Shown: positions 1 to 64,000 of the stretch, piece after piece
Position numbering within the stretch: the first letter of the stretch is position 1
Layout of the letters: every line of letters starts with the position of its first letter
Source of the DNA: Escherichia coli
GTDB lineage: Bacteria; Pseudomonadota; Gammaproteobacteria; Enterobacterales; Enterobacteriaceae
DNA length: 64,000 nucleotides
Strand: one strand, 5' to 3'
Assembly (NCBI RefSeq): GCF_024298765.1
Contig: NZ_CP101210.1
The notes under the pieces: model-generated
What the model was told of the DNA's origin: nothing
What the model saw: the letters and a program-made list of their open reading frames with translations, nothing else
Databases searched by the model: none
Position numbers and translations under genes: made by a program

Positions 1-17
1 CGTTTAACGGTAACGGT

Positions 18-43
18 GTCCCGAAACGAAGCCGTTTCGGGAC
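18..43 (+). other. Perfect 11-bp stem-loop (gtcccgaaacg / cgtttcgggac) in the region upstream of gadC, presumably the gadB-gadC intercistronic spacer
   Basis: Inverted repeat read directly from the sequence; position is 110 bp upstream of the gadC start. Role (mRNA processing or stability element versus attenuator) not determinable from sequence. Confidence 0.4.
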
Positions 44-152
44 AATTTCCAAAGTCTGTTCACTGGCATTAGCAACGGAAAATATTGTTCTGAATACGCT
101 TCAGAACAAAACAGGTGCGGTTCCGACAGGAATACCGTTTTAGGGGGATAAT

Positions 153-1688
153 ATGGCTACATCAGTACAGACAGGTAAAGCTAAGCAGCTCACATTACTC
201 GGATTTTTTGCCATAACGGCATCGATGGTAATGGCTGTTTATGAATACCCTACCTTCGCAACATCGGGCTTTTCATTAGTCTTCTTCCTGCTATTAGGCG
301 GGATTTTATGGTTTATTCCCGTGGGACTTTGTGCTGCGGAAATGGCTACCGTCGACGGCTGGGAAGAAGGTGGCGTCTTCGCCTGGGTATCAAATACTCT
401 GGGGCCGAGATGGGGATTTGCAGCGATCTCATTTGGCTATCTGCAAATCGCCATTGGTTTTATTCCGATGCTCTATTTCGTGTTAGGGGCACTCTCCTAC
501 ATCCTGAAATGGCCAGCGCTGAATGAAGACCCCATTACCAAAACTATTGCAGCACTCATCATTCTTTGGGCGCTGGCATTAACGCAGTTTGGTGGCACGA
601 AATACACGGCGCGAATTGCTAAAGTTGGCTTCTTCGCCGGTATCCTGTTACCTGCATTTATTTTGATCGCATTAGCGGCTATTTATCTGCACTCCGGTGC
701 CCCCGTTGCTATCGAAATGGATTCGAAGACCTTCTTCCCTGACTTCTCTAAAGTGGGCACCCTGGTTGTATTTGTTGCCTTCATTTTGAGTTATATGGGC
801 GTTGAAGCTTCCGCAACCCACGTCAATGAAATGAGCAATCCAGGGCGCGACTATCCACTGGCTATGTTACTGCTGATGGTGGCGGCAATCTGCTTAAGCT
901 CTGTTGGCGGTTTGTCTATTGCGATGGTCATTCCGGGTAATGAAATCAACCTCTCCGCAGGGGTAATGCAAACCTTTACCGTTCTGATGTCACATGTGGC
1001 ACCGGAAATTGAGTGGACGGTTCGCGTGATCTCCGCACTGCTGTTGCTGGGTGTTCTGGCGGAAATCGCTTCCTGGATTGTTGGTCCTTCTCGCGGGATG
1101 TATGTCACAGCGCAGAAAAACCTGCTGCCAGCGGCATTCGCTAAAATGAACAAAAATGGCGTACCGGTAACGCTGGTCATTTCGCAGCTGGTGATTACTT
1201 CTACCGCGTTGATCATCCTCACCAATACCGGTGGCGGTAACAACATGTCCTTCCTGATCGCACTGGCGCTGACGGTGGTGATTTATCTGTGTGCTTATTT
1301 CATGCTGTTTATTGGCTACATTGTGTTGGTTCTTAAACATCCTGACTTAAAACGCACATTTAATATCCCTGGTGGTAAAGGGGTGAAACTGGTCGTGGCT
1401 ATTGTCGGTCTGCTGACTTCAATTATGGCGTTTATTGTTTCCTTCCTGCCGCCGGATAACATCCAGGGTGACTCTACCGATATGTATGTTGAATTACTGG
1501 TCGTTAGTTTCCTGGTGGTACTTGCCCTGCCCTTTATTCTCTATGCTGTTCATGATCGTAAAAGCAAAGCGAATACCGGCGTCACTCTGGAGCCAATCAA
1601 CAGTCAGAACGCACCAAAAGGTCACTTCTTCCTGCACCCGCGTGCACGTTCACCACACTATATTGTGATGAATGACAAGAAACACTAA
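153..1688 (+). CDS. gadC: Glutamate:GABA antiporter (APC-family permease)
   Basis: 511-aa ORF with a polytopic membrane profile; translation recognised as GadC; synteny with yddW-dosCP. Confidence 0.93.
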
Positions 1689-1712
1689 CCATGTCTGAAT
1701 GGTTATAAGATA

Positions 1713-1745
1713 AGGGAGCGATAATTCATCGCTCCCTTTTTCGTG
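1713..1745 (+). terminator. Rho-independent terminator after gadC
   Basis: GC-rich hairpin agggagcg...cgctccct followed by a T-run, 25 bp after the gadC stop. Confidence 0.7.
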
Positions 1746-1818
1746 CTTGCTGTCGTATTGACTTAACCGGGATAAGTACGAGAATGAGCGCACATCTGTT
1801 TACCGGAAACCAGCACAT

Positions 1819-3138
1819 ATGGATATCTGCTCCCGAAACGAGAAATTAGCGATTAGAAGACCAGCGATACTGGTTGCACTGGCACTTTTACTGTGTAGTT
1901 GCAAAAGCACGCCTCCAGAGTCAATGGTGACACCACCAACAGGTTCGAAGCCACCAGCTACGACGCAACAATCGTCACAACCGATGCGTGGCATCTGGCT
2001 GGCCACAGTGTCTCGCCTCGACTGGCCACCGGTTTCCTCGGTTAACATTAGTAACCCCACCAGCCGGGCCCGTGTACAACAACAGGCGATGGTCGACAAA
2101 CTGGATCATCTGCAACGTCTCGGCATCAACACGGTCTTTTTCCAGGTCAAGCCGGACGGTACCGCCCTGTGGCCATCGAAAATTTTGCCGTGGTCCGATC
2201 TTATGACCGGAAAGATTGGTGAAAATCCAGGTTACGATCCGCTGCAATTTATGCTCGACGAAGCCCACAAGCGTGGGATGAAAGTACACGCCTGGTTTAA
2301 CCCCTATCGCGTATCGGTTAATACGAAGCCCGGTACTATCAGGGAACTGAATAGCACTCTGTCTCAACAACCAGCGAGCGTCTATGTGCAACACCGCGAC
2401 TGGATCAGAACGTCCGGCGATCGCTTTGTCCTCGACCCGGGCATACCTGAGGTTCAGGACTGGATCACATCAATAGTCGCGGAAGTGGTTTCCCGCTATC
2501 CGGTAGATGGCGTGCAGTTTGACGACTATTTCTATACTGAGTCACCAGGTTCACGGCTAAATGATAACGAAACGTACCGCAAATACGGAGGCGCATTTGC
2601 GTCAAAAGCAGACTGGCGGCGCAACAATACTCAGCAGTTAATTGCAAAGGTATCGCACACTATTAAAAGCATTAAGCCGGAAGTCGAATTTGGCGTTAGC
2701 CCGGCAGGCGTGTGGCGTAACCGATCACACGATCCGCTCGGTTCCGATACCCGAGGCGCGGCAGCCTATGACGAATCCTACGCTGACACCCGTCGATGGG
2801 TGGAACAAGGATTGCTGGATTACATTGCTCCCCAAATTTACTGGCCGTTCTCACGGAGTGCCGCACGTTATGACGTTTTGGCAAAATGGTGGGCGGATGT
2901 CGTTAAACCGACCAGGACCCGCCTGTATATCGGTATCGCCTTCTATAAAGTAGGAGAACCTTCAAAGATAGAGCCAGACTGGATGATTAACGGCGGCGTA
3001 CCGGAACTGAAAAAGCAGCTCGATCTTAACGATGCCGTGCCAGAAATTAGCGGCACAATCTTGTTCCGTGAGGACTATCTGAATAAGCCACAGACTCAAC
3101 AAGCGGTCAGCTATCTGCAAAGTCGTTGGGGCAGTTAA
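1819..3138 (+). CDS. yddW: Lipoprotein YddW, glycoside-hydrolase-like
   Basis: 439-aa ORF; signal peptide with a lipobox (LLLCSCKS); recognised by translation and position between gadC and dosC. Confidence 0.85.
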   Translation: MDICSRNEKLAIRRPAILVALALLLCSCKSTPPESMVTPPTGSKPPATTQQSSQPMRGIWLATVSRLDWPPVSSVNISNPTSRARVQQQAMVDKLDHLQRLGINTVFFQVKPDGTALWPSKILPWSDLMTGKIGENPGYDPLQFMLDEAHKRGMKVHAWFNPYRVSVNTKPGTIRELNSTLSQQPASVYVQHRDWIRTSGDRFVLDPGIPEVQDWITSIVAEVVSRYPVDGVQFDDYFYTESPGSRLNDNETYRKYGGAFASKADWRRNNTQQLIAKVSHTIKSIKPEVEFGVSPAGVWRNRSHDPLGSDTRGAAAYDESYADTRRWVEQGLLDYIAPQIYWPFSRSAARYDVLAKWWADVVKPTRTRLYIGIAFYKVGEPSKIEPDWMINGGVPELKKQLDLNDAVPEISGTILFREDYLNKPQTQQAVSYLQSRWGS

Positions 3139-3513
3139 ACTCCCATTCTTACTTTGTAACAAGCCGGTGCTTTCCCCCCGGCTTGTTACCCTCTTGAAAT
3201 ATCCCACTAGTAATCATGCTTACTTAAGTCAAATTAACTACGCAATTAACCACACTTAGTTAAACAGTCATAAATCCCCTAATAAAAATGTATGAATATG
3301 AAAAAACATACGATATTCGCTGTCACCGAAAAATAATTACGATGGGCTATACTCTTCTGAAGAACAGTAGCGTAGATTGAAACTGTCCTAAGTCGCTTAT
3401 TTGTTTTCAGTATATCTTCATATTTCAGGAGAATATGGTGCAGTTAGTCGATCTCGCACATTGCGTTTCGTTTTGATTCCGTCTGCTTTCCCAGCCTTAT
3501 AAGGGTGTGAATT

Positions 3514-4896
3514 ATGGAGATGTATTTTAAAAGAATGAAAGATGAGTGGACCGGGCTTGTCGAACAAGCAGATCCGCTCATTCGTGCTAAAGCCGCGGAA
3601 ATTGCCGTTGCGCATGCCCATTATCTGAGTATTGAGTTTTACCGAATTGTCCGTATCGACCCGCATGCCGAAGAATTCTTGAGTAATGAACAAGTTGAGC
3701 GGCAGTTGAAAAGTGCGATGGAACGCTGGATTATTAACGTGCTTTCTGCCCAGGTTGACGATGTCGAAAGGCTAATACAAATCCAGCATACCGTTGCGGA
3801 AGTGCATGCCCGCATAGGAATTCCGGTAGAAATTGTCGAGATGGGGTTTCGGGTGCTGAAAAAAATCCTCTATCCAGTCATCTTCTCTTCGGATTATTCC
3901 GCCGCAGAAAAACTTCAGGTCTACCATTTCTCGATTAACAGTATTGATATCGCTATGGAAGTGATGACCCGCGCGTTTACCTTTAGTGACAATAGTGCCT
4001 CAAAGGAAGATGAAAACTATCGTATCTTCTCGTTACTGGAAAATGCCGAAGAAGAAAAAGAACGGCAAATAGCCTCATTACTTTCATGGGAAATAGATAT
4101 TATCTATAAAGTCCTGCTGGATTCTGATTTAGGCAGTAGTTTGCCTTTAAGCCAGGCTGATTTTGGCCTGTGGTTTAACCATAAAGGTCGACATTATTTT
4201 AGCGGCATAGCCGAAGTGGGCCATATCTCCCGTCTGATTCAGGATTTCGACGGTATTTTCAATCAAACCATGCGTAATACCAGGAATTTGAATAACAGAA
4301 GTTTGCGGGTGAAATTTTTATTACAGATAAGAAATACCGTATCGCAAATTATTACCTTGCTGCGTGAATTGTTTGAAGAAGTATCGCGCCACGAAGTCGG
4401 TATGGATGTCCTGACGAAATTACTTAACCGCCGTTTCCTGCCGACGATCTTCAAACGCGAAATTGCCCATGCCAACCGGACCGGTACACCGCTGTCAGTG
4501 CTGATTATTGACGTTGATAAATTCAAAGAGATCAACGATACGTGGGGCCATAACACTGGCGATGAAATTCTGCGTAAAGTCTCTCAGGCCTTTTATGACA
4601 ACGTCCGCAGTAGTGATTATGTTTTCCGCTACGGGGGCGATGAATTTATCATTGTTTTGACTGAAGCTTCGGAAAACGAAACGTTACGTACCGCAGAACG
4701 TATTCGCAGTCGGGTGGAGAAAACCAAACTGAAAGCCGCAAACGGCGAGGATATTGCCCTCTCACTTTCCATCGGTGCCGCCATGTTTAATGGTCATCCT
4801 GACTATGAGCGCCTCATTCAAATAGCCGATGAAGCTCTGTATATCGCCAAAAGACGAGGTAGAAACCGTGTTGAACTCTGGAAAGCCAGTCTTTAG
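3514..4896 (+). CDS. dosC: Globin-coupled diguanylate cyclase DosC
   Basis: 460-aa ORF; N-terminal globin-like sensor and C-terminal GGDEF domain (RYGGDEF motif); immediately upstream of dosP. Confidence 0.92.
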   Translation: MEMYFKRMKDEWTGLVEQADPLIRAKAAEIAVAHAHYLSIEFYRIVRIDPHAEEFLSNEQVERQLKSAMERWIINVLSAQVDDVERLIQIQHTVAEVHARIGIPVEIVEMGFRVLKKILYPVIFSSDYSAAEKLQVYHFSINSIDIAMEVMTRAFTFSDNSASKEDENYRIFSLLENAEEEKERQIASLLSWEIDIIYKVLLDSDLGSSLPLSQADFGLWFNHKGRHYFSGIAEVGHISRLIQDFDGIFNQTMRNTRNLNNRSLRVKFLLQIRNTVSQIITLLRELFEEVSRHEVGMDVLTKLLNRRFLPTIFKREIAHANRTGTPLSVLIIDVDKFKEINDTWGHNTGDEILRKVSQAFYDNVRSSDYVFRYGGDEFIIVLTEASENETLRTAERIRSRVEKTKLKAANGEDIALSLSIGAAMFNGHPDYERLIQIADEALYIAKRRGRNRVELWKASL

Positions 4897-4920
4897 ATGC
4901 GCCAGGATGCAGAGGTAATC

Positions 4921-7320
4921 ATGAAGCTAACCGATGCGGATAATGCCGCCGATGGCATTTTTTTCCCCGCCCTTGAGCAAAATATGATGGGCGCGGTGTT
5001 AATTAACGAAAATGATGAAGTGATGTTTTTCAACCCCGCCGCAGAGAAGCTCTGGGGGTACAAACGTGAAGAAGTCATTGGCAATAACATTGATATGCTG
5101 ATTCCGCGGGATTTGCGTCCTGCGCATCCTCAATACATTCGTCACAACCGTGAAGGTGGTAAAGCTCGCGTCGAGGGGATGAGTCGGGAGCTGCAGCTGG
5201 AGAAAAAAGACGGCAGTAAAATCTGGACCCGTTTTGCGCTATCGAAAGTGAGCGCCGAGGGGAAAGTTTATTACCTGGCGCTGGTACGGGATGCCAGCGT
5301 AGAAATGGCGCAAAAAGAACAGACCCGACAATTGATTATTGCCGTTGACCATCTCGACCGACCGGTGATTGTCCTCGATCCGGAACGCCATATTGTGCAG
5401 TGCAATCGCGCATTTACCGAAATGTTTGGTTACTGCATTAACGAAGCCAGCGGTATGCAGCCCGATACACTCCTGAACATTCCAGAATTCCCTGCTGATA
5501 ACCGTATTCGTTTACAGCAGTTGCTATGGAAAACCGCCCGCGATCAGGACGAATTTCTGCTGTTGACGCGCACCGGTGAAAAAATCTGGATTAAAGCCTC
5601 TATCAGCCCGGTTTATGACGTGCTCGCGCATCTGCAGAACCTGGTAATGACATTCTCGGATATCACCGAAGAAAGGCAAATCCGCCAGCTTGAAGGCAAT
5701 ATTCTCGCCGCCATGTGCAGCAGCCCCCCATTTCATGAAATGGGGGAAATCATTTGTCGTAACATCGAATCTGTTCTCAACGAATCGCATGTTTCGCTGT
5801 TCGCGCTGCGCAACGGGATGCCGATACACTGGGCGTCATCTTCGCACGGTGCAGAAGTTCAAAATGCGCAAAGCTGGTCAGCGACCATTCGTCAGCGCGA
5901 TGGCACGCCTGCGGGGATCCTGCAAATTAAAACCTCGTCAGGAGCAGAAACCAGCGCCTTTATCGAACGCGTGGCAGATATCAGCCAGCATATGGCCGCG
6001 CTGGCGCTGGAACAGGAAAAAAGCCGTCAGCATATTGAACAACTCATCCAATTTGATCCGATGACCGGTCTGCCAAATCGCAATAACCTGCACAATTACC
6101 TCGATGACCTGGTCGACAAAGCCGTCTCTCCGGTGGTGTATCTCATCGGTGTTGACCATATTCAGGATGTGATTGATAGCCTTGGCTATGCGTGGACCGA
6201 TCAGGCATTGCTGGAAGTGGTCAATCGCTTTCGTGAAAAACTCAAACCGGATCAGTATCTCTGTCGTATTGAAGGTGCGTCTTTTGTCCTCGTGAGCCTG
6301 GAAAACGATGTCAGTAACATTACCCAGATCGCCGATGAGCTACGGAATGTGGTCAGCAAGCCGATAATGATTGACGATAAACCATTCCCGCTCACCTTGA
6401 GCATTGGCATCAGCTACGACGAGGGTAAAAACCGCGATTACCTGCTCTCCACTGCTCACAATGCAATGGATTTTATTCGCAAAAATGGCGGTAACGGCTG
6501 GCAGTTCTTCAGCCCGGCGATGAACGAAATGGTAAAAGAGCGTTTGGTTTTAGGCGCAGCGCTAAAAGAAGCGATTAGTAATAACCAACTTAAACTGGTT
6601 TATCAGCCGCAAATCTTCGCAGAAACGGGTGAACTGTACGGCATCGAAGCCCTTGCTCGCTGGTACGATCCCCTGCATGGTCATGTGCCCCCTTCACGGT
6701 TTATTCCTCTCGCAGAAGAGATTGGTGAAATCGAAAATATTGGGCGCTGGGTCATCGCGGAAGCTTGCCGTCAGTTAGCAGAATGGCGTAGCCAGAATAT
6801 TCATATCCCGGCGTTATCCGTTAACTTGTCTGCGCTGCACTTTCGCAGTAATCAGCTGCCTAATCAGGTATCTGATGCAATGCACGCCTGGGGTATTGAC
6901 GGCCACCAGCTGACGGTGGAAATCACGGAAAGCATGATGATGGAACACGATACCGAAATCTTTAAGCGCATTCAGATCCTGCGCGATATGGGCATCGGTT
7001 TATCGGTAGATGATTTTGGTACAGGCTTTTCCGGATTATCCCGCTTAGTCAGTCTTCCGGTAACGGAAATCAAAATTGATAAAAGTTTTGTCGATCGTTG
7101 TCTGACCGAAAAACGCATCCTTGCCTTACTCGAAGCCATTACCAGCATTGGGCAAAGCCTCAATTTAACCGTCGTGGCGGAAGGCATCGAAACCAAAGAG
7201 CAATTTGAGATGCTACGCAAGATCCACTGTCGCGTTATTCAGGGATATTTCTTTTCCCGCCCCCTGCCCGCCGAAGAAATTCCAGGCTGGATGAGCAGCG
7301 TGTTACCGCTGAAAATCTGA
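4921..7320 (+). CDS. dosP: Heme-PAS c-di-GMP phosphodiesterase DosP (PAS-GGDEF-EAL)
   Basis: ORF track gives 4897..7320; start moved to the ATG at 4921 (RBS gaggtaa 6 nt upstream), giving the 799-aa product; degenerate GGDEF plus an EAL domain (EAL at EALAR); forms an operon with dosC. Confidence 0.9.
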   Translation: MKLTDADNAADGIFFPALEQNMMGAVLINENDEVMFFNPAAEKLWGYKREEVIGNNIDMLIPRDLRPAHPQYIRHNREGGKARVEGMSRELQLEKKDGSKIWTRFALSKVSAEGKVYYLALVRDASVEMAQKEQTRQLIIAVDHLDRPVIVLDPERHIVQCNRAFTEMFGYCINEASGMQPDTLLNIPEFPADNRIRLQQLLWKTARDQDEFLLLTRTGEKIWIKASISPVYDVLAHLQNLVMTFSDITEERQIRQLEGNILAAMCSSPPFHEMGEIICRNIESVLNESHVSLFALRNGMPIHWASSSHGAEVQNAQSWSATIRQRDGTPAGILQIKTSSGAETSAFIERVADISQHMAALALEQEKSRQHIEQLIQFDPMTGLPNRNNLHNYLDDLVDKAVSPVVYLIGVDHIQDVIDSLGYAWTDQALLEVVNRFREKLKPDQYLCRIEGASFVLVSLENDVSNITQIADELRNVVSKPIMIDDKPFPLTLSIGISYDEGKNRDYLLSTAHNAMDFIRKNGGNGWQFFSPAMNEMVKERLVLGAALKEAISNNQLKLVYQPQIFAETGELYGIEALARWYDPLHGHVPPSRFIPLAEEIGEIENIGRWVIAEACRQLAEWRSQNIHIPALSVNLSALHFRSNQLPNQVSDAMHAWGIDGHQLTVEITESMMMEHDTEIFKRIQILRDMGIGLSVDDFGTGFSGLSRLVSLPVTEIKIDKSFVDRCLTEKRILALLEAITSIGQSLNLTVVAEGIETKEQFEMLRKIHCRVIQGYFFSRPLPAEEIPGWMSSVLPLKI

Positions 7321-7333
7321 TAAATTCCTCTCG

Positions 7334-7352
7334 CCCGCACTCGCGGGTTTTT
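7334..7352 (+). terminator. Rho-independent terminator after dosP
   Basis: Hairpin cccgc-actc-gcggg followed by ttttt, 14 bp after the dosP stop. Confidence 0.75.
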
Positions 7353-7445
7353 ATTTAACGTGACACTGTCACTTAAATACTGTGATTTCCGCTACGTTTA
7401 GTTGGACAACGACAACGCATAGCCATGTCACAACAATCCCTTCTC

Positions 7446-7505
7446 AGCCTGATGTGATTGTGCTGACGCATCAGGCAATCACGCGCCTGACGCGTCATCC
7501 GGCAA
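7446..7505. repeat. REP-like palindromic element(s) in the dosP-osmC spacer
   Basis: Imperfect palindromes cctgatg...catcagg and gcctgacgcgtcatccggca resemble the REP consensus; located where the ddp operon sits in K-12. Confidence 0.5.
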
Positions 7506-7509
7506 CACT

Positions 7510-7941
7510 TTACGATTTCAACTGGTAATCAAGCGTAATTTCAGCTTTCAGTACCTGAGAAACCGGGCATCCTGCTTTTGCTTTCTGGATAATGCCGTCA
7601 AAAGTAGAGGCATCAATACCCGGCACCGCAACTTCGCTTTTCAGTGCGATTTTAGTAATCGCAAAACCGGCATCCACTTTATCCAGCGACACATCTGCGG
7701 TGGTATCAATCGATGTTGGCGTGAATCCCGCTTCCCCCAGCATTAATGAAAGCGCCATTGAGAAACATGCGGCATGCGCTGCGCCAATCAGTTCTTCAGG
7801 GTTGGTTCCTTTTTCGCCTTCAAAACGCGTGTTAAATCCATACGGCTGTTGGTTCAGCACGCCGCTCTCGGTGGATACAGTTCCCTTCCCGCGTTTGATA
7901 TCGCCTTCCCAGTGTGCCTGACCTTTCTTATGGATTGTCAT
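7510..7941 (-). CDS. osmC: Osmotically inducible peroxiredoxin OsmC
   Basis: 143-aa ORF; OsmC/Ohr family; translation recognised. Confidence 0.93.
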   Translation of the reverse strand: MTIHKKGQAHWEGDIKRGKGTVSTESGVLNQQPYGFNTRFEGEKGTNPEELIGAAHAACFSMALSLMLGEAGFTPTSIDTTADVSLDKVDAGFAITKIALKSEVAVPGIDASTFDGIIQKAKAGCPVSQVLKAEITLDYQLKS

Positions 7942-8285
7942 TGTTGCTCTCCTGTGGGCTTAAAAAGGAAATTATAGACTACGTGAGAAACAGCACGAGG
8001 ATAAGCAGGATATTCCGAATAAAATCCGGCGAAAACATTATCTCTGTACTTAAATTAAATTCCCACAATAGATAACAGGAAATATATGACTCAAAAGATA
8101 TTGTATCAATATTAATCGATTCACACCAATAACAATCCCTATCAATATCATAGTGTTAAAATATAAAACTCATCAACCAGGACTAATCTTAACAACGAAG
8201 CGGCAAATATTTGCCATGCTGAATGTGCTTTATAAATCTGCGATCCGTAGCAGACACCATAAATACACAGACACGGAGAATCACT

Positions 8286-8501
8286 ATGTTTACTTATTAT
8301 CAGGCAGAAAATTCAACAGCAGAACCCGCTCTGGTTAATGCCATTGAGCAAGGCCTTCGGGCAGAGCACGGTGTTGTCACTGAAGATGACATTCTCATGG
8401 AGCTGACCAAATGGGTGGAAGCTTCTGATAACGACATCCTCAGTGATATCTACCAGCAAACGATCAATTATGTGGTCAGTGGCCAGCACCCTACGCTTTA
8501 A
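8286..8501 (+). CDS. bdm: Biofilm-dependent modulation protein Bdm
   Basis: 71-aa product from the internal ATG at 8286 (MFTYYQAENSTAEP...); the ORF-track entry 8223..8501 is an upstream extension. Confidence 0.85.
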   Translation: MFTYYQAENSTAEPALVNAIEQGLRAEHGVVTEDDILMELTKWVEASDNDILSDIYQQTINYVVSGQHPTL

Positions 8502-8602
8502 GGTGCTATGCTTGATCGGCAACCTAATTTAGGGGTTTAGCACGTGTTTCTTCGCTACGGCGATGTTGTCCTTAAAACTAGCAACAGGATTGAGGAGTTA
8601 AA

Positions 8603-8740
8603 ATGAAATCGAACCGTCAGGCACGTCATATTCTTGGACTGGACCATAAAATTTCTAACCAGCGCAAAATAGTTACCGAAGGTGACAAATCCAGCGTGGT
8701 AAATAACCCAACCGGCAGAAAACGCCCCGCTGAAAAGTAA
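8603..8740 (+). CDS. sra: Stationary-phase ribosome-associated protein Sra (RpsV)
   Basis: 45-aa ORF ([22 protein letters not shown]...) with RBS ggag; below the ORF-track size cutoff; found by reading the bdm-maeA spacer. Confidence 0.85.
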
Positions 8741-8770
8741 TTCATAACCATCAGTCCTCAATGACGATTA

Positions 8771-8800
8771 AACACCATTGCCTGCGCAATGGTGTTTTTG
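8771..8800 (+). terminator. Rho-independent terminator after sra
   Basis: Hairpin aacaccattg-cctgcg-caatggtgtt followed by tttttgttttt. Confidence 0.7.
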
Positions 8801-8896
8801 TTTTTATCTGCTTTATACTTGGGGCCGACGCCCTGGCGGTAAAGCAAAGACGATAAAAGCACCCCAGGGATGGATATTCAAAAAAGAGTGAGTGAC

Positions 8897-10594
8897 ATGG
8901 AACCAAAAACAAAAAAACAGCGTTCGCTTTATATTCCTTACGCTGGCCCTGTACTGCTGGAATTTCCGTTGTTGAATAAAGGCAGCGCCTTCAGCATGGA
9001 AGAACGCCGTAACTTCAACCTGCTGGGGTTACTGCCGGAAGTGGTCGAAACCATCGAAGAACAAGCGGAACGAGCATGGATCCAGTATCAGGGATTCAAA
9101 ACCGAAATCGACAAACACATCTACCTGCGTAACATCCAGGACACTAACGAAACCCTCTTCTACCGTCTGGTAAACAATCATCTTGATGAGATGATGCCTG
9201 TTATTTATACCCCAACCGTCGGCGCAGCCTGTGAGCGTTTTTCTGAGATCTACCGCCGTTCACGCGGCGTGTTTATCTCTTACCAGAACCGCCACAATAT
9301 GGACGATATTCTGCAAAACGTGCCGAACCATAATATTAAAGTGATTGTGGTGACTGACGGTGAACGTATTCTGGGGCTTGGTGACCAGGGCATCGGCGGG
9401 ATGGGCATTCCGATCGGTAAACTGTCACTCTATACCGCCTGTGGCGGCATCAGCCCGGCGTATACCCTTCCGGTGGTGCTGGATGTCGGGACGAACAACC
9501 AACAGCTGCTTAATGATCCGCTGTATATGGGCTGGCGTAATCCGCGTATCACTGACGACGAATACTATGAATTCGTTGATGAATTTATCCAGGCTGTGAA
9601 ACAACGCTGGCCGGACGTACTGTTGCAGTTTGAAGACTTCGCACAAAAAAATGCGATGCCGTTACTTAACCGCTATCGCAATGAAATTTGTTCTTTTAAC
9701 GATGACATTCAGGGCACTGCGGCGGTAACAGTCGGCACACTGATCGCAGCCAGCCGCGCAGCAGGTGGTCAACTGAGCGAGAAAAAGATTGTCTTCCTCG
9801 GCGCAGGCTCTGCGGGGTGCGGCATTGCCGAAATGATCATCGCCCAGACTCAGCGTGAAGGATTAAGCGAGGAAGCGGCGCGGCAGAAAGTCTTTATGGT
9901 TGATCGCTTTGGCCTGCTGACCGACAAGATGCCGAACCTGCTGCCTTTCCAGACCAAACTGGTGCAGAAGCGCGAAAACCTCAGTGACTGGGATACCGAC
10001 AGCGATGTGCTGTCACTGCTGGATGTGGTGCGTAATGTAAAACCAGATATTCTGATTGGCGTCTCAGGACAGACCGGGCTGTTTACGGAAGAGATTATCC
10101 GTGAGATGCATAAACACTGTCCGCGTCCGATCGTGATGCCGCTGTCTAACCCGACTTCACGCGTGGAAGCCACACCGCAGGACATTATCGCCTGGACTGA
10201 AGGTAACGCGCTGGTCGCCACTGGCAGTCCGTTTAACCCAGTGGTATGGAAAGATAAAATCTACCCTATCGCCCAGTGTAACAACGCCTTTATTTTCCCG
10301 GGCATCGGGCTGGGCGTTATTGCTTCCGGCGCGTCACGTATCACCGATGAGATGCTGATGTCGGCAAGTGAAACGCTTGCTCAGTATTCGCCGCTGGTCC
10401 TGAACGGCGAAGGTCTGGTACTACCGGAACTGAAAGATATTCAGAAAGTCTCCCGCGCAATTGCCTTTGCGGTTGGCAAAATGGCGCAGCAGCAAGGCGT
10501 GGCGGTGAAAACGTCTGCCGAAGCTCTGCAACAGGCCATTGATGATAATTTCTGGCACGCCGAATACCGCGACTACCGCCGTACCTCCATCTAA
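8897..10594 (+). CDS. maeA: NAD-dependent malic enzyme
   Basis: 565-aa product from the ATG at 8897 ([18 protein letters not shown]...); malic enzyme family; the ORF-track start at 8870 is an N-terminal extension. Confidence 0.92.
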
Positions 10595-10600
10595 GCCTGC

Positions 10601-10630
10601 GCCCGGTGGTGAAAGCTGCCGGGCAATTTT
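10601..10630 (+). terminator. Probable terminator after maeA
   Basis: Hairpin gcccggtggtgaaagctgccgggc followed by aatttt. Confidence 0.55.
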
Positions 10631-10727
10631 CCTCTCCCTTTTTCAGATCTCATCCATACTGGGTAGTGGCGAATAAATCTCATTTGCCTCACCTGCTATG
10701 CAGAACATCATCCGAAAAGGAGGAACT

Positions 10728-11738
10728 ATGAAGGCTGCAGTTGTTACGAAGGATCATCATGTTGACGTTACGGATAAAACACTGCGCTCACTGAAACATG
10801 GCGAAGCCCTGCTGAAAATGGAGTGTTGTGGTGTATGTCATACCGATCTTCATGTTAAGAATGGCGATTTTGGTGACAAAACCGGCGTAATTCTGGGCCA
10901 TGAAGGCATCGGTGTGGTGGCAGAAGTTGGCCCAGGTGTCACCTCATTAAAACCAGGCGATCGTGCCAGCGTGGCGTGGTTTTACGAAGGATGCGGTCAT
11001 TGCGAATACTGTAACAGTGGTAACGAAACGCTCTGCCGTTCAGTTAAAAATGCCGGATACAGCGTTGATGGCGGGATGGCGGAAGAGTGCATCGTGGTCG
11101 CCGATTACGCGGTAAAAGTGCCAGATGGCCTGGACTCGGCGGCGGCCAGCAGCATTACCTGTGCGGGGGTCACCACCTATAAAGCGGTGAAACTGTCAAA
11201 AATTCGTCCCGGTCAGTGGATTGCTATCTACGGTCTTGGCGGTCTGGGTAACCTCGCCCTGCAATACGCGAAGAATGTCTTTAACGCCAAAGTGATCGCC
11301 ATTGATGTCAATGATGAGCAGTTAAAACTGGCAACCGAAATGGGCGCTGATTTAGCGATTAACTCACGCACTGAAGACGCCGCCAAAATTGTGCAAGAAA
11401 AAACCGGTGGCGCTCACGCCGCGGTGGTGACAGCGGTAGCTAAAGCTGCGTTTAACTCGGCGGTTGATGCTGTACGAGCAGGCGGTCGTGTTGTGGCTGT
11501 CGGTCTGCCGCCGGAGTCTATGAGCCTGGACATCCCACGCCTTGTGCTGGATGGTATTGAAGTGGTCGGTTCGCTGGTCGGCACGCGCCAGGATCTAACC
11601 GAAGCCTTCCAGTTTGCCGCCGAAGGCAAAGTGGTGCCGAAAGTCGCCCTGCGTCCGTTAGCGGACATCAACACCATCTTTACCGAGATGGAAGAAGGCA
11701 AAATCCGTGGCCGTATGGTGATTGATTTCCGCCGCTAA
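10728..11738 (+). CDS. adhP: Zn-dependent alcohol dehydrogenase (propanol-preferring)
   Basis: 336-aa product from the ATG at 10728 preceded by RBS aaaggagg; medium-chain dehydrogenase motifs (GHEGIG, Cys-rich Zn site). Confidence 0.92.
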
Positions 11739-11883
11739 GAGGCCTTTGCTGCGACTGCCATGTTTGGGTCGCAGCATCACACACTCTCCAACATGAAATG
11801 GCTAAATGGATTATTGTTGCGTAGGAAGGAACAATAATGATAGTGTTCCTGGTGAAGGAACGCTACTGAGAGTAAAGACACTA

Positions 11884-12168
11884 ATGAAAATGGCCAATCA
11901 TCCCCGCCCGGGGGACATTATTCAGGAATCACTGGACGAACTTAATGTCAGCCTGCGCGAGTTTGCCAGAGCAATGGAAATTGCGCCCTCAACGGCAAGC
12001 CGATTGCTGACCGGAAAAGCAGCTTTGACGCCAGAAATGGCGATTAAACTTTCCGTGGTGATCGGCAGTTCGCCGCAAATGTGGCTGAATCTGCAAAACG
12101 CCTGGAGCCTGGCAGAGGCTGAAAAAACGGTGGATGTGTCGCGACTGCGCCGTCTGGTTACGCAATAA
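11884..12168 (+). CDS. yddM: HTH (XRE/HigA-like) DNA-binding protein YddM
   Basis: 94-aa product from the ATG at 11884; helix-turn-helix region ([22 protein letters not shown]). Confidence 0.8.
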
Positions 12169-12175
12169 TAAATAT

Positions 12176-12199
12176 CCTCCGGCATAGCCGGAGGTTTTT
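12176..12199 (+). terminator. Rho-independent terminator after yddM
   Basis: Hairpin cctccgg-cata-gccggagg followed by ttttt. Confidence 0.7.
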
Positions 12200-12202
12200 C
12201 AA

Positions 12203-12875
12203 ATGCGCCTATAAGGCTCTCTTACCAGCCGCGCCCTAACAGGCGCACACGATCTGACATTTGCATCCAACTTCGTTACTTACGGCCCGTAAACGGGCTG
12301 CCCGGATAGGGAATCGATAACTGCTCTCCCATTTTATCCTCTTCAAGCTGGTGCTTTATGTAATCCTGTATCTTCGCCGTGTTCTTACCCACCGTATCGA
12401 CGTAGTACCCTCTGCACCAGAACTCTCTGTTCCTGTATTTGAATTTCAAATCACCAAACTGCTCGTAAAGCATCAGACTGCTTTTCCCTTTCAGATATCC
12501 CATAAAGCCGGATACACTCATTTTGGGCGGGATCTCCACAAGCATATGGATATGATCTGCACAGCATTCAGCTTCAAGAATCCGTACGCTTTTCCACTCA
12601 CACAGCTTTCTCAAAATACTGCCTATTGCTCTACGCTTCTCTCTGTAGAACACTTGTCTTCGGTATTTTGGCGCAAAAACTATGTGATATTTACAGTTCC
12701 ATCGGGTGTGCGCTAAGCTCTTTTCGTTCCCCATTGGGACCCCCTTTTGATTTCTTGTTTGACACTTGCAGTTGCCAGACCGCAAGGTGTTTTAACAAAT
12801 CAAAAGGGGTTTTAATAACTGGCTCAAAGCTGAAAGCTTTCCGGAACCCCCAGCCTAGCTGGGGGTTTTCTGTGC
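12203..12875 (-). mobile_element. IS200 insertion sequence (IS200/IS605 family); boundaries approximate
   Basis: Contains the Y1 (HUH) transposase gene, an RBS-sequestering stem upstream of tnpA, and the left-end hairpin (aaacccccagctaggctgggggtt on the minus strand, + coordinates 12843..12870); ends not mapped to the base. Confidence 0.8.
12276..12734 (-). CDS. tnpA: IS200 transposase TnpA (Y1 HUH transposase)
   Basis: 152-aa product starting MGNEKSLAHTRWNCKYHIVFAPKYRR with the HIHMLVEIPP (HuH) motif; recognised as essentially the Salmonella/E. coli IS200 TnpA. Confidence 0.9.
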   Translation of the reverse strand: MGNEKSLAHTRWNCKYHIVFAPKYRRQVFYREKRRAIGSILRKLCEWKSVRILEAECCADHIHMLVEIPPKMSVSGFMGYLKGKSSLMLYEQFGDLKFKYRNREFWCRGYYVDTVGKNTAKIQDYIKHQLEEDKMGEQLSIPYPGSPFTGRK

Positions 12876-12878
12876 ACA

Positions 12879-12909
12879 AAAAAATGGCGCTTCTTAAAGC
12901 GCCATTTTC
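12879..12909 (-). terminator. Rho-independent terminator of the fdnGHI operon
   Basis: On the minus strand, hairpin aaaatggcgctttaagaagcgccatttt followed by a T-run, 20 bp past the fdnI stop. Confidence 0.7.
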
Positions 12910-12929
12910 AGCTTAAAGTTCAAAAGAGA

Positions 12930-13583
12930 TTATATCCCTTCTTCACTCTCTTTTTTCGCTTCTGCCTTCTCGATTTCACGATACCAGCGCGGATGGTGTT
13001 TCTTCGCCCAGCGACGGCTCACCTTCCCTTCGATCATCCCTTTAATCGATCCTTTCACCCAGAATGCCATATACATATGGATCAGGATGGCGTGGATCAG
13101 GATGATACCCGCAGCCGCATGGATCAGCAGGCTATAACGGACAACCTGTATCGGGAAGTACTGCGCAAAGTACGGACGCCAGATAATCACCCCGGTCACC
13201 AGCAGCACGAAAATCATGCTCATGATCGACCAGAACATCATCTTTTGCCCGGCGTTGTACTTACCGACATCCGCCACTTTATGCTCATTGCCTTTCAATA
13301 CTTCGACAATGTTCAACAGCCACGGAATATCTTTCTTATCCGGGATGTTGTGATGCACAAAACGCACAAACATAAACATCAGTGCGACGAAAATCGCAAT
13401 GCCGAAGAACGGGTGCAAAATGCGTCCCATCTGCGGCGTACCGAAGGTTTGCGTCAGCCATTGCAGCGTCGGGAAGAAGAACGAAATCCCGGACAGCGCC
13501 ACCAGGAAGAAGCAAATCACCACGGTCCAGTGACAGGCGCGATCAATAAATTTGGTGCGCACAATCATTTTCGACTTACTCAT
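12930..13583 (-). CDS. fdnI: Formate dehydrogenase-N cytochrome b556 gamma subunit
   Basis: 217-aa product from the ATG at 13583 ([19 protein letters not shown]...); 4-TM heme-binding subunit. Confidence 0.9.
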
Positions 13584-14460
13584 GATGATCCTCCTCGTCA
13601 TCGTCCACTTCCTTATTCGGGCCAATACCGATGTAGTGGAAAATCAACCCGGCAAAAGTGGCAATAAAGCCAGCCGCTGCCAGCGGTTTCAACGCGCCTT
13701 TCCACAGGCTTACCGAGGTGTCGATCTTCGGATCTTTCGGCAGACCGTGATACAGCTCCGGCTGATCGGCGTGATGCAGCACGTACATAACGTGCGTACC
13801 ACCGACCCCTTCCGGGTTGTAGACGCCAGCATGTTCGTAACCACGCGCTTTCAGTTTCGCCACGCGCTGTTCCGCCAGCTCCAGCATCTCCTTCTTGGTG
13901 CCGAAGTGGATAGCCCCGGTCGGACAGGTTTTCACACAAGCCGGTTCCTGGCCGACGCTGACGCGATCGACGCAGAGCGTGCATTTATATACCCGGTTAT
14001 CCTCTTTGTTGAGGCGCGGAATATTAAACGGACACCCGGCAATGCAGTAACCACAGCCGATGCAGTTTTCCGACTGGAAATCGACAATCCCGTTAGCGTA
14101 CTGAATGATTGCACCAGCAGACGGGCACGCCTTCAGGCAGCCCGGATCTTCACAGTGCATACAGCCGTCTTTACGGATCAGCCACTCCAGCTTGCCGTTC
14201 TGTTCGGTTTCGCTAAAGCGCATCACCGTCCAGGACTTGGCGCTCAGATCGGCGGGGTTATCGTAAACCCCGACGCAGTGCCCCACTTCATCACGGATGT
14301 CGTTCCACTCTGAACACGCCACCTGACAGGCTTTACAGCCGATACAGGTGGAAACGTCGATAAGTTTCGCGACTTCTGCTTTGTAATCACGCACCTGAGA
14401 AGGCGGCGTGATGGAGTTAGTTGCGGACCTTTTGATAATGTCCTGCGTTTCCATAGCCAT
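13576..14460 (-). CDS. fdnH: Formate dehydrogenase-N iron-sulfur beta subunit
   Basis: 294-aa ORF with four ferredoxin-type Cys clusters (CxxCxxCxxxCP) and a C-terminal TM helix; overlaps the fdnI start by 8 nt. Confidence 0.93.
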
Positions 14461-14472
14461 CTGTTCGCCCCC

Positions 14473-17400
14473 TTACGCCTTCTCGATGTTGACTAAGAAC
14501 GCTTTATATTCCGGCGTTTGCGAGTTTGCATCACCGACATTCGGCGTCAGAGTGTTAGCGATATAACCTTTACGCGCGACACCCTCAAAGCCCCAGTGGA
14601 TTGGAATACCCACCGTTTCAACCTGCTGACCGTTTACATTCAGCGGTTTCAGACGGCGCGTTACCACAGCCACCGCGCGGATAAAGCCACGCTTGCTGGA
14701 GACAGTGACACGATCGCCATTGGCAATGCCTTTCGCCGCCGCCAGCGTTTCGCTGATTTCCACAAACTGTTCCGGCTGAGCAATTGCGTTGAGCAATGCG
14801 TGCTTGGTCCAGGTGTGGAAGTGCTCGGTCAGACGATAGGTCGTACCCACATACGGGAACTGCTCTTTTTTACCCATCCGCAGCGCGTCTTGTTCATACA
14901 GACGAACAACCGGGTTAGACACCACGTTCGGATGCAGCGGGTTAGTGCCCAGCGGCGTTTCGATTGGCTCGTAGTGTTCCGGGAACGGACCTTCCGCCAT
15001 TTTGTTGATGGCAAACAGGCGTCCCATCCCTTCCGGCTGCATGATAAACGGCCCGGTTGGCGTACCCGGTGCGGCATTGCCGAAGTCCGGAATATCGTTA
15101 CCCGTCCACTTGCTGCCGTTCCACTGGATCAGCATCCGTTTCGGATCCCACGGTTTACCGTTGATATCCGCCGAAGCACGGTTGTACAGCACGCGACGGT
15201 TGAGCGGCCACGCCCAGGCCCATCCCAGCGTATTCCCCAGACCGGACGGGTCGGAGTTATCGCGGTTAGCCATCTGGTTGCCCTGCTCTGTCCAGCTACC
15301 GGTGTAGATCCAGCAAGAAGATGCGGTTGTACCATCATCACGCAGATGCGCAAAGCTACTCAGCAACTGACCTTTCTTCGCAATCAGCACGCCATTAGCG
15401 TCATAGAGATCTTCCAGCGCATAGCCGTTGTTCTCTTTCGCCACTTCGTCAGATTGCGGTTCGTGCGGCTGCTTGTAGTTCCAGCTCATCTTCATCAGCG
15501 GTTCTACGCCTTTACCACCCTCGGCCTGGTACAGCTCGCGCAGATGATGGTAGATACCCGCCAGAATTTCGCCGTCGTTACGTGCTTCGCCCGGCGCGTC
15601 CTGACCTTTCCAGTGCCACTGCAACCAGCGACCGGAGTTAGCAATAGAACCATCTTCTTCAGCAAAGCAGGTCGAAGGCAGACGGAATACTTCAGTCTGA
15701 ATGGACGCCGGATCGACATCGTTCGACTCGCCGTGGTTCTGCCAGAAGGTAGAGGTTTCAGTCACCAGCGGATCGATAACCACCATGTACTTCAGCTTGC
15801 TCAGGCAGCTCACCACTTTGTTTTTGTCCGGGAAGGACGCAACCGGGTTAAAGCCCTGGCAGAAATAACCGGTGACTTTGCCTTCGTCCATCATGTTGAA
15901 ATACTTGATGACGTCGTAGGTCTGGTCCCACTTCGGCAGCCAGTCGTAGCCCCAGTTGTTCTCTTTTTGCGCGGCATCGCCGTAGAAAGATTTCATCAGG
16001 CTAACGAAGAACTTCGGATAGTTGCTCCAGTAGTTCACCTGATCAGCCAGCGTCGCTTTCGGCGTATTCGCTTCCAGATACGACTGCAAATCAACCTGTT
16101 TTTCTGACGGCAGCGTCAGATAACCCGGCAGGCTGGTTGAGAGCAGACCTAAGTCGGTCAGGCCCTGAATGTTGGAGTGACCACGCAATGCGTTCACGCC
16201 GCCACCGGCCATACCCATGTTACCGAGCAGCAACTGGATCATCGCCATAGTACGGATGTTCTGCGCACCCACGGTGTGCTGCGTCCAGCCCAGCGCGTAC
16301 AGGAAGGTGGTTGTGCGATCCGGTGCGCTGGTGGAGGCCAGCACTTCACACACTTTCAGGAAGTCGGCTTTTGGCGTACCGCAGATGTTTTCTACTACGT
16401 CCGGCGTGTAGCGGGAAACGTGCGCTTTCAGCAGGTTCCACACACAGCGCGGATGAGTCAGTGTTTCATCGCGTTTCGCATAGCCGTTTTCATCGAACTG
16501 ATAGTTCCAGGACGATTTATCGTATTGCCGTTTTTCAGCGTCGTAGCCGCTGAACAGACCGTCTTCGAAAGCAAAATCATCACGCACCAGCAGGCTGGCG
16601 TTGGTGTAATGCTTAACGTATTCGGCGTTGATTTTGTTGTTTTCGATCAGGTAGCGCAAAACGCCAGACAGGAACGTAATGTCCGTACCGGAACGAATAG
16701 GTGCGTAAATATCCGCCACAGAAGCGGTACGCGTAAAACGGGGATCGACAACGATCAAGGTTGCATCGTTGTTGTTTTTCGCTTCCATCGCCCAGCGGAA
16801 ACCGACGGGATGCGCTTCAGCAGCGTTACCGCCCATCACCATTACGACGTTAGCGTTTTTGATATCCACCCAGTGGTTGGTCATCGCACCGCGACCAAAT
16901 GTTGGAGCAAGACTTGCTACCGTTGGTCCGTGTCAGACGCGCGCCTGGTTGTCTACCGCCAGCATCCCGAGGGAGCGGGCAAATTTTTGAGTCAGCATCC
17001 CGGTTTCGTTGCTGGCACCGGAGGCACACAGCATACCGGTAGAAAGCCAACGGTTTACCGTTACGCCCTGCTCGTTCTTTTCAATAAAGTTAGCGTCACG
17101 GTCAGCTTTCATCAGCTTCGCAATACGGGAGAATGCTTCTTCCCAGCTAATGCGCTGCCATTTGTCAGAACCTGGCGCACGATATTCCGGGTAGCGCAGA
17201 CGGTTTTCGCTGTTGACGTAATCCAGCAAACCGGCCCCTTTCGGGCACAGCGCACCACGGCTTACCGGATGATCCGGGTCACCTTCAATGTGATAAATCG
17301 CTTCTCTGGCGTTTTTCGCGCCATCACCCAGGCTATACATCAATAGCCCGCAACCTACGGAACAGTATGTGCAGGTGTTACGGATCTCTTTCGCGCGTAA

Positions 17401-17520
17401 TAATTTGTAGTTTCGCGCCTGAGCCAGTGCTTGCTTCGGGGCAAAGCCCAATGCTGCTACTGTTGTTCCCGCCATACCGCCCGCGCAGATTTTAAAAAAT
17501 TGTCTGCGACTGACGTCCAT
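14473..17520 (-). CDS. fdnG: Formate dehydrogenase-N catalytic alpha subunit (selenoprotein, molybdopterin enzyme)
   Basis: Two consecutive in-frame ORFs (16933..17520 and 14473..16884) joined across a single in-frame TGA at 16933..16935, giving a 1015-aa protein; Tat signal peptide (SRRQFFK); TGA followed by a SECIS-like hairpin. Confidence 0.92.
16890..16935 (-). promoter_or_regulatory. Selenocysteine recoding site of fdnG: UGA codon plus 3' SECIS-like stem-loop
   Basis: mRNA reads UGA-CAC-GGA-CCA-ACG-GUA-GCA-AGU-CUU-GCU-CCA...; a stem-loop lies immediately 3' of the UGA, at the position typical of bacterial SECIS elements. Confidence 0.7.
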
Positions 17521-17639
17521 TGCTTTCCTCTTTTTTCAGGGGTATTACTGCGCGAGGAAACTAACAGTAAAATTCTGAATCTTTTTGCGCGAAATCAAAA
17601 AGAACACGTGTTTGCCACAAAATAATCCGCCTGCGCAAA

Positions 17640-17653
17640 TTGACCTACCTCAA
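17640..17653. promoter_or_regulatory. Candidate FNR box in the fdnG-yddG divergent promoter region
   Basis: ttgacctacctcaa matches TTGAT-N4-ATCAA at 8 of 10 positions, about 125 bp upstream of the fdnG start codon; distance to the transcription start unknown. Confidence 0.3.
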
Positions 17654-17751
17654 TAGCGGTAGAAAAACGCACCACTGCCTGACAGGCCAGTTAAAAAAAT
17701 GCTATAAAATTCAGCTTAATTTTTAACGGCAAGAGAGACAAAACAGCGAGC

Positions 17752-18633
17752 ATGACACGACAAAAAGCAACGCTCATAGGGCTAATAGCGATCGTCCTGT
17801 GGAGCACGATGGTAGGATTGATTCGCGGTGTCAGTGAGGGACTCGGCCCGGTCGGCGGCGCAGCTGCTATCTATTCATTAAGCGGGCTGCTGTTAATCTT
17901 CACGGTTGGATTTCCGCGTATTCGGCAGATCCCGAAAGGCTATTTACTCGCCGGGAGTCTGTTATTCGTCAGCTATGAAATCTGTCTGGCGCTTTCCTTA
18001 GGGTATGCGGCGACCCGTCATCAGGCGATTGAAGTGGGGATGGTGAACTATCTATGGCCCAGCCTGACAATTCTCTTTGCCATTCTGTTTAATGGTCAGA
18101 AAACCAACTGGCTGATTGTACCAGGATTATTATTAGCCCTGGTCGGCGTCTGCTGGGTGTTAGGCGGTGACAATGGGTTACATTATGATGAAATTATCAA
18201 TAATATCACCACCAGCCCATTGAGTTATTTCCTGGCGTTCATTGGGGCGTTTATCTGGGCAGCCTACTGCACAGTAACGAATAAATACGCACGCGGATTT
18301 AATGGAATTACCGTTTTTGTCCTGCTAACGGGAGCAAGTCTGTGGGTTTACTATTTTCTTACGCCACAACCAGAAATGGTATTTAGCACGCCCGTCATGA
18401 TTAAACTCATCTCTGCGGCATTTACCTTAGGATTTGCTTATGCTGCATGGAATGTCGGTATATTACATGGCAACGTCACCATAATGGCGGTAGGTTCGTA
18501 TTTTACGCCCGTCCTTTCCTCAGCGCTTGCAGCCGTGCTGCTCAGCGCCCCGCTGTCGTTCTCGTTCTGGCAAGGCGCGCTAATGGTCTGCGGCGGTTCC
18601 CTGCTCTGCTGGCTGGCGACACGTCGTGGCTAA
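17752..18633 (+). CDS. yddG: Aromatic amino acid exporter (DMT superfamily)
   Basis: 293-aa ORF; 10-TM EamA-like membrane protein; divergent from fdnG. Confidence 0.9.
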   Translation: MTRQKATLIGLIAIVLWSTMVGLIRGVSEGLGPVGGAAAIYSLSGLLLIFTVGFPRIRQIPKGYLLAGSLLFVSYEICLALSLGYAATRHQAIEVGMVNYLWPSLTILFAILFNGQKTNWLIVPGLLLALVGVCWVLGGDNGLHYDEIINNITTSPLSYFLAFIGAFIWAAYCTVTNKYARGFNGITVFVLLTGASLWVYYFLTPQPEMVFSTPVMIKLISAAFTLGFAYAAWNVGILHGNVTIMAVGSYFTPVLSSALAAVLLSAPLSFSFWQGALMVCGGSLLCWLATRRG

Positions 18634-18905
18634 AATAATTGTCGGGTCTACGGCCCGGCAGTTAATCAGATAAACTCTGACAATATTAAAAAATAAATTT
18701 CAAATACCAGAAAGTCATTTTAGTTACATTTAGTAACACATATCTGTCTGTTTAATCCACATTCTGCCCCCGCAGTTACGCTTTCTTATCTATTCTTCTA
18801 ATCAGCACTTCACCTGATTCATCCTTAATTCTAATAACTGGCTATTGCGCCTTACCTCCTGTTTTGTCTTTTTTTCATTACCAATGTGTGCATGTGAGGA
18901 ACAAT

Positions 18906-20294
18906 ATGGCACTGCAAAATGAGAAAAATAGTCGTTATCTTTTACGCGACTGGAAACCAGAAAATCCGGCCTTCTGGGAAAATAAAGGAAAGCACATTGC
19001 ACGAAGAAACCTCTGGATATCAGTCAGTTGTCTACTTCTTGCCTTCTGTGTCTGGATGCTATTTAGCGCAGTTACTGTTAATCTCAATAAAATCGGTTTT
19101 AATTTCACTACCGATCAACTCTTTTTATTAACCGCATTACCCTCCGTTTCTGGCGCATTATTGCGTGTCCCCTACTCCTTTATGGTGCCTATATTCGGTG
19201 GACGCCGATGGACGGTTTTTAGTACTGCAATCCTGATTATTCCTTGCGTCTGGCTCGGAATTGCCGTGCAAAATCCGAATACCCCTTTTGGGATATTTAT
19301 CGTTATCGCTTTGCTATGCGGTTTTGCAGGTGCGAACTTTGCTTCGAGCATGGGCAATATCAGTTTCTTCTTTCCAAAAGCCAAACAAGGGAGCGCTCTT
19401 GGGATTAATGGCGGATTAGGAAACTTAGGTGTAAGTGTGATGCAGCTGGTTGCACCGCTGGTCATTTTTGTCCCCGTATTTGCCTTTCTCGGCGTCAATG
19501 GCGTACCGCAGGCCGACGGTTCGGTGATGTCGCTGGCGAATGCCGCATGGATTTGGGTGCCATTACTGGCGATTGCCACGATCGCCGCCTGGTCAGGGAT
19601 GAATGATATCGCCAGTTCACGCGCCTCAATTGCCGACCAGCTGCCAGTGTTACAACGCCTGCATCTCTGGCTGCTGAGCCTGCTTTACCTTGCCACCTTC
19701 GGTTCGTTTATCGGTTTTTCTGCGGGTTTTGCCATGCTGGCGAAAACTCAGTTCCCTGATGTGAATATTCTGCGCCTGGCGTTCTTTGGCCCATTTATTG
19801 GTGCCATCGCGCGGTCGGTTGGTGGTGCTATTTCCGATAAATTCGGCGGCGTGCGGGTGACGTTGATCAACTTTATTTTTATGGCGATTTTCAGCGCCCT
19901 GCTGTTCCTTACCTTACCGGGCACAGGCTCCGGTAATTTCATCGCATTTTACGCCGTATTTATGGGGTTGTTTCTGACCGCAGGTCTGGGAAGTGGTTCT
20001 ACTTTCCAGATGATCGCCGTCATCTTTCGCCAGATAACCATTTATCGGGTGAAGATGAAAGGCGGTAGTGATGAGCAAGCTCAGAGAGAAGCCGTCACCG
20101 AAACGGCGGCGGCTCTGGGCTTTATCTCAGCCATTGGCGCAGTGGGCGGCTTTTTCATTCCGCAGGCGTTTGGCATGTCGCTCAATATGACCGGCTCTCC
20201 GGTGGGCGCGATGAAAGTGTTTTTAATCTTCTACATCGTTTGTGTGCTGCTGACCTGGCTGGTTTATGGTCGGCGGAAGTTCAGCCAAAAATAA
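18906..20294 (+). CDS. narU: Nitrate/nitrite transporter (MFS, NarK family)
   Basis: 462-aa product from the ATG at 18906 (MALQNEKNSRYLLRDWKPENPAFWEN...); MFS membrane protein upstream of narZYWV. Confidence 0.9.
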   Translation: MALQNEKNSRYLLRDWKPENPAFWENKGKHIARRNLWISVSCLLLAFCVWMLFSAVTVNLNKIGFNFTTDQLFLLTALPSVSGALLRVPYSFMVPIFGGRRWTVFSTAILIIPCVWLGIAVQNPNTPFGIFIVIALLCGFAGANFASSMGNISFFFPKAKQGSALGINGGLGNLGVSVMQLVAPLVIFVPVFAFLGVNGVPQADGSVMSLANAAWIWVPLLAIATIAAWSGMNDIASSRASIADQLPVLQRLHLWLLSLLYLATFGSFIGFSAGFAMLAKTQFPDVNILRLAFFGPFIGAIARSVGGAISDKFGGVRVTLINFIFMAIFSALLFLTLPGTGSGNFIAFYAVFMGLFLTAGLGSGSTFQMIAVIFRQITIYRVKMKGGSDEQAQREAVTETAAALGFISAIGAVGGFFIPQAFGMSLNMTGSPVGAMKVFLIFYIVCVLLTWLVYGRRKFSQK

Positions 20295-20388
20295 GAGATC
20301 GATGCCTGACACGTCTTATCAGGCTACAACCGTGTCGCATCCGACAAGGCATCAGATCCCAATTCATTCCTGGAGCAGGAGTTATGTC

Positions 20389-23300
20389 ATGAGTAAACTT
20401 TTGGATCGCTTTCGCTACTTTAAACAAAAGGGCGAAACCTTTGCCGATGGTCACGGACAGGTGATGCACAGCAACCGCGACTGGGAGGACAGCTATCGCC
20501 AGCGTTGGCAGTTCGACAAAATCGTGCGTTCCACCCACGGTGTTAACTGTACAGGCTCCTGTAGCTGGAAAATCTACGTTAAAAATGGTCTGGTGACCTG
20601 GGAAATCCAACAGACCGACTACCCGCGCACTCGCCCTGACCTGCCAAATCATGAACCTCGCGGCTGCCCGCGTGGCGCAAGTTACTCCTGGTATCTCTAC
20701 AGCGCTAACCGCCTGAAATACCCGCTCATTCGTAAACGACTGATTGAACTGTGGCGCGAAGCCCTCAAGCAACACAGCGATCCGGTACTGGCGTGGGCAT
20801 CGATTATGAACGATCCGCAAAAGTGCCTGAGCTATAAACAAGTGCGTGGACGCGGTGGCTTTATCCGCTCCAACTGGCAGGAGCTAAATCAGCTGATTGC
20901 CGCCGCTAACGTCTGGACCATCAAAACTTACGGCCCGGATCGCGTTGCCGGGTTCTCGCCGATTCCGGCGATGTCGATGGTTTCTTACGCCGCCGGAACA
21001 CGCTATCTGTCGCTGTTAGGTGGCACCTGTTTAAGCTTCTACGACTGGTATTGCGACCTGCCGCCCGCCTCGCCGATGACCTGGGGTGAGCAAACCGACG
21101 TGCCAGAATCTGCCGACTGGTATAACTCCAGTTACATCATCGCCTGGGGGTCTAACGTACCGCAGACACGTACGCCGGACGCCCATTTCTTTACCGAAGT
21201 ACGCTACAAAGGCACTAAAACCATCGCAATTACCCCTGACTACTCTGAAGTGGCCAAATTGTGCGACCAGTGGCTGGCACCAAAACAAGGCACTGATAGC
21301 GCCCTGGCGATGGCAATGGGCCATGTGATTTTAAAAGAGTTTCATCTCGATAATCCCAGCGACTACTTTATCAACTACTGCCGCCGCTACAGCGACATGC
21401 CGATGCTGGTAATGCTGGAACCTCGCGACGATGGCAGCTACGTACCCGGGCGCATGATCCGCGCGTCTGACCTGGTAGATGGACTGGGCGAAAGCAACAA
21501 TCCGCAGTGGAAAACCGTAGCAGTTAATACAGCAGGCGAACTGGTGGTGCCGAACGGTTCGATTGGTTTTCGCTGGGGAGAAAAAGGCAAATGGAATCTG
21601 GAATCCATTGCCGCCGGTACGGAAACCGAATTGTCGTTAACTCTGCTCGGTCAACATGATGCCGTTGCAGGCGTGGCCTTCCCCTACTTTGGCGGCATTG
21701 AAAATCCGCATTTTCGCAGCGTAAAACACAATCCGGTCCTGGTGCGCCAATTGCCCGTTAAAAACCTGACATTAGCCGATGGCAACACCTGTCCGGTGGT
21801 CAGCGTTTATGATTTGGTACTGGCGAATTACGGCCTCGATCGCGGGCTGGAAGATGAAAACAGCGCGAAAGATTACGCTGAAATCAAACCGTACACCCCA
21901 GCCTGGGGTGAGCAAATTACCGGTGTGCCGCGCCAGTATATTGAAACCATCGCTCGTGAATTTGCCGATACTGCCCATAAAACGCATGGGCGCTCGATGA
22001 TTATCCTCGGCGCAGGTGTTAACCACTGGTACCACATGGACATGAACTACCGGGGAATGATCAATATGCTGATCTTCTGCGGTTGTGTCGGGCAAAGCGG
22101 TGGCGGATGGGCACACTATGTCGGTCAGGAAAAACTGCGCCCACAAACTGGCTGGTTGCCGCTGGCCTTTGCGCTCGACTGGAACCGCCCACCGCGCCAG
22201 ATGAACAGCACCTCGTTTTTCTACAATCATTCCAGTCAATGGCGCTATGAAAAAGTCTCTGCTCAGGAGTTACTTTCACCGCTCGCCGATGCCAGTAAGT
22301 ACAGCGGTCATCTGATTGATTTCAACGTTCGTGCCGAACGTATGGGCTGGCTACCTTCTGCGCCGCAGCTGGGGTGTAACCCGCTCGGGATTAAAGCTGA
22401 AGCCGACAAGGCCGGATTATCCCCCACAGAATTTACCGCCCAGGCGCTGAAATCGGGCGATTTACGCATGGCCTGCGAACAACCAGATAGCGGCAGCAAT
22501 CATCCGCGTAATTTGTTTGTCTGGCGTTCTAACCTGCTTGGCTCCTCCGGCAAAGGCCACGAGTATATGCAGAAGTATCTGCTGGGAACCGAAAGTGGGA
22601 TTCAGGGTCAGGAACTCGGTGCCAGCGACGGGATCAAACCAGAAGAAGTCGAGTGGCAAACTGCGGCGATTGAAGGCAAGCTCGACCTGCTGGTGACGCT
22701 CGACTTCCGTATGTCCAGTACCTGCCTGTTCTCCGATATCGTTCTGCCCACCGCCACCTGGTACGAAAAAGACGATATGAACACCTCGGATATGCATCCG
22801 TTTATTCATCCCCTATCTGCGGCGGTCGATCCGGCGTGGGAATCACGCAGCGACTGGGAAATCTACAAAGGTATTGCCAAAGCCTTTTCGCAAGTGTGCG
22901 TGGGCCATCTTGGCAAAGAAACCGACGTGGTATTACAACCACTGCTGCATGACTCTCCGGCAGAACTCTCACAGCCGTGTGAAGTGCTCGACTGGCGCAA
23001 AGGCGAATGCGATCTGATTCCAGGTAAAACCGCGCCCAATATTGTGGCGGTGGAACGCGACTACCCTGCTACCTATGAACGCTTTACCTCGCTCGGGCCA
23101 TTGATGGACAAACTTGGCAACGGCGGTAAAGGGATTTCGTGGAATACCCAGGATGAAATCGATTTCCTCGGCAAACTCAACTACACCAAGCGTGAAGGCC
23201 CGGCACAGGGGCGTCCGCTGATTGACACCGCCATTGACGCATCAGAAGTGATTCTGGCTCTTGCACCGGAAACCAATGGTCATGTTGCAGTCAAAGCGTG

Positions 23301-24129
23301 GCAGGCGCTGGGCGAGATCACCGGACGCGAACATACCCATCTGGCGCTGCACAAAGAGGACGAGAAGATTCGCTTTCGCGATATTCAGGCGCAGCCACGT
23401 AAAATTATCTCCAGCCCCACATGGTCTGGTCTGGAAAGCGATCACGTCTCCTATAACGCGGGATACACCAACGTTCATGAGTTAATTCCGTGGCGCACGC
23501 TGTCGGGACGCCAGCAGCTCTATCAGGATCATCCGTGGATGCGTGCTTTTGGTGAAAGCCTGGTGGCTTATCGCCCGCCTATTGACACCCGTAGCGTCAG
23601 TGAAATGCGCCAGATACCGCCAAACGGCTTCCCGGAAAAAGCACTTAACTTCCTGACGCCGCACCAGAAATGGGGCATTCACTCAACCTACAGTGAAAAC
23701 CTGCTAATGCTGACGCTCTCTCGCGGTGGACCAATTGTCTGGATTAGCGAAACCGATGCCCGTGAACTGACCATTGTCGATAACGACTGGGTGGAAGTGT
23801 TTAACGCCAACGGCGCGCTGACGGCCCGCGCGGTGGTCAGCCAACGTGTACCGCCGGGTATGACCATGATGTATCACGCCCAGGAACGCATTATGAATAT
23901 TCCTGGTTCGGAAGTAACTGGCATGCGCGGCGGCATTCATAACTCGGTCACCCGCGTTTGTCCGAAACCAACGCATATGATTGGCGGTTACGCGCAGCTG
24001 GCCTGGGGCTTTAATTACTACGGCACCGTCGGCTCGAACCGTGACGAATTCATCATGATCCGCAAGATGAAGAACGTTAACTGGCTGGATGATGAAGGTC
24101 GCGATCAGGTACAGGAGGCGAAAAAATGA
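20389..24129 (+). CDS. narZ: Respiratory nitrate reductase Z alpha subunit
   Basis: 1246-aa product from the ATG at 20389 (MSKLLDRFRYFKQKGETF...); molybdopterin oxidoreductase; the ORF-track 1287-aa version is an upstream extension. Confidence 0.92.
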   Translation: MSKLLDRFRYFKQKGETFADGHGQVMHSNRDWEDSYRQRWQFDKIVRSTHGVNCTGSCSWKIYVKNGLVTWEIQQTDYPRTRPDLPNHEPRGCPRGASYSWYLYSANRLKYPLIRKRLIELWREALKQHSDPVLAWASIMNDPQKCLSYKQVRGRGGFIRSNWQELNQLIAAANVWTIKTYGPDRVAGFSPIPAMSMVSYAAGTRYLSLLGGTCLSFYDWYCDLPPASPMTWGEQTDVPESADWYNSSYIIAWGSNVPQTRTPDAHFFTEVRYKGTKTIAITPDYSEVAKLCDQWLAPKQGTDSALAMAMGHVILKEFHLDNPSDYFINYCRRYSDMPMLVMLEPRDDGSYVPGRMIRASDLVDGLGESNNPQWKTVAVNTAGELVVPNGSIGFRWGEKGKWNLESIAAGTETELSLTLLGQHDAVAGVAFPYFGGIENPHFRSVKHNPVLVRQLPVKNLTLADGNTCPVVSVYDLVLANYGLDRGLEDENSAKDYAEIKPYTPAWGEQITGVPRQYIETIAREFADTAHKTHGRSMIILGAGVNHWYHMDMNYRGMINMLIFCGCVGQSGGGWAHYVGQEKLRPQTGWLPLAFALDWNRPPRQMNSTSFFYNHSSQWRYEKVSAQELLSPLADASKYSGHLIDFNVRAERMGWLPSAPQLGCNPLGIKAEADKAGLSPTEFTAQALKSGDLRMACEQPDSGSNHPRNLFVWRSNLLGSSGKGHEYMQKYLLGTESGIQGQELGASDGIKPEEVEWQTAAIEGKLDLLVTLDFRMSSTCLFSDIVLPTATWYEKDDMNTSDMHPFIHPLSAAVDPAWESRSDWEIYKGIAKAFSQVCVGHLGKETDVVLQPLLHDSPAELSQPCEVLDWRKGECDLIPGKTAPNIVAVERDYPATYERFTSLGPLMDKLGNGGKGISWNTQDEIDFLGKLNYTKREGPAQGRPLIDTAIDASEVILALAPETNGHVAVKAWQALGEITGREHTHLALHKEDEKIRFRDIQAQPRKIISSPTWSGLESDHVSYNAGYTNVHELIPWRTLSGRQQLYQDHPWMRAFGESLVAYRPPIDTRSVSEMRQIPPNGFPEKALNFLTPHQKWGIHSTYSENLLMLTLSRGGPIVWISETDARELTIVDNDWVEVFNANGALTARAVVSQRVPPGMTMMYHAQERIMNIPGSEVTGMRGGIHNSVTRVCPKPTHMIGGYAQLAWGFNYYGTVGSNRDEFIMIRKMKNVNWLDDEGRDQVQEAKK

Positions 24130-25670
24130 AAATACGTTCGCAAGTCGGCATGGTGCTTAACCTCGATAAATGTATCGGCTGCCATACCTGTTCGGTGACC
24201 TGTAAAAACGTCTGGACCGGACGCGAAGGCATGGAGTACGCATGGTTTAACAACGTCGAAACCAAACCGGGCATTGGTTATCCGAAAAACTGGGAAGATC
24301 AGGAAGAGTGGCAAGGCGGCTGGGTGCGTGATGTGAATGGCAAGATCCGCCCGCGTCTGGGCAGCAAGATGGGCGTAATAACCAAAATCTTCGCCAACCC
24401 GGTGGTGCCGCAGATTGATGATTACTACGAACCTTTCACCTTCGACTACGAACATTTGCATAACGCACCGGAAGGCAAACATATCCCTACTGCTCGCCCG
24501 CGTTCACTGATTGACGGCAAACGGATGGACAAAGTGATCTGGGGGCCAAACTGGGAAGAATTGTTGGGCGGCGAATTCGAAAAACGCGCCCGTGACCGCA
24601 ACTTCGAGGCCATGCAAAAGGAGATGTACGGGCAGTTTGAAAACACCTTCATGATGTACCTGCCGCGCCTGTGCGAACACTGCCTCAATCCCAGTTGCGT
24701 GGCGACCTGCCCAAGCGGCGCTATCTACAAACGCGAAGAAGACGGCATTGTGCTGATCGATCAGGATAAATGCCGTGGCTGGCGTTTGTGCATTAGCGGT
24801 TGTCCGTACAAAAAAATCTACTTCAACTGGAAAAGCGGCAAGTCAGAAAAATGTATCTTCTGTTACCCACGAATTGAGTCAGGCCAACCCACCGTGTGCT
24901 CAGAAACCTGCGTGGGTCGCATCCGGTATCTGGGCGTGCTGCTTTACGACGCCGACCGCATCGAGGAAGCGGCGAGCACCGAGCGCGAAGTTGACCTCTA
25001 TGAACGCCAGTGCGAAGTGTTCCTCGATCCGCACGATCCCTCAGTGATCGAAGAAGCCCTGAAACAAGGTATTCCACAAAACGTGATTGAAGCTGCCCAG
25101 CGTTCGCCAGTCTACAAAATGGCGATGGACTGGAAACTGGCGTTACCGCTGCACCCTGAATACCGCACCCTGCCGATGGTCTGGTACGTTCCTCCGCTGT
25201 CACCGATTCAGTCTTACGCTGATGCGGGCGGTTTGCCGAAAAGCGAAGGCGTGCTGCCCGCCATCGAAAGCCTGCGTATTCCGGTGCAATATCTCGCCAA
25301 TATGTTGAGTGCTGGCGATACCGGTCCGGTACTGCGGGCGCTGAAACGGATGATGGCGATGCGCCACTATATGCGTTCACAAACCGTGGAAGGCGTTACC
25401 GATACCCGCGCCATTGACGAAGTAGGCCTGAGCGTCGCCCAGGTCGAAGAGATGTATCGCTACCTCGCCATTGCCAACTATGAAGACCGTTTTGTCATTC
25501 CAACCAGTCATCGGGAAATGGCGGGCGATGCCTTCGCAGAACGCAATGGCTGCGGTTTTACCTTTGGCGACGGTTGCCACGGTTCGGACAGCAAATTCAA
25601 CCTGTTCAACAGTAGCCGTATCGATGCCATCAACATCACCGAAGTGCGCGACAAAGCGGAGGGCGAATAA
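24126..25670 (+). CDS. narY: Respiratory nitrate reductase Z beta subunit (Fe-S)
   Basis: 514-aa ORF with multiple Cys clusters; overlaps the narZ stop by 4 nt. Confidence 0.93.
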   Translation: MKIRSQVGMVLNLDKCIGCHTCSVTCKNVWTGREGMEYAWFNNVETKPGIGYPKNWEDQEEWQGGWVRDVNGKIRPRLGSKMGVITKIFANPVVPQIDDYYEPFTFDYEHLHNAPEGKHIPTARPRSLIDGKRMDKVIWGPNWEELLGGEFEKRARDRNFEAMQKEMYGQFENTFMMYLPRLCEHCLNPSCVATCPSGAIYKREEDGIVLIDQDKCRGWRLCISGCPYKKIYFNWKSGKSEKCIFCYPRIESGQPTVCSETCVGRIRYLGVLLYDADRIEEAASTEREVDLYERQCEVFLDPHDPSVIEEALKQGIPQNVIEAAQRSPVYKMAMDWKLALPLHPEYRTLPMVWYVPPLSPIQSYADAGGLPKSEGVLPAIESLRIPVQYLANMLSAGDTGPVLRALKRMMAMRHYMRSQTVEGVTDTRAIDEVGLSVAQVEEMYRYLAIANYEDRFVIPTSHREMAGDAFAERNGCGFTFGDGCHGSDSKFNLFNSSRIDAINITEVRDKAEGE

Positions 25671-26365
25671 TGCAGATCCTCAAAGTGATCGGCCTGTTGA
25701 TGGAGTATCCGGACGAGCTGTTGTGGGAATGTAAGGAGGACGCGCTGGCGTTGATCCGCCGCGACGCACCGATGCTCACCGATTTTGCACTCGACCTGCT
25801 CAACGCGCCGCTGCTGGATAAACAGGCCGAATGGTGTGAAGTGTTTGACCGCGGGCGCACCACGTCGCTGCTGCTGTTTGAACATGTTCATGCCGAGTCC
25901 CGCGATCGCGGCCAGGCAATGGTGGACCTGCTGGCGGAGTATGAAAAGGTCGGTCTGCAACTGAATTGTAGGGAACTGCCCGATTATCTACCGCTGTATC
26001 TGGAGTATTTAAGCATACTTCCGGACGATCAGGCGAAAGAAGGATTACTCAACGTTGCGCCGATCCTCGCCCTGCTTGGCGGACGCTTAAAACAACGCGA
26101 GGCACCGTGGTACGCGTTATTTGACGCCCTGTTGCAACTGGCAGGAAGCCCTCTATCAAGTGACAGTGTCACAAAACAGATTCGCAGTGAAGAGCGTGAC
26201 GACACCCGCCAGGCGCTGGATGCGGTGTGGGAAGAAGAACAGGTGAAGTTTATTGAAGATAACGCCACGGCGTGTGACAGCTCGCCGCTTAATCAATATC
26301 AGCGACGCTTTAGCCAGGATGTCGCGCCGCAGTATGTCGACATCAGTGCGGGAGGTGGGAAATGA
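25670..26365 (+). CDS. narW: Nitrate reductase Z assembly chaperone
   Basis: 231-aa ORF; NarJ-like; translationally coupled between narY and narV. Confidence 0.9.
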
Positions 26366-27042
26366 TTCAGTATCTGAACGTCTTTTTTTACGATATCTAC
26401 CCGTACTTGTGTGGCACGGTTTTTATCCTTGGAAGCTGGCTGCGCTACGATTACGGGCAGTATACCTGGCGTGCCGCCTCCAGCCAGATGCTGGATAAAC
26501 GCGGGATGGTGCTATGGTCGAACTTGTTCCATATCGGCATTCTGGGGATCTTCTTCGGTCATCTGTTCGGCATGTTAACGCCGCACTGGATGTACGCGTG
26601 GTTTCTGCCGGTGGCGGTAAAACAGCAGATGGCGATGATCCTCGGCGGAATATGCGGGGTATTGACGCTGATTGGCGGTGCGGGGCTACTGGTGCGTCGT
26701 TTAACAAATCCGCGTATCAGGGCGACGTCTTCTGGTGCGGATATCCTGATCCTCGCCATTTTGTTAATTCAGTGCATTCTTGGGTTAACCACCATTCCTT
26801 TTTCAGCACAACATCCGGACGGCAGTGAAATGATGAAGCTGGTGGGCTGGGCGCAAAGCATTGTCACTTTCCAGGGCGGTGCATCTACGCATCTTGATGG
26901 TGTCGCCTTTATATTCCGCGTTCATCTGGTGCTTGGAATGACCATCTTCCTGCTCTTCCCGTTCACCCGACTGGTGCATGTCTGGAGCGCGCCGTTTGAG
27001 TACTTTACTCGTCGGTATCAGATTGTGCGTTCGCGGCGTTAA
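26362..27042 (+). CDS. narV: Respiratory nitrate reductase Z gamma subunit (cytochrome b)
   Basis: 226-aa ORF; 5-TM heme-b subunit. Confidence 0.92.
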
Positions 27043-27121
27043 TTCTCACGCGGGCCGGACAGCCCTTCGCTCTCCGGCCACTTGCAGGCTATGATAGTTC
27101 TCCAGCCACAGGAGAACATTA

Positions 27122-28015
27122 ATGAAACCGCAGGTTTACCACGTCGATGCTTTTACCTCTCAACCGTTTCGCGGCAATTCTGCCGGTGTTGTTTTCCCCG
27201 CCGATAATCTCAGTGAAGCGCAAATGCAGCTTATCGCCCGCGAGTTAGGTCATTCGGAAACTGCTTTTCTGCTGCACAGCGACGACAGCGATGTGCGCAT
27301 CCGCTACTTTACGCCAACGGTTGAAGTTCCGATTTGTGGTCACGCGACAGTAGCTGCGCACTATGTACGTGCAAAGGTGTTAGGTTTAGGAAATTGCACG
27401 GTCTGGCAAACATCGCTGGCAGGAAAACACCGCGTGACTATCGAAAAGCATAACGATGATTATCGTATTTCGCTGGAACAAGGTACGCCGGGCTTTGAGC
27501 CACCGCTGGAAGGTGAAACATGTGCGGCGATTATCAACGCGCTTCATCTCACTGAAGACGATATTCTGCCAGGCTTACCAATTCAGGTGGCAACCACAGG
27601 ACACTCAAAAGTGATGATCCCACTGAAACCGGAAGTGGATATCGACGCCCTTTCGCCTGACCTTAATGCGCTGACCGCTATCAGCAAACAGATTGGCTGC
27701 AATGGTTTCTTCCCGTTCCAGATCCGCCCAGACAAAAACGAAACCGACGGTCGTATGTTCTCGCCTGCGATTGGTATTGTGGAAGATCCGGTGACCGGCA
27801 ATGCCAATGGCCCGATGGGTGCATGGTTGGTACATCACAACGTATTATCCCACGATGGCAACGTGTTGCGTGTTAAAGGCCATCAGGGGCGCGCATTGGG
27901 GCGTGATGGTGTAATTGATGTGACGGTGACAATTCGAGATAACCAACCGGAGAAAGTTACCATTTCCGGCACGGCGGTGATTCTATTCCATGCTGAATGG
28001 GCCATTGATTTTTGA
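27122..28015 (+). CDS. yddE: PhzF-family isomerase-like protein
   Basis: 297-aa ORF; PhzF/DapF-like fold. Confidence 0.88.
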   Translation: MKPQVYHVDAFTSQPFRGNSAGVVFPADNLSEAQMQLIARELGHSETAFLLHSDDSDVRIRYFTPTVEVPICGHATVAAHYVRAKVLGLGNCTVWQTSLAGKHRVTIEKHNDDYRISLEQGTPGFEPPLEGETCAAIINALHLTEDDILPGLPIQVATTGHSKVMIPLKPEVDIDALSPDLNALTAISKQIGCNGFFPFQIRPDKNETDGRMFSPAIGIVEDPVTGNANGPMGAWLVHHNVLSHDGNVLRVKGHQGRALGRDGVIDVTVTIRDNQPEKVTISGTAVILFHAEWAIDF

Positions 28016-28021
28016 TGCCGT

Positions 28022-28100
28022 TGCCTGATGCGCTTCGCTTATCAGGCCTACAACCGGACTAATGTAGGCCGGATAAGGCGTTTACGCCACATCCGGCAAC
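28022..28100. repeat. REP elements (BIME-like pair) between yddE and nhoA
   Basis: Two palindromic units, gcctgatgcgcttcgcttatcaggcctac and gtaggccggataaggcgtttacgccacatccggca, matching the REP consensus. Confidence 0.75.
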
Positions 28101-28110
28101 CTGACATAAA

Positions 28111-28956
28111 TTATTTTCCCGCCTCCGGGTGCGTATCAAACGCCGCCATCACCAGCGCTAACTCATCCACAGTAAAGCCATGTTTCGCATCATCTACGCC
28201 CAGACCAAACTGTTCCTGCATCACGGCATATAACGACGCCACATCTGGTAGATTTCGCTGCTCAACTGCGTGCCCATTTTCATAATGGGTAAAATGAAAA
28301 TTGGTCAGCGTTAGCTTGCCACCGTCCGGCAAATGGCGACACATCAGCAAATGATGGCGAAAATGCGACTGCGGCCAGTGCGCCGACCAGAAATTGCCCA
28401 TCACATAATCGTTTTGTTGCTGCTCGCAGAGATCAAAACGGTACATCGACTGCCAGTGCTGATGATGATTAAACTGCAACACCCAATCATCACCCTCCTG
28501 TAACAACCGATACTCTCCGTGTGGCGTGATCTGCACGAGATCGGGAACTAAACGAATCGGCGCGGTTAGCGTCTGTCCACCGAAACCGACATCAGCAATC
28601 CATTTTTCCCCTTCCAGTTCCACCAACAACAAACGATGGGTGCGCGGCGGTAATGCTGGCGGATTTGATAACACTACGCGCCCTAACAAGCTGCGAACGT
28701 TAAACCCCAGCTCGCGTAACACCCGCTCAAACACGCCATTCTGCTCAAAACAGTAACCGCCACGATGGGCTGTCACCAGTTTCTCTTCCAGCGATTGATC
28801 ATCAAGCTGTATTTCCCTCGGCAGCAAAACGTCGAGGTTTTCAAACGGAATAGTGCAATTGTGTTTCAGGTGCAATGCACGCAGCGTATCAATATTGACC
28901 GCAGCAGCTCCCGACCAGTTAATACGGGCAAAATAATGATTCAGAATGGGCGTCAT
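28111..28956 (-). CDS. nhoA: Arylamine N-acetyltransferase / N-hydroxyarylamine O-acetyltransferase
   Basis: 281-aa ORF; NAT-family Cys-His-Asp enzyme. Confidence 0.92.
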   Translation of the reverse strand: MTPILNHYFARINWSGAAAVNIDTLRALHLKHNCTIPFENLDVLLPREIQLDDQSLEEKLVTAHRGGYCFEQNGVFERVLRELGFNVRSLLGRVVLSNPPALPPRTHRLLLVELEGEKWIADVGFGGQTLTAPIRLVPDLVQITPHGEYRLLQEGDDWVLQFNHHQHWQSMYRFDLCEQQQNDYVMGNFWSAHWPQSHFRHHLLMCRHLPDGGKLTLTNFHFTHYENGHAVEQRNLPDVASLYAVMQEQFGLGVDDAKHGFTVDELALVMAAFDTHPEAGK

Positions 28957-29130
28957 CAGGCGTTTCCCTTAGTGGTTTTCTCAACTTATAACCTGGAATA
29001 GGCGCCGCACCGGCTATTTTGTGCGATCGCGGACATGCATCACGTTCGCAAATCGCCAATCCCGTTAATTTCGTTACTTATTGCGTTACGAGCTACGCTT
29101 TTAAAACACCCTTCATAGCGAGGCGATATC

Positions 29131-29700
29131 GTGAGCCAATTCATTCCCGTCGAATTACACCATGCCAGCCGTCTGTTAAATCATGGCCCAACTGTCTTGA
29201 TCACCAGTTTCGATGAGCAATCCCAGCGGCGTAACATTATGGCTGCAGCCTGGTCAATGCCGGTGGAGTTTGAACCTCCACGCGTGGCGATTGTGGTAGA
29301 TAAGTCGACATGGACCAGGGAGTTGATTGAGCGTAACGGTAAATTTGGCATCGTTATCCCAGGCGTTGCAGCGACTAACTGGACGTGGGCAGTGGGAAGT
29401 GTATCTGGGCGTGAAGAGGATAAATTTTATTGCTATGGCATTCCGGTGGTGAAAGGTCCGGTGCTTGGTTTGCCACTTGTTGAAGAGAAATGTCTGGCGT
29501 GGATGGAGTGCCGATTGCTACCAGCGACTTCCGCGCAAGAGAAATACGACACGCTGTTTGGCGAAGTGGTATCAGCAGCGGCAGACGCACGGGTATTTGT
29601 CGAAGGCCGCTGGCAGTTTGATGATGATAAGCTCAATACGTTGCATCATTTAGGCGCTGGCACGTTTGTTACCAGCGGCAAGCGTGTTACGGCAGGTTAA
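29131..29700 (+). CDS. yddH: Flavin reductase-like domain protein
   Basis: 189-aa ORF. Confidence 0.88.
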   Translation: MSQFIPVELHHASRLLNHGPTVLITSFDEQSQRRNIMAAAWSMPVEFEPPRVAIVVDKSTWTRELIERNGKFGIVIPGVAATNWTWAVGSVSGREEDKFYCYGIPVVKGPVLGLPLVEEKCLAWMECRLLPATSAQEKYDTLFGEVVSAAADARVFVEGRWQFDDDKLNTLHHLGAGTFVTSGKRVTAG

Positions 29701-29703
29701 GCA

Positions 29704-29931
29704 TTACATGCTGTAACCGGGTTTCTTTATCAAAGCCTCCATTTGGGGCTCGATTTCGGCATCCCAGATAGCTTGCCAAGATTCTGGTTGAATCTGCTGT
29801 AGAGAAATGCTTATCGAGCTATCTTTACTGTTCAGATGGCGAATAATAACGTCGGTAATATCTGCAGCAAGTGCTGCTTTTTGTTGTTCGTCCAGTTCAC
29901 GCGGAAAACATTTAATGTCTATGTGCGGCAT
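29704..29931 (-). CDS. pptA: Tautomerase PptA (4-oxalocrotonate tautomerase family)
   Basis: 75-aa product from the ATG at 29931 ([21 protein letters not shown]...), with Pro at position 2 as the catalytic N-terminal residue after Met removal. Confidence 0.88.
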
Positions 29932-30236
29932 GATTGTGCTCCTTTTGAAAGATGTCAGTAAAATTAACACACGTTGTGAATGTCGTGTGTCCGGTAATGC
30001 GTTTTTACGGCAATAATGCCTACTTGAAATTGTACATATTTGTACTACACACTTTTAAATAAAGCGCCAATGAAAACGTTAACTTGCAGAATATATTCTT
30101 CGCCAACATGCCATTAAGAAAACATCAAGTTCCCGGCTTGCCAATTTGTTAACGCCCATTATAGTTATTCTTGCCCTCACTAAAAATTTTCATCCGTAAT
30201 TACCCCCAATAAAAATCCATTCTGGAGACGCTTAAG

Positions 30237-32213
30237 ATGCAGCTTAATCATATCGTTAAAAGTCTGCTAATAACGGGATTATTCACCACCAGTTCTTTAC
30301 CTCTCCTCGCGGCGGAAGCTCCTAAAGACGCCACCGCAGCCACACAACAAGCAAACAATTTACTCTACAACCAGTTGCCGTTTGCCGATAACACTGACTT
30401 TACTGATGCCCATAAAGGTTTTATTGCCCCTATCCCTCAAGACGTGATTAAGGGCGAACAAGGGAATGTTATCTGGGATCCACAACATTACGCTTTTATC
30501 AAAGAAGGCGATAAAGCCCCTGATACGGTGAATCCGAGTTTATGGCGTCAGGCGCAACTGATAAATATCAGCGGGTTATTCGAAGTAACTGAAGGTGTCT
30601 ATCAGATTCGCAATCTCGATCTATCAAATATGACCATCATTGAAGGCAAAGAGGGTATTACCGTCGTTGATCCCCTTGTTTCAGCAGAAACAGCCAAAGT
30701 GGGTATGGATCTCTATTACAAAAATCGCGGCAAAAAACCGGTAGTGGCGGTTATCTATACACACAGTCATGTCGATCACTACGGTGGTGTTCGTGGCGTA
30801 ATTGATGAAGCTGACGTTAAATCAGGCAAAGTTAAAATCTATGCGCCAGCCGGATTTTTGGAGGAAGCCGTTTCCGAAAACATCATGGCTGGCAATGTTA
30901 TGAGCCGACGAGCCAGTTATATGTATGGCAACTTATTGAAACCTGATGTTAAAGGCCAGGTGGGGGCTGGACTGGGAACGACTACTTCAGCAGGAACAGT
31001 CACGTTGATTGCTCCTACTAACTACATCACCAAAACCGGACAAATAGAAACTATTGACGGGTTGACTTATGATTTCCTGATGGCGCCAGGTTCTGAAGCG
31101 CCTTCTGAAATGCTGTGGTTTATTGAAGAAAAGAAACTGATCGAAACCGCTGAAGATGTCACGCACACCCTTCATAACACCTATTCGCTGCGTGGGGCTA
31201 AAATTCGCCAACCGCTGCCGTGGTCAAAATATATTAATGAAGCTCTCAATTTGTGGGGTGATAAAGCCGAGATTATTCTCGCTCAACATCACTGGCCAAC
31301 CTGGGGCAACGATAACGTGGTCAAACTGCTTAAAAGCCAGCGTGATTTGTATCGTTACATCAATGATCAAACTCTGCGCATGGCAAATCAAGGGATGACC
31401 CGTGATGAAATTGCCGCAAACTTTAAACTTCCCTCTTCACTGGCTAACACCTGGGCGAATCGCGGCTATTACGGTTCGGTAAGTCATGACGTGAAAGCAA
31501 CTTACGTGCTTTATCTCGGCTGGTTTGATGGTAACCCCGCGACGCTTGATGAACTGCCGCCAGAAGAAGGCGCAAAAAAATTCGTCGAGTATATGGGCGG
31601 TGCTGATGCCATTTTACAGAAAGCCAAACAGGATTATGACCAGGGTAATTTCCGCTGGGTTGCCCAAGTTGTTAGTAAGGTGGTGTTTGCCGATCCAAAC
31701 AACCAGGCAGCGAGAGATCTGGAAGCTGATGCGCTTGAGCAGTTAGGCTATCAGGCTGAATCTGGGCCGTGGCGTAATTTCTATCTCACTGGCGCACAGG
31801 AATTGCGTAATGGTGTACAAAAATTACCAACACCAAATACTGCCAGCCCAGACACCGTGCGTGCGATGACGCCGGAGATGTTCTTTGATTATCTTGCCGT
31901 CCATATTAATGGTGAGAAAGCGGCAGATGCCAAAACCGTGTTGAATTTCGATTTTGGTGAAGATGGCGGCACCTATAAAGTGGAGCTTGAAAATGGTGTT
32001 CTCAATCATACAGCTGGTGTAGAGGCTTCGGATGCTGATGCCACTATCACTCTGTCTCGTGATGTATTGAACAAAATTGTACTGAAAGAAGAGACGCTGA
32101 AAGAAGCCACGGCCAAAGGAGATGTCAAAATTACTGGCAATGCGGAAAAACTCAACGAGCTGTTAGGTTATATGGATAATTTTGAATTTTGGTTCAATAT
32201 AGTGACACCATAA
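30237..32213 (+). CDS. Secreted MBL-fold alkyl/aryl-sulfatase-like protein (SdsA1/YjcS family)
   Basis: 658-aa ORF; N-terminal signal peptide; metallo-beta-lactamase motif THSHVDHYGG; C-terminal SCP2-like region; not part of the K-12 gene order at this position as I recall it. Confidence 0.8.
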   Translation: MQLNHIVKSLLITGLFTTSSLPLLAAEAPKDATAATQQANNLLYNQLPFADNTDFTDAHKGFIAPIPQDVIKGEQGNVIWDPQHYAFIKEGDKAPDTVNPSLWRQAQLINISGLFEVTEGVYQIRNLDLSNMTIIEGKEGITVVDPLVSAETAKVGMDLYYKNRGKKPVVAVIYTHSHVDHYGGVRGVIDEADVKSGKVKIYAPAGFLEEAVSENIMAGNVMSRRASYMYGNLLKPDVKGQVGAGLGTTTSAGTVTLIAPTNYITKTGQIETIDGLTYDFLMAPGSEAPSEMLWFIEEKKLIETAEDVTHTLHNTYSLRGAKIRQPLPWSKYINEALNLWGDKAEIILAQHHWPTWGNDNVVKLLKSQRDLYRYINDQTLRMANQGMTRDEIAANFKLPSSLANTWANRGYYGSVSHDVKATYVLYLGWFDGNPATLDELPPEEGAKKFVEYMGGADAILQKAKQDYDQGNFRWVAQVVSKVVFADPNNQAARDLEADALEQLGYQAESGPWRNFYLTGAQELRNGVQKLPTPNTASPDTVRAMTPEMFFDYLAVHINGEKAADAKTVLNFDFGEDGGTYKVELENGVLNHTAGVEASDADATITLSRDVLNKIVLKEETLKEATAKGDVKITGNAEKLNELLGYMDNFEFWFNIVTP

Positions 32214-32227
32214 ATTTACTGCATACC

Positions 32228-32250
32228 GGGCAGGTATCCTGCCCTTTTTT
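32228..32250 (+). terminator. Rho-independent terminator after the sulfatase-like gene
   Basis: Hairpin gggcagg-tatc-ctgccc followed by tttttt. Confidence 0.75.
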
Positions 32251-32307
32251 GGTTAAAAAATGGCTGAACGAAGAAAAACGCATCACTCATGGAAAACCCG
32301 CCGCGAT

Positions 32308-33357
32308 ATGGTTATTCGCGGCATGACGATTAGTTTGCCATGGTTTGCTTTTATCAATGTCAGTTTTGCATTGATAATTTTGCTGCGCCGTGTTCTGTTT
32401 AATGACCTTACTCCACCCTGGTTAAATGAAAAAAGCCTTATACATTCTATTGATATATCTGCAACGGGTATTCTGCTAATTTGCAGTGGTTTACTACTCA
32501 TCCCTCGGCAAAAAACATTACCTATCCAGGTGCTATTAGTTGCCCTGAGCCTGCTATGGTCATGGTGTAGTTATCACTTTATTGCGTACTGGACGCTGCA
32601 GTTTGCTTATCCACTATGTGTATTATTAATGCTTAGTGGCGTTGTCGCACTTTATTTCCATACCCCATCATTGCTCGCATTTGTCATTCCCTTATGGTTC
32701 ACCACTCCAATAGCGAGTCTTATGCTTAATCAACAGATCAATATTCATTTTGCTGTTGTATGGTGTATTTTTTCACTGGCGCTATATGGTGGGCGACTCA
32801 TTTTGTTACGTTGGTTTGAAGAAGCATGGGTACAAAACAGTTATAACAACCAGTTAATTAATCGCCTTGATGCATTAGCACATCGTGATCCTTTAACTGG
32901 GATAGCAAACCGACGTGCAATGAACAGTATCTTACACGACGCGATAGATAACGGCGGGTCATTTGCTCTTATTATGCTGGATGTCGATTTTTTTAAACGT
33001 TACAACGACACTTACGGGCATCCTGCTGGGGATCGTTGTCTAATACAAGTTGCCGACGCTCTACAGCGTTCAACTCGCCAGTCGGAGGATGTTGTTGTCC
33101 GTTATGGTGGCGAAGAGTTTGCCATCATACTTTTTAATGCAACATTGCCGGAAGCAGAGACGGTAGCAGCCAGAGTGAAGCAAGAACTTAAACTGGCAGC
33201 TATCCCACATCAGGCATCTGCTGTTAATGCATTCGTTACGGTTAGTCAGGGGATTACCTGTTCTGCTCCCGCAAAAACGGCTGAACAAATTATTTCAGAT
33301 GCCGACGCTGCGTTATACCGGGCGAAAGAAAGTGGGCGAAATCGATGGGCTTTATAA
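32308..33357 (+). CDS. Membrane-anchored diguanylate cyclase (GGEEF), accessory
   Basis: ORF track gives 32260..33357 (365 aa); about 200 aa of polytopic membrane N-terminus followed by a GGDEF domain with an RYGGEEF active site and an I-site-like RxxD. Start uncertain because the ATG at 32260 directly abuts the upstream terminator; 32308 (MVIRGM...) is an alternative. Confidence 0.8.
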   Translation: MVIRGMTISLPWFAFINVSFALIILLRRVLFNDLTPPWLNEKSLIHSIDISATGILLICSGLLLIPRQKTLPIQVLLVALSLLWSWCSYHFIAYWTLQFAYPLCVLLMLSGVVALYFHTPSLLAFVIPLWFTTPIASLMLNQQINIHFAVVWCIFSLALYGGRLILLRWFEEAWVQNSYNNQLINRLDALAHRDPLTGIANRRAMNSILHDAIDNGGSFALIMLDVDFFKRYNDTYGHPAGDRCLIQVADALQRSTRQSEDVVVRYGGEEFAIILFNATLPEAETVAARVKQELKLAAIPHQASAVNAFVTVSQGITCSAPAKTAEQIISDADAALYRAKESGRNRWAL

Positions 33358-33430
33358 GCATTAGGGGACTGGACAGATTACGTCTCTCCTCGCTTAACAA
33401 GGGCTGACGGAGGGTAATAATTGTCTATAG

Positions 33431-33982
33431 CTATCTTCTTAGCGATGTCTTTCTGGTATCACATTGGATCGGTGCAATTATTTTTCCTTTAATACCCATT
33501 ATGTTAAGAAATTCAGAAACAGCTGTAATCTCATTGGTTTTTTCATTCGTCTTGATCTTCCAAGGAATCTGACTGTGCATTATTGAGAACACACTAATAA
33601 CGTGAATCGCTCCCTTGCGACGACTCTTGTCATAAGAGTACCGGAGCGTTTTTCCATCAATTGCAATGACGTCTTTATCATCTGAAGAATGGCAGTCAAG
33701 CATCCAGTTAATAAAGCACTCATGAAATTTTGCAGGACTGATACAGGATACAACTCTGGCAATGGTATCGTGAACAGGAATACCATTATCAAAATCACCA
33801 TATTGCTTCAAAAAATCGAGATGTGTTTCCCCAAAATCCTCTATATCTTCCCAGCCTTCTGCACCCGAAATAACGGCACAAATAGTCAACAGTAGAATAT
33901 CCGATAATTTATGTTCCACTTTCCAGGCTTGTCTGTAATCGGGGATAATAGAAATATGTTCCATCAATTTTTTAAGTTCCAT
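33431..33982 (-). pseudogene. ydcC: Truncated H-repeat-associated (ISAs1-family transposase-like) gene, N-terminal fragment
   Basis: 183-aa ORF matching only the N-terminal half of the roughly 378-aa H-repeat protein; the remainder is missing where the DGC gene begins. Confidence 0.7.
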
Positions 33983-34222
33983 TTTGTTCTCCTTAATTAT
34001 GTAAGGAGTATTTGATCATGTATAAGCAATAAAAAACAGCTTTAGATAATGAGGAATATCTCAATTTTTAAACATAAAATGCGAATTATTTAGTACAAAA
34101 AAGCAGCGTTACGTGATCTTTCCATGGAAAAGAGAGTAATACACTGATTTTTAACGCAGATTGCCAGTGCTACCAACACTGACAATCTGCTCACCACAAG
34201 CAACTAACAGAGGTAGTTAATC

Positions 34223-34552
34223 ATGGCTGAACACGATATTACGCCAGAAGTCGCCATTTCCAAAACACAGCGCCGCTATAAAGTCGGCTATGTCAGAGCC
34301 CGCCACATAAACAGCAAAACCTACATGACCACGTACTACTCACGACACCCCAGCCTGAACCTTAAGGGCGACTGGCTGAAAGAGGCCGGATTTGATACCG
34401 GACGGGGTGTCACGGTGAAGATTTCGGAGGGGTGCCTGACCATCATCGCTGACAGTGACGAGGTGCAGGAACTGCGGGAGGAACTTTATCAGGTTAAACA
34501 GGTGGTTAAGGGGATGCGGAACGGGATGTTTAGTGTGCTGAACGAGAATTAA
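34223..34552 (+). CDS. SymE-family type I toxin-like protein (AbrB/SpoVT-fold)
   Basis: 109-aa ORF with RBS agagg; core LKGDWLKEAGFDTGRGVTVKISEGCLTIIA closely parallels E. coli SymE as I recall it ([30 protein letters not shown]). Confidence 0.65.
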   Translation: MAEHDITPEVAISKTQRRYKVGYVRARHINSKTYMTTYYSRHPSLNLKGDWLKEAGFDTGRGVTVKISEGCLTIIADSDEVQELREELYQVKQVVKGMRNGMFSVLNEN

Positions 34553-34602
34553 ATAATAAAAAAGCCGGGGAGATTTAAAATCTTCCCGGCTTTCTTTATC
34601 AT

Positions 34603-34905
34603 CTAAAAAGGTAATAATCCTCTAATAGGAGAAAATTTTGTAATATCAATACCTTGTAATTTAAAGTAATTAAAAGCATCTTCTATATTGGAAAACGCAC
34701 TAATTTCTTCAGTTGCATAATCTTCGAACACTTCCATTTTATTTTCTGGTATTTTGAAAAAATAGGTATTGTATTTTTCATCCTGTTTTTTAATGGCATA
34801 TTGGAAAAAATAACTTTCACCATTTATTTCCTTTATCTCATCAAAACCTCTAACCTTACCATTCTCTATAGCAACAATTAATTTTTCAATAGACAAATCA
34901 ACCAT
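34603..34905 (-). CDS. Putative Rhs toxin immunity protein
   Basis: 100-aa acidic, AT-rich ORF; start overlaps the toxin-tip stop by 8 nt; strong RBS (gagga). Confidence 0.6.
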   Translation of the reverse strand: MVDLSIEKLIVAIENGKVRGFDEIKEINGESYFFQYAIKKQDEKYNTYFFKIPENKMEVFEDYATEEISAFSNIEDAFNYFKLQGIDITKFSPIRGLLPF

Positions 34906-35312
34906 CTATATCTATCCTCACCATTGTCCCATCAGAACGTTTAATATTTATATGAGGCAAAGAACCATGCCCTGTGCCTTTATGGTCATCATGACCATAT
35001 ACACGACCAGTATTAGAATCAATAGGGTAACCTTTCCTATAACGGACAGTACCATCTCTTTTCTTAAATTGTTCCATCTTATGTTTTTTTCTAATACCGG
35101 CGGCATCCTGCGAACCGATCCCTCTTACTTTTTGAGCATCAGGAAAGGCCTCCATCAATAAATCATGGGCTTCCTGTTTTGATTTAACTGTGACAACGGT
35201 TCCTTGAGGCCCCTCTCGCAAAGATTTCGCGTTTTTGGAACATGCAGTCAGTCCCAGCGGATCGATCCAAGAGAGCGGATTCGGCGCGTATTGGTAGAGG
35301 TTTATTCCCCCC
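34898..35312 (-). CDS. Rhs C-terminal segment (core end INLYQYAPNPLSWIDPLGL plus variable toxin tip), out of frame with the Rhs core ORF
   Basis: Reading frame B on the minus strand gives GGINLYQYAPNPLSWIDPLGL followed by about 117 aa of His-rich variable tip (YGHDDHKGTGHGSLPH); it is joined to the core only if the G7 run at 35307..35313 is read as G6. Confidence 0.65.
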
Positions 35313-38300
35313 CGCTAACCCTATCGGATCCGTTACCATGAACCGCCCGACATCCGGATCATAGTACCTGTGCAGATTGTAATGCAGTCCCGTTTCCCTG
35401 TCGAGGTACTGTCCCTGGTAGCGCAGGTTCTGCGCCACCCCGCCGTGGTCCTTCTCCTGTATCGTGTTACCCCAGACCTGATACCCCGTCTCCCACACGA
35501 TTTTCCCGTCACTGTCCGTCATCTCTTCCGGCGCGCCGTTCACATCCGTGTGAAAATACAGTATCCGGTTCGGGCCCTCTTTGCCCGCCTTATCCACCCG
35601 CGCCAGCGGTTCATAACTCCCCGGGTCCCTGTAGATGTACAGGCTGTCTGTTCCCTCCGGCCTGCTCTCCTGCGCCAGCCGCATTCCGTCCCATAAAAAT
35701 GCCGTCCGGTTGTACGGTTTACCGTCAGGGCTGATGTGCTGTTTTTCCGTCCGCCTCCCCAGCGCATCGTACACATACCGGTACGTTCCCCGCGCTGTCG
35801 TCACTTCCACCATCCGGTGTTCCGCATCATAACGGTAACTCTGCGTGCCGCTCCGCCCCTCCTTTTCCACCGCACGGCCAAATTCGTCGTAACGGTAGTG
35901 CACACCACGGTAAGACATCAGCCGGTTGAACGGCACCACGCTGTTTTCTGCCGTGGCCCTTTCCCCCGCGCGCCGCCCCAGCAGGTTTCCCGCCGCGTCG
36001 TACTGCCAGCTCGCCAGATACCCCTCATCCTCCGAGCGGCACGCCGTGATGCGCCCCGTGGGGTCGTAGAAGTAATCCGTTTCCCCCCGCCGGCTGTGCC
36101 GCGTCTTCAGCAGTTCATCCTCGCCACTGTAGCTGTACTGCCGGTCCGTGAACGTCTCCGGTACCACCCCGCGCATCCCGCTGTATGTCTCCCTGCGCTT
36201 CAGCCGCCCGGCGGGGTCGTAAAGCTGCCGCGTGCTCAGTCGCCCCTGACTTCTGAGCACTTCACGGTGCAGGGCGTCACGAGTGAACTCGCTGATGACC
36301 TCCCGGTCCAGATTTATCTGCTGGAGATGGCCGCTGCCGTAGTACAGATGACGCTGCGTTCTGCCGTCCGGAAAGGTGGTGGCTGTCCGGTTGCTGAGTT
36401 CATCGTACTGATGGGTCAGGACGCCCTGCGCCGTCTCCTCAGTCAGCATCCGCCCCAGTCTGTCGTAACTGAAACGGATAATCTCCGGTGCGTCTGTTTC
36501 CCCGGCATCCGACCGTCGGCGGCGGATTTCCAGTAACTGGTCTGCCGCATCATGGACGTATTCCGTACGGCTATCGGCTGTCTCCTTTGCCGTGAGCCGG
36601 CCCGCCGCATCACGTGCCAGCCGGTGGCGGATTTCACCGCCCCGGTCCCCGGTGAACACCACTTCCGTGACCGCGTTCAGCGCGTTGTAGCGGTACGTCT
36701 GGCGGCAGCCGTCCGGATTTATCTGCTCCGCCAGACGGTCCAGCACGTCATGGCGGAACCGGTAGCTTTCTCCGTTCTCGTTTGTCAGCGTGACCAGACG
36801 CCCGTAAGCATCGTACCCGAACGCCGTCCTGCGCCCCGTCGCGTCTGTCCGGCTGCGCACCCGGCCCTGCCCGTCCCGCTGCCAGCGCGTTATCCTCCCC
36901 ATCGGGCTGGTGTACTTCACCAGCCTGCCCGCCGCGTCCGACTGGTAATTCACCGTGCGGCCGTCCGCCAGTATCACCTCCGTCAGGTGGCCGCTGTCGT
37001 CATACCCGTAGCGCGTGCTGTGGCTCTGCGCGTCTGTCATCCGTATCAGCCGCGTGCGTTCGTCGTAGAACCAGGCCGTCTGCGAGCCGGAACAGTCCGT
37101 GTGCCGCATGAGCTGCCCGTCTTCGTTCCACTGAAGGTATTTATTCCCCCCGCGCGCATCGGTTATCTGCACCACCTGGCCGTGGCGGTCATACTGATAC
37201 CGGGTGTTCTGCTGCAGCGGGTCGGTCACCGCAAGAAGATTGCCGCGTTCATCGTACTCACAGCACCAGCTGTTCCCCGCCGCGTCCACCTCCGTTTCCG
37301 GCTGGTGCCACACCGGGTGCCACTGTGTCTGTGCCACCCGCCCCAGCGGGTCGTGCGTCTCCGTGATATGCCCCTGCCGGTCATACACATAGCGCCATTT
37401 GCCGCCCTGCGCATCGGTCATTCCCAGTAACAGCCGTTCTTCGTCGCTCCAGCGGAACGTCGTCACCTGCCCGGCTTCGTCCTGGTACGCCGTCACCTGA
37501 TTCTGCGCGTCCCACTGATGATAACGCGTGCGCCCCAGCCCGTCCGTCACGCACAGCCTGCGTGACGCCAGGCTCCACGCCAGCCGGTACTGTTCACCGC
37601 TGTCCGTGTGGTGCCCCGTCACCCGCCACGCTGCGTCATCCGGGCCTTCATACCAGCTCCACTGGTAATAATACCCTTCGCCGCCCGGCTGGCGGTGCAG
37701 GGTCATGCAGTGGTTTTCGTCGTAAGCAAACTCGCGCAGCAGGTGTCCCGTGCTGTCGTACACGCCGTTCAGGTCGCCGGCCTCGTCATAGCGGTAACGA
37801 CGCAGCAGTAAAGGAGCCGTCTCAGGGAAATGCTGATAAATCTGTGTCACCCGCCGGGGATGCGCCGCCAGTTCATAATGCAGACGGATGCACGGACGCT
37901 GCTGTTCACCGCTGATTTGCGTGATGCGCCCCAGCTCGTCGTAGTACAGATTCAGACAGTTGCTGTTGCGGTCGCCCAGCATTTTCAGCCGCTGGCGCTG
38001 CGGGTGATGCGGGTCGGCTTCAAACAGAAAAAACTGCCCGTCATCGCTGCTGATAAGCCAGTGCCCCTGCTCACCCCGCCTTACCGCCAGTCCTTCGCCG
38101 GGGCTGTAAAACCCGCTCCCCGGCAGCACGGCCTCCATATCCAGGCGTCGCCCCATGCCCGACACAAAGGTCATGCAGTTTTCGTCAGCAGTACCCGGCG
38201 TGCGCCCGAGGCTGACTTCATACATCACGCTCCAGCCCTGCCCGAACATCCCTTCCGTGCGGTCGTCACGACTGCTGTACACGCGCTGCCAGTCCAGCGG

Positions 38301-39560
38301 AAAGTGGCCCGGCAGACTGAAATCGAAGTCATCGTCATCGGCCAGATATTTGGCTCCGGTGGCGGCATTGACCGGATGCGGAAGGGCACTGATGGCCTTC
38401 TGCGTCATCACCCCCATCCCGACACTGGCAGCAAAACAGGCGATTTTAGAAAGCATTTTGCCCGGGCGAAGAAACATCAGCGCCACGGTTGCCACCAGGG
38501 TTATCTGCGACCTGCCGCTTCTGATATCCCTGACCACCAGTAACGGACCGCCAATGCGGACATCCGGTGACACAAACGCCCCGTTCCCCGGCTCATTCAC
38601 CACCCTGGCCTCGCAGGTGCAGCGTGCCCCGCTGCGTGCCGCCGGCTGGCTGTTGATACGCACATCCCGCGCGCCTTCCGCGATATATTCCGCTGCGGGC
38701 GGTTCATCATCGCCTTTGAACAGATTACTGATGCTGCCAATAACCGCATTCACTCCCTGAAAGGCGGTTTCCAGCATACCGTCCGGACTCAGCAGGTTAA
38801 GGGCCGTTCCCAGGGGGTCATCCAGAAAGGCGGCTTTTTTTTGTGCGAGAAACTGCGTCAGTGAGGAGGGATGTTTATGGCAGTCGATTTTATCGTCAGG
38901 GGTCGGGGTGGAGCCCGGGGCCGCACTGGCCACGGTGGGCTGCCATAGTTCCGACACAAAATGTGTCACGCCATCCACCATTTCAGAACGCCCTTCTTCC
39001 GTACTGAGCTGGTCGTGCAGCGCCCGGGACATCAGCACAGGCCCTGTCACCGGGTTAACCGCCAGGGCTATGGCCCCCGCCATTTCCAGATATTCCCCGG
39101 CCACATCCAGGAACGTTCTGGCATCCTCCTGACGCTGCGCTTCTTCCTGTTCCGCCTTCGCCTGCGCCTCCTGCGCCTCAATGTCCTGCCGCGATGCCGC
39201 AGTCGCCGCGGCCCGCGCGGCAGGTTTGCTGTTGATCCATGTGTCGCCAGAGCCGGTGAGGATGTAACCTTCAATCTGAGGCGGGAAAAGCATATTTGCG
39301 AGGTCTGAACAGACTTCGCTGACCGTGTCTGTCACGCCGGTGTACACCATCGCCACACCCGCCACAAAACCGGTCAGCACGACGGCCGTGCACCCCATCG
39401 TGATCCCCACTGACGCCGCCAGTAACGAGGTTGTGCCGACAATGAGGGCATCAATAACGACATTTGCGGCCACCTCCAGCACCGCCCCCAGCACATCTGC
39501 CATAAACGACGTATGCAGCAGGGCATCACCCTGCCTTGCCGCCCAGAATGCCTCTTCCAT
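35184..39560 (-). CDS. Rhs-family T6SS effector core (prePAAR motif, TM helices, PAAR, YD repeats), as the ORF in the present frame
   Basis: 1458-aa ORF; N-terminus MEEAFWAARQGDALLH matches the prePAAR AARxxDxxxH motif; hydrophobic helices follow; literal PAAR motifs; numerous YD/RHS repeats; core end RYYDPDVGRFMVTDPIGLAGG; after the G-run the frame runs 41 unrelated codons to a stop at 35184. Occupies the K-12 rhsE position by synteny. Confidence 0.85.
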   Translation of the reverse strand: MEEAFWAARQGDALLHTSFMADVLGAVLEVAANVVIDALIVGTTSLLAASVGITMGCTAVVLTGFVAGVAMVYTGVTDTVSEVCSDLANMLFPPQIEGYILTGSGDTWINSKPAARAAATAASRQDIEAQEAQAKAEQEEAQRQEDARTFLDVAGEYLEMAGAIALAVNPVTGPVLMSRALHDQLSTEEGRSEMVDGVTHFVSELWQPTVASAAPGSTPTPDDKIDCHKHPSSLTQFLAQKKAAFLDDPLGTALNLLSPDGMLETAFQGVNAVIGSISNLFKGDDEPPAAEYIAEGARDVRINSQPAARSGARCTCEARVVNEPGNGAFVSPDVRIGGPLLVVRDIRSGRSQITLVATVALMFLRPGKMLSKIACFAASVGMGVMTQKAISALPHPVNAATGAKYLADDDDFDFSLPGHFPLDWQRVYSSRDDRTEGMFGQGWSVMYEVSLGRTPGTADENCMTFVSGMGRRLDMEAVLPGSGFYSPGEGLAVRRGEQGHWLISSDDGQFFLFEADPHHPQRQRLKMLGDRNSNCLNLYYDELGRITQISGEQQRPCIRLHYELAAHPRRVTQIYQHFPETAPLLLRRYRYDEAGDLNGVYDSTGHLLREFAYDENHCMTLHRQPGGEGYYYQWSWYEGPDDAAWRVTGHHTDSGEQYRLAWSLASRRLCVTDGLGRTRYHQWDAQNQVTAYQDEAGQVTTFRWSDEERLLLGMTDAQGGKWRYVYDRQGHITETHDPLGRVAQTQWHPVWHQPETEVDAAGNSWCCEYDERGNLLAVTDPLQQNTRYQYDRHGQVVQITDARGGNKYLQWNEDGQLMRHTDCSGSQTAWFYDERTRLIRMTDAQSHSTRYGYDDSGHLTEVILADGRTVNYQSDAAGRLVKYTSPMGRITRWQRDGQGRVRSRTDATGRRTAFGYDAYGRLVTLTNENGESYRFRHDVLDRLAEQINPDGCRQTYRYNALNAVTEVVFTGDRGGEIRHRLARDAAGRLTAKETADSRTEYVHDAADQLLEIRRRRSDAGETDAPEIIRFSYDRLGRMLTEETAQGVLTHQYDELSNRTATTFPDGRTQRHLYYGSGHLQQINLDREVISEFTRDALHREVLRSQGRLSTRQLYDPAGRLKRRETYSGMRGVVPETFTDRQYSYSGEDELLKTRHSRRGETDYFYDPTGRITACRSEDEGYLASWQYDAAGNLLGRRAGERATAENSVVPFNRLMSYRGVHYRYDEFGRAVEKEGRSGTQSYRYDAEHRMVEVTTARGTYRYVYDALGRRTEKQHISPDGKPYNRTAFLWDGMRLAQESRPEGTDSLYIYRDPGSYEPLARVDKAGKEGPNRILYFHTDVNGAPEEMTDSDGKIVWETGYQVWGNTIQEKDHGGVAQNLRYQGQYLDRETGLHYNLHRYYDPDVGRFMVTDPIGLAGGNKPLPIRAESALLDRSAGTDCMFQKREIFARGASRNRCHS

Positions 39561-39578
39561 GTCCCGTTCCCTGTGTGA

Positions 39579-40031
39579 TTAATTCGTCCCGGCTTCCTGC
39601 CGCATCCTGAAGCGCAGATTCTTTTTAATTTCAGCCCAGCGCGTCATATCTGCCGGGGTCAGCGGTGTGGTTCGGGCGTAGGTGAAGGCCATCATGACCC
39701 GCTCACCCGGCAATACAAATGCCACCTGACACTGGTACACCTGCTCGTTACCCCGGAGAAACTGGCTCTGTATTTCCAGTCCTTCTTCACCGTCATTAAT
39801 CCCCACCCGTGTTACCTGAACGGGCGTGTAGTGAAGATCCTTTACCTGTTTCTCCAGTTTTTTCATTTGCTGTTCAATCTGGGAGGCTAATTCGTCTCCT
39901 TCCTGCATCTGGCCCCGGCTGATAATGAGTGCAGCGTCGGGATCGCTGAGGCGCAGCATATTAATAGTACTGTCCTGAATAATATTCCCGGAAAAAGTTA
40001 CAACAGTTTCATTGAGATAATACTCCGTCAT
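39579..40031 (-). CDS. DUF1795 (Eag-family) effector chaperone
   Basis: 150-aa ORF immediately upstream of the prePAAR Rhs gene; size and position typical of Eag chaperones. Confidence 0.7.
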   Translation of the reverse strand: MTEYYLNETVVTFSGNIIQDSTINMLRLSDPDAALIISRGQMQEGDELASQIEQQMKKLEKQVKDLHYTPVQVTRVGINDGEEGLEIQSQFLRGNEQVYQCQVAFVLPGERVMMAFTYARTTPLTPADMTRWAEIKKNLRFRMRQEAGTN

Positions 40032-40081
40032 AATGATATGAGTCCTTTTAAATTAATAAATTATTTAATGATGGTTTTTGT

Positions 40082-42076
40082 TTATTTTTTAGTCATGAAG
40101 GCGACATCTATCGCCAATTGAAGGGCTGTTTTTTCCGATGTTCCTGGCGGAAGTATATCTGCCGCCCTGTTATTCATATTTAAATCAAGCTGACCTGATT
40201 GTGTATTTATCTTTCCATTTTCTGTTGCAGTAATATTAAAATTCTTACAGGTTATATTAAATATTCCGTCACTGGTCATTTGCAGGATAGTGTTCCCACA
40301 ACTAAGAATTATGGAATCTCCCGCAGCAAGGCGTAAATTCTGTACGGCCTGAATCGTTTTATTTTGTCCGGCAAGGGAGGTATCATCCATCTGAACTGTA
40401 AGAGAACGTTCCTCACCAATTATCGCTGTTTCTGTTTTATCAATGACTTTAAGGCGATTATTGCCCACCCAGTGGCTTTCATTATTATTTACTTCAATGC
40501 GTTGATCTTTCTCGGCATGCAACCAGATTTCTTCTCCGCCAGTTTTATCCTCAAAACGCAAGGCGTTAGCATTGGTCGGGCCGCCGCCGATAGTGTGGCT
40601 GTAAAACCCGCTTTGCGTCGCTGCGCCCGGTAGTCCCCACGGTGGCATGGTGTCCTGATTGTAGGTACGCCCAACGATTATCGGTAAATCCGGATCACCG
40701 TTTTTGAAATCCACCAGTACTTCCTGACCAATGCGCGGGATCTGAATGCCACCGAATCCTTTACCCGCCCACGGATAACTGACACGGACCCAGCAGGAAC
40801 TATTTTCGTCATTCTTACCGTAACGATCCCAGCCAAACTGAACTTTCACCCGGCCATATTTATCTGTCCAGATTTCCTGCCCTGCCGGGCCGGTGACGAT
40901 GGCGCTCTGCGGGCCTTTAGTGTGGGGTTTGCTCAGGGTTCGTTGTGGGCGGTAAACTTCGCTGGTGGGATGCAGTTCAAAGCTGGTTGAGTAAGAGAAA
41001 TGCTGCTCCTGGCCGCTGTGTTGCGCATTGTCCTGTATAAATAGCGTGGTCTGTACCAGCAGATATTCCCGGTTCACTTCGGCTGTCGGATAGTTTTCCA
41101 GGGTGAAGGTAAAACCTGTCATCAGGGTACGAATATTGCCGCTGCCCTGTACCCGACTACCTGGGCTACGCTGTTCTTCCATGCGAATGCGTGTCAGCAT
41201 TTCACCTTCACTCTTTGTGAAGTAATCTCCCGGCCATTCGTAGTGCTCATATTCAGCAAGGCCGGTTTCACGCGGATTAGCCACGGTGCTCTTCAGCAGT
41301 GAACGCGGCTTCATAAAGTCGAAATCATTCAGCACCCACTGTCCGCTGCGCAGACTTTCATTTGCTGTGATGGTATGGATAAACTCCTTGTCCAGTTTCA
41401 GCCCTTTCTGGTAATAACACACCAGCGGCGAATCTGCGCATGCCTTGTGGACATTAATGGCATCAGCCAGCACTAACGTGTGACTGTTCTCGCTGTGCTC
41501 AAACCACCAGTAGATACCCCACTCCTGCATCAGGCGCTGAACAAAATCGAAATCTGTTTCACCGTACTGCACCTGCCAGGCGCGAGTCGGATAATTTTCC
41601 ACCAGTCGTTTTTCCACTGGCCAGGGGTACTCATCCAGTACCTCATCCAGGATCTCCACCACGTTTTTATTCTGAAACGCTTTGTAGTCACTAGTGTGGG
41701 TCAGTATTTTTAACCACGGTTCGAGCCGCAGTTCATACACCACCGAACGTCCTTGATGACCAGCCACGCGTGCCGCCGTCACCAGCCCGCTGATATAACG
41801 TTTTCCGCCGCCATCCAATTCGATATTGACGCACAGATCTTTGCCCACCATCGGTTTGAGCTGCAGGTTGGCTGCGGGGGAAACATAGCCCAGGTTCAGG
41901 ATGTCAGGAGTTTTTAATTTAATAGAATAAGTAAATAGTTCCCCTACTGTTTCTGTACCCCCTAAGCTTGCAAACAGTAACATTCCATCAGGAACTGCGC
42001 TGCCGCTCAAAGTCACGTTATGTGTACCCGATCCAGTTAGTGCGCCGGATGGATAATCTGTAGCTGCAAAACTCAT
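40082..42076 (-). CDS. vgrG: Type VI secretion spike protein VgrG
   Basis: 664-aa ORF; gp27/gp5-like architecture; directly precedes the Eag-Rhs genes. Confidence 0.85.
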
Positions 42077-42297
42077 AATTAATCCTTTTAACTAGAAATG
42101 GATAAGTGCTAATAAGAAATCTTACAGAGAATAAAATATGCAATATATTCGTAGCTGGCATAAAACATCTCAATACTTATGCGTGCTACTGAAGATACTA
42201 TCAACCATATATGCCTTGAAGAATGCACCGTCATGTTAACCTGGTGGAAACATTCACCTAAAGTACATTAATAAAACTAATAAAATTATTTAATTTG

Positions 42298-42654
42298 TTA
42301 TTTGATATGATTATCATCAAGTCTTAAAATACGTTCTCCGGTTCTAATTATGCTAAAACCATAGTATTCTTTTTTACTTCCGGAAGAGAGCATATATTTC
42401 CCTATATACATAACATCTGAAGATAGCTCACTTATATCAATACATACGGGTTCGAACTGACCTGTCACTCTTTTCAACTTTATTGCATTGCCATATTTAC
42501 CTTCATATAAAACATAATTTGAAATAATATTCCCATCGTCTGGTTTTGAACAAATCTGTCCGTCTTGCAAATATACACTACCGGGTAACAATGGGCGAAC
42601 ATAATCACCAACAGTGCATCCCGACAAAAAGAAAAACAAAAAGAATCTCTTCAT
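42298..42654 (-). CDS. Small lipoprotein of unknown function (candidate immunity protein)
   Basis: 118-aa ORF; signal peptide with lipobox FLSGC; AT-rich; start overlaps the stop of the upstream HExxH gene (ATGA). Confidence 0.6.
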   Translation of the reverse strand: MKRFFLFFFLSGCTVGDYVRPLLPGSVYLQDGQICSKPDDGNIISNYVLYEGKYGNAIKLKRVTGQFEPVCIDISELSSDVMYIGKYMLSSGSKKEYYGFSIIRTGERILRLDDNHIK

Positions 42655-43220
42655 ATGACACCCGCAGGAAATAAATTAAGCACCTTTTTGTATTTTTCCG
42701 ATAGAGTGTTCACTGATTCAGTTGTATCACCTACATAGTTAACATTTGCCAAATCAGCCACCAGTCCATAGTTAATTAATAGCCAATAATCAACAACTAT
42801 AGATGCTTGTTGTTCCATGGAATAAGAAGAAATTGACTGTAAATTAAGATCGTAATGATAATTTGCCGCCCAAGAAAATAAACCACGCAACTTAACTGCA
42901 TACCCTTTCTGATATTGCCAAACATGCATCATTTCATGAATAAACAAGTGAGAAGCACCTGCTACTGTTTCACGATCACCAGGCATTGCTTGCGATGAAT
43001 AATCTGAACTATAAACAGCATCAGGATAATACATTTCCCCGTTTGGGGTCATCGCTGTTCTTTCCCCTTGACCAGGCAAATATTTTTCATTGTGGATCCA
43101 TACCTTGCTATAATCAATTGTATTCTCAAAAATCGATCTGGCCAATGTTAATTCACCAGATGTCATTCTCCTTAATGACATATCCTTTCCCCTGGAAATA
43201 ATATCTTTCAGATAAAACAC
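42651..43220 (-). CDS. Cysteine-free HExxH zincin-like protein (candidate T6SS cargo effector)
   Basis: 189-aa ORF (alternative start at Met14, position 43181); single HEMMH motif within ASHLFIHEMMHVWQYQ; no signal peptide; AT-rich; translationally coupled to the lipoprotein gene. Confidence 0.55.
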   Translation of the reverse strand: MFYLKDIISRGKDMSLRRMTSGELTLARSIFENTIDYSKVWIHNEKYLPGQGERTAMTPNGEMYYPDAVYSSDYSSQAMPGDRETVAGASHLFIHEMMHVWQYQKGYAVKLRGLFSWAANYHYDLNLQSISSYSMEQQASIVVDYWLLINYGLVADLANVNYVGDTTESVNTLSEKYKKVLNLFPAGVI

Positions 43221-44118
43221 AAACGCCCTTTGATGTTCAATATTCCCACTTTATACAGTATTGATGACATCATCTTCATAGAAAATAAAATCAAAGCAAG
43301 TTATCAACGTTTCCCGTTATGATTTCTTAACATTAATTCTCAGCATTTTTATTAATCTATCTTCAATATCAATAACCGATGCAAATGATTACGCAGCTAA
43401 CATAATTCTCATCAATTGATTAATATCTGTAAACGCTACCGCCCCACCCTGATATCTTAATCTGCACATAGCAATCTTAACGTTATGCCCCATACATTAG
43501 TAATGTAAATTAAGAATTCGGAATATATCAAATTCACTTCATAAATTAATATCGGGAATGATATACACATTAATTATATTGAAGTAATGTTTTAAGAGTT
43601 GTAATGACCATGGAACAGGACTAATTCCAGAAACTCCTGTTGGGCAATAGCGCGTTTATCATCCTACATGCCTCTTACATTTTTTAGCCTTTTCTTTAAC
43701 GTCAGCAATTGGCTCATTTAATCAGCAATGGTATTGGTATTTGGCGTATTACCCCTGAAACCCGTCATGTGCTAGCACCTCACTATTCAATGAGCCAACC
43801 ACGCCAGTGTCCACTGCAACCACTGGCGTTCAGAGCGACGAACGAGTGGCGCAAGAGTAGGACTGCCGTCGGGCATCATCAAACCAATAGTGGTTGTTTC
43901 CGTCAAAATTTCATCAGGTTGCTATTTGGTTGCCGGCCGCCTTTATCCCCACATATTTATAGCGGGATTATTTTGCATCGTTACACGATAAAAGGTAGGA
44001 TTCTGCGCCGACAGTTATACCCATAAAGAATAATGGTGAATCTTGTCATCGCCAGGATGAATAAACATTGTTCATGGCAACTTATATGACTTTTTCATTA
44101 AAGCAATCAGGGAGAGCA

Positions 44119-45618
44119 ATGAGTAAACACGACACCGACACTTCAGATCAACACGCCGCGAAACGCCGCTGGCTTAATGCCCACGAAGAGGGGTATCACA
44201 AAGCGATGGGCAATCGCCAGGTGCAGATGATCGCCATTGGCGGCGCGATTGGTACGGGTTTGTTTTTAGGCGCGGGAGCCCGACTGCAAATGGCGGGGCC
44301 AGCACTGGCACTGGTCTATTTAATCTGCGGCTTGTTTTCGTTTTTTATTCTGCGTGCATTGGGTGAGCTGGTGCTACACCGCCCTTCCAGTGGCAGTTTT
44401 GTCTCTTATGCCCGTGAGTTTTTGGGTGAGAAAGCCGCTTATGTTGCAGGCTGGATGTACTTCATCAACTGGGCGATGACGGGGATTGTCGATATTACCG
44501 CCGTTGCACTGTATATGCATTACTGGGGCGCATTTGGTGGTGTACCGCAGTGGGTCTTTGCGCTCGCTGCGCTGACCATCGTTGGCACCATGAATATGAT
44601 TGGTGTGAAATGGTTTGCCGAGATGGAGTTCTGGTTTGCGCTTATTAAAGTGCTCGCCATTGTGACCTTTTTGGTCGTGGGTACAGTGTTCCTCGGTAGT
44701 GGTCAGCCGCTGGATGGCAACACCACTGGCTTTCATTTAATTACCGATAACGGCGGCTTCTTCCCCCACGGTTTGCTACCTGCGCTGGTGTTGATTCAGG
44801 GCGTAGTGTTTGCTTTTGCCTCCATTGAAATGGTGGGTACAGCTGCCGGAGAATGTAAAGATCCGCAGACCATGGTGCCTAAAGCGATTAACAGTGTGAT
44901 TTGGCGTATTGGCCTGTTTTACGTCGGCTCCGTGGTGTTGCTGGTTATGTTATTGCCGTGGAGCGCGTATCAGGCGGGGCAAAGTCCGTTCGTGACGTTT
45001 TTCTCTAAACTGGGTGTGCCGTACATCGGCAGCATTATGAACATTGTGGTGCTGACCGCTGCCCTCTCCAGCCTGAACTCAGGTCTGTACTGCACCGGAC
45101 GTATTCTGCGCTCGATGGCGATGGGCGGTTCCGCACCGAGTTTTATGGCGAAAATGAGTCGTCAGCATGTGCCGTATGCCGGGATTCTGGCGACACTGGT
45201 TGTGTATGTCGTCGGCGTATTCCTCAACTATCTGGTGCCGTCGCGCGTATTTGAGATTGTGTTGAACTTCGCGTCGCTGGGAATCATCGCTTCATGGGCG
45301 TTTATCATCGTGTGCCAGATGCGCCTGCGTAAAGCGATTAAAGAAGGCAAAGCAGCGGATGTCAGTTTTAAACTGCCTGGCGCGCCCTTCACTTCCTGGC
45401 TGACATTACTGTTTTTGCTGAGCGTCCTTGTGCTGATGGCGTTCGATTACCCGAACGGGACTTATACTATCGCGGCGCTGCCGATTATCGGTATTCTGCT
45501 GGTTATAGGCTGGTTTGGTGTGCGCAAACGCGTTGCTGAAATTCACAGCACTGCGCCAGTCGTCGAGGAAGATGAAGAAAAACAGGAAATTGTGTTTAAG
45601 CCTGAAACGGCGAGCTAA
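44119..45618 (+). CDS. ansP: L-asparagine permease (APC family)
   Basis: 499-aa product from the ATG at 44119 (MSKHDTDTSDQHAAKRRWLNAHEEGYHK...). Confidence 0.92.
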   Translation: MSKHDTDTSDQHAAKRRWLNAHEEGYHKAMGNRQVQMIAIGGAIGTGLFLGAGARLQMAGPALALVYLICGLFSFFILRALGELVLHRPSSGSFVSYAREFLGEKAAYVAGWMYFINWAMTGIVDITAVALYMHYWGAFGGVPQWVFALAALTIVGTMNMIGVKWFAEMEFWFALIKVLAIVTFLVVGTVFLGSGQPLDGNTTGFHLITDNGGFFPHGLLPALVLIQGVVFAFASIEMVGTAAGECKDPQTMVPKAINSVIWRIGLFYVGSVVLLVMLLPWSAYQAGQSPFVTFFSKLGVPYIGSIMNIVVLTAALSSLNSGLYCTGRILRSMAMGGSAPSFMAKMSRQHVPYAGILATLVVYVVGVFLNYLVPSRVFEIVLNFASLGIIASWAFIIVCQMRLRKAIKEGKAADVSFKLPGAPFTSWLTLLFLLSVLVLMAFDYPNGTYTIAALPIIGILLVIGWFGVRKRVAEIHSTAPVVEEDEEKQEIVFKPETAS

Positions 45619-45626
45619 TTGCAAAA

Positions 45627-45649
45627 TTGCCCGGCTACGTGCCGGGCAA
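45627..45649. terminator. Probable bidirectional terminator between ansP and yncE
   Basis: Hairpin ttgcccggc-tacg-tgccgggcaa flanked by A/T-rich runs on both sides. Confidence 0.5.
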
Positions 45650-45730
45650 ATTCAAATTACTGACGAAGGTGCCGGATACGGCGTGATAAAAGTCAGGCAA
45701 GTCTCTCCATTTTCACCCTCGCCATATCTA

Positions 45731-46792
45731 TTACAGCGCAATACGAATCACATCGTCCGGCTGGGTAGCTTCCTGCTGTTTAGTGGATTTTTGTTTCACA
45801 CTGACATACAGCGTTTTGCCATCGGCAGACAGTGCCAGGCTGTTCGGATGAGTCGGCGTATCGAACGTTTTCACCACTTTATAGCTTTTCGCGTCAATCA
45901 CACTGACTTTACCTGCCTGACGATGCGTCACGTAGGCTTCATTACGCGCGGGGTTAAACAGCACAGCCAGTGATTCCGGTGCCGCAACCTTCGCCAGAAT
46001 ATTGCCATTACGGGTATCGACCACTAACACTTCTGCCGCTTTAGAGTCGGTGATAAATGCACGCTGCCTTGCGGTATCAAGGCTGATGTTGATAAAGAAG
46101 TGCTCTTTGCCGTCATCCAGCAGCTTTTTACGGCTGAGGATTTTATTGTCGGCGGTGTCGATGGTAATCAATTCGCCGTCAGCGTTAGTGGTGTAAAGAC
46201 GTTTGCCTTTGCTATCCAGCGCTAAACCGGTACTCATTTTACCGGTGTTCTGGATGGCGGTTTTCAGTTTGATATTCTCGCCATCAACGACCCAAATCAC
46301 GCTCTCTTTACCAATACCACTGATGTAAACGGTGTTCGTGGCATCGTCTGCCACCAGCTCACGCGGTTGCAGCGGGCGCACCTCTTCAGTGCGCTTACGA
46401 TCATCCAGCACCAGACGGCCTTTCACTTCGCCCGTTTTGGCATCTATCGCCGTGACCGCGCTGTTTACAGTGTTACCAAACCACAACGTCTGAGTCGTGT
46501 TATTGATGGTAGCACCAAACGGCTTGAGATCGTTATGGATCGCCTGCGTCACTTCCAGAGTAACCGGATCAAGACGATAAACCACGCCGCCTTTATCCAG
46601 TTTGCGGCTTTGCGAAGTGGCGAGCCACAGCGCGTTTTCTTGCTGGCTATAAGCCATTTCGTAGGCACCTTTACCTACCGCTTTACGCAGCATTTCTTCT
46701 GCGGCCTGCGTACTGAATGATGAAGCAACAAGCAATGAACCTAACAGTAATGAACCACGCAGGCGCGATGAAAACAGATGACGTAAATGCAT
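45731..46792 (-). CDS. yncE: Periplasmic beta-propeller protein YncE
   Basis: 353-aa ORF with signal peptide and repeated propeller-blade motifs. Confidence 0.9.
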   Translation of the reverse strand: MHLRHLFSSRLRGSLLLGSLLVASSFSTQAAEEMLRKAVGKGAYEMAYSQQENALWLATSQSRKLDKGGVVYRLDPVTLEVTQAIHNDLKPFGATINNTTQTLWFGNTVNSAVTAIDAKTGEVKGRLVLDDRKRTEEVRPLQPRELVADDATNTVYISGIGKESVIWVVDGENIKLKTAIQNTGKMSTGLALDSKGKRLYTTNADGELITIDTADNKILSRKKLLDDGKEHFFINISLDTARQRAFITDSKAAEVLVVDTRNGNILAKVAAPESLAVLFNPARNEAYVTHRQAGKVSVIDAKSYKVVKTFDTPTHPNSLALSADGKTLYVSVKQKSTKQQEATQPDDVIRIAL

Positions 46793-46866
46793 GACGACTC
46801 CCTTTGATGAACCGATATTTTTGCTGCTTCACAATGCTTCGCTAAGCGTAATCATCGTTACGCTCT

Positions 46867-46885
46867 TGTTATAAATGGGAATGGT
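46867..46885. promoter_or_regulatory. Fur box in the yncE-yncD divergent promoter region
   Basis: gggaatggtaatcattatt matches GATAATGATAATCATTATC at about 15 of 19 positions, 75 to 95 bp upstream of yncE; consistent with known iron regulation of yncE. Confidence 0.6.
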
Positions 46886-47033
46886 AATCATTATTTTCTC
46901 AAATGTGGAGCATTTCTTGCCGTTACGACTACAATTTTCTCAATTACTTAACATATCGTGCCGTTTCGTTTTCCATAAATTTACAATTTTATTACCATGA
47001 CGGTGTTTTCCCATTCTTAACCTGGCTTTTTTC

Positions 47034-49136
47034 ATGAAGATTTTTTCCGTCCGACAGACCGTTTTTCCCGCGCTGCTTGTCCTTTCCCCCACCGTTTTTG
47101 CCGCTGATGAACAGACCATGATTGTCAGTGCCGCGCCGCAGGTGATTTCAGAACTGGATACCCCAGCAGCCGTGAGCGTGGTGGATGGCGAGGAGATGCG
47201 CCTGGCAACACCGCGCATTAACTTGTCTGAATCACTGACTGGCGTGCCTGGTTTGCAGGTACAAAACCGGCAGAACTATGCGCAAGATTTACAGCTGTCG
47301 ATTCGCGGATTTGGCTCCCGCTCCACTTACGGAATTCGCGGTATTCGCCTGTATGTTGACGGTATTCCCGCTACCATGCCCGACGGACAAGGGCAGACAT
47401 CCAATATCGATTTAAGCAGTGTGCAAAATGTGGAAGTGCTGCGTGGCCCCTTCTCTGCTCTGTATGGCAACGCGTCTGGCGGTGTAATGAATGTCATCAC
47501 CCAGACCGGACAACAGCCACCAACCATTGAAGCCAGTAGTTACTACGGCAGTTTTGGCAGCTGGCGCTATGGGCTGAAAGCAACGGGCGCAACGGGAGAC
47601 GGCACACAGCCAGGCGATGTCGATTACACCGTCTCAACCACGCGCTTTACGACCCACGGCTATCGTGATCATAGTGGCGCACAGAAAAATTTAGCCAATG
47701 CCAAACTGGGCGTTCGCATTGATGACGCCAGCAAATTAAGCCTGATTTTCAATAGTGTGGATATCAAAGCAGATGACCCAGGTGGGCTAACCGAAGCAGA
47801 ATGGAAGGCGAATCCACAACAAGCGCCCCGTGCAGAACAGTACGACACGCGAAAAACCATCAAGCAAACTCAGGCTGGGTTGCGCTATGAACGTAGCCTG
47901 AGCGCGCAAGATGATATGAGTGTAATGATGTATGCCGGAGAGCGAGAAACGACCCAGTACCAGTCAATCCCCATGTCCCCGCAACTTAACCCGTCACATG
48001 CGGGCGGCGTGATTACCCTGCAACGCCATTACCAGGGGATAGACAGCCGCTGGACACACCGTGGTGAATTGGGCGTTCCAGTCACGTTCACAACCGGCCT
48101 GAACTACGAAAACATGAGTGAAAACCGCAAGGGTTACAATAACTTCCGCCTGAATCGCGGCGTGCCGGAATACGGGCAAAAAGGTGAGTTGCGCCGCGAC
48201 GAACGCAATTTGATGTGGAACGTCGATCCCTATTTACAAACCCAGTGGCAACTGACCGACAAACTTTCGCTGGATGCTGGCGTGCGCTACAGCTCTGTGT
48301 GGTTTGATTCCAATGATCATTACGTTACTCCGGGTAACGGCGACGACAGCGGTGATGCCAGTTATCACAAATGGCTACCAGCCGGATCGTTAAAATATGC
48401 AATGACCGATGCCTGGAATGTCTATCTGGCAGCCGGGCGCGGTTTTGAAACGCCGACGATTAATGAGCTGTCTTATCGCGCTGATGGGCAAAGCGGTATG
48501 AACTTTGGTTTAAAACCCTCCACCAACGATACAATTGAGATCGGCAGTAAAACGCGTATTGGTGATGGGCTGCTTAGTCTCGCATTGTTCCAGACCGACA
48601 CCGATGATGAAATTGTTGTCGATAGCAGTAGCGGTGGGCGTACGACTTACAAAAATGCCGGAAAGACCCGTCGTCAAGGCGCTGAACTGGCATGGGATCA
48701 ACGTTTCGCGGGAGATTTTCGCGTAAAAGCGTCCTGGACCTGGCTTGATGCGACCTATCGCAGCAATGTTTGCAATGAACAGGATTGTAACGGTAACCGG
48801 ATGCCAGGGATCGCCCGTAATATGGGCTTTGCGTCGATAGGTTATGTACCGGAAGATGGCTGGTATGCAGGTACGGAAGCGCGTTATATGGGCGATATTA
48901 TGGCAGATGATGAAAATACGGCCAAAGCGCCGTCTTATACTCTCGTCGGCTTATTCACCGGGTATAAATACAATTACCACAATTTAACTGTGGATTTATT
49001 TGGTCGTGTCGATAATTTATTCGATAAAGAATACGTTGGCTCTGTCATTGTCAATGAGTCAAACGGGCGATATTACGAACCTGCGCCCGGGCGAAATTAT
49101 GGTGTCGGCATGAATATTGCGTGGCGATTTGAGTAA
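47034..49136 (+). CDS. yncD: TonB-dependent outer-membrane receptor
   Basis: 700-aa ORF; signal peptide, plug and beta-barrel regions, C-terminal aromatic residue (WRFE). Confidence 0.9.
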   Translation: MKIFSVRQTVFPALLVLSPTVFAADEQTMIVSAAPQVISELDTPAAVSVVDGEEMRLATPRINLSESLTGVPGLQVQNRQNYAQDLQLSIRGFGSRSTYGIRGIRLYVDGIPATMPDGQGQTSNIDLSSVQNVEVLRGPFSALYGNASGGVMNVITQTGQQPPTIEASSYYGSFGSWRYGLKATGATGDGTQPGDVDYTVSTTRFTTHGYRDHSGAQKNLANAKLGVRIDDASKLSLIFNSVDIKADDPGGLTEAEWKANPQQAPRAEQYDTRKTIKQTQAGLRYERSLSAQDDMSVMMYAGERETTQYQSIPMSPQLNPSHAGGVITLQRHYQGIDSRWTHRGELGVPVTFTTGLNYENMSENRKGYNNFRLNRGVPEYGQKGELRRDERNLMWNVDPYLQTQWQLTDKLSLDAGVRYSSVWFDSNDHYVTPGNGDDSGDASYHKWLPAGSLKYAMTDAWNVYLAAGRGFETPTINELSYRADGQSGMNFGLKPSTNDTIEIGSKTRIGDGLLSLALFQTDTDDEIVVDSSSGGRTTYKNAGKTRRQGAELAWDQRFAGDFRVKASWTWLDATYRSNVCNEQDCNGNRMPGIARNMGFASIGYVPEDGWYAGTEARYMGDIMADDENTAKAPSYTLVGLFTGYKYNYHNLTVDLFGRVDNLFDKEYVGSVIVNESNGRYYEPAPGRNYGVGMNIAWRFE

Positions 49137-49143
49137 TTACCTT

Positions 49144-49170
49144 GATGCCCGGTATTTGCCGGGCATTTAA
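49144..49170. terminator. Bidirectional terminator between yncD and mcbR
   Basis: Hairpin gatgcccgg-tattt-gccgggcat followed by ttaattt. Confidence 0.6.
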
Positions 49171-49171
49171 T

Positions 49172-49837
49172 TTAACGATTGTATTGCTGGTATAAAATAG
49201 CAATATTTTGTTGCATAATTTCAGCAAGACAATGTCTGCATCCCTCTTTGTCTTTTGCTTTTAACGCGGCGAGTAATAGACGATAGTTTTCTATACGCTC
49301 CCGTAATTCCGCTGGATTAATCGCTTCATAGAGATAATGTAAACCAGGTCCCATCCTGACCCACAGTTGCTCAATCATCTCACACAGGATGGGCATATTT
49401 GAACGATGATAAATCGCTAAGCGAAATAGCCTGTTCGCATTAATGATTTGTTCCATGTCGCCCTTTTCTTGCGCCTGCTGTAATTTCTCGAGCAATTCCT
49501 CGAGTTCCGCCAGGTCTTGCGGGGTGAGGTTTTCAACAGCCAGAGTAACTGCCATTAATTCCAGCTCGTAGCGGATCCGATTGATTTCGTCTAATTGACG
49601 TTTCCCCACTTCCGGAACTGTAAATGCTTGCGCTGGTGCGACAGAAAGCGCATTCACCGAAACCAGACGTAATAATGCTTCACGCACAGGTGTAATACTC
49701 ATACCTAATTGCTCCGCCAGATTTTTAGTAATCAGGCGTGCGCCAGGTTTTAATGCGCCAATACTAAGCTGATGTTTCAGGTCGTTCTCAACCTGCAGAG
49801 TCAAACTGACATGTTTCATTTTTTCCGTTCCAGGCAT
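49172..49837 (-). CDS. mcbR: GntR-family transcriptional regulator McbR
   Basis: 221-aa product from the ATG at 49837 (MPGTEKMKHVSLTLQVENDL...); winged HTH plus FCD domain. Confidence 0.88.
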   Translation of the reverse strand: MPGTEKMKHVSLTLQVENDLKHQLSIGALKPGARLITKNLAEQLGMSITPVREALLRLVSVNALSVAPAQAFTVPEVGKRQLDEINRIRYELELMAVTLAVENLTPQDLAELEELLEKLQQAQEKGDMEQIINANRLFRLAIYHRSNMPILCEMIEQLWVRMGPGLHYLYEAINPAELRERIENYRLLLAALKAKDKEGCRHCLAEIMQQNIAILYQQYNR

Positions 49838-50034
49838 TTTAATTCCTTCGCGTGTTTTCTGTCCAACCCTGCCTGCATGGCAGAAGGAGTTCACCTGGTG
49901 TATTAAAGTGAATAATCATAAACCACTCACCTTTGTTGTTATTAGCAGCAGAACAATGACGTGGTTAGTTAATTAAAGCTGAAAATAAGCTTTTTGCCTG
50001 GATTTTTATGGCGGCTTACGCCGCCGTTGAAACT

Positions 50035-51072
50035 TTAATCATCAACCGCCACGCGGATCACCACTTTGCCGAAGTTTTTACCCTTCAGCAGGCCGATAAA
50101 CGTCTGTGGCGCATTCTCTAAACCGTCAGTAATTTCTTCGCGGTAGTGGATTTTATCCTCTTTCACCCATTGCCCCATCTCCTTCTGAAACTCTTGGATG
50201 CGGTGACCATAATCCTGAGCGATAATAAATCCTTGCAAGCGAATACGTTTTTTCAGCACCGTAGCCATCAGCAGAGGTAAACGATCCGGACCGGGTGGTA
50301 GCTCTGTAGCGTTATAGCTGCTCACTAAGCCACAAACGGGAATGCGCGCAGATGTATTAAGTAAAGGTAGCACTGCATCAAATACCTTACCGCCCACGTT
50401 TTCATAATAGATATCAATACCTTTTGGGCACGCTTTCGCCAGTTGTTCGGCAAAATCATCCGCGTGATGGTCAAGACAAACATCGAAGCCCAGCACCTCA
50501 GTAGCATGGCGGCATTTTTCCACGCCACCGGCCACCCCCACCACCCTGCAACCTTTAAGTTTGCCGATTTGACCCACCGTCGCCCCCACAGGACCTGTCG
50601 CCGCAGCAACAACCAATGTTTCGCCCTCTTTGGGCTGACCGATATCCAGCAGCCCCATATAAGCGGTAAAGCCTGGCATCCCCAGCACACCCAGCGACCA
50701 CGATGGATTTTGCGGATGATCGCCAAGTTTCACCAGATCATCACCACTGGATATGTCATAGTCCTGCCATCCACTGTAGCCCAGCACCCAGTCGCCAGGC
50801 TGGTAATCAGGATGATTCGACTCCACAACACGGCTCACCGTACCGCCGACCATTACGCCACCAATATCAACCGGCGGTGAATAAGATGGCTCATCGCTCA
50901 TACGTCCACGCATATACGGGTCCAGTGACAAATAAACTGTGCGCAGTAACACCTGTCCTTCACCCGGTGTGGCGATATCATCTTCTTCAAGACGGAAATT
51001 CTCCGGAACCGGCGCGCCATGCGGACGCGAGGCCAGAACCCAACGTCGATTACGCTGCTTTTGTTGCCCCAT
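50035..51072 (-). CDS. curA: NADPH-dependent curcumin/enone reductase (MDR family)
   Basis: 345-aa product from the ATG at 51072 (MGQQKQRNRRWVLASRPHG...). Confidence 0.88.
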   Translation of the reverse strand: MGQQKQRNRRWVLASRPHGAPVPENFRLEEDDIATPGEGQVLLRTVYLSLDPYMRGRMSDEPSYSPPVDIGGVMVGGTVSRVVESNHPDYQPGDWVLGYSGWQDYDISSGDDLVKLGDHPQNPSWSLGVLGMPGFTAYMGLLDIGQPKEGETLVVAAATGPVGATVGQIGKLKGCRVVGVAGGVEKCRHATEVLGFDVCLDHHADDFAEQLAKACPKGIDIYYENVGGKVFDAVLPLLNTSARIPVCGLVSSYNATELPPGPDRLPLLMATVLKKRIRLQGFIIAQDYGHRIQEFQKEMGQWVKEDKIHYREEITDGLENAPQTFIGLLKGKNFGKVVIRVAVDD

Positions 51073-51252
51073 AATGCTCTCCTGTGCTTTTGGCATGAAT
51101 CCATCAATAGTAGCAGGCTCGCAGGAATGGTTTTGTTTGCAGCCGTCACATCCCCTCTGCAACACGCAATAATTTCATCGAGGAATCCGTTGCTTCGGGC
51201 TGTTTTCGATAGTATTGATAACGTCATCATCATTATTTAATCGAGGCCAAAC

Positions 51253-51768
51253 ATGTCCATCCGTTTTGCCCGCAAAGCCGACTGTGCTGCCATTGCGGAA
51301 ATTTATAACCACGCCGTGTTGTATACGGCGGCTATCTGGAATGACCAAACGGTGGATGCAGATAACCGCATTGCCTGGTTTGAAGCGCGGACCATAGCAG
51401 GTTATCCAGTGCTGGTGAGCGAAGAAGATGGCGTAGTGACGGGATATGCCTCGTTTGGCGACTGGCGTAGTTTCGATGGTTTTCGCCATACCGTGGAACA
51501 TTCGGTTTATGTCCATCCCGATCATCAGGGCAAAGGTCTGGGGCGTAAATTGTTAAGCCGATTGATTGATGAAGCGCGGGATTGCGGGAAGCATGTCATG
51601 GTCGCCGGGATCGAATCGCAAAATCAGGCGTCTTTGCATCTGCACCAGTCGCTGGGATTTGTCGTCACCGCGCAAATGCCGCAGGTGGGCACTAAATTTG
51701 GGCGCTGGCTGGACCTGACATTTATGCAGTTGCAACTCGACGAACGCAGTGAACCGGACGCAATCTGA
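51253..51768 (+). CDS. mnaT: GNAT-family L-amino acid N-acyltransferase
   Basis: 171-aa ORF; GNAT acetyltransferase fold motifs. Confidence 0.88.
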   Translation: MSIRFARKADCAAIAEIYNHAVLYTAAIWNDQTVDADNRIAWFEARTIAGYPVLVSEEDGVVTGYASFGDWRSFDGFRHTVEHSVYVHPDHQGKGLGRKLLSRLIDEARDCGKHVMVAGIESQNQASLHLHQSLGFVVTAQMPQVGTKFGRWLDLTFMQLQLDERSEPDAI

Positions 51769-52217
51769 TGAATCAGTCGCTCACCCTTGCTTTTTTGATT
51801 GCCGCCGGGATTGGTCTGGTAGTCCAGAACACGCTGATGGTGCGCATCACCCAGACCTCCTCTACCATTCTCATCGCCATGTTGCTGAACTCTTTGGTAG
51901 GAATTGTGCTCTTTGTTTCTATTTTATGGTTTAAACAAGGTATGGCGGGGTTTGGCGAACTGGTGTCCAACGTGCGCTGGTGGACACTTATACCTGGCTT
52001 GCTGGGATCGTTTTTTGTCTTCGCCAGTATCAGCGGATATCAGAATGTGGGAGCGGCGACAACTATTGCGGTACTGGTCGCCAGCCAGCTGATTGGCGGT
52101 CTGGTGCTGGATATCTTCCGCAGCCATGGCGTACCACTACGGGCGTTGATCGGCCCAATTTGTGGCGCAATTTTACTTGTGGTTGGTGCCTGGCTGGTGG
52201 CCAGGCGCACATTTTAA
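51768..52217 (+). CDS. ydcZ: Inner membrane protein YdcZ (DMT-like)
   Basis: 149-aa hydrophobic ORF; overlaps the mnaT stop by 1 nt. Confidence 0.85.
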   Translation: MNQSLTLAFLIAAGIGLVVQNTLMVRITQTSSTILIAMLLNSLVGIVLFVSILWFKQGMAGFGELVSNVRWWTLIPGLLGSFFVFASISGYQNVGAATTIAVLVASQLIGGLVLDIFRSHGVPLRALIGPICGAILLVVGAWLVARRTF

Positions 52218-52451
52218 TCAGAGGATGGTGCCACCTTTGGTTAACTGTTCGTGGCGCGCTTCCATATCTTCTTTATGTTTGCGACCGTGATGGGCGATCG
52301 CTGTGCGAAGACGCTGCTGCTGGGTATAGCGTTCTTCCCGACTTAACTCCGCATCATCGCTCAGGGCGATTAATAATTCGTTCATATGGGCAATGACGCT
52401 CTCTTCAATCGCGGCATCCACGCGCGCGATGACTTCATCCAGATGCGACAT
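52218..52451 (-). CDS. ydcY: Small conserved protein YdcY
   Basis: 77-aa ORF. Confidence 0.8.
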   Translation of the reverse strand: MSHLDEVIARVDAAIEESVIAHMNELLIALSDDAELSREERYTQQQRLRTAIAHHGRKHKEDMEARHEQLTKGGTIL

Positions 52452-52536
52452 ACTTTCTCCTTAGCCACTTGTGAAATTTATCGATTCATCCAAATGATAT
52501 AAGTCTGCGTGGTGCCGTCAAGCCAGTGAGTAAGAT

Positions 52537-52710
52537 TTAAAACAGTGAAAACAACAGCGCCACCGGGAAACTCATCGGCCATGTTGCCCCCACCAGAAAG
52601 GCGCTTAAGAAACGGATGCGTTTCTTATCGTGAGAAAGAAACCAGGTGATAAGAAATGCGATTGCTGCCATAACCGCATAAAAAACAAGCATGTGTTGAT
52701 AGAGAGACAT
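52537..52710 (-). CDS. ortT: Orphan membrane toxin OrtT (YdcX; GhoT-like)
   Basis: 57-aa product from the ATG at 52710 (MSLYQHMLVFYAVMAAIAFLITWF...); two predicted TM helices. Confidence 0.8.
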   Translation of the reverse strand: MSLYQHMLVFYAVMAAIAFLITWFLSHDKKRIRFLSAFLVGATWPMSFPVALLFSLF

Positions 52711-52904
52711 GTACGGGCGTCCAGCCAGATGAATAAAACGCGCGCAAATATGCGTCATTTTTTGACGTACATCAAGTTTTTTAACCGGTTTGAGAAAAAA
52801 ACATCAAACAGCAACTTGCCCTTATCCATCTTCAGAATGAGTATTATTGTGGATTTTCTTAACCCGTACTATACACATAGGGGCAATGATAAAAGGTGGC
52901 AAAA

Positions 52905-53000
52905 ATGAATGTTTCCAGTAGAACTGTAGTACTGATAAATGTCTTTGCTGCTGTTGGTTTGTTTACTCTTATCTCTATGAGATTTGGCTGGTTTATTTGA
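52905..53000 (+). CDS. yncL: Small membrane protein YncL
   Basis: 31-aa ORF MNVSSRTVVLINVFAAVGLFTLISMRFGWFI preceded by RBS aaggtgg; found by reading the ortT-patD spacer. Confidence 0.75.
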   Translation: MNVSSRTVVLINVFAAVGLFTLISMRFGWFI

Positions 53001-53096
53001 TGTAGTGATTTTGCACGCAGCACGTACTGTCAGAGAAATCAGTGCTCTGACAGTACGCAAGATCATCTCATACTCTTACGATCTGCAATATTATCC

Positions 53097-54521
53097 TTAA
53101 TGTTTAACCATGACGTGGCGGACGACGGTGTAATCCTCCAGCCCATAAAGTGACATATCCTTGCCGTAACCAGAAAGTTTCTGCCCACCGTGCGGCATTT
53201 CACTTACCAGCATGAAATGGGTATTGACCCAGGTACAACCATATTGCAGCCGTGCGCTGACGCGATGCGCCCTGCCCACATCTTTCGTCCATACCGAAGA
53301 TGCAAGTCCGTACTGGCTGTCATTCGCCCAGTTTACCACCTGTTCTTCGTTGTCGAAGAGTGTAACACTCACTACTGGACCAAATACCTCTTTTTGCACG
53401 ATGGCATCGTCCTGTAATGCGCCAGCCAGCAGCGTCGGCGCATAGTAATAGCCATTACCCTTGCGCTTTTCACCGCCAGTGATCACTTTGATGTGCCCTG
53501 TCGCTTTCGCCTCTTCTACTGCCTTGCTGACGCGTTCGAGATGCGCCAGCGAGCTTAAAGGTCCAAGCTCCGTAGACTCGTCATCCGGCGCACCAGATTT
53601 TAACGTTGCCACCGCAGCACCCAGTTTTTCCACCAGCGTATCGTAAATGCCTTTTTGCGCGTAGATCCGACAAGCCGCTGTACAATCCTGTCCGGCATTG
53701 TAATAGCCAAATGTACGTACACCTTCGACCACTGCCTCAATATCCGCATCATCAAAAACAATCACTGGCGCTTTGCCACCAAGTTCCATATGAGTACGCT
53801 TTATGGACGGCGCGGTATGGCTGATGATGTGTTCCCCAGTGGCGATAGAGCCCGTCAGCGACACCATCCGCACTTTGGGATGACCGGTCAGCGGATCGCC
53901 CACCGTTTTGCCTCTGCCAAACAGTACATTAATCACGCCAGCCGGGAAGATATCTTTCGCCAACTCTGCCAACTTCAACGCTGTCAGCGGGGTAATTTCT
54001 GATGGTTTAAGCACTACGCAGTTCCCTGCCGCCAGCGCCGGAGCCAGTTTCCACGCAGCCATCATCAGCGGATAATTCCACGGTGCGATAGAAGCCACGA
54101 CCCCCAACGGATCGCGACGGATCATCGAAGTATGACCTTCAAGATATTCACCTGCCGCCAGACCATTCAGACAGCGCGCCGCACCAGCGAAAAAGCGAAA
54201 AACATCGACAATCGCCGGGATTTCATCATTGAACGCACTATGCAGCGGTTTGCCACAATTACGGGACTCCAGTTCGGCAAAAACCTGACCATTTTCTTCG
54301 ATAACATCAGCCAGTTTCAGCAGACATTCCGCACGCACTTTCGGCGTGGTTTGCCCCCATTCGGCAAATGCTGCATCTGCCGCGCGAACAGCAGCATCGA
54401 CCTGCTCTGCGGATGCCTCGGCAATCTCCAGTAAAACGTCCCCCGTTGCCGGATTATAGACAGGCTGTTTTTCCCCTTCGCCGCTAACCAGTTCTCCGTT
54501 AATCAGTAACTTATGTTGCAT
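53097..54521 (-). CDS. patD: Gamma-aminobutyraldehyde dehydrogenase (ALDH family)
   Basis: 474-aa ORF; aldehyde dehydrogenase with catalytic Cys/Glu motifs. Confidence 0.92.
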
Positions 54522-54542
54522 AGCATATTCCTGTATCAGTGG

Positions 54543-55337
54543 TTATTGACCATTGTCGCCTTCGCGGGTTAGCCACCAGGCCCCCAGGATCGGCAAGGTT
54601 GTTACCAACATAACCAGCAGTGCCACCACGTTAGTTACCGGTACATCACGCGGTCGCCCAAGCTGATTGAGCAACCACAACGGTAACGTTCGTTCATGAC
54701 CTGCCGTAAAGGTCGTAACGATGATTTCATCGAACGACAAGGCAAACGCCAGCATTCCTCCTGCCAGTAACGCCGAACTGAGATTCGGCAACACTACGTA
54801 GCGGAAGGTTTGCCAGCCATTAGCCCCAAGATCCATTGACGCCTCAACCAGACTCCACGAGGTGCGGCGAAAACGGGCGATGACATTGTTAAAGACCACC
54901 ACTACACAAAAAGTCGCATGACCGACCACGATGGTGAAAAATCCCGGCTCCAGATTGATGGTTTTAAAGGCGGTTAATAACGCCAGACCAGTGACAATGC
55001 CCGGCAGCGCAATGGGCAGCAGCAGTAACAGCGAAATGGCGTTTTTGCCGAAAAAGTCTCGTCGCCACAGCGCGGCAGCGGCCAGCGTCCCTAACACCAG
55101 CGCGATTAATGTCGCCAGCGCCGCCACTTTAAGTGACAGTGTCACGGCATCAAGAATATCACTACGCTGTGCTGCCACGCTAAACCAGCGCAGCGTCAGG
55201 CCTTGCGGTGGAAAACTAAACGCCGCATCTTCAGTGTTAAACGCATAAACGGCGATAATCAGAATGGGAAAATGTAAGAAAACCACGCCGCCCCAGGCCG
55301 CCAGTTTGAGGAAAAACGGTGCGCGTTCAGAGTGCAT
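54543..55337 (-). CDS. ydcV: ABC transporter permease
   Basis: 264-aa ORF; binding-protein-dependent permease fold. Confidence 0.9.
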
Positions 55338-56268
55338 CGAACGCTCCCAGACGTTTCACGAACGCCAGGTAAAGTGCGATGAGTACAATCGGCACTAGGG
55401 TGAATGCCGCCGCCATCGGCATATTGCCAATCGCCCCCTGCTGGGAATAAACCATATTGCCGATAAAATATCCTGGAGGGCCAACCAGCTGCGGGACAAT
55501 AAAATCGCCCAGCGTGAGTGAGAAGGTAAAGATAGAGCCAGCGGCAATACCCGGGATTGCCAGCGGCAGCACCACATAGCGAAAGGTTTGTCGTGGACGT
55601 GCGCCGAGATCAGCTGACGCCTGCAACAATGACGGCGGCAAACGCTCAAGCGCCGCCTGCACCGGGAGGATCATGAACGGCAACCAGATATAGAGAAACA
55701 CCAGAAAGCGCCCCAGCCCGGAAGTTGACAGCGTATTACCTCCCACCGCCGGTAGCGTGAGGAACGCAGTCAGCAGTGGTTCCAGCCCCAGATGTTGTAA
55801 AAACCACTGCGCCACGCCATCTTTTGCCAGCAATAACGTCCAGGCATAGGCTTTCACAATGTAGCTCGCCCACATCGGCAACATTACCGCGATATAAAAA
55901 AACGCTTTCATTTTCCCGCTGGTATAGCGCGCCATATACCACGCCATTGGAAAAGCCAGAATGGCGCTGGCGATAGTGACTGCCACAGCCATAATCAGCG
56001 TGCGGAGAATGATGTCGTAATTCGCCGGATTAAACAGCGCACGGATATTCGCCAGCGTCAGTTCCGGCGTTACCGACATGGTGAAATCGTCAAAGGTATA
56101 AAAGCCCTGCCATAACAGCGTTAGCAGCGAGCCGAAATAGACAATGCCAAACCACATTAGCGGGCCAAGCAGCAGCAAAAACAGCCCCAGCCCCGGATTA
56201 CGCCAGAAGAAACCGGACACCTTACCCAGACCTGGACGTGAAGGTGATTGCAATACGTTCATCGCCAT
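55327..56268 (-). CDS. ydcU: ABC transporter permease
   Basis: 313-aa ORF; overlaps the ydcV start by 11 nt. Confidence 0.9.
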
Positions 56269-57282
56269 TCACCTCTCCTCAACCAGCGGTACCATCACAT
56301 CACGCGACCAGGAAACCATCACCTGTTGTCCGGGCGTGAGCGTGGCGGGCAGTTCTTCGCCTGTCATATTGGCCTGACTCACCAGCAGTTTTTCACCGCC
56401 GTTCAGTCTCAGTTCAAAACGGGTCGCCGCGCCCTGATACTGCACCGCCTGGATCGTGCCATTAGCCTGCACTTCGCCGGGGATGTTGAAGCGGATATGT
56501 TCCGGTCGCAGGGCGAAGCTTCCCGTCATGCCACAAAGTTTGTCTGCCATCAGTGCATCAAAAACATTCGATGTCCCGACAAACCCGGCAACAAACGGCG
56601 TGCGCGGGCGCATATAGAGATCACGCGGGGAATCGACCTGCTCAATGCGTCCATTATTGAAAACCGCCACACGATCGGACATCGATAACGCTTCGCCCTG
56701 ATCGTGGGTAACGAAGATAAAAGTGATACCGAGAGACTGTTGCAGCTTTTTCAGCTCAAGCTGCATTTGCTCTCGCAATTTGAGATCCAGCGCGCCGAGC
56801 GGTTCATCCAGCAACAACACACGCGGTTCGTTCACCAGTGCTCTGGCGATAGCAACCCGCTGGCGCTGACCACCAGAAAGTTGTGACGGTTTACGTTGCT
56901 GAACAAAACCAAGCGCCACTTTCTCAAGCGCCTCTTGCGCCATTGCGTGCCGCTGCTTTTTATTCACGCCTTTGACCATCAGCCCATAGGCTACGTTGTC
57001 AAGAATCGACATATGCGGAAATAGCGCGTAGTCCTGGAAGACAGTATTCACGTCCCGCTCCCACGGTGGCAGATTGCTGGCGGATTTACCAAAGATAGAG
57101 ATAGCCCCGCCGGAAAGCTGTTCGAAGCCAGCAATCAGGCGCAGGCAGGTGGTTTTGCCGGAGCCGGACGGCCCCAGCATAGAGAAGAACTCACCATCTT
57201 TTATCGCAACACTGACGCCATCTACTGCGCGCACGTCACCGTACAACCGTGAGACGTTGTCAAACTCCACTGCGTACGTCAT
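56269..57282 (-). CDS. ydcT: ABC transporter ATP-binding protein
   Basis: 337-aa ORF; Walker A GPSGSGKTT, ABC signature LSGGQRQR, Walker B LLLDEP. Confidence 0.92.
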   Translation of the reverse strand: MTYAVEFDNVSRLYGDVRAVDGVSVAIKDGEFFSMLGPSGSGKTTCLRLIAGFEQLSGGAISIFGKSASNLPPWERDVNTVFQDYALFPHMSILDNVAYGLMVKGVNKKQRHAMAQEALEKVALGFVQQRKPSQLSGGQRQRVAIARALVNEPRVLLLDEPLGALDLKLREQMQLELKKLQQSLGITFIFVTHDQGEALSMSDRVAVFNNGRIEQVDSPRDLYMRPRTPFVAGFVGTSNVFDALMADKLCGMTGSFALRPEHIRFNIPGEVQANGTIQAVQYQGAATRFELRLNGGEKLLVSQANMTGEELPATLTPGQQVMVSWSRDVMVPLVEER

Positions 57283-57299
57283 AAAACACCCCAGCGAAG

Positions 57300-58445
57300 T
57301 TAGCGACCGCCCATAATGGCAATGTAATCCTGCGTCCAGCGACTGTAGGGAACAAACTTGCCCCCTTCTGCTATAGGCGTTTTCCAGAAGGCGATTTTAT
57401 CGAAATAGTTAAAACCGTTTGTTTCACAACCTTTCTCGCCTAATAACGGACTGGCTTTACACCCTTGCGGCACTACTGGTAACGAGCCAAACCAGGCCGC
57501 CACATCGCCCTGCACTTTTGGGGTTAATGACCAGTTCATCCATTTGTAGGCGCAAACCGGATGTTTCGCTTCGCTATGTAGCATGGTGGTGTCAGCCCAA
57601 CCGGTAACGCCCTCCTTCGGGAAAACGGTAGCGACAGGCTGGCCTTCGGCTTTCAGGGCGTTGGCCTGATAAGGCCATGCACTGGAAGCAACCACACCCT
57701 CGTTTTTGAAATCGCTCATTTGCACGGTAGTGTCATGCCAGTAGCGATGGATCAAACTATGTTGATCGCGCAGCACTTTCAGCACCGCCTGGTACTGTTC
57801 TTCGGTGAGTTGATACGGATCGCTGATGCCCAACTGCGGCTGCGTGGCTTTAACGAACAACGCAGCGTCCGCAATGTAGATAGGGCCATCATAAGCCTGT
57901 ACCCGGCCTTTATTGCTCTTGCCGTCCGGCAGATTCTGCTCAACAAAAACCACTTGCCAGCTATCCGGCGGCGTCGGGAAGGTTTTAGTGTTGTACATCA
58001 GCAGGTTCGGCCCCCATTGGTAAGGTGTGCCGTAAACTTTGCCGCCAACGTTAAACCAGTCGCCTTTAACCACGCGCGGATCGAGCGCTTTCCAGTTGGG
58101 AATCAAGGCGGTATTAATTGGCTGCACGCGTTTACCCATAATCAAACGCAGCGAGGCATCGCCGGATGCCGTAACCAGATCGTAACCCCCTTTGGCCATC
58201 AGACTGACCATTTCATCGGAAGTCGCGGCGGTTTTAACATTCACCGCGCAGCCTGTCTCTTTTTCGAATTGCGTTACCCAGTCGTATTGTTTATCAGTTT
58301 GTCCGCGTTCGATGTATCCCGGCCAGGCGATAATATCCAGTCGCCCTTCCGGTTTATCTAAATTGGTAGGTGGTTCGGCGGCGTGAGCGGTCATTATTGT
58401 CATGGTGAGCGCACACAGGCTGCTGCGGGCAAATGTCTTGCTCAT
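57300..58445 (-). CDS. ydcS: Periplasmic substrate-binding protein (polyamine-type)
   Basis: 381-aa ORF with signal peptide; first gene of the ydcSTUV-patD cluster. Confidence 0.9.
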   Translation of the reverse strand: MSKTFARSSLCALTMTIMTAHAAEPPTNLDKPEGRLDIIAWPGYIERGQTDKQYDWVTQFEKETGCAVNVKTAATSDEMVSLMAKGGYDLVTASGDASLRLIMGKRVQPINTALIPNWKALDPRVVKGDWFNVGGKVYGTPYQWGPNLLMYNTKTFPTPPDSWQVVFVEQNLPDGKSNKGRVQAYDGPIYIADAALFVKATQPQLGISDPYQLTEEQYQAVLKVLRDQHSLIHRYWHDTTVQMSDFKNEGVVASSAWPYQANALKAEGQPVATVFPKEGVTGWADTTMLHSEAKHPVCAYKWMNWSLTPKVQGDVAAWFGSLPVVPQGCKASPLLGEKGCETNGFNYFDKIAFWKTPIAEGGKFVPYSRWTQDYIAIMGGR

Positions 58446-58689
58446 AAAGTCTTACTCCTGTCGTAATTAATTGTTCAGCCGCCGTGCCGTAAAAATATCT
58501 CCTTGTTTAACCATAGACGGCGGCTAGCAGGCACACCTTCGCCCCTGAGAAAATTTAATCAGGTTGTGAGCTACCGCGCATTATGCCGTATGTAAGGTTA
58601 TCTTCTGGAGTATAGACAAGGAGTTAGGAAATATGACTGCTATTCGAAATTCATATTACCCAACCTGAGAGGAATTTAATTAAACGCTA

Positions 58690-60096
58690 TTACAGCCGTT
58701 CTTGAATAAGTTTGCCTAATTGTTTAACCGCCTGTTCTTCACGTTCTCCCCACTGCCACGCGGTATTAAAACGGAAAAAACGTGACCAGTTTTCACCGGT
58801 AGAAAACATTTTACCCGGCGCAATACTGATATGATGCGTCAGTGCTGCCAGGCTTAATTCGCCCGCATCTAACGGCTCGGGGAGCTCCAGCCAGAGAAAA
58901 TAACCGCTGTCATTATGATGAATTTTCACTTCCGCAGGCAGATAACGCAGCAGTGCTTGCCAGGCACGTTGTTTACGTTCCGCAAGCTGGCGACGCAGGC
59001 GACGAAGATGGGCGTCGTATCGGCGCGTGGAAAGGTAATCCACCAGCGCAAGCTGCATCGGTGAGCTGGTGGAAAGCGTACTCATCAACTGCAAGCGTTG
59101 AATTTTACGTGCATGTTTTCCGGCGGCGACCCAACCAATACGAAAACCAGGCACCAGACATTTCGAAAACGAAGAGCAATGCAAAACACCATCGTGGCGA
59201 TCCCACGCTTTCGCAGGCAGCGGTTTTTCCCGTCCAAAATAAAGTTCGCTGTAAACGTCATCTTCAATCAGCGTTACGTTGTACTGATTGAGCAACGCTA
59301 CCAGCCGCGCTTTTTTCTGCGGCGTTAAGGTAAATCCGAGTGGATTCTGGCTATTAGTCATCAGCCAGCACGCTTTCACCGGATACTCCTGCAACGCCAG
59401 TTCCAGCGCCTTGAGATCAATCCCTTCTTTAACGTCCGTCGCCACCGATAACGCCTTCAGCCGTAACCGCTCCAGCGCCTGCAACGCACCGTAGAAACAA
59501 GGATTCTCTACTATCACCCAATCGCCCGGTTCAGTGACCGCTTGTAAACTGAGGTTTAATGCCTCTAACGCCCCGGCAGTAATGACAATTTCATCGGGTG
59601 AAATGGTGATGCCCTGTAAGGCATAGCGACGAGCTATAGCCTGACGCAGTTCAGCGTTTCCTGGCGGTAAGTTTTCAATCACGCTCATCGCCGTGGCGGT
59701 TTTGCTTACCTGTGCCAGCGAGCGGTTGAGTTGTTGGAGGGGGAAAAGTCGCGGGTCGGGAAAGGCCGAGGCAAACGGAACTACCGACGGATCGCGACTG
59801 GCCTGCAACATATCAAAAATATAGGTGTTGATATCGACTGCTTCATCTCGAGTGACTGGAATGACTGGCGCTTTCGGCATTTTTATTGCCTGTGTCGCAA
59901 CGTAATAACCCGACTGCCGTCGCGCGATAATATGTCCCTGACTTTCGAGCAACTGATAGGCATGGCTGACAGTCATAAAGCTCATGCCAGAAAGCGCCAC
60001 CTGGTCACGCAACGAAGGCAAACGATCGCCAGGTTGCCAGATACCCGACGCAATCTGCTCGCGTAATTGTTCTGCAAGCTGCTGGTATTTTTTCAT
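58690..60096 (-). CDS. ydcR: MocR-type regulator (GntR HTH fused to an aminotransferase-like domain)
   Basis: 468-aa ORF; N-terminal winged HTH and C-terminal fold-type I PLP domain. Confidence 0.9.
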   Translation of the reverse strand: MKKYQQLAEQLREQIASGIWQPGDRLPSLRDQVALSGMSFMTVSHAYQLLESQGHIIARRQSGYYVATQAIKMPKAPVIPVTRDEAVDINTYIFDMLQASRDPSVVPFASAFPDPRLFPLQQLNRSLAQVSKTATAMSVIENLPPGNAELRQAIARRYALQGITISPDEIVITAGALEALNLSLQAVTEPGDWVIVENPCFYGALQALERLRLKALSVATDVKEGIDLKALELALQEYPVKACWLMTNSQNPLGFTLTPQKKARLVALLNQYNVTLIEDDVYSELYFGREKPLPAKAWDRHDGVLHCSSFSKCLVPGFRIGWVAAGKHARKIQRLQLMSTLSTSSPMQLALVDYLSTRRYDAHLRRLRRQLAERKQRAWQALLRYLPAEVKIHHNDSGYFLWLELPEPLDAGELSLAALTHHISIAPGKMFSTGENWSRFFRFNTAWQWGEREEQAVKQLGKLIQERL

Positions 60097-60174
60097 TATC
60101 GAATCGTAATTATGTGCAGATGATTCGGCAGTCTATATCAGTTGTTAAAAATGACAACTTTTCATTAACTGTTA

Positions 60175-60591
60175 TCAAACCATCACCAGTGATAACTCTT
60201 TGCCAAGCGCCTTAGCCGCAAGCTGGACGGCGTCGATTTTTGTAGCATGGTGCAAGTTAAATAAGCGAGTAATCTCCTGTTTAGGTTTGCCAATTCGTCT
60301 GGCTAACTCTTGCTGAGTGATTTCTGACTGTAAAAAAGCATTTAACAGCAATACTTTAGAGGCGATACTTAAAGGCACTTCAATAAAGTGATCGTTGTTA
60401 GTTAATGGCGAAGGCAACGGGATTAGCTCATTATCTTCAAAATAAAAATCAAATGCGGTGAGTAAGGCATCTTTTGCTGCTTCCATCGCTTCAGCAACAG
60501 TTTCTCCCTGCGTCAACGCTTCAGGGATATCTACAAAAGAAACCACATAACCGCCTTCCGGCGCAGGAGTAAGAGTGACGGGATAACGCAT
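60175..60591 (-). CDS. hicB: HicB antitoxin
   Basis: 138-aa product from the ATG at 60591 (MRYPVTLTPAPEGGY...); the ORF-track start at 60612 is an alternative. Confidence 0.85.
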   Translation of the reverse strand: MRYPVTLTPAPEGGYVVSFVDIPEALTQGETVAEAMEAAKDALLTAFDFYFEDNELIPLPSPLTNNDHFIEVPLSIASKVLLLNAFLQSEITQQELARRIGKPKQEITRLFNLHHATKIDAVQLAAKALGKELSLVMV

Positions 60592-60634
60592 AATTTTGAC
60601 TGTCTCTCGCATGTCATTAACCTTCTTATGGCGA

Positions 60635-60811
60635 TTAATTTAAACCGAGTTGCTTCAGGATTGCTTTACGCAATGGTTCTTTTATCTCATCACTGGGGTG
60701 ACGCGGCATGACACTGCGTCGCCCTTGAAACCTGAGTTTCAAATGGTTGCTGCCATTCGCCACATCGACGCCCTGAGATTCGAGCCAACGTCTGAACTCG
60801 CTTTGTTTCAC
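60635..60811 (-). CDS. hicA: HicA mRNA-interferase toxin
   Basis: 58-aa ORF (VKQSEFRRWLESQGV...GRRSVMPRHP...) starting at GTG with RBS ggagg; below the ORF-track cutoff. Confidence 0.8.
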   Translation of the reverse strand: MKQSEFRRWLESQGVDVANGSNHLKLRFQGRRSVMPRHPSDEIKEPLRKAILKQLGLN

Positions 60812-61032
60812 ATCGCCTCCCTGCCGCTGAGTATATCAACAAAGTAAACATTAGTGTTTACCTCCGTGTGTAATTTGCTCGAAAATAGCACTAAATCGCC
60901 GCAACGGCAGAATGCAATGCAAAATCAGGAAGGAAGATTCCAGAATTTCTTTGCGCTAATTTGCAAAACTGAATAATAACCTCAAGAAACGATCGGCATC
61001 ATAGCGACAAAAGGTAAGAAAAAGGTGGCAGG

Positions 61033-61263
61033 ATGTTTACGAAGGCGTTATCAGTTGTCTTATTAACGTGTGCGCTGTTCTCAGGACAACTCATGGCAGG
61101 GCACAAAGGACATGAATTTGTGTGGGTAAAGAATGTGGATCATCAGCTGCGTCATGAAGCGGACAGCGATGAATTGCGTGCTGTGGCGGAAGAGTCGGCG
61201 GAAGGTTTGCGCGAGCATTTTTACTGGCAAAAATCGCGCAAACCAGAAGCGGGACATCGTTGA
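61033..61263 (+). CDS. yncJ: Small secreted protein YncJ
   Basis: 76-aa ORF with signal peptide. Confidence 0.85.
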   Translation: MFTKALSVVLLTCALFSGQLMAGHKGHEFVWVKNVDHQLRHEADSDELRAVAEESAEGLREHFYWQKSRKPEAGHR

Positions 61264-61354
61264 GTCATTTGTTGCCGGATGCGGCATGACGCCTTACCCG
61301 GCAGGCAATATCATGCAGATTTGATGAGTTGTGAGTAACCAGAAAACTGGCGTT

Positions 61355-63316
61355 TTACCCTTTTCGCTTCGGTAAAGTTTTCAGCAGCTCATCCGGACTT
61401 ACGGATGCCACTACGCTTCCCGGTAACGGCATTTTCAGTATGTGATTTTTGATTTTGCCAATGACGTGCATCTCGCATGGGCGGCAATCAAACTTTAGCG
61501 TTAATACTTCATCGCCGTTAACCAGTTGCATTGGCGTCGCCTTCCAGCTTTTGATATTGCCTTTCGCCTGTTTCGGGCACAGATTGAAGGCAAAGCGCAG
61601 ACAATGCTTAGTGATCATCACCGGGACTTCGCCCTTCTCTTCATGCGCTTCATACGCCGCATCAATCAGTTGCACACCATAGCGATGATAAAATTCACGC
61701 GCTTTCTGGTTGTAAACGTTCGCGAGGAAACTCAAATGCGTTTGCGGATAAACCGGCGCAGGATCAGCAACCGGTTTACGGCTGCCGCGCTGGTAACTGG
61801 CAAGACGCGCAGCATCTAGCATGTCGGCGGCTTCACGGCGGAACTGGTTTAACAGACTGTTTGGTACAAACAGCGCACCCGGCAAATTAATTTGCACATC
61901 GCGGGCGTAATAGATGGTTTGCCCCAGTTTTGCCAGACCATCCTTTAGATTGTTCATTGCTTTTTCGGCGTTATTGGCTTCGTCGAACTGCCCGTCCAGC
62001 GTATGCGTGATGCTGACACCCTCTTCACTGGTGAGGGTCAGAATCAGTTGTTCCTGCCAGCCGCCCAGTTCAATGTCTACCGCCACCCGACGTTCGCTGG
62101 AAGTTTTTGTCAGTGCCTGCTGCCAGTTATGATCAAGATTACGGTTTAGTGGGTGATGCGGGCGAATTTTGTGCAACTCTGCTGGCATTTCATTGGGCCA
62201 GACGCGGTACTGATTTTCTCCGGTTTTCTCGACCGTATTGGCACGAAAGCCGACGACTTCACGTTTAATCATCACGTTCAGGCCATCGCCATTTGCCAGT
62301 GGCTCGGTAACGGCAACATCGAGATGATCTTTCGCCACTTTCAATACTTCACCCACCGGCAGGCCGATAAATTTCGGCGAATCGAACGCGCCAATATCGC
62401 CTTTACGGGCATTCACAAAATAATCTGTGCTACCACGGTGGAAAGTCTTTTCCGTCGATGGAACAAAGAAATGTTCAGTACGACCTGATGAAGCACGCGT
62501 CAGATCGCCACGTTCTTCAATAATGGCATCCAGCATCTGGCGATAATGGGCGGTGATATTCTTCACGTAGCTCATATCTTTGTAACGCCCTTCAATCTTG
62601 AAGGAGCGTACGCCAGCATCAATCAGCGCGCCGAGGTTGGCAGTCTGATCGTTATCTTTCATCGACAGCAGATGTTTTTCATAGGAAACCACCCGCCCCT
62701 GATCGTCTTTCAATGTGTATGGCAAACGGCACGCCTGCGAGCAATCGCCACGGTTGGCGCTACGCCCTGTTTGCGCATGAGAAATGTAGCACTGACCCGA
62801 ATAGGCCACGCACAGTGCGCCATGAATAAAGAATTCAATGGTCGCGTCCGTGGCCTGGTGAATCGCGCGGATCTGCTCAAGATTCAGCTCTCGCGCCAGC
62901 ACAATCTGCGTGAAGCCAACATCAGAGAGGAACTTCGCTTTTTCTACTGTACGAATGTCGCACTGCGTACTGGCGTGCAGTTCAATCGGCGGAATATCAA
63001 GTTCCAGAATCCCCATATCCTGAACAATCAGCGCGTCGACGCCGGTCTGGTAGAGGTCGGTAATCAGCCGTTGCGCAGGTTCCAGCTCATCATCATGCAA
63101 AATGGTGTTAAGCGTGACGAAAATTTTTGCACCATAACGATGGGCAAATGGCACCAGTTCGGCAATATCTTTCAGGCTATTACTGGCATTATGACGGGCA
63201 CCAAAACCAGGGCCGCCGATATAAACAGCATCGGCACCGTGCAAAATAGCTTCGCGGGCAATGGCGGCATCGCGTGCCGGGCTTAACAGTTCAAGTCGAT
63301 GAGAAGATACGGTCAC
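61355..63316 (-). CDS. rlhA: U32-family peptidase-like protein (23S rRNA 5-hydroxycytidine synthase RlhA/YdcP)
   Basis: ORF track gives 61355..63358 from a GTG; the internal GTG at 63316 gives a 653-aa product; U32-type N-terminus (ELLSPA); start uncertain. Confidence 0.85.
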   Translation of the reverse strand: MTVSSHRLELLSPARDAAIAREAILHGADAVYIGGPGFGARHNASNSLKDIAELVPFAHRYGAKIFVTLNTILHDDELEPAQRLITDLYQTGVDALIVQDMGILELDIPPIELHASTQCDIRTVEKAKFLSDVGFTQIVLARELNLEQIRAIHQATDATIEFFIHGALCVAYSGQCYISHAQTGRSANRGDCSQACRLPYTLKDDQGRVVSYEKHLLSMKDNDQTANLGALIDAGVRSFKIEGRYKDMSYVKNITAHYRQMLDAIIEERGDLTRASSGRTEHFFVPSTEKTFHRGSTDYFVNARKGDIGAFDSPKFIGLPVGEVLKVAKDHLDVAVTEPLANGDGLNVMIKREVVGFRANTVEKTGENQYRVWPNEMPAELHKIRPHHPLNRNLDHNWQQALTKTSSERRVAVDIELGGWQEQLILTLTSEEGVSITHTLDGQFDEANNAEKAMNNLKDGLAKLGQTIYYARDVQINLPGALFVPNSLLNQFRREAADMLDAARLASYQRGSRKPVADPAPVYPQTHLSFLANVYNQKAREFYHRYGVQLIDAAYEAHEEKGEVPVMITKHCLRFAFNLCPKQAKGNIKSWKATPMQLVNGDEVLTLKFDCRPCEMHVIGKIKNHILKMPLPGSVVASVSPDELLKTLPKRKG

Positions 63317-63388
63317 ATTCTTATCCAGTAGCTGAAAAATGGCGGCTATTTTAGCCACAAGCGCGACGTTGCGAAATAGTTTTCCCGC

Positions 63389-63925
63389 TTAACTGCGTGG
63401 GTAATGGATGAGGGAATGAAAATGTACGATTTGCTCCCCACCATTACGATAGATATGCGTAACGTCTGCAGCAAATCGAGCGCCTTCTCCACAATTAAGG
63501 CTCTGCCATTCACCATCAACGCACAGATCAAGTTGCCCATCAATGACGACAACATGTTCGATTACTCCCTTCTCATGGGGCGTCGATTCACTTATTGCAC
63601 CAGGTGCCATCTGAATCGAGAAGTGTTCAAAGCAGAGTTGTGGATCATAAGGAAACAGCGAAGTGATCACCATCGCCTGCTGTTGAGGATCATAAACTGA
63701 AGGCGTAGCGGACTGCGGCGGAGAAATAAATGTCGAAAATGGCACATTCAACCCGGTGGCAATTTTCCATAATGTCGCGACCGTCGGGCTGGACTCATTA
63801 CGCTCAATCTGCCCTAACATCGCTTTAGAAACGCCCGTCGCTTCTGCCAGTCGCGAAAGACTCCAGCCGCGCTGCTGACGTAGTTGTTTAAGTGTGGTGG
63901 ATAAAAAGCGAGCGAGATTTTCCAT
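63389..63925 (-). CDS. ydcN: XRE-HTH plus cupin transcriptional regulator (SutR/YdcN)
   Basis: 178-aa ORF; N-terminal HTH and C-terminal cupin. Confidence 0.88.
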   Translation of the reverse strand: MENLARFLSTTLKQLRQQRGWSLSRLAEATGVSKAMLGQIERNESSPTVATLWKIATGLNVPFSTFISPPQSATPSVYDPQQQAMVITSLFPYDPQLCFEHFSIQMAPGAISESTPHEKGVIEHVVVIDGQLDLCVDGEWQSLNCGEGARFAADVTHIYRNGGEQIVHFHSLIHYPRS

Positions 63926-64000
63926 GCGACTCCTCCGGCAAAACGTAAGTTTATCACTTGTGCGTTATAACGGACAAATGCTACGGTGCCTGTATGCTAT

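Follow-up and report, generated by a model that had tools for sequence, protein, structure and literature searches.

In Escherichia coli MG1655 and in one K-12-like strain, the genes of this region are arranged in the order dosP-ddpX-ddpA-ddpB-ddpC-ddpD-ddpF-osmC, with 6277 bp separating dosP from osmC. In the 64,000-nucleotide stretch of E. coli DNA analysed here (the window), osmC instead follows dosP after a spacer of only 189 bp, and ddpXABCDF is missing from this position, ~6.09 kb of K-12 DNA in all. A preliminary description of the window, made from its letters alone, read this arrangement as a clean presence/absence polymorphism in which REP-like palindromes might mark either a recombination scar or the ancestral empty site. 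This locus raises the question of whether the operon was lost from the site or had never occupied it, and of what the palindromes at the junction record.

The starting observations of that description were borne out. The K-12 gene order that it gave, with ddpXABCDF between dosP and osmC, matches both MG1655 and the K-12-like strain, and the genes and coordinates that it gave for the window, including the absence of ddp, are as it described them. The window order is gadC, digH, dosC and dosP on the + strand, then osmC on the - strand, followed by bdm, sra, maeA and adhP, such that dosP and osmC form a convergent pair flanking the spacer (7321-7509). The sequence of strain 104 is 100% identical to a 1201-base junction query (window 6800-8000), and its RefSeq annotation places nothing between dosP and osmC.

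Two other features of the surrounding DNA were recorded. An open reading frame at 1819-3138 (439 aa) has no NCBIfam match at E<=1e-3 and carries the RefSeq name digH (family 10 glycosylhydrolase). An IS200C-family element lies at 12173-12880, between yddM and fdnI, with tnpA on the - strand at about 12276-12734; the yddM-fdnI gap of K-12 comprises 353 bp unrelated to this element.

Anatomy of the dosP-osmC spacer

Alignment of the spacer to the dosP-ddpX and ddpF-osmC junctions of K-12, which had been proposed as a check on the preliminary description, proved workable and allowed the breakpoints to be placed (Table 1). On the left, the alignment to K-12 runs from window position 1 to positions 7396-7399, such that ~76 bp of the 257-bp dosP-ddpX spacer, those next to dosP, are kept. 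On the right, the alignment starts at 7466, and 44 of the 55 bp of the K-12 ddpF-osmC spacer are kept. Between the two aligned flanks are ~66 bases that are absent at either K-12 junction. The only microhomologies found at the junctions are candidates of 2-4 nt (CG, GCT), none of which yields exactly the junction seen here.

Table 1. Coordinates of genes and sequence features at the dosP-osmC junction of the window.
Feature	Position	Strand	Basis
dosP	4921..7320	+	NCBIfam NF008467 DosP equivalog, 1635 bits; RefSeq annotation of strain 104 (identical sequence)
dosP downstream region common to K-12	7321..7396	+	Aligned to L001 10522-10597/10600, 3 mismatches
dosP intrinsic-terminator-like hairpin GCCCGC ACTC GCGGGT, then T-run TTTTTATTT	7330..7353	+	Terminator scan
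Left junction TTTAGTT, 7 nt	7397..7403		Hand alignment to ddpF sequences
Internal ddpF relic	7404..7464	+	Corresponds to K-12 ddpF nt 436-497, 61 nt
Chimeric 'REP-like' palindrome GCCTGATG..CATCAGGC	7447..7476		Left arm ddpF codons, right arm spacer
Strong hairpin, osmC 3' region	7464..7497		13-nt arms, 12/13 paired, about -20 kcal/mol
ddpF-osmC spacer remnant	7466..7509	+	Aligned to L001 16755-16798, 3 mismatches
osmC	7510..7941	-	TIGR03562, 204 bits; RefSeq annotation

The preliminary description held that the spacer contains only a terminator and REP-like palindromes. Both kinds of element are indeed present. The segment at 7330-7353, with a GC-rich hairpin and a T-run just past the dosP stop codon, has the form expected of a Rho-independent terminator and probably serves as one; the terminator scan returned two overlapping hits at 7330-7348, compared with 0.3 expected in shuffled sequences, and the terminator-like sequence is also conserved in K-12. 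However, a third component had been overlooked, namely the 61 nt at 7404-7464 that resemble an internal part of ddpF.

This segment is colinear with ddpF, on the same strand, and positioned between the two flanks. It corresponds to the portion of the gene that starts at the ABC signature and stops shortly before Walker B (GQRQRIAIARAL..QPDVIVL region), with identities of 49/62 to K-12 ddpF and 51/62 to ddpF of strain OkiPb01695. A 1-nt deletion after 7425 shifts the reading frame, and the two frames on either side of it read GQRQRIA and PSQPDVIVL, where DdpF has ..GGQRQRIAIARALSSQPDVIVLDEP... Aligned to the 6154 bp that K-12 has and the window lacks, the segment gave a local score of 69, a value reached by 0 of 1000 shuffled versions (mean 24, maximum 36). 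Because ABC ATPases are strongly conserved in this part, the possibility of a match to a paralogue was checked. A search of all genomes at E<=10 returned one match per ddp+ genome (about 4285 genomes), always within ddpF, and no paralogue match among these. The segment 7404-7464 is therefore a decayed and frameshifted relic of ddpF. The adjoining TTTAGTT may represent further decayed ddpF sequence (TTC/TTT TCC GG.., F-S-G codons), although it is too short for a test.

A foreign or divergent ddpF allele was also considered as the source of the relic, and was rejected within the limits of the genomes sampled. No ddpF labelled as E. coli is more than 82.3% identical to the relic, and similarity among the fetched loci declines from E. 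coli ddpF to the versions of divergent Escherichia, then Citrobacter, then Enterobacter. The OkiPb01695 allele is an ordinary one, being 98-99% identical to K-12 ddpF.

Distribution of the junction among E. coli genomes

The survey set comprised 5426 complete E. coli genomes. The 1201-base junction query is contiguous in 1116 of these and falls in two separate places in the remainder. A 76-base query carrying both junctions (7395-7470) has one full-length match in each of the same 1116 genomes, and the 1117th record that it returned is a match to ddpF. K-12 ddpF itself is present in 4293 of the 5426, and the two states together cover almost all genomes. The presence/absence polymorphism proposed in the preliminary description is therefore real. 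The 76-nt junction could be used as a simple sequence marker for the scar-bearing clade.

Carriers of the junction include the classical B2 strains ATCC 11775, 536, SE15, APEC O1 and ST131. The haplotype of the window itself (>=99% identity) occurs in 79 genomes that are largely poultry-associated, some of them APEC O78:H4, and this clone differs from B2 by 1.2-1.7% in the junction region. Strain names suggest that it is probably ST117, phylogroup G, a placement to be read with the knowledge that O78:H4 is also found in ST23/C. Since the window belongs to this poultry-associated clone, which differs from B2, the loss of ddp is not strictly confined to B2. Both junctions are identical across the approximately 1116 genomes that carry them, which points to one event with a single origin, whether passed down vertically or carried between lineages through homologous recombination.

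Other lesions were encountered at the same locus. An IS1 element lies inside ddpF in strain MB56, ddpF is reduced to its first 72 nt in strain 504838, and the gene is frameshifted in strain OkiPb01695 (L003:8566-9493), while ISEc52 lies inside dosP in strain E5. In E. coli STEC1587 (L086, NZ_CP129259.1; 8695-9175), an independent and larger deletion runs from just past digH into osmC, such that dosC, dosP and all ddp genes are gone and osmC is truncated. A further arrangement is found in 'E. coli strain E69' (CP089930.1), a divergent Escherichia with only 86-87% identity over gadC-dosP. Here, a frameshifted omptin-family gene (Pfam PF01278) occupies the 1.3 kb between osmC and dosP (L005:5380-6694). 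This interval contains neither ddp nor a ddpF relic, and the omptin-family gene therefore represents an independent replacement at the same site.

Loss of ddpXABCDF and competing explanations

The direction of the change was assessed with outgroups, for which species-representative genomes among the OsmC matches listed were examined by tblastn with the K-12 proteins; this set is without E. albertii, E. fergusonii and the named cryptic clades. Among the matches listed, ddpF is directly beside osmC in Enterobacter, the ddp operon is likewise beside osmC in Lelliottia, and ddpF is ~6.8 kb from osmC in Citrobacter and in a divergent Escherichia (L006). Because the relic is present in the spacer and ddp resides near osmC in other genera, the presence of ddp is the older state and the junction of the window the derived one.

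The 6.8-kb interval that separates osmC from ddpF in L006 (10430-17270) and in most Citrobacter (loci L007-L021) holds a gene cluster that E. coli does not have. It encodes a short-chain dehydrogenase, a transporter, a 3-hydroxyacyl-CoA dehydrogenase, a thiolase, CoA-transferase A/B and a LysR regulator.

We hypothesize that the 189-bp spacer is a deletion scar left in a descendant of a strain that carried ddpXABCDF, and we regard this reading as very probably correct. The flanks are colinear with K-12 while the genes between them are missing, a disabled residue of ddpF remains in place, and the intact arrangement is ancestral. The ancestor would have had ddpXABCDF at this position, an arrangement that persists in most E. 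coli, and its descendants would then have lost the operon through at least two breakpoint pairs, because an internal piece of ddpF survives between two breakpoints. One deletion, of about 5.65 kb, would have extended from the ddp promoter region through ddpX, ddpA, ddpB, ddpC and ddpD and taken the initial ~435 nt of ddpF; the other, of about 0.44 kb, would have taken the terminal ~430 nt of that gene together with 11 nt of the adjoining spacer. The approximately 61-69 nt of internal ddpF stranded between them would since have decayed, acquiring 12 substitutions and a frameshift. The deletions would have spared the dosP terminator and the 3' hairpin of osmC, leaving both convergent flanking genes intact. 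We infer the number and order of these events from the arrangement of the breakpoints. The polymorphism is thus not 'clean', as had been proposed, since an internal ddpF fragment persists between two separate breakpoints.

The consequence of the scar is the loss of the D-Ala-D-Ala dipeptidase and of a dedicated dipeptide importer. The scar itself is probably functionless, as it contains no annotated gene and as a scan of 7100-8300 against Rfam at E<=1 found no RNA family.

Two properties of the relic count against this deletion-scar explanation. The relic is short (61 nt) and corresponds to the most conserved part of ABC ATPases, and its divergence exceeds what the flanks predict, such that a simple recent loss leaves part of the data unexplained. 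Relative to K-12 ddpF, the relic carries 12 substitutions in 61 positions and one indel (~20% diverged), whereas the flanks differ by 3-9%; the adjacent non-coding flanks have 6 differences in 120 positions (relic versus flanks, Fisher p = 0.003). At four-fold degenerate sites of gadC, digH, dosC, dosP and osmC combined, 95 of 1100 differ (8.6%). The neutral expectation for the relic is 3.4-5.5 changes, giving a Poisson P of 2e-4 to 1e-2. Nine of 11 relic substitutions are GC to AT, and the GC content is 49% compared with 60%.

We considered three sources for this excess: a long pseudogene phase before the deletions, an older scar haplotype whose flanks were homogenised by recombination, or mutagenic repair at the deletion. 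Perhaps the flanks understate by a wide margin the age of the ddp-less haplotype or of an earlier pseudogene stage. Recombination with ddp+ strains could have kept the flanks similar, but could have overwritten the relic only by restoring the operon. Such an old scar, which would refine rather than replace the deletion-scar reading, is a tentative proposal that we consider somewhat doubtful. It would accommodate both the contrast between relic and flanks and the AT-enriched composition of the relic. However, the sample is very small, and AT-biased mutation acting on unconstrained DNA may outpace change at four-fold sites. Moreover, six of the relic changes fall in a stretch of 18 nt, a clustering that suggests a small number of multi-base events, perhaps a single one, and not gradual accumulation, and the relics of B2 and the poultry-associated clone are only ~1.5% apart, just as their flanks are.

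A stronger version, in which the ddp-less haplotype is far older than its flanks and the relic alone keeps its true age, is unlikely in our estimation, as is the alternative that a localized burst of mutagenesis accompanied repair of the deletion. If either were true, the 61-nt relic would constitute a small natural clock or record of operon loss in B2/G. Templated mutation from a quasi-palindrome was also tried as a source of the changes at 7425-7441 and was rejected: when these were compared by hand with the arm at 7451-7467, three improve the pairing, one worsens it and one is neutral.

The palindromes bear on a different proposal, namely that the operon left by a single clean excision between REP or other repeats that flanked it, with REPs remaining as the scar. 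The palindrome at 7447-7476 does have REP-like ends (GCCTGAT..ATCAGGC), and a loose end-motif regular expression picked it together with two genuine REPs at 28023-28097. These two (28023-28047 and 28068-28097; GCCTGATGCGCTTCGCTTATCAGGC and GCCGGATAAGGCGTTTACGCCACATCCGGC) provide an in-window comparison for the junction palindrome. A search with the REP consensus (GCCKGATGNCGRCG head, stem, CTTATCMGGCCTAC tail) allowing <=3 mismatches gave no match in the window, but this search was too strict, as it also missed the genuine REPs. The MG1655 record used here carries no repeat_region feature across 49 kb, and its silence at this spacer is thus uninformative. All that remains of the preliminary suggestion that REP sequences may mark the scar is the position of the right breakpoint, directly against the base of a conserved hairpin. 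This hairpin, at 7464-7497, already exists in the K-12 ddpF-osmC spacer, is 2 bp longer in the window owing to the junction, and is the main structure predicted for the osmC 3' region in the window and in K-12 alike.

The remainder of that suggestion is not supported. The left arm of the 7447-7476 palindrome, GCCTGATG, aligns to ddpF codons (CAG CCT GAT GTG here, CAG CCT GAC GTG in K-12) and is palindromic only after the C-to-T change that converts GAC to GAT, and the right arm is part of the hairpin conserved in K-12. The left junction has no palindrome, and the K-12 sequence at the left breakpoint has neither a REP head nor a REP tail motif. Segments 7462-7512 and 7395-7470 each have a single match per genome (median 1) at a threshold as loose as E<=10, in searches insensitive to matches shorter than ~25 nt. 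At this sensitivity, the spacer segment is not dispersed in many copies per genome as REPs are, nor is the palindrome an independent extragenic unit, given that its left arm derives from coding sequence. The retained internal piece of ddpF, in turn, demands two breakpoint pairs. We therefore consider a single excision between repeats very improbable, and 7447-7476 is a chance chimera made by the deletion.

Least credible of all is that the dosP-osmC junction is the original empty site into which ddpXABCDF was later inserted in other phylogroups: B2 is often put at the base of the E. coli tree, and some relatives, such as Salmonella enterica subsp. arizonae and Citrobacter amalonaticus, have no ddp beside osmC, but a ddpF fragment resides in the spacer in the right place and orientation, ddp lies beside or near osmC across several genera, and the site is therefore a scar.

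Comparison with known systems

The erosion of bacterial pseudogenes by deletional bias is a general concept, and the deletion scar at dosP-osmC resembles its outcome: a dispensable ddp operon has shrunk to a short, frameshifted, AT-enriched fragment, and in other strains the operon has been damaged independently, whether by IS1 within ddpF, by frameshift, by truncation or by a larger deletion. Relative to this concept, nothing at the locus is unusual except for the divergence of the relic above expectation.

The link to REP/BIME elements is weak. Like these, the junction palindrome is situated outside genes, between convergent genes, and exhibits GCCKGATG head motifs. However, half of 7447-7476 is coding relic, the segment lacks both a CTTATC tail and the GC-rich stem found inside REPs, and its interior is dissimilar to those of the genuine REPs at 28023-28097. 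REP-like ends can thus arise by chance where coding and spacer sequences are joined.

The loss of ddp is already known, having been published in 2009. Touchon et al. (2009) name ddpFDCBAX as one of the functions that B2 strains specifically lack, which is the same operon with the same presence/absence pattern. In the part of that paper concerned with these functions, ddp is only a gene-content entry, whereas the junction anatomy, the relic and the two breakpoints come from the present analysis. Although the significance is small beyond bookkeeping, this comparison identifies what has been added here: the leftover ddpF fragment proves that the direction of the polymorphism is loss, more than one break appears to have been required, and the loss is common to B2 and to a poultry-associated clone, probably ST117/G.

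Follow-up and report, generated by a model that had tools for sequence, protein, structure and literature searches.

An intact IS200C copy inserted behind the fdnI terminator T-tract in Escherichia coli

The spacer between the convergent genes yddM and fdnI on contig NZ_CP101210.1 of Escherichia coli (assembly GCF_024298765.1) harbors an insertion sequence (IS) of the IS200 type. This raises the question of where the element begins and ends, what it inserted into, and what became of the transcription terminators on either side. We addressed it in a window of 64,000 nucleotides, i.e., the whole stretch of DNA analyzed, whose coordinates are used throughout. The original prediction, made from the sequence alone, had placed an IS200 copy at 12203..12875 between two host terminators, those of yddM and of the fdnGHI operon.

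Element borders and the natural empty site

The element is a complete IS200 copy (RefSeq name IS200C) that belongs to the IS200 group of the IS200/IS605 family. The element and its immediate neighbors are as follows.

11884..12168, plus strand: yddM, coding for a HigA-family antitoxin-like HTH protein; intact (Pfam HTH_3, RefSeq at the identical locus)
12167..12877, minus strand: IS200C, 711 bp, left end at 12877 and right end at 12167
12176..12194, terminator-like on both strands in the scan: IS200 right-end hairpin, CCTCCGGC-TAT-GCCGGAGG; -15.5 kcal/mol, z = -4.7
12878..12909, minus strand: fdnI intrinsic terminator, the target of the insertion, GAAAATGGCGC-TTTAAGAA-GCGCCATTTT plus a T-tract; intact, -17.7 kcal/mol

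The empty site was rebuilt in silico by deleting 12167..12877 and joining 11917-12166 to 12878-13127, and the product was used for searches. It matched E. coli RM14723 at 500/500 bases in a single piece, and multiple alignment with the empty allele placed the gap at exactly 12167-12877. The single-piece match therefore fixes both ends of IS200C and shows that target-site duplication is absent, removal of exactly 711 bp restoring the natural empty allele of RM14723. Because of the A/T ambiguity at the ends, the borders 12168..12878 or 12169..12879 (a shift of up to +2 nt) are equally valid, and the difference between 711 bp here and the published 707-710 bp fits an uncertainty of 1-2 nt at the T/A-rich ends.

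The window was first aligned with copies from an E. coli plasmid, a Salmonella plasmid and Y. pestis pMT (IS1541), the plasmid-borne IS200 being the Salmonella comparison copy. The similarity of the plasmid copies to the window was unbroken across 12190 to 12890. Seven independent full-length copies from E. coli, Salmonella and Y. pestis have in common a block that extends from GTGCACAG... to ...CCTCCGGCTATGCCGGAGGATATTTATT; read in the orientation of tnpA, it starts with GTGCACAGAAAACCCCC... and finishes with ...CCTCCGGCTATGCCGGAGGATATTTATT. Three more chromosomal copies and three right-end fragments yielded the same element ends. The seven full copies and the empty site thus agree on 12167..12877, and the borders first proposed fell ~38 nt short: 2 nt were missing at the left and, at the right, 36 nt that include the right-end hairpin.

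With both subterminal hairpins and an intact tnpA on the minus strand, the copy is a full IS200 and not a fragment, as had been proposed. Terminal inverted repeats are absent; the left- and right-end subterminal hairpins differ in sequence and lie 10 nt and 9 nt, respectively, from the element ends. No second gene was found in the 711-bp element: each remaining ORF on the list overlaps either tnpA or its 5'UTR, and tnpA is the sole gene in the RefSeq annotation. The copy thus combines the traits of the IS200 group of the IS200/IS605 family, namely a Y1 HUH TnpA without tnpB, distinct subterminal hairpins, insertion 3' of the target and no duplication.

A megablast search of 5426 complete E. 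coli genomes returned dozens that were 100% identical over 12150-12950 (801 nt), and RefSeq reports, at the identical locus between yddM and fdnI, an 'IS200/IS605-like element IS200C family transposase'. The ORF and Rfam matches together with these annotated loci establish that IS200C is real, complete and already annotated. The locus is ordinary, and new mechanism or biology is unnecessary to explain the presence of IS200C. The best explanation overall, with a probability of about 0.93, is that an intact, repressed IS200C inserted immediately 3' of the fdnI terminator's T-tract without target duplication. This copy is probably competent for transposition yet tightly repressed.

The transposase and the left end

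The features of the left part of the element are listed below.

12276..12734, minus strand: tnpA, Y1 HUH transposase, 152 aa plus stop, intact
12690-12695 and 12714-12719, plus strand: candidate art200 promoter (putative assignment), -35 TTTACA and weak -10 TAAGCT
12726..~12815, plus strand: predicted art200 (STnc490) antisense sRNA gene, ~90 nt, whose 5' end faces tnpA codon 3
12739-12746, minus strand: tnpA Shine-Dalgarno sequence AAGGGGGT, paired within the 5'UTR stem
12741..12809, minus strand: tnpA 5'UTR stem-loop, whose 3' arm holds the Shine-Dalgarno sequence
12845..12867, minus strand: left-end perfect palindrome AACCCCCAGC-TAG-GCTGGGGGTT, 10-bp stem, -18.7 kcal/mol

TnpA matched the Pfam family Y1_Tnp ('Transposase IS200 like') with 130.7 bits for a cut-off of 23 (E = 3.8e-38), as well as the PDB entries 2ec2, 2a6m (IS608 TnpA) and 2xm3 (ISDra2 TnpA), and the Y1 transposases of known structure from Sulfolobus, IS608 and ISDra2 are its homologs (E = 4e-23 to 1e-14). 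Its description as a canonical Y1 transposase was thus correct. The HUH motif (H61-I62-H63) and the catalytic tyrosine (Y125), both read from the translation, align with those of the IS608 and ISDra2 TnpA proteins, and Q129 is presumed to be the third metal ligand. The protein is identical to that of other E. coli copies (152/152 residues) and shares 145/152 residues with the Salmonella copy and 143/152 with IS1541.

The left-end palindrome, whose exact sequence occurs in the whole window only at 12845..12867, is presumably the hairpin bound by TnpA in single-stranded DNA. Folding confirmed a terminator-like hairpin at 12845-12867, the original coordinates being 12843..12870. In the published element, the palindrome is a bidirectional terminator (nts 12-34; PMC4513863), the tnpA start lies at ~nt 40 and the 5'UTR stem-loop spans nts 69-138 (Ellis et al. 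2015, PMC4513863), while the art200 RNA has its 5' ends at nt 153/154 and a length of 90 nt (PMC4513863). These coordinates were transferred to the window with a 1-nt offset. The minimum free energy fold of 12715-12839 on the minus strand (-42.2 kcal/mol, z = -3.6) pairs CCCCUUUUGAUUU with AAAUCAAAAGGGG, and the anticipated stem occluding the ribosome-binding site was recovered at 12741-12809, where AAGGGGGT is paired.

Over its first 230 nt, the element matches the Salmonella IS200 copy at 229/230 positions, which means that the art200 gene is conserved together with its promoter region. This agrees with the proposal that the 5'UTR region encodes an antisense sRNA; the RNA is predicted, and would be expressed from IS200C in this strain as well. 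A promoter consensus scan of 11700-13100 returned zero promoters, a result that speaks neither for nor against the weak tnpA and art200 ones described in the literature and fits the published remark that the art200 -10 is almost unrecognizable (PMC4513863).

The Rfam model STnc490 (RF01405) matched 12744-12867 on the minus strand with 146 bits for a gathering score of 56. The match covers the left-end hairpin and the 5'UTR stem-loop, and its positions agree with PMC4513863. The RF01405 consensus is the tnpA-sense strand, while the STnc490/art200 RNA as published lies on the antisense strand at an offset; what the match marks is therefore the IS200 left end, not the sRNA. Rfam matches to Ysr202, STnc320, TarB and SdsR near the junctions scored far below their gathering scores and were set aside as generic terminator hairpins.

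The closest known relative, IS200 of Salmonella enterica, has a single 152-aa tnpA and is 97% identical in DNA overall, the window copy showing only a few point differences. Its left-end palindrome/terminator, the stem-loop masking the Shine-Dalgarno sequence, the art200 region and the right-end hairpin are all present in the window copy. By identity with Salmonella IS200, two serial terminators, that of fdnI and the left-end palindrome, would block read-through into tnpA, the 5'UTR stem-loop would hide the Shine-Dalgarno sequence, and the antisense art200 RNA would pair with the tnpA 5' end.

Alleles of the fdnI-yddM spacer

K-12 had been suggested as a source of the empty site. IS200 is absent there as expected, but the 406-bp fdnI-yddM spacer of MG1655 consists of two tandem 178-bp REP/BIME units, with the terminator hairpin repeated at the end of each. 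K-12 is thus unusable as an empty site, because two REP-containing units occupy its spacer.

The spacer is polymorphic in E. coli, with 0, 1 or 2 tandem 178-bp units, two of them in K-12 (MG1655 1551999-1552399). In an even draw of 40 from 5414 matching records, the short (empty) allele was found in 15/40 records, an insert of ~178 bp in 12/40 and one of ~356 bp in 9/40; IS200 was present in 2/40 and other spacer alleles in 2/40. The yddM/IS200 junction, searched with a 200-nt query (100 nt of yddM and 100 nt of the IS right end) at a coverage of at least 80%, occurs in 308/5426 complete E. coli genomes. With this many carriers and at least one other IS200 variant at the same terminator, the element is not the strain-level marker that it had been taken for. 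A count of 1951 occupied genomes obtained with an 801-nt query (coverage of at least 80%) was discarded, since a lone IS200C copy covers 84% of that query.

Two occupied genomes, MSB1_7A and strain 405, were aligned to window positions 11617-13427. In MSB1_7A, the fdnI terminator is followed by an IS200 variant with 30/711 differences (4%) and a different TnpA accession, and 8 T precede its left end. Strain 405 carries IS200C at the fdnI terminator, with an additional A where the yddM stop meets the right end. In both, the yddM flanks carry five differences from the window. The most economical reading of these sequences would be more than one insertion into the fdnI terminator; IS-to-IS gene conversion or precise excision could also be the source of the patterns in MSB1_7A, strain 405 and RM14723.

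It is doubtful that a single insertion is ancestral to all 308 occupied genomes and hence a clean lineage marker. The dozens of genomes that are 100% identical across the whole 801-nt region argue for a single event, as does the very rare transposition of IS200 (PMC4513863). A single event fits poorly, however, with the divergent element of MSB1_7A, its 8 T rather than 7 and its differing yddM flank, with the extra A at the right-end junction and the differing flank of strain 405, and with RM14723, whose flanks are identical to the window yet whose site is empty.

Upstream of yddM, a 29-bp segment at 11825-11853 (GAAGGAACAATAATGATAGTGTTCCTGGT), which includes a short inverted repeat, is absent from MSB1_7A; the same segment is present in the window, strain 405 and RM14723. 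Elsewhere, many E. coli plasmids and some chromosomes bear no more than IS200 fragments, either pieces of the right end, 138-178 bp long, or halves from the left end, which are frequently cut by other IS elements (e.g., in pCE8-2, pO157 and E. coli H8). At least 80% of the element was present in only 171/1206 plasmid records with a match.

The insertion target and the fate of the terminators

The T-tract of the fdnI terminator comprises 7 T at 12878-12884, and the left end of IS200 begins right after the last T. The insertion thus lies exactly behind the terminator T-tract, a target-site feature that the original prediction had missed. A GC-rich hairpin and a T-run were also found immediately 5' of the left end in 7/7 full copies first examined. 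For a broader survey, one genome per species was scanned with a 29-nt left-end motif as an exact pattern, which gave at least 120 loci in Serratia, Brenneria, Kluyvera, Citrobacter, Yersinia, Pectobacterium, Vibrio and other genera. Among the matches listed, 116 left-end flanks of IS200-group elements from Enterobacterales and Vibrio were unique and non-tandem; ~70 of them come from a single Y. pestis genome. The nucleotides 5' of the left end at these 116 sites, among the matches listed, were as follows.

Position -1: T at 116/116
Position -2: T at 115/116
Position -3: T 68, A 28, G 12, C 8 (variable)
Position -4: T at 106
Position -5: T at 115
Position -6: T at 98

The left-flank consensus of the 116 sites among the matches listed is TTT(T)NTT, and the window site reads TTTTTTT. 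A perfect-stem hairpin detector scored 82/116 sites and missed imperfect hairpins; it was replaced by a comparison of fold energies with T-tract-matched controls. The 38 nt upstream folded at -10 kcal/mol or below in 97% of the 116 sites listed (median -17.0), versus only 14% of 1269 TTTTNTT control sites from the same DNA (median -4.3; Mann-Whitney p = 1e-60). The window site is typical, its 38-nt upstream fold reaching -17.0 kcal/mol.

The right end of the element itself, a hairpin followed by ATATTTATT, fits the TTTNTT pattern. Head-to-tail tandem copies of IS1541 were seen in Y. pestis NCTC5923 (e.g., loci L046 2660-3398 and L048 12604-13342, and also L045 and L092), in which the left end adjoins the right-end hairpin and ATATTTATT of the previous copy, as if this were a target. 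Among the matches listed, two Y. pestis tandem copies had their left end directly against another copy's right end. On the minus strand, GAAAA lies 5' of both IS200 hairpins (12868-12872 and 12195-12199), the contexts being CAGAAAA before CCCCC at the left end and TTGAAAAA before CCTCC at the right end. This A-rich motif occupies the place at the hairpin feet where IS608 has its guide tetranucleotides, which are summarized in PMC6006769. By analogy, GAAAA, whose composition complements that of the T-rich cleavage sites, may be a candidate guide sequence for a putative guide pairing in IS200.

Rho-independent-terminator-like stem-loops were reportedly noticed by Odaert et al. in 1998 at 8/14 IS1541 insertion sites. 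Terminator-like sequences are also enriched just upstream of IS200/IS605 copies (preprint 10.1101/2025.07.22.666184), and the target rule is therefore known in outline. The near-universality of the hairpin (97-100% of the 116 sites listed), the TTTNTT rule and the mimicry by the right end may not have been stated at such resolution before. A tentative and, in our estimate, rather improbable generalization is that elements of the IS200 group are structure-guided 'terminator seekers', which would insert with nucleotide precision after the TTTNTT of a terminator hairpin on the template for the lagging strand. The right end, with its hairpin and ATATTTATT, may then mimic the target, and the GAAAA stretches may act as guide. 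If true, terminator seeking would explain the tandem copies and the repeated hits on the fdnI terminator, as well as the harmlessness and long persistence of IS200.

An improbable rival to targeting by the transposase is survivorship, in which insertion occurs at any T-rich site and only harmless copies behind terminators persist. Insertions into coding regions do occur (PMC4513863), IS200 having first been found in hisD and IS1541 occurring in inv, and selection against gene disruption is certain. The near-universal hairpin could partly reflect the survival of harmless insertions rather than a preference of the transposase. However, survival alone accounts poorly for the nucleotide-precise junction, with TT right before GTGC in 115/116 sites listed and a few nt past the hairpin foot. 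It also leaves the contrast between 97% of the insertion sites listed and 14% of the T-tract-matched controls unexplained. Many other neutral T-rich sites are available in intergenic regions, and the target used by tandem copies is another copy's right-end hairpin plus TTTATT.

Insertion of IS200C immediately 3' of the fdnI T-tract would have proceeded, without duplication, by single-strand 'peel and paste' transposition, which in the IS200/IS605 family passes through a circular single-stranded intermediate. IS200C and fdnGHI share one orientation. GC skew of the plus strand is mostly negative (-0.10 to +0.02 per 8 kb), weak and noisy near the terminus; the minus strand therefore has leading-strand composition and hence corresponds to the lagging-strand template. 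This suggests that the IS top strand and the terminator hairpin and T-tract lie on the template for the lagging strand, the skew being weak and the origin and terminus located outside the window. The IS200/IS605 family prefers the lagging-strand template (PMC5027513), and the GC skew at the window is consistent with that preference; the IS200C insertion may have targeted the lagging strand.

Relatives of the element share parts of this target choice. IS1541 of Y. pestis and Y. pseudotuberculosis (87% DNA identity) has the same end hairpins and the same hairpin-plus-T-tract target, but differs by a far higher copy number (at least about 70 left ends in one Y. pestis genome) and by tandem copies. 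IS608 of Helicobacter pylori and ISDra2 of Deinococcus, whose TnpA proteins are homologous to that of the window (E = 4e-19 and 2e-16), likewise combine subterminal hairpins with a lack of inverted repeats and of duplication, and they insert 3' of a short sequence directly adjoining the left end. In contrast to the IS200 group, which lacks tnpB and whose sites are T-tracts behind hairpins, they carry tnpB and recognize TTAC or TTGAT, and a target hairpin is not reported as needed. Group IIC introns also insert just downstream of intrinsic-terminator stem-loops (PMC1702495); they are unrelated retroelements with an RNA-based mechanism, and the convergence concerns target choice only.

In the empty allele, the yddM stop directly adjoins AAAAAAATGGCGCTTCTTAAAGCGCCATTTTCAGC, a hairpin between the convergent genes yddM and fdnI. 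Before the insertion, this single bidirectional hairpin was common to both genes. After the insertion the fdnGHI terminator is retained and the yddM and fdnI coding sequences are unchanged; the yddM TAA stop (12166-12168) spans the right-end junction of IS200 and is preserved. The expectation that the operons would be undisturbed thus held for the coding sequences, but yddM has been separated from the shared bidirectional hairpin.

On the top (minus) strand of the element, ATATTTATT and the right-end cleavage site come after the right-end hairpin; on the plus strand, the hairpin runs into TTTTT at 12195-12199. It therefore resembles an intrinsic terminator for yddM, which was the source of its earlier assignment. 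The same hairpin is present in 10/10 full or partial IS200/IS1541 copies at unrelated loci, and junction alignment showed that it is not in the empty allele. Thus, the 12176-12194 hairpin belongs to IS200, not to the host yddM locus. With regard to the two intact terminators between which the element had been placed, that of fdnI is indeed intact, but that of yddM is the right-end hairpin of IS200. A layout with IS200 at 12203..12875 only and 12176-12194 as the own terminator of yddM, for which the terminator-like score of the plus-strand hairpin and TTTTT directly after the yddM stop can be invoked, is refuted, with hardly any probability left to it, by the copy alignments, as this hairpin with an identical flank up to ...ATATTTATT ends every IS200/IS1541 copy examined, other genera included, and plasmid-copy similarity runs through the proposed border, and by the empty allele devoid of it. 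In the IS200C insertion at 12167..12877, yddM, cut off from the shared terminator, now meets the right-end hairpin and T5 of IS200, where its transcripts may end.

For the annotation of the window, the borders of the element are corrected, and the apparent terminator of yddM turns out to be supplied by the IS. Caution is warranted in the use of this insertion as a strain marker, given 308 genomes with the junction, at least two IS alleles at the site, and possible precise excision. By-products of mild interest are limited to two, namely the hairpin-plus-TTTNTT rule for targets, which is very clean, and the fdnI terminator's repeated use. The locus nevertheless provides a clean example, with a natural empty site behind it, of insertion by the IS200 group precisely behind an intrinsic terminator, a position that keeps IS200 transcriptionally insulated and nearly neutral.

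Follow-up and report, generated by a model that had tools for sequence, protein, structure and literature searches.

The window, by which is meant the whole stretch of 64,000 nucleotides of Escherichia coli chromosomal DNA that was analyzed, carries on its minus strand the three genes of formate dehydrogenase-N (Fdh-N), with fdnG containing an in-frame UGA as codon 196 and a hairpin of a known SECIS family placed directly behind it (Table 1). The arrangement is closely matched in E. coli 14EC020 (NZ_CP024138.1), to which positions 8400..23600 of the window align with zero mismatches (100% identity) and whose annotation agrees in coordinates with the large open reading frames (ORFs) elsewhere in the window. 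In the RefSeq annotation of 14EC020 the fdnGHI genes are flanked by yddG and by narU-narZ, and fdnG is a single intact coding sequence of 3048 nt without a pseudogene flag. Several complete E. coli chromosomes match the 3.2 kb surrounding fdnG at 100% identity, and the fdnG region is found in 5425 of 5426 complete E. coli genomes with the whole gene being 95-99% identical in most. The genes for the beta subunit (FdnH) and the Fdh-N-specific gamma subunit (FdnI) follow fdnG, and both pass the cutoffs of their equivalog models. The alternative model for FdnI, NF007924 (cytochrome b556 subunit), was rejected with a score of 270 bits, below its cutoff of 341, whereas the Fdh-N gamma model NF007558 passes.

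Table 1. Features of the fdnGHI locus, with positions in the window, strand and basis of assignment
Feature	Position	Strand	Basis
fdnI, Fdh-N gamma (cytochrome b) subunit	12930..13583	-	NF007558, 486 bits vs cutoff 339; RefSeq
fdnH, Fdh-N beta (four [4Fe-4S]) subunit	13576..14460	-	TIGR01582, 482 bits vs cutoff 335; RefSeq
fdnG, formate dehydrogenase-N alpha (catalytic, Mo-bisMGD/[4Fe-4S]/selenocysteine) subunit, 1015 aa including Sec196	14473..17520	-	Reading frame; RefSeq; TIGR01553; 1KQF_A; Pfam
SECIS element (preceding GUC, UGA and whole hairpin)	16880..16938	-	Rfam SECIS_3, RF01989
Upper stem-loop, minimal SelB-binding part (predicted here)	16904..16921	-	Minimum free energy (MFE) and centroid folds
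UGA codon 196, read as selenocysteine	16933..16935	-	Sole internal stop; aligns with X196 of 1KQF_A; fdoG stop at same codon
Tat (twin-arginine) signal peptide, residues 1-33 (MDVSRRQFFK...QALA)	17422..17520	-	Read from translation

The ORF list divides fdnG into two minus-strand ORFs, 16933..17520 (195 aa) and 14473..16884 (803 aa), which share one frame and are separated by a single TGA, as the sequence-only reading had stated and as translation of the whole gene in one frame bears out. Of the 1016 codons just two are stops, codon 196 and the terminal codon 1016, and the stretch of 48 nt (16885..16932, codons 197-212, 16 codons) that separates the TGA from the first ATG of the downstream ORF is free of them. 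Extra in-frame stops or frameshifts across the junction were looked for through codons 1-1016 and none is present; both alternative frames contain stops close to the junction. The sequence there reads ...GCG CGC GUC UGA CAC GGA CCA ACG..., the TGA running from 16935 to 16933 on the minus strand. Two long ORFs also lie antisense to fdnG, 14518..16107 (+) of 529 aa and 16177..17346 (+) of 389 aa with the latter spanning the SECIS; neither is annotated in RefSeq (14EC020), and codon composition most likely accounts for both.

Chain A of the Fdh-N crystal structure (1KQF_A) is matched by the read-through protein along residues 1-1015, and the TGA in the window coincides with a non-standard residue of that chain, X196. 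Sec196 is the molybdenum ligand in Fdh-N. The TIGR01553 equivalog model aligns protein residues 2-1014 with profile positions 1-1009 at 1620.1 bits against a cutoff of 814.2, which together with the end-to-end match to 1KQF_A and the RefSeq name supports the earlier naming of the split gene as fdnG. The order of domains is Tat signal, Fe4S4, molybdopterin and MGD-binding, with the Pfam domains Molybdop_Fe4S4 (PF04879) at residues 44-104, Molybdopterin (PF00384) at 107-589 and Molydop_binding (PF01568) at 893-1008. The Tat signal claimed for the 1015-aa read-through subunit is evident in the translation, where SRRQFFK occupies residues 4-10 and is followed by a hydrophobic stretch and an A-L-A site, and cleavage is predicted at the end of residues 1-33. 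A few substitutions separate the protein from 1KQF_A, those visible in the printed alignment being F342L, A366E, A666S and A933N. Compared with K-12 fdnG, strain-level amino acid polymorphisms occur only outside the SECIS, and K-12 AG100 has the same 76 nt around the UGA. The gene and the element are the same as the K-12 fdnG Sec196 UGA and SECIS (Berg et al. 1991; 1KQF).

Comparison with all Rfam families identifies the element as SECIS_3 (RF01989) with 84.3 bits against a gathering threshold of 63, an E value of 8.9e-20 and coverage of model positions 1-59 of 59, in line with the earlier proposal that a stem-loop following the TGA fits selenocysteine (Sec) insertion. It is the sole SECIS match in a gathering-threshold scan of the whole 64-kb window. 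The UGA corresponds to model positions 4-6 and lies inside the coding region with the hairpin immediately 3' to it. The fdhF-type model SECIS_2 was rejected as the family, scoring 28.8 bits against a gathering threshold of 70. A hand-written pattern for the minimal E. coli SECIS (TGA-N11-GGU-4 bp stem-GU loop-CC) matches once, at 16935, when the two strands of the 64 kb are searched.

The hairpin folds from the 59 nt and also from the 45 nt after the UGA, the latter being the fold that the sequence-only reading had proposed as a check, and it displays a bulged U17 and, in its loop, G23/U24 (nucleotides are numbered with the U of the UGA as 1). The upper helix starts 11 nt past the UGA and opens with the pairs G15-C32 and G16-C31, continuing with A18-U30, G19-C29, C20-G28, A21-U27 and possibly A22-U26. 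U17 (16919) is bulged between G16-C31 and A18-U30 in the MFE and centroid folds alike, and the apical loop is formed by G23 (16913), U24 (16912) and C25 (16911). The hallmarks described for E. coli SECIS elements are a bulged U17, SelB contacts at the loop bases G23/U24, and a minimal upper stem-loop that spans nt 15-31 and is set 11 nt away from the UGA (PMC8659212, summarizing Liu et al. 1998), and fdnG shows each of them at the corresponding distance; the lower stem is the dispensable or less important part (PMC8659212). In fdnG the lower helix is poorly defined by the data because the Rfam consensus structure and the MFE fold place it in different registers. The folding energy of the 59 nt is ordinary (-17.4 kcal/mol, z = -0.77, with 39 of 200 shuffled sequences at least as stable), and thermodynamic stability was therefore rejected as evidence for the hairpin; the evidence beyond chance is the score of the covariance model together with the conservation.

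In 5393 of 5433 E. coli records the 76 nt surrounding the fdnG UGA show no nucleotide change. The paralogue fdoG (formate dehydrogenase-O), which sits in another operon, fdoGHI-fdhE, also has a TGA at codon 196 as its sole internal stop, and it agrees with fdnG at every one of the 63 nt starting from GUC-UGA. The two proteins are 77% identical (782 of 1016 positions) and fdnG shares 74.7% nucleotide identity overall with K-12 fdoG, the longest exact run being 71 nt, which begins at codon 195 and covers the SECIS, and the next longest 35 nt. The 71-nt run, placed within window positions 16862..16938 (-), starts one codon before the UGA and is twice the length of the next. All 20 of the 20 degenerate codons in 196-217 are identical between fdnG and fdoG compared with a fraction of 0.578 gene-wide (approximately 2e-5 if codons are independent). 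With these 20 codons identical and the 76 nt unchanged in a gene whose overall identity is 95-99% in most genomes, the synonymous sites are frozen, as would be expected for an mRNA that must both code and fold. Gene conversion could contribute to the 71-nt identity beside the RNA constraint.

The second point of comparison is fdhF (formate dehydrogenase-H), the reference bacterial SECIS, in which the UGA is likewise followed at once by the hairpin. The query sequence for the fdhF SECIS is found with 100% identity within the annotated fdhF gene of 5418 genomes. Among the first 25 nt 21 are identical between fdnG and fdhF, and G15-G16, the bulged U17, G23, U24 and C25 are located at equal distances from the UGA. 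The differences are a 3' arm that is one nt longer in fdnG, giving either the extra A22-U26 pair or a 5-nt loop, a lower stem that differs, an inverted pair at position 18, and the closest Rfam model, which is SECIS_2 for fdhF and not the SECIS_3 of fdnG. Position 18 forms an A-U pair in fdnG, a U-A pair in fdhF and a G-C pair in the SECIS_3 consensus, and the SECIS_3 model pairs 21-33 and 24-30 are A-U in fdnG compared with G-C and C-G in the consensus; pairing is therefore kept through double changes. The three E. coli formate dehydrogenase elements are described as the best characterized bacterial SECIS elements (PMC13188914).

The machinery for decoding Sec is encoded outside the window, which contains no sel gene, no tRNA-Sec and no tRNA gene at all. 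The presence of selB, selC and selD in the genome, proposed earlier as a further check, is confirmed in NZ_CP024138.1 and extends to selA: selA and selB lie at 207444-210676, selD at 2233003-2234046 and the tRNA-Sec gene (selC) at 131490-131584, adjoining an integrase. With the K-12 genes as queries, selAB are found in 5425, selC in 5424 and selD in 5425 of 5426 complete E. coli genomes. The tRNA-Sec gene in NZ_CP024138.1 is flanked over 105000..131584 by a tyrosine integrase and approximately 25 kb of IS-rich DNA that also carries an autotransporter and a TonB-dependent receptor, and this region is a genomic island inserted at selC.

The division of fdnG by the mechanical ORF list would also be seen if the gene were a pseudogene with a nonsense mutation at codon 196, the two ORFs being its remnants. 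The probability of this is vanishingly small: there is a single stop with no frameshift and no further defects, the 76 nt conserved in 5393 of the 5433 E. coli records include the TGA itself, fdoG has its TGA at the equivalent codon, a non-standard residue occupies that position in the solved structure 1KQF, a SECIS above the Rfam threshold follows the TGA, and RefSeq applies no pseudogene flag. Hardly any weight can be given either to two separate genes, one for a 195-aa Tat-signal/[4Fe-4S] protein and one for an 803-aa molybdopterin protein starting from the ATG at 16884. Ribosomes often terminate at a UGA that has a SECIS behind it, recoding amounting to ~30-40% in fdhF constructs (PMC4513850), and a 195-aa product is probably made; however, the Pfam Molybdopterin domain crosses the junction at residue 196, TIGR01553 and 1KQF_A align across it without a break, and the TGA and the ATG are separated by 16 codons of conserved coding sequence (HGPTVASLAPTFGRGA), which FdoG shares without change.

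The remaining explanation accepts translation through the UGA and assigns it to SECIS-independent read-through by a near-cognate tRNA-Trp or tRNA-Cys, with the hairpin being a by-product of the conserved peptide HGPTVASLAPTF. That peptide is highly conserved after the UGA and some nucleotide conservation is expected from this alone, and the stability of the hairpin is unexceptional. Against this explanation, synonymous positions are frozen too, with 20 of 20 degenerate codons identical compared with 0.578 gene-wide, and the SelB contact features U17, G23 and U24 are found at the exact fdhF distances, in stems whose pairs are kept via double changes relative to both fdhF and the Rfam consensus. 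The matching genome has the complete sel machinery, and the fdnG stem-loop is described as essential for Sec insertion (Berg et al. 1991, J Biol Chem 266:22386, cited as reference 46 in PMC13188914). Read-through without the SECIS is accordingly judged highly improbable, and it is virtually certain that the locus is the native E. coli fdnGHI operon in which UGA196 of fdnG is recoded as Sec via the 3' SECIS hairpin. The fdnG Sec196 codon and its SECIS are already known, being the textbook case of Sec recoding in a respiratory formate dehydrogenase, and nothing new is learned from their presence here; the encoding of Sec by the fdnG UGA goes back to Berg et al. 1991 (J Biol Chem 266:22380, cited as reference 73 in PMC13188914).

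The direct observations are the anatomy of the element, the gene to which it belongs, its match to a SECIS family, its conservation and the occurrence of the sel genes, to which the established literature adds SelB binding and selenium incorporation as the likely sequence of events. The mRNA directly 3' of the UGA would fold into the bacterial SECIS hairpin, and SelB-GTP carrying Sec-tRNA(Sec), which SelA produces from the selC tRNA and the selenophosphate supplied by SelD, would bind the apical stem-loop and deliver its cargo to the UGA in the ribosomal A site. The lower helix is expected to melt as the ribosome nears, and RF2 would terminate translation on ribosomes where delivery of Sec-tRNA fails (PMC4513850). 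Translation continuing past the UGA would yield the 1015-aa Tat-exported catalytic subunit with Sec196 ligating the molybdenum. Because recoding is only partial, ~30-40% for the fdhF constructs (PMC4513850), an appreciable share of the ribosomes may stop at codon 196 of fdnG and release a 195-aa fragment consisting of the Tat signal and the [4Fe-4S] domain, by analogy with fdhF. If a function of this termination fragment were true, it could titrate Tat or chaperone components or report selenium status. Such a functional fragment and recurrent fdnG/fdoG gene conversion centered on the SECIS are two separate ideas, and that either holds is considered very unlikely.

Anaerobic induction of fdnG is known. 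A FNR-box-like sequence, TTGATTTCGCGCAA, is present at 17585..17598 (-), 65-78 nt upstream of the fdnG ATG with 2 mismatches, and fits this induction, yet such matches occur at chance frequency, the FNR-box scan giving 43 matches in the window against 34.8 expected. Consensus scans for sigma-70 promoters and terminators over 12700..17800 likewise return sites no more common than in shuffled sequence, and regulation can be read from neither scan. On the other side of the operon, the IS200C transposase gene tnpA (12276..12734, -) is placed between fdnI and yddM in this strain background, and an Rfam STnc490 match at 12744..12867 (-) with 146 bits against a threshold of 56 accompanies IS200C in the region beginning 63 nt downstream of the fdnI stop.

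Further into the window, an Rfam isrA match at 34294..34422 (-) with 118.8 bits against a threshold of 51 lies antisense in a SymE-family type I toxin coding sequence (34223..34552, +), and the two look like a SymE/SymR-like toxin and antisense RNA pair. An ISAs1 remnant (33432..33982) adjoins this toxin coding sequence. The island at 35184..43181 (-), located between a GGDEF gene and ansP, encodes an RHS repeat core protein of 1458 aa, a DcrB-related protein, VgrG, which belongs to type VI secretion, and a further Rhs fragment, and is probably a type VI secretion system effector/immunity cassette. Small toxin/antitoxin genes are annotated at 52537..52710 (-), 60175..60811 (-) and 11884..12168 (+), comprising ortT (orphan toxin), hicA/hicB and yddM; yddM is a HigA-family antitoxin and has no annotated toxin partner beside it.

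The one expectation of the sequence-only reading that fails concerns annotation, as it had anticipated that automatic pipelines would miscall fdnG as a pseudogene. RefSeq describes an intact coding sequence of 3048 nt in 14EC020, and in 40 of 40 genomes sampled across the ranking the UGA site is labeled fdnG, with the RefSeq annotation of nearly all records in the collection being produced by the NCBI PGAP pipeline. Naive ORF callers do split the gene, as the ORF list illustrates, and some simple annotation pipelines output fdnG-type genes as two fragments. The value of the finding is one of quality control only: stop-to-stop ORF tracks split bacterial selenoprotein genes, and the signs of such a split are a lone in-frame UGA, an Rfam SECIS match, a domain spanning the junction and sel genes in the genome.

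Follow-up and report, generated by a model that had tools for sequence, protein, structure and literature searches.

A compact yddG-narU spacer in Escherichia coli as a probable island-free allele of the O-island 62 site, with a candidate OmpR-type control region for narU

The interval between yddG and narU is a known variable locus of Escherichia coli. In O157:H7 EDL933 it holds O-island 62 (z2239-z2242), which has a GC content of 33-36% (Okeke et al. 2011, PMC3079680). The same work likened yddL and yddJ to the ends of O157 z2239 and z2242, treated the K-12 version as a related variant, gave no detailed description of a fully empty allele, and read the island as a recent import (PMC3079680). 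In the K-12 MG1655 genome (NC_000913.3), the order of genes is narU, the yddJ pseudogene (b1470), yddK (b1471), yddL (b1472) and yddG. Two further reports bear on the narU side of the interval. In K-12, OmpR bound at narUZYWV in a ChIP-exo experiment (peak P10, 1542224-1542283 in older MG1655 coordinates), and narU expression was 47-fold lower in an ompR knockout (log2 -5.56; PMC5438342 supplement). A ciprofloxacin-adaptive mutation in BW25113, T1538580C, was reported to raise narUZYWV expression (PMC11417348).

We compared these systems with one locus in the window, that is, the whole analyzed stretch of 64,000 nucleotides. Here yddG (17752-18633, plus strand) encodes an EamA/DMT aromatic amino acid exporter of 293 amino acids, as judged from the ORF, the Pfam EamA match and the yddG annotation in an identical genome; its product is 99% identical to K-12 YddG. 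The next gene on the same strand is narU (18906-20294, ATG at 18906), for a nitrate/nitrite transporter of the MFS class with 462 amino acids, and it is followed by narZ. Between the two lies an AT-rich spacer of 272 bp (18634-18905), with a GC content of 35.7% versus 52% in the surrounding 20 kb. A first-pass annotation of this DNA had given the same gene ends and the same AT-rich 272-bp spacer, and the ORFs and the GC content bear it out exactly. The two genes have the same orientation with zero genes between them, both in the ORF list and in the PGAP annotation of strain 104 (NZ_CP029164), which is 100% identical over the stretch and where yddG and narU are the only genes called.

When the window was aligned with K-12 by blastn, the homology on the yddG side ran up to 18717 (K-12, up to 1546203) and resumed on the narU side at 18720 (K-12, from 1544246). 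Thus 1956 bp in K-12, with 33.7% GC, stand where the window has two unaligned bases, 18718-18719. If fuzzy alignment ends are allowed for, the window-specific junction consists of the bases AAAGTCATTT (18711-18720). The alignment and the annotation agree with the earlier claim that yddL, yddK and yddJ lie between yddG and narU in K-12 and are missing here; yddG and narU are not adjacent in the K-12 reference.

The same break point, window 18710-18717 on one side and 18720 on the other, was found in K-12, O157, strain 405 and a variant with IS1, with collinear flanks, as for a single indel. The site, which lies between the 3' flank of yddG and the narU control region, is that of O-island 62 and yddL-yddK-yddJ, and its content differs greatly: 10 junction bases in the window, about 2 kb in K-12, about 2.5 kb in strain 405, and about 4.1 kb in O157. 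The O157:H7 allele carries a full-length gene for an OmpC-family porin, leucine-rich repeat (LRR) gene fragments and espR1, whereas strain 405 carries the porin gene plus LRR pseudogenes. In another strain, an IS1-associated deletion takes away the yddG end. A full porin gene together with low-GC LRR genes, including espR1, was seen in O157 and in phylogroup D/F strains. K-12 yddL matches residues 1-92 of the O157 porin at 100%. The K-12 state is a truncated remnant, in which yddL is the porin N-terminus and yddK and yddJ are LRR fragments.

The island genes are porin and LRR protein genes only, with no integrase or transposase among them. At the island ends in K-12, O157 and strain 405, we looked for target-site duplications and terminal inverted repeats; the only match, the 8-bp sequence CACATATC, is of the kind expected by chance. 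Alignment of the 10 junction bases is ambiguous at both island ends and does not settle whether the event was a deletion or an insertion.

Of 5426 complete E. coli genomes, 1123 have the compact junction within a single uninterrupted match; O25b:H4-ST131 and the Nissle strain EcN_Sk are two of them. Sequence that matches the K-12 segment was present in 4291 of the 5426, with 80% or more of the segment covered in 3131. We put a probability of about 0.8 on the reading of the spacer as an island-free allele of the O-island 62 site, a documented and ordinary polymorphism; this figure covers the whole explanation, namely the island-free allele, its origin by loss, and the narU control region. The compact junction noticed in the first-pass annotation is real; to that observation can be added that the locus is a documented variable one and that the site probably lost its content rather than never having been filled. 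The junction matters little alone; it can serve as a handy lineage marker, being present in about a fifth of the complete genomes. The present analysis goes beyond the known polymorphism in tracing yddL to a probable ancestral porin, in placing a candidate OmpR-type site and a -10-like block, and in noting that a K-12 regulatory position is missing here.

The narU-proximal 186 bp of the spacer are common to every E. coli allele and to divergent Escherichia lineages. We profiled the conservation of 260 bp upstream of narU over 23 divergent loci from Escherichia, Citrobacter, Enterobacter, Kluyvera and Raoultella. Only two non-coding blocks were conserved at 90% or more in the 23 loci: GTTACAnTTnGTAACAnnTA (18723-18743) and TTTnTTATCTATnCTT (18783-18797).

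The core of a 10-bp tandem repeat, TTAGTTACAT / TTAGTAACAC (18720-18739, plus strand), is among the positions conserved at that level, and the repeat is identical in K-12 over all 20 bp. It was picked up as a direct repeat and by its motif match: the half-sites are spaced by 10 bp and match GTTACA, and the repeat fits the published OmpR motif KWWGTTACAT / GTTACATTTTGTTACAT (Seo et al. 2017, PMC5438342). Like the OmpR-activated promoters of ompF, ompC and K-12 narUZYWV (PMC5438342), the window has tandem, 10-bp-phased half-sites near the consensus TTGTTACAT. These half-sites precede a poor -35 region and coincide in position with the K-12 narUZYWV ChIP-exo peak. There is one recognizable tandem pair in the window as against three at ompF and ompC. 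As to the position of the peak, the older coordinate version was confirmed at ompF only (offset +777), where the listed peak would otherwise fall inside coding sequence. For peak P10, we take the shift between the MG1655 versions to be +1976, which would put the peak at 1544200-1544259, with the tandem site of K-12, at about 1544246-1544227, near its center. By analogy with K-12, we regard 18720-18739 as a candidate OmpR binding site for activation of narU, and narU in this strain would be expected to depend on OmpR.

The second conserved block, TTTCTTATCTATTCT (18783-18797, plus strand), stands out by its conservation across genera and contains a -10-like hexamer, TATTCT (18791-18796), preceded by C. 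It may be the core promoter of narUZYWV. The -35 region of this putative promoter is poor. A scan of 18500-19000 for sigma-70 consensus promoters (at least 9 of 12 hexamer matches, spacing of 16-18 bp) returned 0 sites, which a poor -35 region in an activator-dependent promoter would explain; the result is consistent with an activator-dependent or a sigma-S type promoter. Transcription of narU would start near 18803, giving a leader of about 100 nt. Our literature search found no published narU transcription start, and the OmpR paper lists none for narUZYWV (PMC5438342). A conserved Shine-Dalgarno sequence, GAGG, is present at 18896-18899 (plus strand). That the spacer holds the narU promoter, as previously proposed, is most likely right, given the homology and conservation of the 186 bp, the OmpR-type site and the -10-like block.

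The retained spacer would then consist of about 85 bp of yddG 3' flank with a stem-loop, followed by the 186-bp narU control region. In the proposed control region, the tandem OmpR site at about -72 would be followed by a weak -35, the TATTCT -10 and the leader of about 100 nt, and narUZYWV would be transcribed from it under OmpR activation.

The yddG-proximal part of the spacer (18634-18717, plus strand) is homologous to the first 85 bp or so 3' of yddG in K-12 and O157, and the alignment showed no homology between it and the spacers of divergent Escherichia lineages. Just 3' of the yddG stop codon, folding revealed a stem-loop with a 13-bp stem (18636-18664, plus strand), common to K-12 and O157. 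It dominates the predicted fold of 18625-18725 (-26.2 kcal/mol, z = -4.8). The bases that follow the hairpin are AAUCAGAUAAAC, with no U-run, and a terminator scan found no intrinsic terminator in 18500-19000; the stem-loop was therefore rejected as a canonical intrinsic terminator.

For the history of the site, we scanned for outgroup loci with YddG, taking one genome per species, which gave 80 loci. No locus in the scan bore the name of E. albertii, E. fergusonii or one of the named cryptic species, and the close outgroups are three Escherichia lineages only. The gene that comes immediately after fdnG and yddG encodes a porin in Citrobacter, Salmonella enterica subsp. arizonae and diarizonae, Enterobacter and Lelliottia. 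Nearly all of these outgroup porins share 68-75% identity with the O157 porin, the value being about 60% in two Enterobacter species, and nucleotide homology sets in about 90 bp 5' of the porin ATG. The porin gene adjoining yddG in S. Typhimurium is reportedly ompD (Santiviago et al. 2002).

Between the porin gene and narU, many Citrobacter and some Enterobacter loci have a small ORF, an SmvA-family MFS gene on the opposite strand and a TetR regulator gene; this part of the order was readable only at loci where narU falls within the fetched flank. The yddG-porin-smvA-TetR-narU interval of Salmonella, Citrobacter and Enterobacter has the same flanking genes in the same orientation as the window. 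It also shares with the window the narU-proximal block, that is, the tandem GTTACA/GTAACA site and TTATCTAT. The window lacks about 4.5 kb of that interval: the porin gene, the small ORF, smvA and the TetR regulator gene.

Because a porin gene follows yddG in the outgroups, yddL is probably the stump of an ancestral porin gene, and the compact allele is likely to have arisen by loss. This outgroup gene order makes the porin part of O-island 62 ancestral, unlike the reading in PMC3079680, and we see the island as partly old core DNA in decay and not as a simple recent import. A plausible series of events would begin with an enteric ancestor whose interval held an OmpC-family porin gene, an smvA efflux gene and a TetR regulator gene. 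Escherichia would have lost smvA and its regulator, low-GC LRR genes would have come in, and the lineage of the window would later have lost everything, with ST131 and Nissle likewise empty.

The order of events might instead have been reversed: the compact spacer would be the original empty Escherichia site, and the porin and LRR island would have entered non-B2 lineages horizontally, K-12 having degraded it. The composition of the island (33.7-36% GC versus about 50% in the flanks) is what such an import might leave, and the LRR genes, at 32-33% GC, resemble type III effector genes. The porin gene itself, however, has 44% GC, not 33%, and the island is without integrase, transposase, target duplication or terminal repeat. 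Support for an originally empty site also comes from two divergent Escherichia lineages, L007 and L008, which are about 91-92% identical to the window, lack the island and have short spacers too; the yddG-proximal 95 bp or so of these spacers show no homology to those of the window. It comes as well from EcN_Sk, a compact allele whose flanks are 99.8% identical to K-12, and from the recent acquisition favored by Okeke et al. (PMC3079680). Against this, at least four other genera have a porin gene at this position and in this orientation, and its upstream DNA is homologous too; the porin state is therefore the older one. On balance we consider an originally empty site unlikely, and loss, inferred here from the outgroup gene order, the probable direction. 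EcN_Sk suggests that neither event was simple. Its junction (NZ_CP172017, 2581976-2583448), AAAGCCATTT, is the same as in the window, and its flanks are 96.9% identical to the window. On its narU side there are only two differences from K-12, both within 25 bp of the junction and both window-like. This very short mosaic points to recombination near the junction and is not what a simple deletion, or a simple insertion, would have produced. A mixed history is possible, with an ancestral porin gene, a later LRR insertion, and a later loss or re-import by homologous recombination.

Two other explanations touch on parts of the reading as an island-free allele with a narU control region. The conservation in the spacer could reflect an unannotated small gene or regulatory RNA instead of a promoter, as the strong stem-loop at 18636-18664 and the conserved non-coding blocks might suggest. 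No ORF of at least 30 amino acids lies wholly within 18634-18905, however, and when 17400-19400 was searched against Rfam at E <= 1, the spacer had no match, the sole match being a chance microRNA outside it. The conservation is limited to a 20-bp factor-type site, the 15-bp -10-like block and the ribosome binding site, and the stem-loop part is not kept outside E. coli; a small gene or RNA is thus very improbable. Assembly collapse or a recent strain-specific deletion, raised here as an a priori possibility and nothing more, is refuted by the uninterrupted match in 1123 complete genomes and by the presence of the junction on two flanking haplotypes 3% apart, and we give it practically no weight.

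The ciprofloxacin-adaptive position T1538580C of BW25113 precedes the narU ATG by 263 bp, which places it 77 bp inside island DNA and at the base of a hairpin, AACCCTT...AAGGGTT. In BW25113 (1538560-1538600), the hairpin AACCCTTTAGATTCACGATCTGAAGGGTT lies on the downstream side of the yddJ remnant. The -263 position has no equivalent in the window, and regulation that needs it cannot operate there. The mutation may weaken a terminator that would otherwise protect narU from transcription coming from upstream; this idea is ours and is not in PMC11417348. The loss of the island might also alter control of narUZYWV in B2-type and poultry-associated lineages. The -263 element would be gone, and the hairpin without a U-run might allow read-through from yddG into the nitrate reductase Z operon; we consider such an effect quite doubtful. 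The variant calls made for clinical isolates in the K-12 narU-yddJ interval (PMC11417348) map onto DNA that is missing from about a fifth of strains, and counts of upstream mutations in such surveys could be affected.

The outgroup loci gave two observations on neighboring DNA. In Escherichia sp. MOD1-EC7003 (6874-12876), homology to the window ends at the last codons of yddG (window 18625), and the genes that follow resemble nhoA, ansP, yncE and pqqU, as judged by eye from the translations. Because these genes follow yddG, narUZYWV and yddE would be absent from this lineage as a whole. In L008 (8555-8760), there is about 170 bp more DNA between narU and narZ than in the window.

Four differences from K-12 were found over the window: the absence of ddp genes, a 708-bp insert, the yddG-narU indel, and the segment 30021-43963. 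For the first, 66 bp at 7400-7465 replace K-12 1557101-1563254 (about 6.15 kb), so that ddpXABCDF is missing and dosP and osmC are joined. This ddp-less dosP-osmC junction was found in 1116 of 5426 complete genomes, a number nearly equal to the 1123 with the compact yddG-narU junction; the two are separate tallies. The 708-bp insert, between yddM and fdnI (12173-12880), is a copy of IS200C with an ORF for a Y1 transposase (12276-12734, minus strand), and is annotated as IS200C in identical genomes. An identical IS200C insertion is present in 308 genomes, many of them from poultry, with an O78:H4 APEC strain among them; this indicates the lineage that the window comes from. The absence of ddp, the IS200C copy and the identity of the shared segments to K-12, only 95.5-98.4%, uphold the earlier assignment of the window to a non-K-12 lineage. 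The segment 30021-43963, some 14 kb long, hardly matches the rhsE/ydcD/yncI region of K-12, if at all: only 672 bp align, at 92% identity. Upstream of yddG, fdnG (minus strand) is split into two ORFs, 16933-17520 and 14473-16884, by an in-frame TGA within 16885-16932, which we take to be the selenocysteine codon of formate dehydrogenase N.

Follow-up and report, generated by a model that had tools for sequence, protein, structure and literature searches.

Gene content of the pptA-yncG interval

The window, a stretch of 64,000 nucleotides from Escherichia coli, carries two plus-strand genes between pptA and a variable Rhs island: one for a sulfatase and one for a membrane diguanylate cyclase (DGC) (Table 1). 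The sequence-only reading of this DNA had placed the two genes in an otherwise minus-strand block, which is incorrect in that the symE-like gene is also on the plus strand.

Table 1. Features between pptA and VgrG (positions in the window; strand in the third column).
Feature	Position	Strand	Remarks
pptA (tautomerase)	29704-29931	-	Last gene of the core block common with K-12; RefSeq annotation of identical locus
Sulfatase upstream region	30021-30236	+	Missing in K-12; K-12 breakpoint 30020/30021
Sulfatase	30237-32213	+	658 aa; signal peptide; predicted periplasmic type III MBL-fold alkyl/aryl-sulfatase; Pfam, HSHVDH, and PDB sequence matches
Terminator-like hairpin (predicted)	32228-32252	+	GGGCAGGTATCCTGCCC then T-run; immediately 3' of the sulfatase stop codon
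DGC	32260-33357	+	Membrane DGC with MASE5 and GGDEF domains; 365 aa with the ATG at 32260 as start, 349 aa with the RefSeq start at 32308
Diverged relic of H-repeat (ISAs1-family) right terminus	33368-33431	-	64 bp; starts 10 bp past the DGC stop codon
H-repeat ORF	33431-33982	-	183 aa; N-terminal half of K-12 ydcC
ydcC-like H-repeat/ISEc1, 5' part	33432-34126	-	Outer inverted repeat TGATCTTTCCATG at 34114-34126; Pfam DDE_Tnp_1_assoc
Variable Rhs island	34223-42076		RefSeq annotation of identical locus; small ORFs also inside
symE-like toxin gene	34223-34552	+	Pfam SymE_toxin
Rhs protein	35184-39560	-	RefSeq annotation of identical locus
DcrB-related gene	39579-40031	-	RefSeq annotation of identical locus
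VgrG	40082-42076	-	RefSeq annotation of identical locus

The sulfatase comprises the three domains of type III MBL-fold alkylsulfatases: an MBL domain with an HxHxDH zinc motif, a dimerisation domain, and an SCP2-like C-terminal domain. All three Pfam scores exceed their respective cut-offs (Lactamase_B, 69.8 bits; Alkyl_sulf_dimr, 212 bits, 5e-63; Alkyl_sulf_C, 151.9 bits, 1e-44), and the motif THSHVDHYGG, which begins at residue 176, contains HSHVDH at residues 179-184. The first 25 residues (MQLNHIVKSLLITGLFTTSSLPLLA, followed by AEAP) resemble a signal peptide; in the alignment, residue 26 is where the solved chain of PSdsA (4nur) begins. Five solved family members match the protein end-to-end (E from 0 to 1e-189), with 1192 bits for 7tl5, 1035 for PSdsA, 699 for K-12 YjcS (4pdx), and ~640 for Pisa1 and SdsA1. 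SdsA1 of Pseudomonas aeruginosa (2cfu), Pisa1 (2yhe), PSdsA, and YjcS have the three-domain architecture, the HxHxDH motif, and an N-terminal signal peptide in common with it; by these scores, YjcS is a paralogue rather than the K-12 orthologue. The enzyme would be exported to the periplasm, where its binuclear-zinc MBL-fold domain would be predicted to hydrolyze alkyl sulfate esters to an alcohol and sulfate. A sigma-70-like site lies upstream at 30138-30165 (TTGCCA-16-TATAGT; 10 of 12 consensus positions, as a pattern match only). In a consensus scan, the hairpin that follows the gene has a 7-bp stem with six G-C pairs and is trailed by TTTTTTGG.

The DGC comprises an N-terminal MASE5 domain (PF17178; 150.8 bits against a gathering score of 25.2; 5e-44), aligned over profile positions 2-192 of 192 and thus placing the protein in that family, and a GGDEF domain matched over the full profile (PF00990; 1.4e-48). 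The MASE5-GGDEF architecture has no counterpart in MG1655 (PMC7232144, Table 3). Hydropathy and an AlphaFold2 model (pLDDT 85) indicate about six transmembrane helices, which in the model a long helix connects to a GGDEF fold, and solved GGDEF structures match the protein at E ~1e-12. The A-site RYGGEEF is intact (residues 281-287), as are the residues that bind metal and GTP (D of LDxD, N of YND, and D of GHxxGD). Among 69 homologues with identities down to 48%, MLDVDFFKRYNDTYGHPAGD is invariant, as are ~80 alignment columns overall. The sequence-only reading had recognized a secreted MBL-fold alkyl-sulfatase-like protein and a membrane cyclase with an intact GGEEF site, and both assignments are borne out here.

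An I-site, as in cyclases of the PleD, WspR, and DgcX type, was defined as an RxxD whose last residue lies five positions before GG(D/E)EF. This canonical motif was not found in the DGC, in which RQSED has the form RxxxD with the arginine one position too far, and RxxxD is present in 12 of 12 aligned orthologues. Since the canonical RxxD is missing, classical product inhibition at an I-site is unlikely. The best full-length match in both structure and sequence is ImcA of P. aeruginosa (8wcn), a full-length membrane DGC structure that likewise joins a transmembrane helical bundle to a GGDEF domain through a connecting helix and that shows RPLD at the place aligned to RxxxD. However, the TM-score is only 0.41 and the identity 23%, and the similarity lies in the GGDEF domain and the final helix. 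These features are consistent with an inner-membrane protein in which the six-helix MASE5 domain would relay a membrane or periplasmic cue through the long helix to the GGDEF domain, which appears catalytically competent and, as a dimer, would convert two GTP to c-di-GMP.

Orthologues, divergence, and distribution

Orthologues of one or both genes occupy the same interval, nhoA-yddH-pptA ... yncG-ansP, in other Escherichia and in Citrobacter. Both are present in E. marmotae (nhoA-yddH-pptA-sulfatase-DGC), only the sulfatase in E. albertii (pptA-sulfatase, then a symE/Rhs fragment) and C. sedlakii (nhoA-yddH-sulfatase-yncG-ansP), and only the DGC in C. koseri (narZYWV-nhoA-yddH-DGC-yncG). Protein accession numbers for the two products are consecutive in E. 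whittamii, in E. ruysiae-containing cluster entries, and in E. marmotae, which suggests that the genes are adjacent in the first two as well.

Identity declines with the distance between species. For the DGC, it falls from 94% in E. whittamii through 82% to 79% in E. ruysiae, 77% in E. marmotae, and 65% in C. koseri. For the sulfatase, it is 94.8% in E. marmotae, 94.4% in E. albertii, and 92.6% in C. sedlakii, similar to the values for the neighbouring yddH (93.7%, 94.2%, and 89.9%, respectively). Nucleotide identity is also continuous across the K-12 breakpoint, with 96.5% in the flank, 97.8% in the sulfatase, and 99.6% in the DGC of GN03139 and 94.5%, 96.4%, and 96.4%, respectively, in GF3-3. 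In one unclassified Escherichia contig, an E. coli-like sulfatase (95% nucleotide identity) lies beside a diverged DGC (84%), a mismatch that shows recombination inside the pair.

GN03139 has a compact junction of the DGC with yncG, at which the last two DGC codons differ from those of the window, GF3-3, E. marmotae, and an unclassified Escherichia sp. (L016); this junction may itself be secondary.

These comparisons bear on the accessory insertion that the sequence-only reading had proposed, taken here as a model in which a horizontally acquired two-gene cassette entered a K-12-like locus and halved the H-repeat gene. Occupancy of the same interval in four other species, and divergence of the genes that matches that of their flanks, are at odds with such an event. 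In the segment at 30021-33431, we found no bracketing repeats, integrase, transposase, or other mobility genes. The hallmarks of a genomic island are thus lacking: the orthologous site is occupied in sister species, divergence does not jump at the boundaries, and neither flanking repeats nor a mobility gene accompanies the genes. Base composition is in keeping with acquisition, in that G+C is 45.7% in the sulfatase (GC3 0.43) and 43.4% in the DGC (GC3 0.36) versus 52.6% in the flank. Because their A+T content exceeds that of the flank, the two genes may be of old foreign origin, from before the genus diversified. A narrow distribution within the species would also fit a cassette: only 438 of 5,426 complete E. 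coli genomes (8%) encode both genes. If the pair was instead inherited, this figure requires many independent losses or recombinational replacements.

The H-repeat element and deletion scars

Homology to K-12 covers pptA and ends at position 30020. In MG1655, pptA is followed directly by ydcC, and alignment agrees with the earlier statement that neither gene is part of the K-12 order here. The resulting surplus of one cyclase over K-12 applies to the pptA-Rhs locus only. In K-12, the H-repeat is complete (1291 bp), and its end, CAGGG(C/A)AAGATTACG, joins pptA-proximal DNA at a point equivalent to window position 30020; no matching flanking duplication was found for this element. The same complete end joins at position 30306 in strain EC476, which keeps the first 23 sulfatase codons; in strains of this kind, a remnant made up of the first 286 bp of the 3411-bp segment is left. 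Because complete H-repeat ends abut two different points, and because EC476 has a remnant of the sulfatase, the junctions in K-12 and, independently, in EC476 indicate deletions adjoining the insertion sequence. Other remnants include a 115-bp 3' end of the DGC that adjoins yncG in strain AF57, and ~96 genomes have partial remnants only.

The H-repeat of the window has a different fate. Its 5' 695 bp is 92% identical in nucleotide sequence to K-12 ydcC codons 1-184 and the upstream end, and in RefSeq its ORF is an ISAs1 transposase pseudogene, frameshifted and incomplete at the C-terminus. A functional ISAs1 element would be ~1291 bp long, carry an inverted repeat at either end, and encode an intact transposase of ~378 aa; here only 759 bp are left, with ~530 bp lost internally, the ORF stops at 183 aa, and one of the termini has degenerated. 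The degenerate terminus is the relic on the DGC side, which can be aligned to the right end of the ydcC element in both K-12 and EC476, including the invariant AGATTACG; its local alignment score of 13 was reached in 0 of 2000 shuffles (6.8 +/- 1.1). GF3-3 and an unclassified Escherichia sp. have this relic-containing flank 3' of the DGC as well, and E. marmotae has part of it. With only ~60-65% similarity to the ydcC end, the relic may derive from a different, older H-repeat copy. Like K-12 ydcC at the rhsE locus (H-repeat/ISEc1, ISAs1 family), the window element lies at the edge of an Rhs element, but it differs in its internal loss, its diverged DGC-side terminus, and its pseudogene transposase.

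That the H-repeat gene retains only its N-terminal 183 aa was correctly noted from the sequence; that it was truncated by the insertion of the two genes does not hold. Since both the outer inverted repeat and the relic of the DGC-side end are still in place, comparison of the element's ends indicates that it was shortened by internal loss rather than cut by an incoming cassette. The inserted, variable element at this locus is instead the Rhs/VgrG/H-repeat block on the far side of the DGC, and no K-12 homology was found between positions 34102 and 43429.

The cassette model accommodates the absence of both genes from the K-12 site and the end of the H-repeat ORF at exactly the point where K-12 homology resumes. 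Its difficulty is that genomes without the genes show two different junctions with complete insertion sequences, one with a 5' remnant of the sulfatase, and that the right-end relic persists between the DGC and the truncated ORF. Together with the orthologous positions, the continuous divergence, and the missing insertion signatures, these H-repeat and pptA junctions contradict the accessory insertion, which we consider very unlikely. Because orthologues lie in the same interval, identity follows phylogeny, divergence is continuous, deletion scars are present, and insertion signatures are absent, we conclude with a probability of roughly 85% that the sulfatase and DGC have been passed down vertically in the pptA-yncG interval within the Escherichia/Citrobacter lineage. 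Under vertical inheritance, an Rhs/VgrG/H-repeat element would have settled between the DGC and yncG; deletions starting from the H-repeat (ISEc1) end would then have removed both genes in K-12 and most E. coli, and in the lineage of the window the H-repeat would have decayed by internal deletion and the two genes survived. The gene identities, motifs, synteny, breakpoints, and distribution are observed; from them we infer the enzymatic activities, export, signal transmission, and the order of these rearrangements.

Identity and role of the cyclase

No NCBIfam equivalog passes its cut-off for the DGC; the GGDEF domain model alone does. Among cyclases missing from K-12, it might be equated with DgcX, an extra cyclase expressed at high levels in enteroaggregative and O104:H4 E. 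coli (and known also from 55989 and ETEC), as both are membrane GGDEF proteins with an intact A-site. DgcX has a MASE4-type N-terminus of ~270 aa with eight transmembrane helices, which is common to DgcT and CdgI, retains an intact RxxD I-site, and adjoins lambdoid prophage DNA, mostly at attB (PMC4287979, PMC10459773). In the window DGC, by contrast, the N-terminal domain is a six-helix MASE5 of ~190 aa, the motif is RxxxD, and the position at the pptA-Rhs locus is syntenic, core-like, and without prophage genes. Identity with DgcX was rejected as having practically no chance of being correct, and the caution of the sequence-only reading on this point was well placed, given that domain, helix count, I-site, and location all differ. 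The 2016 pangenome survey of E. coli by Povolotsky and Hengge (J Bacteriol 198:111) and the nomenclature of Hengge et al. (2016) reportedly include DgcY as one of two extra membrane-associated cyclases. DgcY is the non-MASE4 member of the two, a membrane-associated GGDEF protein that K-12 lacks and a minority of E. coli carry; the window DGC has these same properties and is probably this protein. No source name in the DGC protein clusters that we examined uses the name DgcY.

The DGC might be a decaying gene without functional relevance in E. coli that is heading for loss. It is gone from 92% of complete genomes, disrupted alleles are known (e.g., an IS21 insertion in APEC E956 and truncated protein clusters of 328 aa and 243 aa), and it evolves fast, with 77% identity between E. 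coli and E. marmotae versus ~94% for its neighbours. However, the ORF in the window is full length with all GGDEF catalytic motifs intact, ~80 columns are invariant across the 69 homologues, and an identical 349-aa protein is encoded on at least 1000 contigs. Decay therefore appears unlikely.

The sulfatase and DGC could also form one functional module, in which the sulfatase makes or removes a ligand of MASE5 (an alkyl sulfate or a long-chain alcohol) and so couples exposure to surfactants with c-di-GMP output. E. coli and E. marmotae both have the genes side by side and in the same orientation, as E. whittamii and members of the E. ruysiae-containing cluster probably do, and the intergenic gap is only 46-94 bp. 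Nevertheless, a strong terminator-like hairpin separates them, each is found alone in some species, and they differ greatly in evolutionary rate. Enterobacter homologues of the MASE5-GGDEF protein are flanked by tynA and feaB, and no sulfatase lies in their vicinity. A shared module thus seems quite improbable, and each gene probably forms a transcription unit of its own. A more specific version, to which we give very little credence, is that the pair is a circuit for sensing surfactants or sulfated lipids, with the substrate or product of the sulfatase as the MASE5 ligand, so that alkyl sulfates from the host or the environment would be linked to the control of biofilms. This idea stems from the divergence of MASE5, which is several times faster than that of its neighbours (72% versus ~94% identity between E. 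coli and E. marmotae), and from the persistence of the DGC beside a periplasmic alkylsulfatase across Escherichia. If correct, it would provide the first known signal for MASE5.

The gene pair is ordinary and already annotated, and it is not a new insertion. Its importance is small beyond bookkeeping, and the main correction is one of direction: K-12 would be the derived state, by deletion at the H-repeat end, and the window strain ancestral in its pptA-yncG content. A c-di-GMP synthase and a second alkylsulfatase beyond the K-12 set are relevant when models of the K-12 c-di-GMP network are applied to APEC/ExPEC-type strains. More broadly, the locus clearly illustrates how neighbouring core genes are eroded by Rhs-associated H-repeat elements through repeated adjacent deletions.

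Gene content of the locus and comparison with K-12

The three open reading frames (ORFs) described in the sequence-only reading were reproduced by the ORF list at the same coordinates (see table), and the motifs quoted there were found in the alkylsulfatase (THSHVDHYGG) and the diguanylate cyclase (DGC; RYGGEEF). Pfam domains support both identities, with Lactamase_B, Alkyl_sulf_dimr (5e-63), and Alkyl_sulf_C (1e-44) in the sulfatase and MASE5 (5e-44) and GGDEF (1e-48) in the DGC. The ORF of the H-repeat (a ydcC-like element of the ISAs1 family) matched DDE_Tnp_1_assoc.

Coordinates of features at the locus (window positions)
Feature	Position	Strand	Length	Basis or remark
Sulfatase ORF	30237-32213	+	658 aa	ORF list
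DGC ORF	32260-33357	+	365 aa	ORF list; RefSeq version (WP_000236739.1) 349 aa from 32308
H-repeat right-end relic	33368-33431		64 bp	Begins 10 bp past DGC stop
H-repeat ORF	33431-33982	-	183 aa	ORF list
H-repeat outer inverted repeat	34114-34126			Intact
symE-like type I toxin gene with preceding inverted repeat	34140-34552			Pfam SymE_toxin, 1.8e-20
Small ORF	34603-34905		100 aa	
Small ORF	34898-35221	-	107 aa	
Rhs ORF	35184-39560	-	1458 aa	

The RefSeq-annotated chromosome of E. coli 13P477T was 100% identical to a 4.6-kb query from the locus. Its gene order is pptA, alkyl/aryl-sulfatase, GGDEF domain-containing protein (349 aa), ISAs1 family transposase (frameshifted and missing its C-terminus), SymE toxin, two hypothetical genes, RHS protein, DcrB-related protein, and VgrG. 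Among the 5426 complete E. coli genomes, 438 contain at least 80% of the two-gene segment, with 340 records reaching ≥99% identity and 184 lying at 95-99%, and about 96 have fragments only. At least 1000 contigs encode the identical 349-aa DGC. The locus is ordinary and has been annotated before in hundreds of genomes.

In K-12 MG1655 the order is rhsE', ydcD, yncI', ydcC, pptA, yddH, nhoA, yddE, and narVWYZ. Comparison by blastn showed that window positions 18966-30020 are collinear with K-12 from narU to pptA, ending 10 bp past the ydcC stop, and that positions 33432-34101 correspond to the first 184 ydcC codons plus the upstream end (92% identity). At the place of the 3411-bp segment between them (30021-33431), K-12 carries 595 bp from the 3' end of its ydcC element, and both genes are consequently missing from K-12 at this site, in agreement with the sequence-only reading.

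Ancestry of the gene pair and its probable loss from K-12

Related species carry one or both genes in the same neighborhood. A Citrobacter sedlakii chromosome reads narV, autotransporter gene, nhoA, yddH, sulfatase (92.6% amino acid identity), yncG, ansP, and yncE. E. albertii has nhoA, yddH, pptA, and sulfatase (94.4%), followed by a symE/Rhs fragment and ansP. E. albertii is without the DGC, and its match to the window ends at 32261. Contigs encoding a 77%-identical DGC have the order nhoA-yddH-pptA-sulfatase-DGC, their DGC and yddH being assigned to E. marmotae, and those encoding a 65%-identical DGC, from C. koseri, read narZYWV-nhoA-yddH-DGC-yncG; the species of both loci were taken from exact-sequence protein cluster look-ups. 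Consecutive accession numbers for the sulfatase and DGC proteins in E. whittamii, E. ruysiae-containing cluster entries, and E. marmotae suggest that the two genes are also adjacent in E. whittamii and in the E. ruysiae-containing clusters.

DGC identity tracks species distance, at 94% in E. whittamii, 82% in unclassified Escherichia spp., 79% in E. ruysiae, 77% in E. marmotae, 65% in C. koseri, and about 50% in Enterobacter, Lelliottia, Salmonella, and Hafnia. The Enterobacter cloacae homolog (contigs L097/L098), a 51%-identical MASE5-GGDEF protein, is encoded between tynA (copper amine oxidase) and feaB, indicating that the MASE5-GGDEF family has moved among loci in the Enterobacteriaceae; because this homolog is non-syntenic, synteny-based orthology ends at Escherichia and Citrobacter. 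It also adjoins an hcp/Ntox44 cluster.

Nucleotide divergence from the window shows no jump across the K-12 breakpoint (window 30020). Identities in the flank, the sulfatase, and the DGC were 96.5, 97.8, and 99.6% for E. coli GN03139, 94.5, 96.4, and 96.4% for E. coli GF3-3, and 85.0, 86.9, and 79.0% for E. marmotae. The segment 30021-33431 lacks bracketing repeats, direct or inverted, and contains no mobility gene.

Other E. coli strains retain scars at this site. In K-12, the 1291-bp ydcC element has a complete right terminus (CAGGGCAAGATTACG...) that adjoins window position 30020, and in strain EC476 the same complete terminus adjoins position 30306, with the sulfatase upstream region and first 23 codons remaining. 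In strain AF57 the last 115 bp of the DGC alone remain, next to yncG, and disrupted alleles elsewhere carry IS21 in the DGC or, in the sulfatase, either IS1 or an internal stop. Deletions next to an IS leave such distinct junctions, both at an intact IS terminus and one still holding part of a gene, and so would recombination between IS copies; insertion of the two genes would not. No matching target duplication was found at the K-12 ydcC element.

Collectively, several independent results concur that the genes are old and that K-12 represents the derived state. The observation and the gene calls of the sequence-only reading hold, but its proposal that the pair is an accessory insertion is reversed in direction, given syntenic relatives, continuous divergence, absent insertion signatures, and scars of loss.

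Within 30021-33357, both genes are AT-rich despite apparently vertical inheritance within the genus (G+C of 45.7% and 43.4% versus 52.6% in the flank; GC3 of 0.43 and 0.36 versus 0.51-0.64 in neighboring genes). When an unclassified Escherichia sp. (contig L016) was compared to window positions 30237-33349, the sulfatase was 95.4% identical at the nucleotide level and the adjacent DGC only 83.8%, and this mosaic indicates a recombination breakpoint between or inside the two genes. A compact order, pptA-sulfatase-DGC-yncG-ansP without the Rhs element, is seen in some strains, GN03139 among them. This arrangement may be secondary, since the last two DGC codons of GN03139 are not the ones present in the window, GF3-3, E. 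marmotae, and L016.

The H-repeat and the neighboring Rhs region

The sequence-only reading suggested that the H-repeat had been cut short by the insertion, a view that its two ends do not support. The outer inverted repeat is intact, and the sequence just past the DGC can be aligned to the K-12 and EC476 right termini over a stretch that takes in the invariant AGATTACG (local score of 13 versus 6.8 ± 1.1 in 2000 shuffles). With the outer end and this DGC-side relic both kept, the element is short of about 530 bp internally. Because the terminal relic is far more diverged than the 5' part, the H-repeat in the window may be a fusion of two copies. The exact junction is common to 352 complete genomes and is therefore an inherited state, and the post-DGC flank is the same in GF3-3 and an unclassified Escherichia sp. 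and, in part, in E. marmotae. No complete H-repeat adjoining the DGC, the presumed intermediate, was present among the E. coli matches sampled from a list dominated by other IS copies. The state of the H-repeat reflects IS decay rather than the footprint of an incoming cassette.

Between the H-repeat relic and the Rhs tip lies a symE-like gene with a long inverted repeat (GCAGATTGCCAGTG...CACTGACAATCTGC) ahead of it. GF3-3, E. albertii, and an unclassified Escherichia contig likewise have symE copies after Rhs fragments. The Rhs ORF stops about 40 aa past its DPxGL motif and shares a 38-nt overlap with the 107-aa ORF, for which no Pfam or NCBIfam match was found; the toxin tip may have been split off the Rhs core by a frameshift. 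The 100-aa ORF that comes after the 107-aa one would then be a candidate immunity gene. The window lacks yncG and yncH (region 42077-43970), which in K-12 are located between ansP and rhsE. K-12 homology resumes at 43971 on the ansP side, preceded only by a 122-bp match at 77% identity (43430-43551). The Rhs/VgrG island took the place of yncG and yncH in the lineage of the window.

Predicted products of the two genes

A strong terminator-like hairpin directly follows the sulfatase stop codon, and each gene is found without the other in Citrobacter species, which suggests that the two are probably independent units. A promoter scan was uninformative (13 sites versus 10.3 expected).

The sulfatase matched solved type III alkylsulfatases end to end (7tl5, 1192 bits; PSdsA 4nur, 1035; E. 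coli YjcS 4pdx, 699; Pisa1, about 640; SdsA1, 635), and these scores indicate a paralog rather than an ortholog of K-12 YjcS. Residues 1-25 resemble a signal peptide of the Sec type, and residue 26 aligns with the start of the PSdsA chain. The protein is predicted to be a periplasmic zinc enzyme that hydrolyzes alkyl sulfates.

Hydropathy and an AlphaFold2 model (pLDDT 85) place six membrane helices in the DGC, the last of which is prolonged in the model by a long helix (162-207) that leads to a canonical GGDEF fold. A fold search with the model recovered mainly GGDEF domains; the sole full-length match, ImcA (TM-score 0.41), is too weak to inform on the MASE5 fold. All catalytic motifs are invariant across 69 homologs, and the inhibitory RxxD is RxxxD in every ortholog examined. 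A Pantoea MASE5-GGEEF protein is likewise recorded without RxxD (PMC8294551). We infer a signal-regulated, dimerizing c-di-GMP synthase without classical product inhibition.

The start of the DGC is ambiguous (32228-32310), with an ATG at 32260 versus the RefSeq start at 32308. The former lies 7 nt past the terminator T-run without an obvious Shine-Dalgarno sequence. The 16-aa extension that it adds has a W-x-x-R-x-x-M-V pattern conserved in 50%-identical Enterobacter homologs, and its final residues are modeled as the beginning of the first helix.

A 2016 survey of GGDEF/EAL genes across the E. coli pangenome reportedly gave the names DgcX and DgcY to two extra membrane DGCs, and we take the MASE5-GGDEF protein of the window to be, probably, DgcY. 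Literature text searches on DgcY and MASE5 returned nothing on E. coli, and among NCBIfam equivalogs for named E. coli DGCs none scored above cut-off. DgcX is ruled out, since it differs in the type and length of its N-terminal domain, in its I-site, and in its location. The DgcX N-terminus is of the MASE4 type (about 270 aa, 8 helices), its I-site is intact, and its gene accompanies lambdoid prophages, mostly at attB (PMC4287979, PMC10459773). A MASE5-GGDEF protein has no MG1655 counterpart in a published table (PMC7232144).

Between E. coli and E. marmotae, amino acid identity is 77% for the DGC (MASE5 72%, GGDEF 83%), 94% for yddH, and 95% for the sulfatase. Comparison of window positions 32308-33357 with E. 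marmotae (contig L013) and C. koseri (contig L010) shows that the DGC evolves much faster than its neighbors. Three minor points are of some interest: the rapid evolution of the MASE5 domain, the presence of RxxxD instead of the I-site throughout the family, and the way in which deletions next to H-repeats have repeatedly eroded the interval.

Follow-up and report, generated by a model that had tools for sequence, protein, structure and literature searches.

The question raised by this locus is how a diguanylate cyclase gene is expressed when its reading frame opens just behind a terminator-like hairpin, and from which codon it is translated. The setting is a sulfatase-cyclase gene pair at the pptA/rhsE locus of the Escherichia coli chromosome, analyzed here within a window of 64 kb (the whole stretch of DNA under study). 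The longest cyclase open reading frame (ORF) runs from 32260 to 33357 on the plus strand and encodes 365 amino acids, and an earlier, sequence-only reading of the window had placed a hairpin and T-run directly ahead of its ATG at 32260. We find both features where they were reported, although the gap between T-run and ATG, given there as 10 nt, is in fact 9 nt (GGTTAAAAA, 32251 to 32259). Two explanations had been offered: expression by read-through from the sulfatase gene, or translation from a downstream Met (32308 or 32323) served by a promoter inside the 5' end of the cyclase gene. The arrangement is an ordinary question of operon structure and start-codon annotation, and we address its parts in turn.

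The terminator-like element spans 32228 to 32250 on the plus strand. Its hairpin (32228 to 32244; stem GGGCAGG/CCTGCCC, 3-nt loop TAT) has seven pairs, six of them G-C, folds with a predicted energy of −13.5 kcal/mol (fold z-score, −1.9), and is followed directly by a run of six T's (32245 to 32250). A terminator scan lists it as one of four terminator-like sites in 3.5 kb, where 3.0 are expected, and as a bare pattern the hairpin is not beyond chance. What argues for a real element is its position, beginning 14 nt past the stop codon of a 658-codon ORF, together with a stem that is conserved around a variable loop and between variable flanks. In five diverged Escherichia-type loci, with cyclases 77 to 92% identical to that of the window, the 14 stem bases are constant save for a single base in one locus (L083), and the loop reads TAT, TTT, TTC, or CTT; sequence differences are also seen in the 14 nt that precede the stem and in the bases that follow. 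The T-tract is kept as T4 to T6 in these five loci (TTTTTT, TTTTCT, or TTTTT). The element thus combines a GC-rich stem and T run with a place just 3' of a stop codon and conservation in relatives, as is typical of intrinsic terminators, and we read it as a putative partial intercistronic terminator.

A REP-like repeat is ruled out, the hairpin being single copy within the 64-kb window, and a search for RNA families and riboswitches returned no Rfam match between the sulfatase and cyclase genes. The only antiterminator option is a weak 5-bp pairing (ATACC/GGTAT) that is conserved neither in the locus of E. coli SCPM-O-B-8794 (L002) nor in other variants, and it was rejected. In a more distant relative (L089, positions 2461 to 2501), the cyclase gene lies between yddH and pptA with the sulfatase absent, and a terminator-like hairpin is located 13 to 22 nt before the cyclase start codon.

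Upstream of the hairpin lies the gene that RefSeq names alkyl/aryl-sulfatase (30237 to 32213, plus strand; 658 amino acids; stop codon TAA at 32211 to 32213). By Pfam, its product combines a metallo-beta-lactamase fold (Lactamase_B) with alkyl-sulfatase dimerization (Alkyl_sulf_dimr) and C-terminal (Alkyl_sulf_C) domains, and its N terminus is hydrophobic and, to a reader of the sequence, resembles a putative signal peptide. About 70 nt 5' of the sulfatase ATG we observe a sigma-70-like sequence, TTGCCA-16-TATAGT (30138 to 30165, plus strand), with 10 of 12 consensus matches. The 700 nt upstream of the sulfatase contain four sigma-70-like sites compared with 1.5 expected, counting consensus match alone, and the site at 30138 to 30165 is the best promoter candidate for the sulfatase and, by extension, for the presumed two-gene unit as a whole. 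In E. coli SCPM-O-B-8794 (L002, 979 to 2951), the sulfatase is recovered as two overlapping tblastn pieces (residues 1 to 63 and 61 to 658), which suggests that this copy of the gene is frameshifted; the cyclase ORF downstream of it is intact.

Between the hairpin and the cyclase gene, the search for promoters was empty. A lenient scan for the sigma-70-type consensus alone (7 or more matches out of 12, with a spacer length of 15 to 19 nt), for which the background is about 1.9 hits per 100 nt in the window, places no −10 element with its end between 32217 and 32305, and a standard sigma-70 scan likewise finds none from the terminator to the second in-frame ATG of the cyclase (M17, at 32308). 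The remark that the terminator leaves no room for a promoter behind it is borne out by these scans. The only promoter-like sites nearby, with ends at 32203 and 32216, fall within the sulfatase coding sequence or shortly beyond it and were set aside, since both precede the hairpin and their transcripts would still run into the terminator. The TATAGT of the candidate sites upstream of the hairpin is replaced by a synonymous-site variant, TATTGT, in L002, L082, and L083/84. An internal candidate, TTATCA-16-GATAAT (32351 to 32378), would leave the next in-frame Met only at about residue 134, with the MASE5 domain beginning at residue 25, and was rejected; a leaderless mRNA from 32260 was rejected as well, there being no −10 element at the required place.

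Consensus scans do miss weak, activator-dependent, and alternative-sigma promoters, and the E. coli cyclase genes dgcX and yneF are RpoS dependent (PMC4287979). A non-consensus or RpoS-type promoter belonging to the cyclase itself, overlapping the terminator or lying in the first codons, would yield a transcript from 3' of 32250 that is translated from M17. In its favor, TATAAG or TATAAA occurs immediately 3' of the T-run in some Escherichia-type variants, but the motif has no −35 partner in those variants and is absent from both the window and L002. Together with the negative outcome of the lenient scan in the window, and with Enterobacter and Leclercia spacers that are too small for any promoter, this makes a promoter of the cyclase's own improbable.

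Comparison across genera bears directly on the read-through explanation. The genome-collection scan yielded six useful loci, the remainder being generic GGDEF hits. In the Escherichia variants (L002, L087, L082, and L083/84), the sulfatase gene lies directly 5' of the cyclase gene on the same strand, and the same tandem is found in Enterobacter (L085; 55-nt gap to the long-form ATG) and Leclercia (L086; 40-nt gap to the M17 equivalent). In the tandem loci of all three genera, 40 to 55 nt separate the sulfatase stop from the first candidate cyclase start (46 nt to ATG 32260 in the window), and each spacer holds a GC-rich hairpin, which in Enterobacter and Leclercia (9 bp in the latter) has no T-run. 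Co-transcription is the natural reading for these two genera, since T-runs are missing there and the spacers are too short for a promoter. In Salmonella (L090), the pair is adjacent and divergent, with 285 nt of shared upstream region. The sulfatase is absent in Enterobacter cloacae (L003), where the cyclase follows the terminator of another gene and a promoter-like TTGAGG-16-TATAGT is present 5' of the long-form ATG (one found, 0.1 expected); it is also absent from the loci L004, L088, L089, and L091. The tandem loci thus look like operons, and the loci with no sulfatase gene 5' of the cyclase have upstream sequence of their own, which supports co-transcription in E. coli. As expected for an operon, the two genes share a strand and a short spacer, show no sigma-70-like site for the cyclase, and are kept in tandem across taxa. 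With the candidate promoter 5' of the sulfatase added to these features, the read-through half of the sequence-only reading is, by this indirect evidence, better supported than its internal-promoter half.

The cyclase ORF has in-frame ATGs at 32260, at 32308 (codon 17, M17), and at 32323 (codon 22, M22). In an alignment of 29 homologues with 47 to 99% identity, the M22 position (32323 to 32325, plus strand) is Leu in most and Ile in one, and the downstream start once proposed at this codon is excluded. M17 (32308 to 32310, plus strand) and the adjoining V18 are invariant in all 29, and PGAP starts the gene at 32308 in every E. coli record examined, giving the 349-aa RefSeq protein WP_000236739.1. 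The second explanation to be weighed is therefore that translation begins at M17 on a read-through transcript, with 32260 to 32307 (48 nt) forming a 5' leader and the upstream ATG being incidental in E. coli. Besides the invariance of M17 and V18 and the choice made by PGAP, this is favored by Leclercia (L086), which has no ATG 5' of the M17 equivalent; the N-terminal tail is dispensable at least in that genus. NCBI annotation of the orthologue group is inconsistent: the form starting at M17 (349 aa) is found in E. coli and Leclercia, and a long form (368 to 376 aa), which speaks for 32260, in Enterobacter, Salmonella, and Hafnia; a Pantoea record of 353 aa aligns from the M17 position.

Against a start at M17 alone, several observations indicate that the 16-codon N-terminal extension (MAERRKTHHSWKTRRD, 32260 to 32307, plus strand) is probably coding and under purifying selection in orthologues. 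An in-frame ATG lies 16 to 23 codons 5' of M17, with no stop between, in all enterobacterial orthologues examined except Leclercia, and the differences in extension length are multiples of three, among them a 6-nt in-frame indel between the window and an 81%-identical relative. Two residues are conserved at fixed distances from M17: a Trp at −6, seen in Escherichia, Enterobacter, Salmonella, Hafnia, Pantoea, and two further lineages, and an Arg at −3 whose codon varies synonymously among CGC, CGA, and CGT. The 32280 G>T change, the most frequent E. coli polymorphism in the 151-nt stretch, is likewise synonymous in the extension frame (ACG to ACT). In Mangrovibacter, Aeromonas, and Enterobacter sp. 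BIGb0383, there is no Met at the M17 position and the ORFs reach about 27 to 30 codons 5' of the first helix. Counts of in-frame stops in the three frames (0, 2, and 20) are a weak discriminator.

Substitution rates point in the same direction, with one qualification. Extension dN/dS is below 1 in six of the seven orthologue pairs tested. It is as low as 0.02 between Enterobacter L085 and L003 (0.13 in the following 45 codons), where all nine differences fall at third positions and eight are synonymous, one not; between the window and L002, the value is 0.21 (following 45 codons, 0.15), and between L087 and L083 it is 1.25 (following 45 codons, 0.19). Amino acid identity in the Enterobacter group is 0.59 for the extension and 0.63 for the MASE5 part, and in the Escherichia clade it is 0.56 versus 0.80. 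Within the Escherichia clade, purifying selection is clearly stronger from M17 onward, and this weaker constraint 5' of M17 is what a start at M17 would predict, whereas the very strong constraint on the extension in Enterobacter is not.

Predicted accessibility also argues for the upstream ATG. The predicted cost of opening the region from −15 to +12 is 5.8 kcal/mol at 32260 versus 13.5 kcal/mol at 32308, and by the same measure the long-form start is more open than M17 in 10 of 12 loci. ATG 32308 sits in the 9-nt loop of a perfect 7-bp hairpin (GCCGCGA/TCGCGGC, 32300 to 32322, plus strand) that is present in both minimum free energy (MFE) and centroid folds. This hairpin is kept in L002 with one G-U pair and absent from more distant loci, and for that reason is probably incidental. 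Shine-Dalgarno strengths of the candidate starts are all weak (−1.5 to −6 kcal/mol), and neither 32260 nor 32308 has a usable Shine-Dalgarno sequence; for the A-rich 9-nt spacer ahead of 32260, the best duplex with the anti-Shine-Dalgarno sequence is −2.2 kcal/mol. In Salmonella, Hafnia, and Pantoea, where the cyclase has its own upstream region, GAGG, AAGG, or GGGG is located 8 to 10 nt before the long-form ATG. Ribosomes that initiate at 32260 would in any case translate through M17.

On balance, we consider ATG 32260 the likely main start, a judgment of fair rather than high confidence. A sole start at 32308, with 32260 to 32307 as a leader whose ATG is incidental, is the less probable choice, though a serious contender. 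M17 may well be used as a secondary start. Of the earlier proposal of a downstream Met with an internal promoter, M17 itself retains its standing as an invariant residue and the RefSeq start; the promoter part was not upheld, since none is detected, the stretch from 32260 to 32308 looks coding in relatives, and M17 is predicted to be poorly accessible. With the main start at 32260, the extension can be read as a basic cytoplasmic tail, and the E. coli RefSeq model of the cyclase is probably 16 codons short at the N terminus.

The 365-aa protein matches the MASE5 family at residues 25 to 206 (PF17178, 150.8 bits against a cut-off of 25.2) and the GGDEF family at residues 207 to 362 (Pfam, E = 1.4e-48). 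The GGEEF motif (G283, G284, E285, E286, and F287; residues 283 to 287) is intact and invariant in the alignment of 29 homologues. The RxxD inhibitory site (I-site) five residues before the GGDEF motif is absent: the sequence reads RQSED-VVVRY-GGEEF (33070 to 33110, residues 273 to 287), that is, RxxxD, and orthologues read RTPED at this position. The RxxD I-site is a feature of a subclass and does not define the GGDEF family. As no canonical RxxD I-site is present, feedback inhibition by the product may be absent.

Taken together, we infer that the sulfatase and cyclase genes form one transcription unit, which would be driven from a promoter upstream of the sulfatase, with 30138 to 30165 as the best candidate. 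Most transcripts would end at the hairpin and T-run (32228 to 32250), giving abundant sulfatase mRNA with a protective 3' hairpin, and a minority would read through and carry the cyclase message. The cyclase would then be translated mainly from ATG 32260, in an A-rich and unstructured initiation region with no Shine-Dalgarno sequence, to give a 365-aa product whose basic cytoplasmic tail of 16 residues precedes the first membrane helix; M17 may act as a minor internal start. In combination, these features would hold the cyclase at a low level and couple its expression to the sulfatase. We favor co-transcription, partial read-through, and a main start at 32260 together as the best explanation of the locus, at slightly better than even confidence for the combination.

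A 1.7-kb query across the site has matches in 443 of 5,426 complete genomes (about 8%), with identity of at least 99% in 434 of the 443 and at least 80% of the query present in 438; among the matches listed, the first 25 records are 100% identical to the query. The MASE5-GGDEF cyclase is an accessory E. coli gene, possibly the one named “DgcY” by Povolotsky and Hengge (2016). In one E. coli genome (L093, NZ_AP042570.1, 2440 to 2960), we observe a decayed remnant of the locus in which most of the sulfatase is gone, the ATG equivalent to 32260 carries a mutation, and the cyclase, annotated as a pseudogene, lacks an internal segment. C-terminally frameshifted forms of the cyclase, of 328 and 243 aa, occur commonly in the protein database.

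Strain 104 shows the order narW-narI-yddE-nhoA-yddH-pptA, with the alkyl/aryl-sulfatase and GGDEF genes next and then genes for a frameshifted ISAs1 transposase, a SymE toxin, and an RHS-repeat protein. The ISAs1 (H-repeat) transposase gene of the window (33431 to 33982, minus strand) is shortened and frameshifted, is a pseudogene in RefSeq, and adjoins the RHS-repeat toxin gene (35184 to 39560, minus strand; 1458 aa), which has small ORFs downstream. This ISAs1/RHS stretch appears to be the rhsE-type region beside pptA, a region that in K-12 presumably has no sulfatase-cyclase pair. The SymE-family toxin ORF (34223 to 34552, plus strand) has Rfam matches antisense to it on the minus strand, namely SymR (34153 to 34228; 48 bits, below the gathering score) and isrA (34294 to 34422; 119 bits), an arrangement that resembles a type I toxin-antitoxin locus of the SymE/SymR kind, adjacent to the Rhs element.

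The hairpin and T6 have the look of a fairly efficient terminator, and very little transcription might pass it, leaving the gene almost silent. Taken to its end, this would mean that the cyclase is effectively silent in E. coli, an accessory gene decaying beside the Rhs/ISAs1 region, as might be expected from its presence in only about 8% of complete genomes, the commonness of the frameshifted 328- and 243-aa forms, the one degraded remnant, and the transposase pseudogene next door. However, nearly all of the matching genomes keep most of the query at near identity (438 and 434 of the 443 by the two measures above), gene-body dN/dS is 0.15 to 0.4 among Escherichia variants, and the GGEEF motif is intact. 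We regard decay to silence as very improbable, and partial read-through remains our preferred reading.

Besides its bearing on expression, the pairing may say something about function. The sulfatase is about 85% identical between genera and the cyclase about 50% (48 to 52%). The two genes are adjacent in four genera, even where their orientation is divergent in Salmonella, so a functional module is possible: the MASE5 domain might sense alkyl sulfates or released long-chain alcohols and thereby link exposure to detergents or lipids with c-di-GMP and biofilm formation. This is a speculative and, in our view, rather doubtful proposal; were it true, the partial terminator would hold the cyclase at a fixed, low level relative to the sulfatase. 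In the literature on MASE5, and on alkyl sulfatases with diguanylate cyclases, we found no paper linking the two. The alkyl sulfatase/MASE5 pairing is a side observation that offers a testable hint to the MASE5 signal and is worth a further look. Practical consequences of our analysis are small: constructs that clone or fuse the cyclase should include 32260, with no promoter activity to be expected from the short upstream spacer, and in expression studies the sulfatase and cyclase are best handled as one unit.

Partial terminators, or attenuators, between cistrons are known from E. coli, examples being T1 between rpsU and dnaG and the rplL-rpoB attenuator. The window resembles these systems in having a hairpin and T-run between co-oriented genes, across which read-through would likewise occur. 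As there, the distal gene would lack its own promoter, have a weak ribosome-binding site, and yield a low-abundance product, and read-through would set the ratio of the two products, a parallel that for the window is drawn from sequence features. Unlike in rpsU-dnaG and rplL-rpoB, the distance from T-run to start codon is unusually short (9 nt), and the partners, a membrane cyclase and a sulfatase with an apparent signal peptide, stand outside the core machinery of the cell.

The malE-malF operon, with its stabilizing intergenic hairpin of the REP type, provides a second comparison. As in malE-malF, the mRNA of the proximal gene would be protected by the GC-rich hairpin that follows it, and relative expression of the distal gene would be lowered; moreover, the spacer hairpins of Enterobacter and Leclercia come close to this arrangement in having no T-runs. 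The hairpin of the window differs from that of malE-malF in that it is not a REP element, is present once in 64 kb, and is accompanied by a T-run in E. coli.

Finally, enteroaggregative E. coli possesses an extra diguanylate cyclase, DgcX, a MASE4 protein with an I-site whose gene adjoins lambdoid prophages at attB and has a promoter of its own that gives very high expression (PMC4287979, PMC10459773). Identity of the two proteins is ruled out by the MASE4 domain and attB location of DgcX; the cyclase of the window has a MASE5 domain, is encoded at the pptA/rhsE locus, and, unlike DgcX, shows no visible promoter and no canonical I-site. What the two have in common is that each is an accessory, membrane-anchored GGDEF protein carried by a subset of E. 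coli strains.
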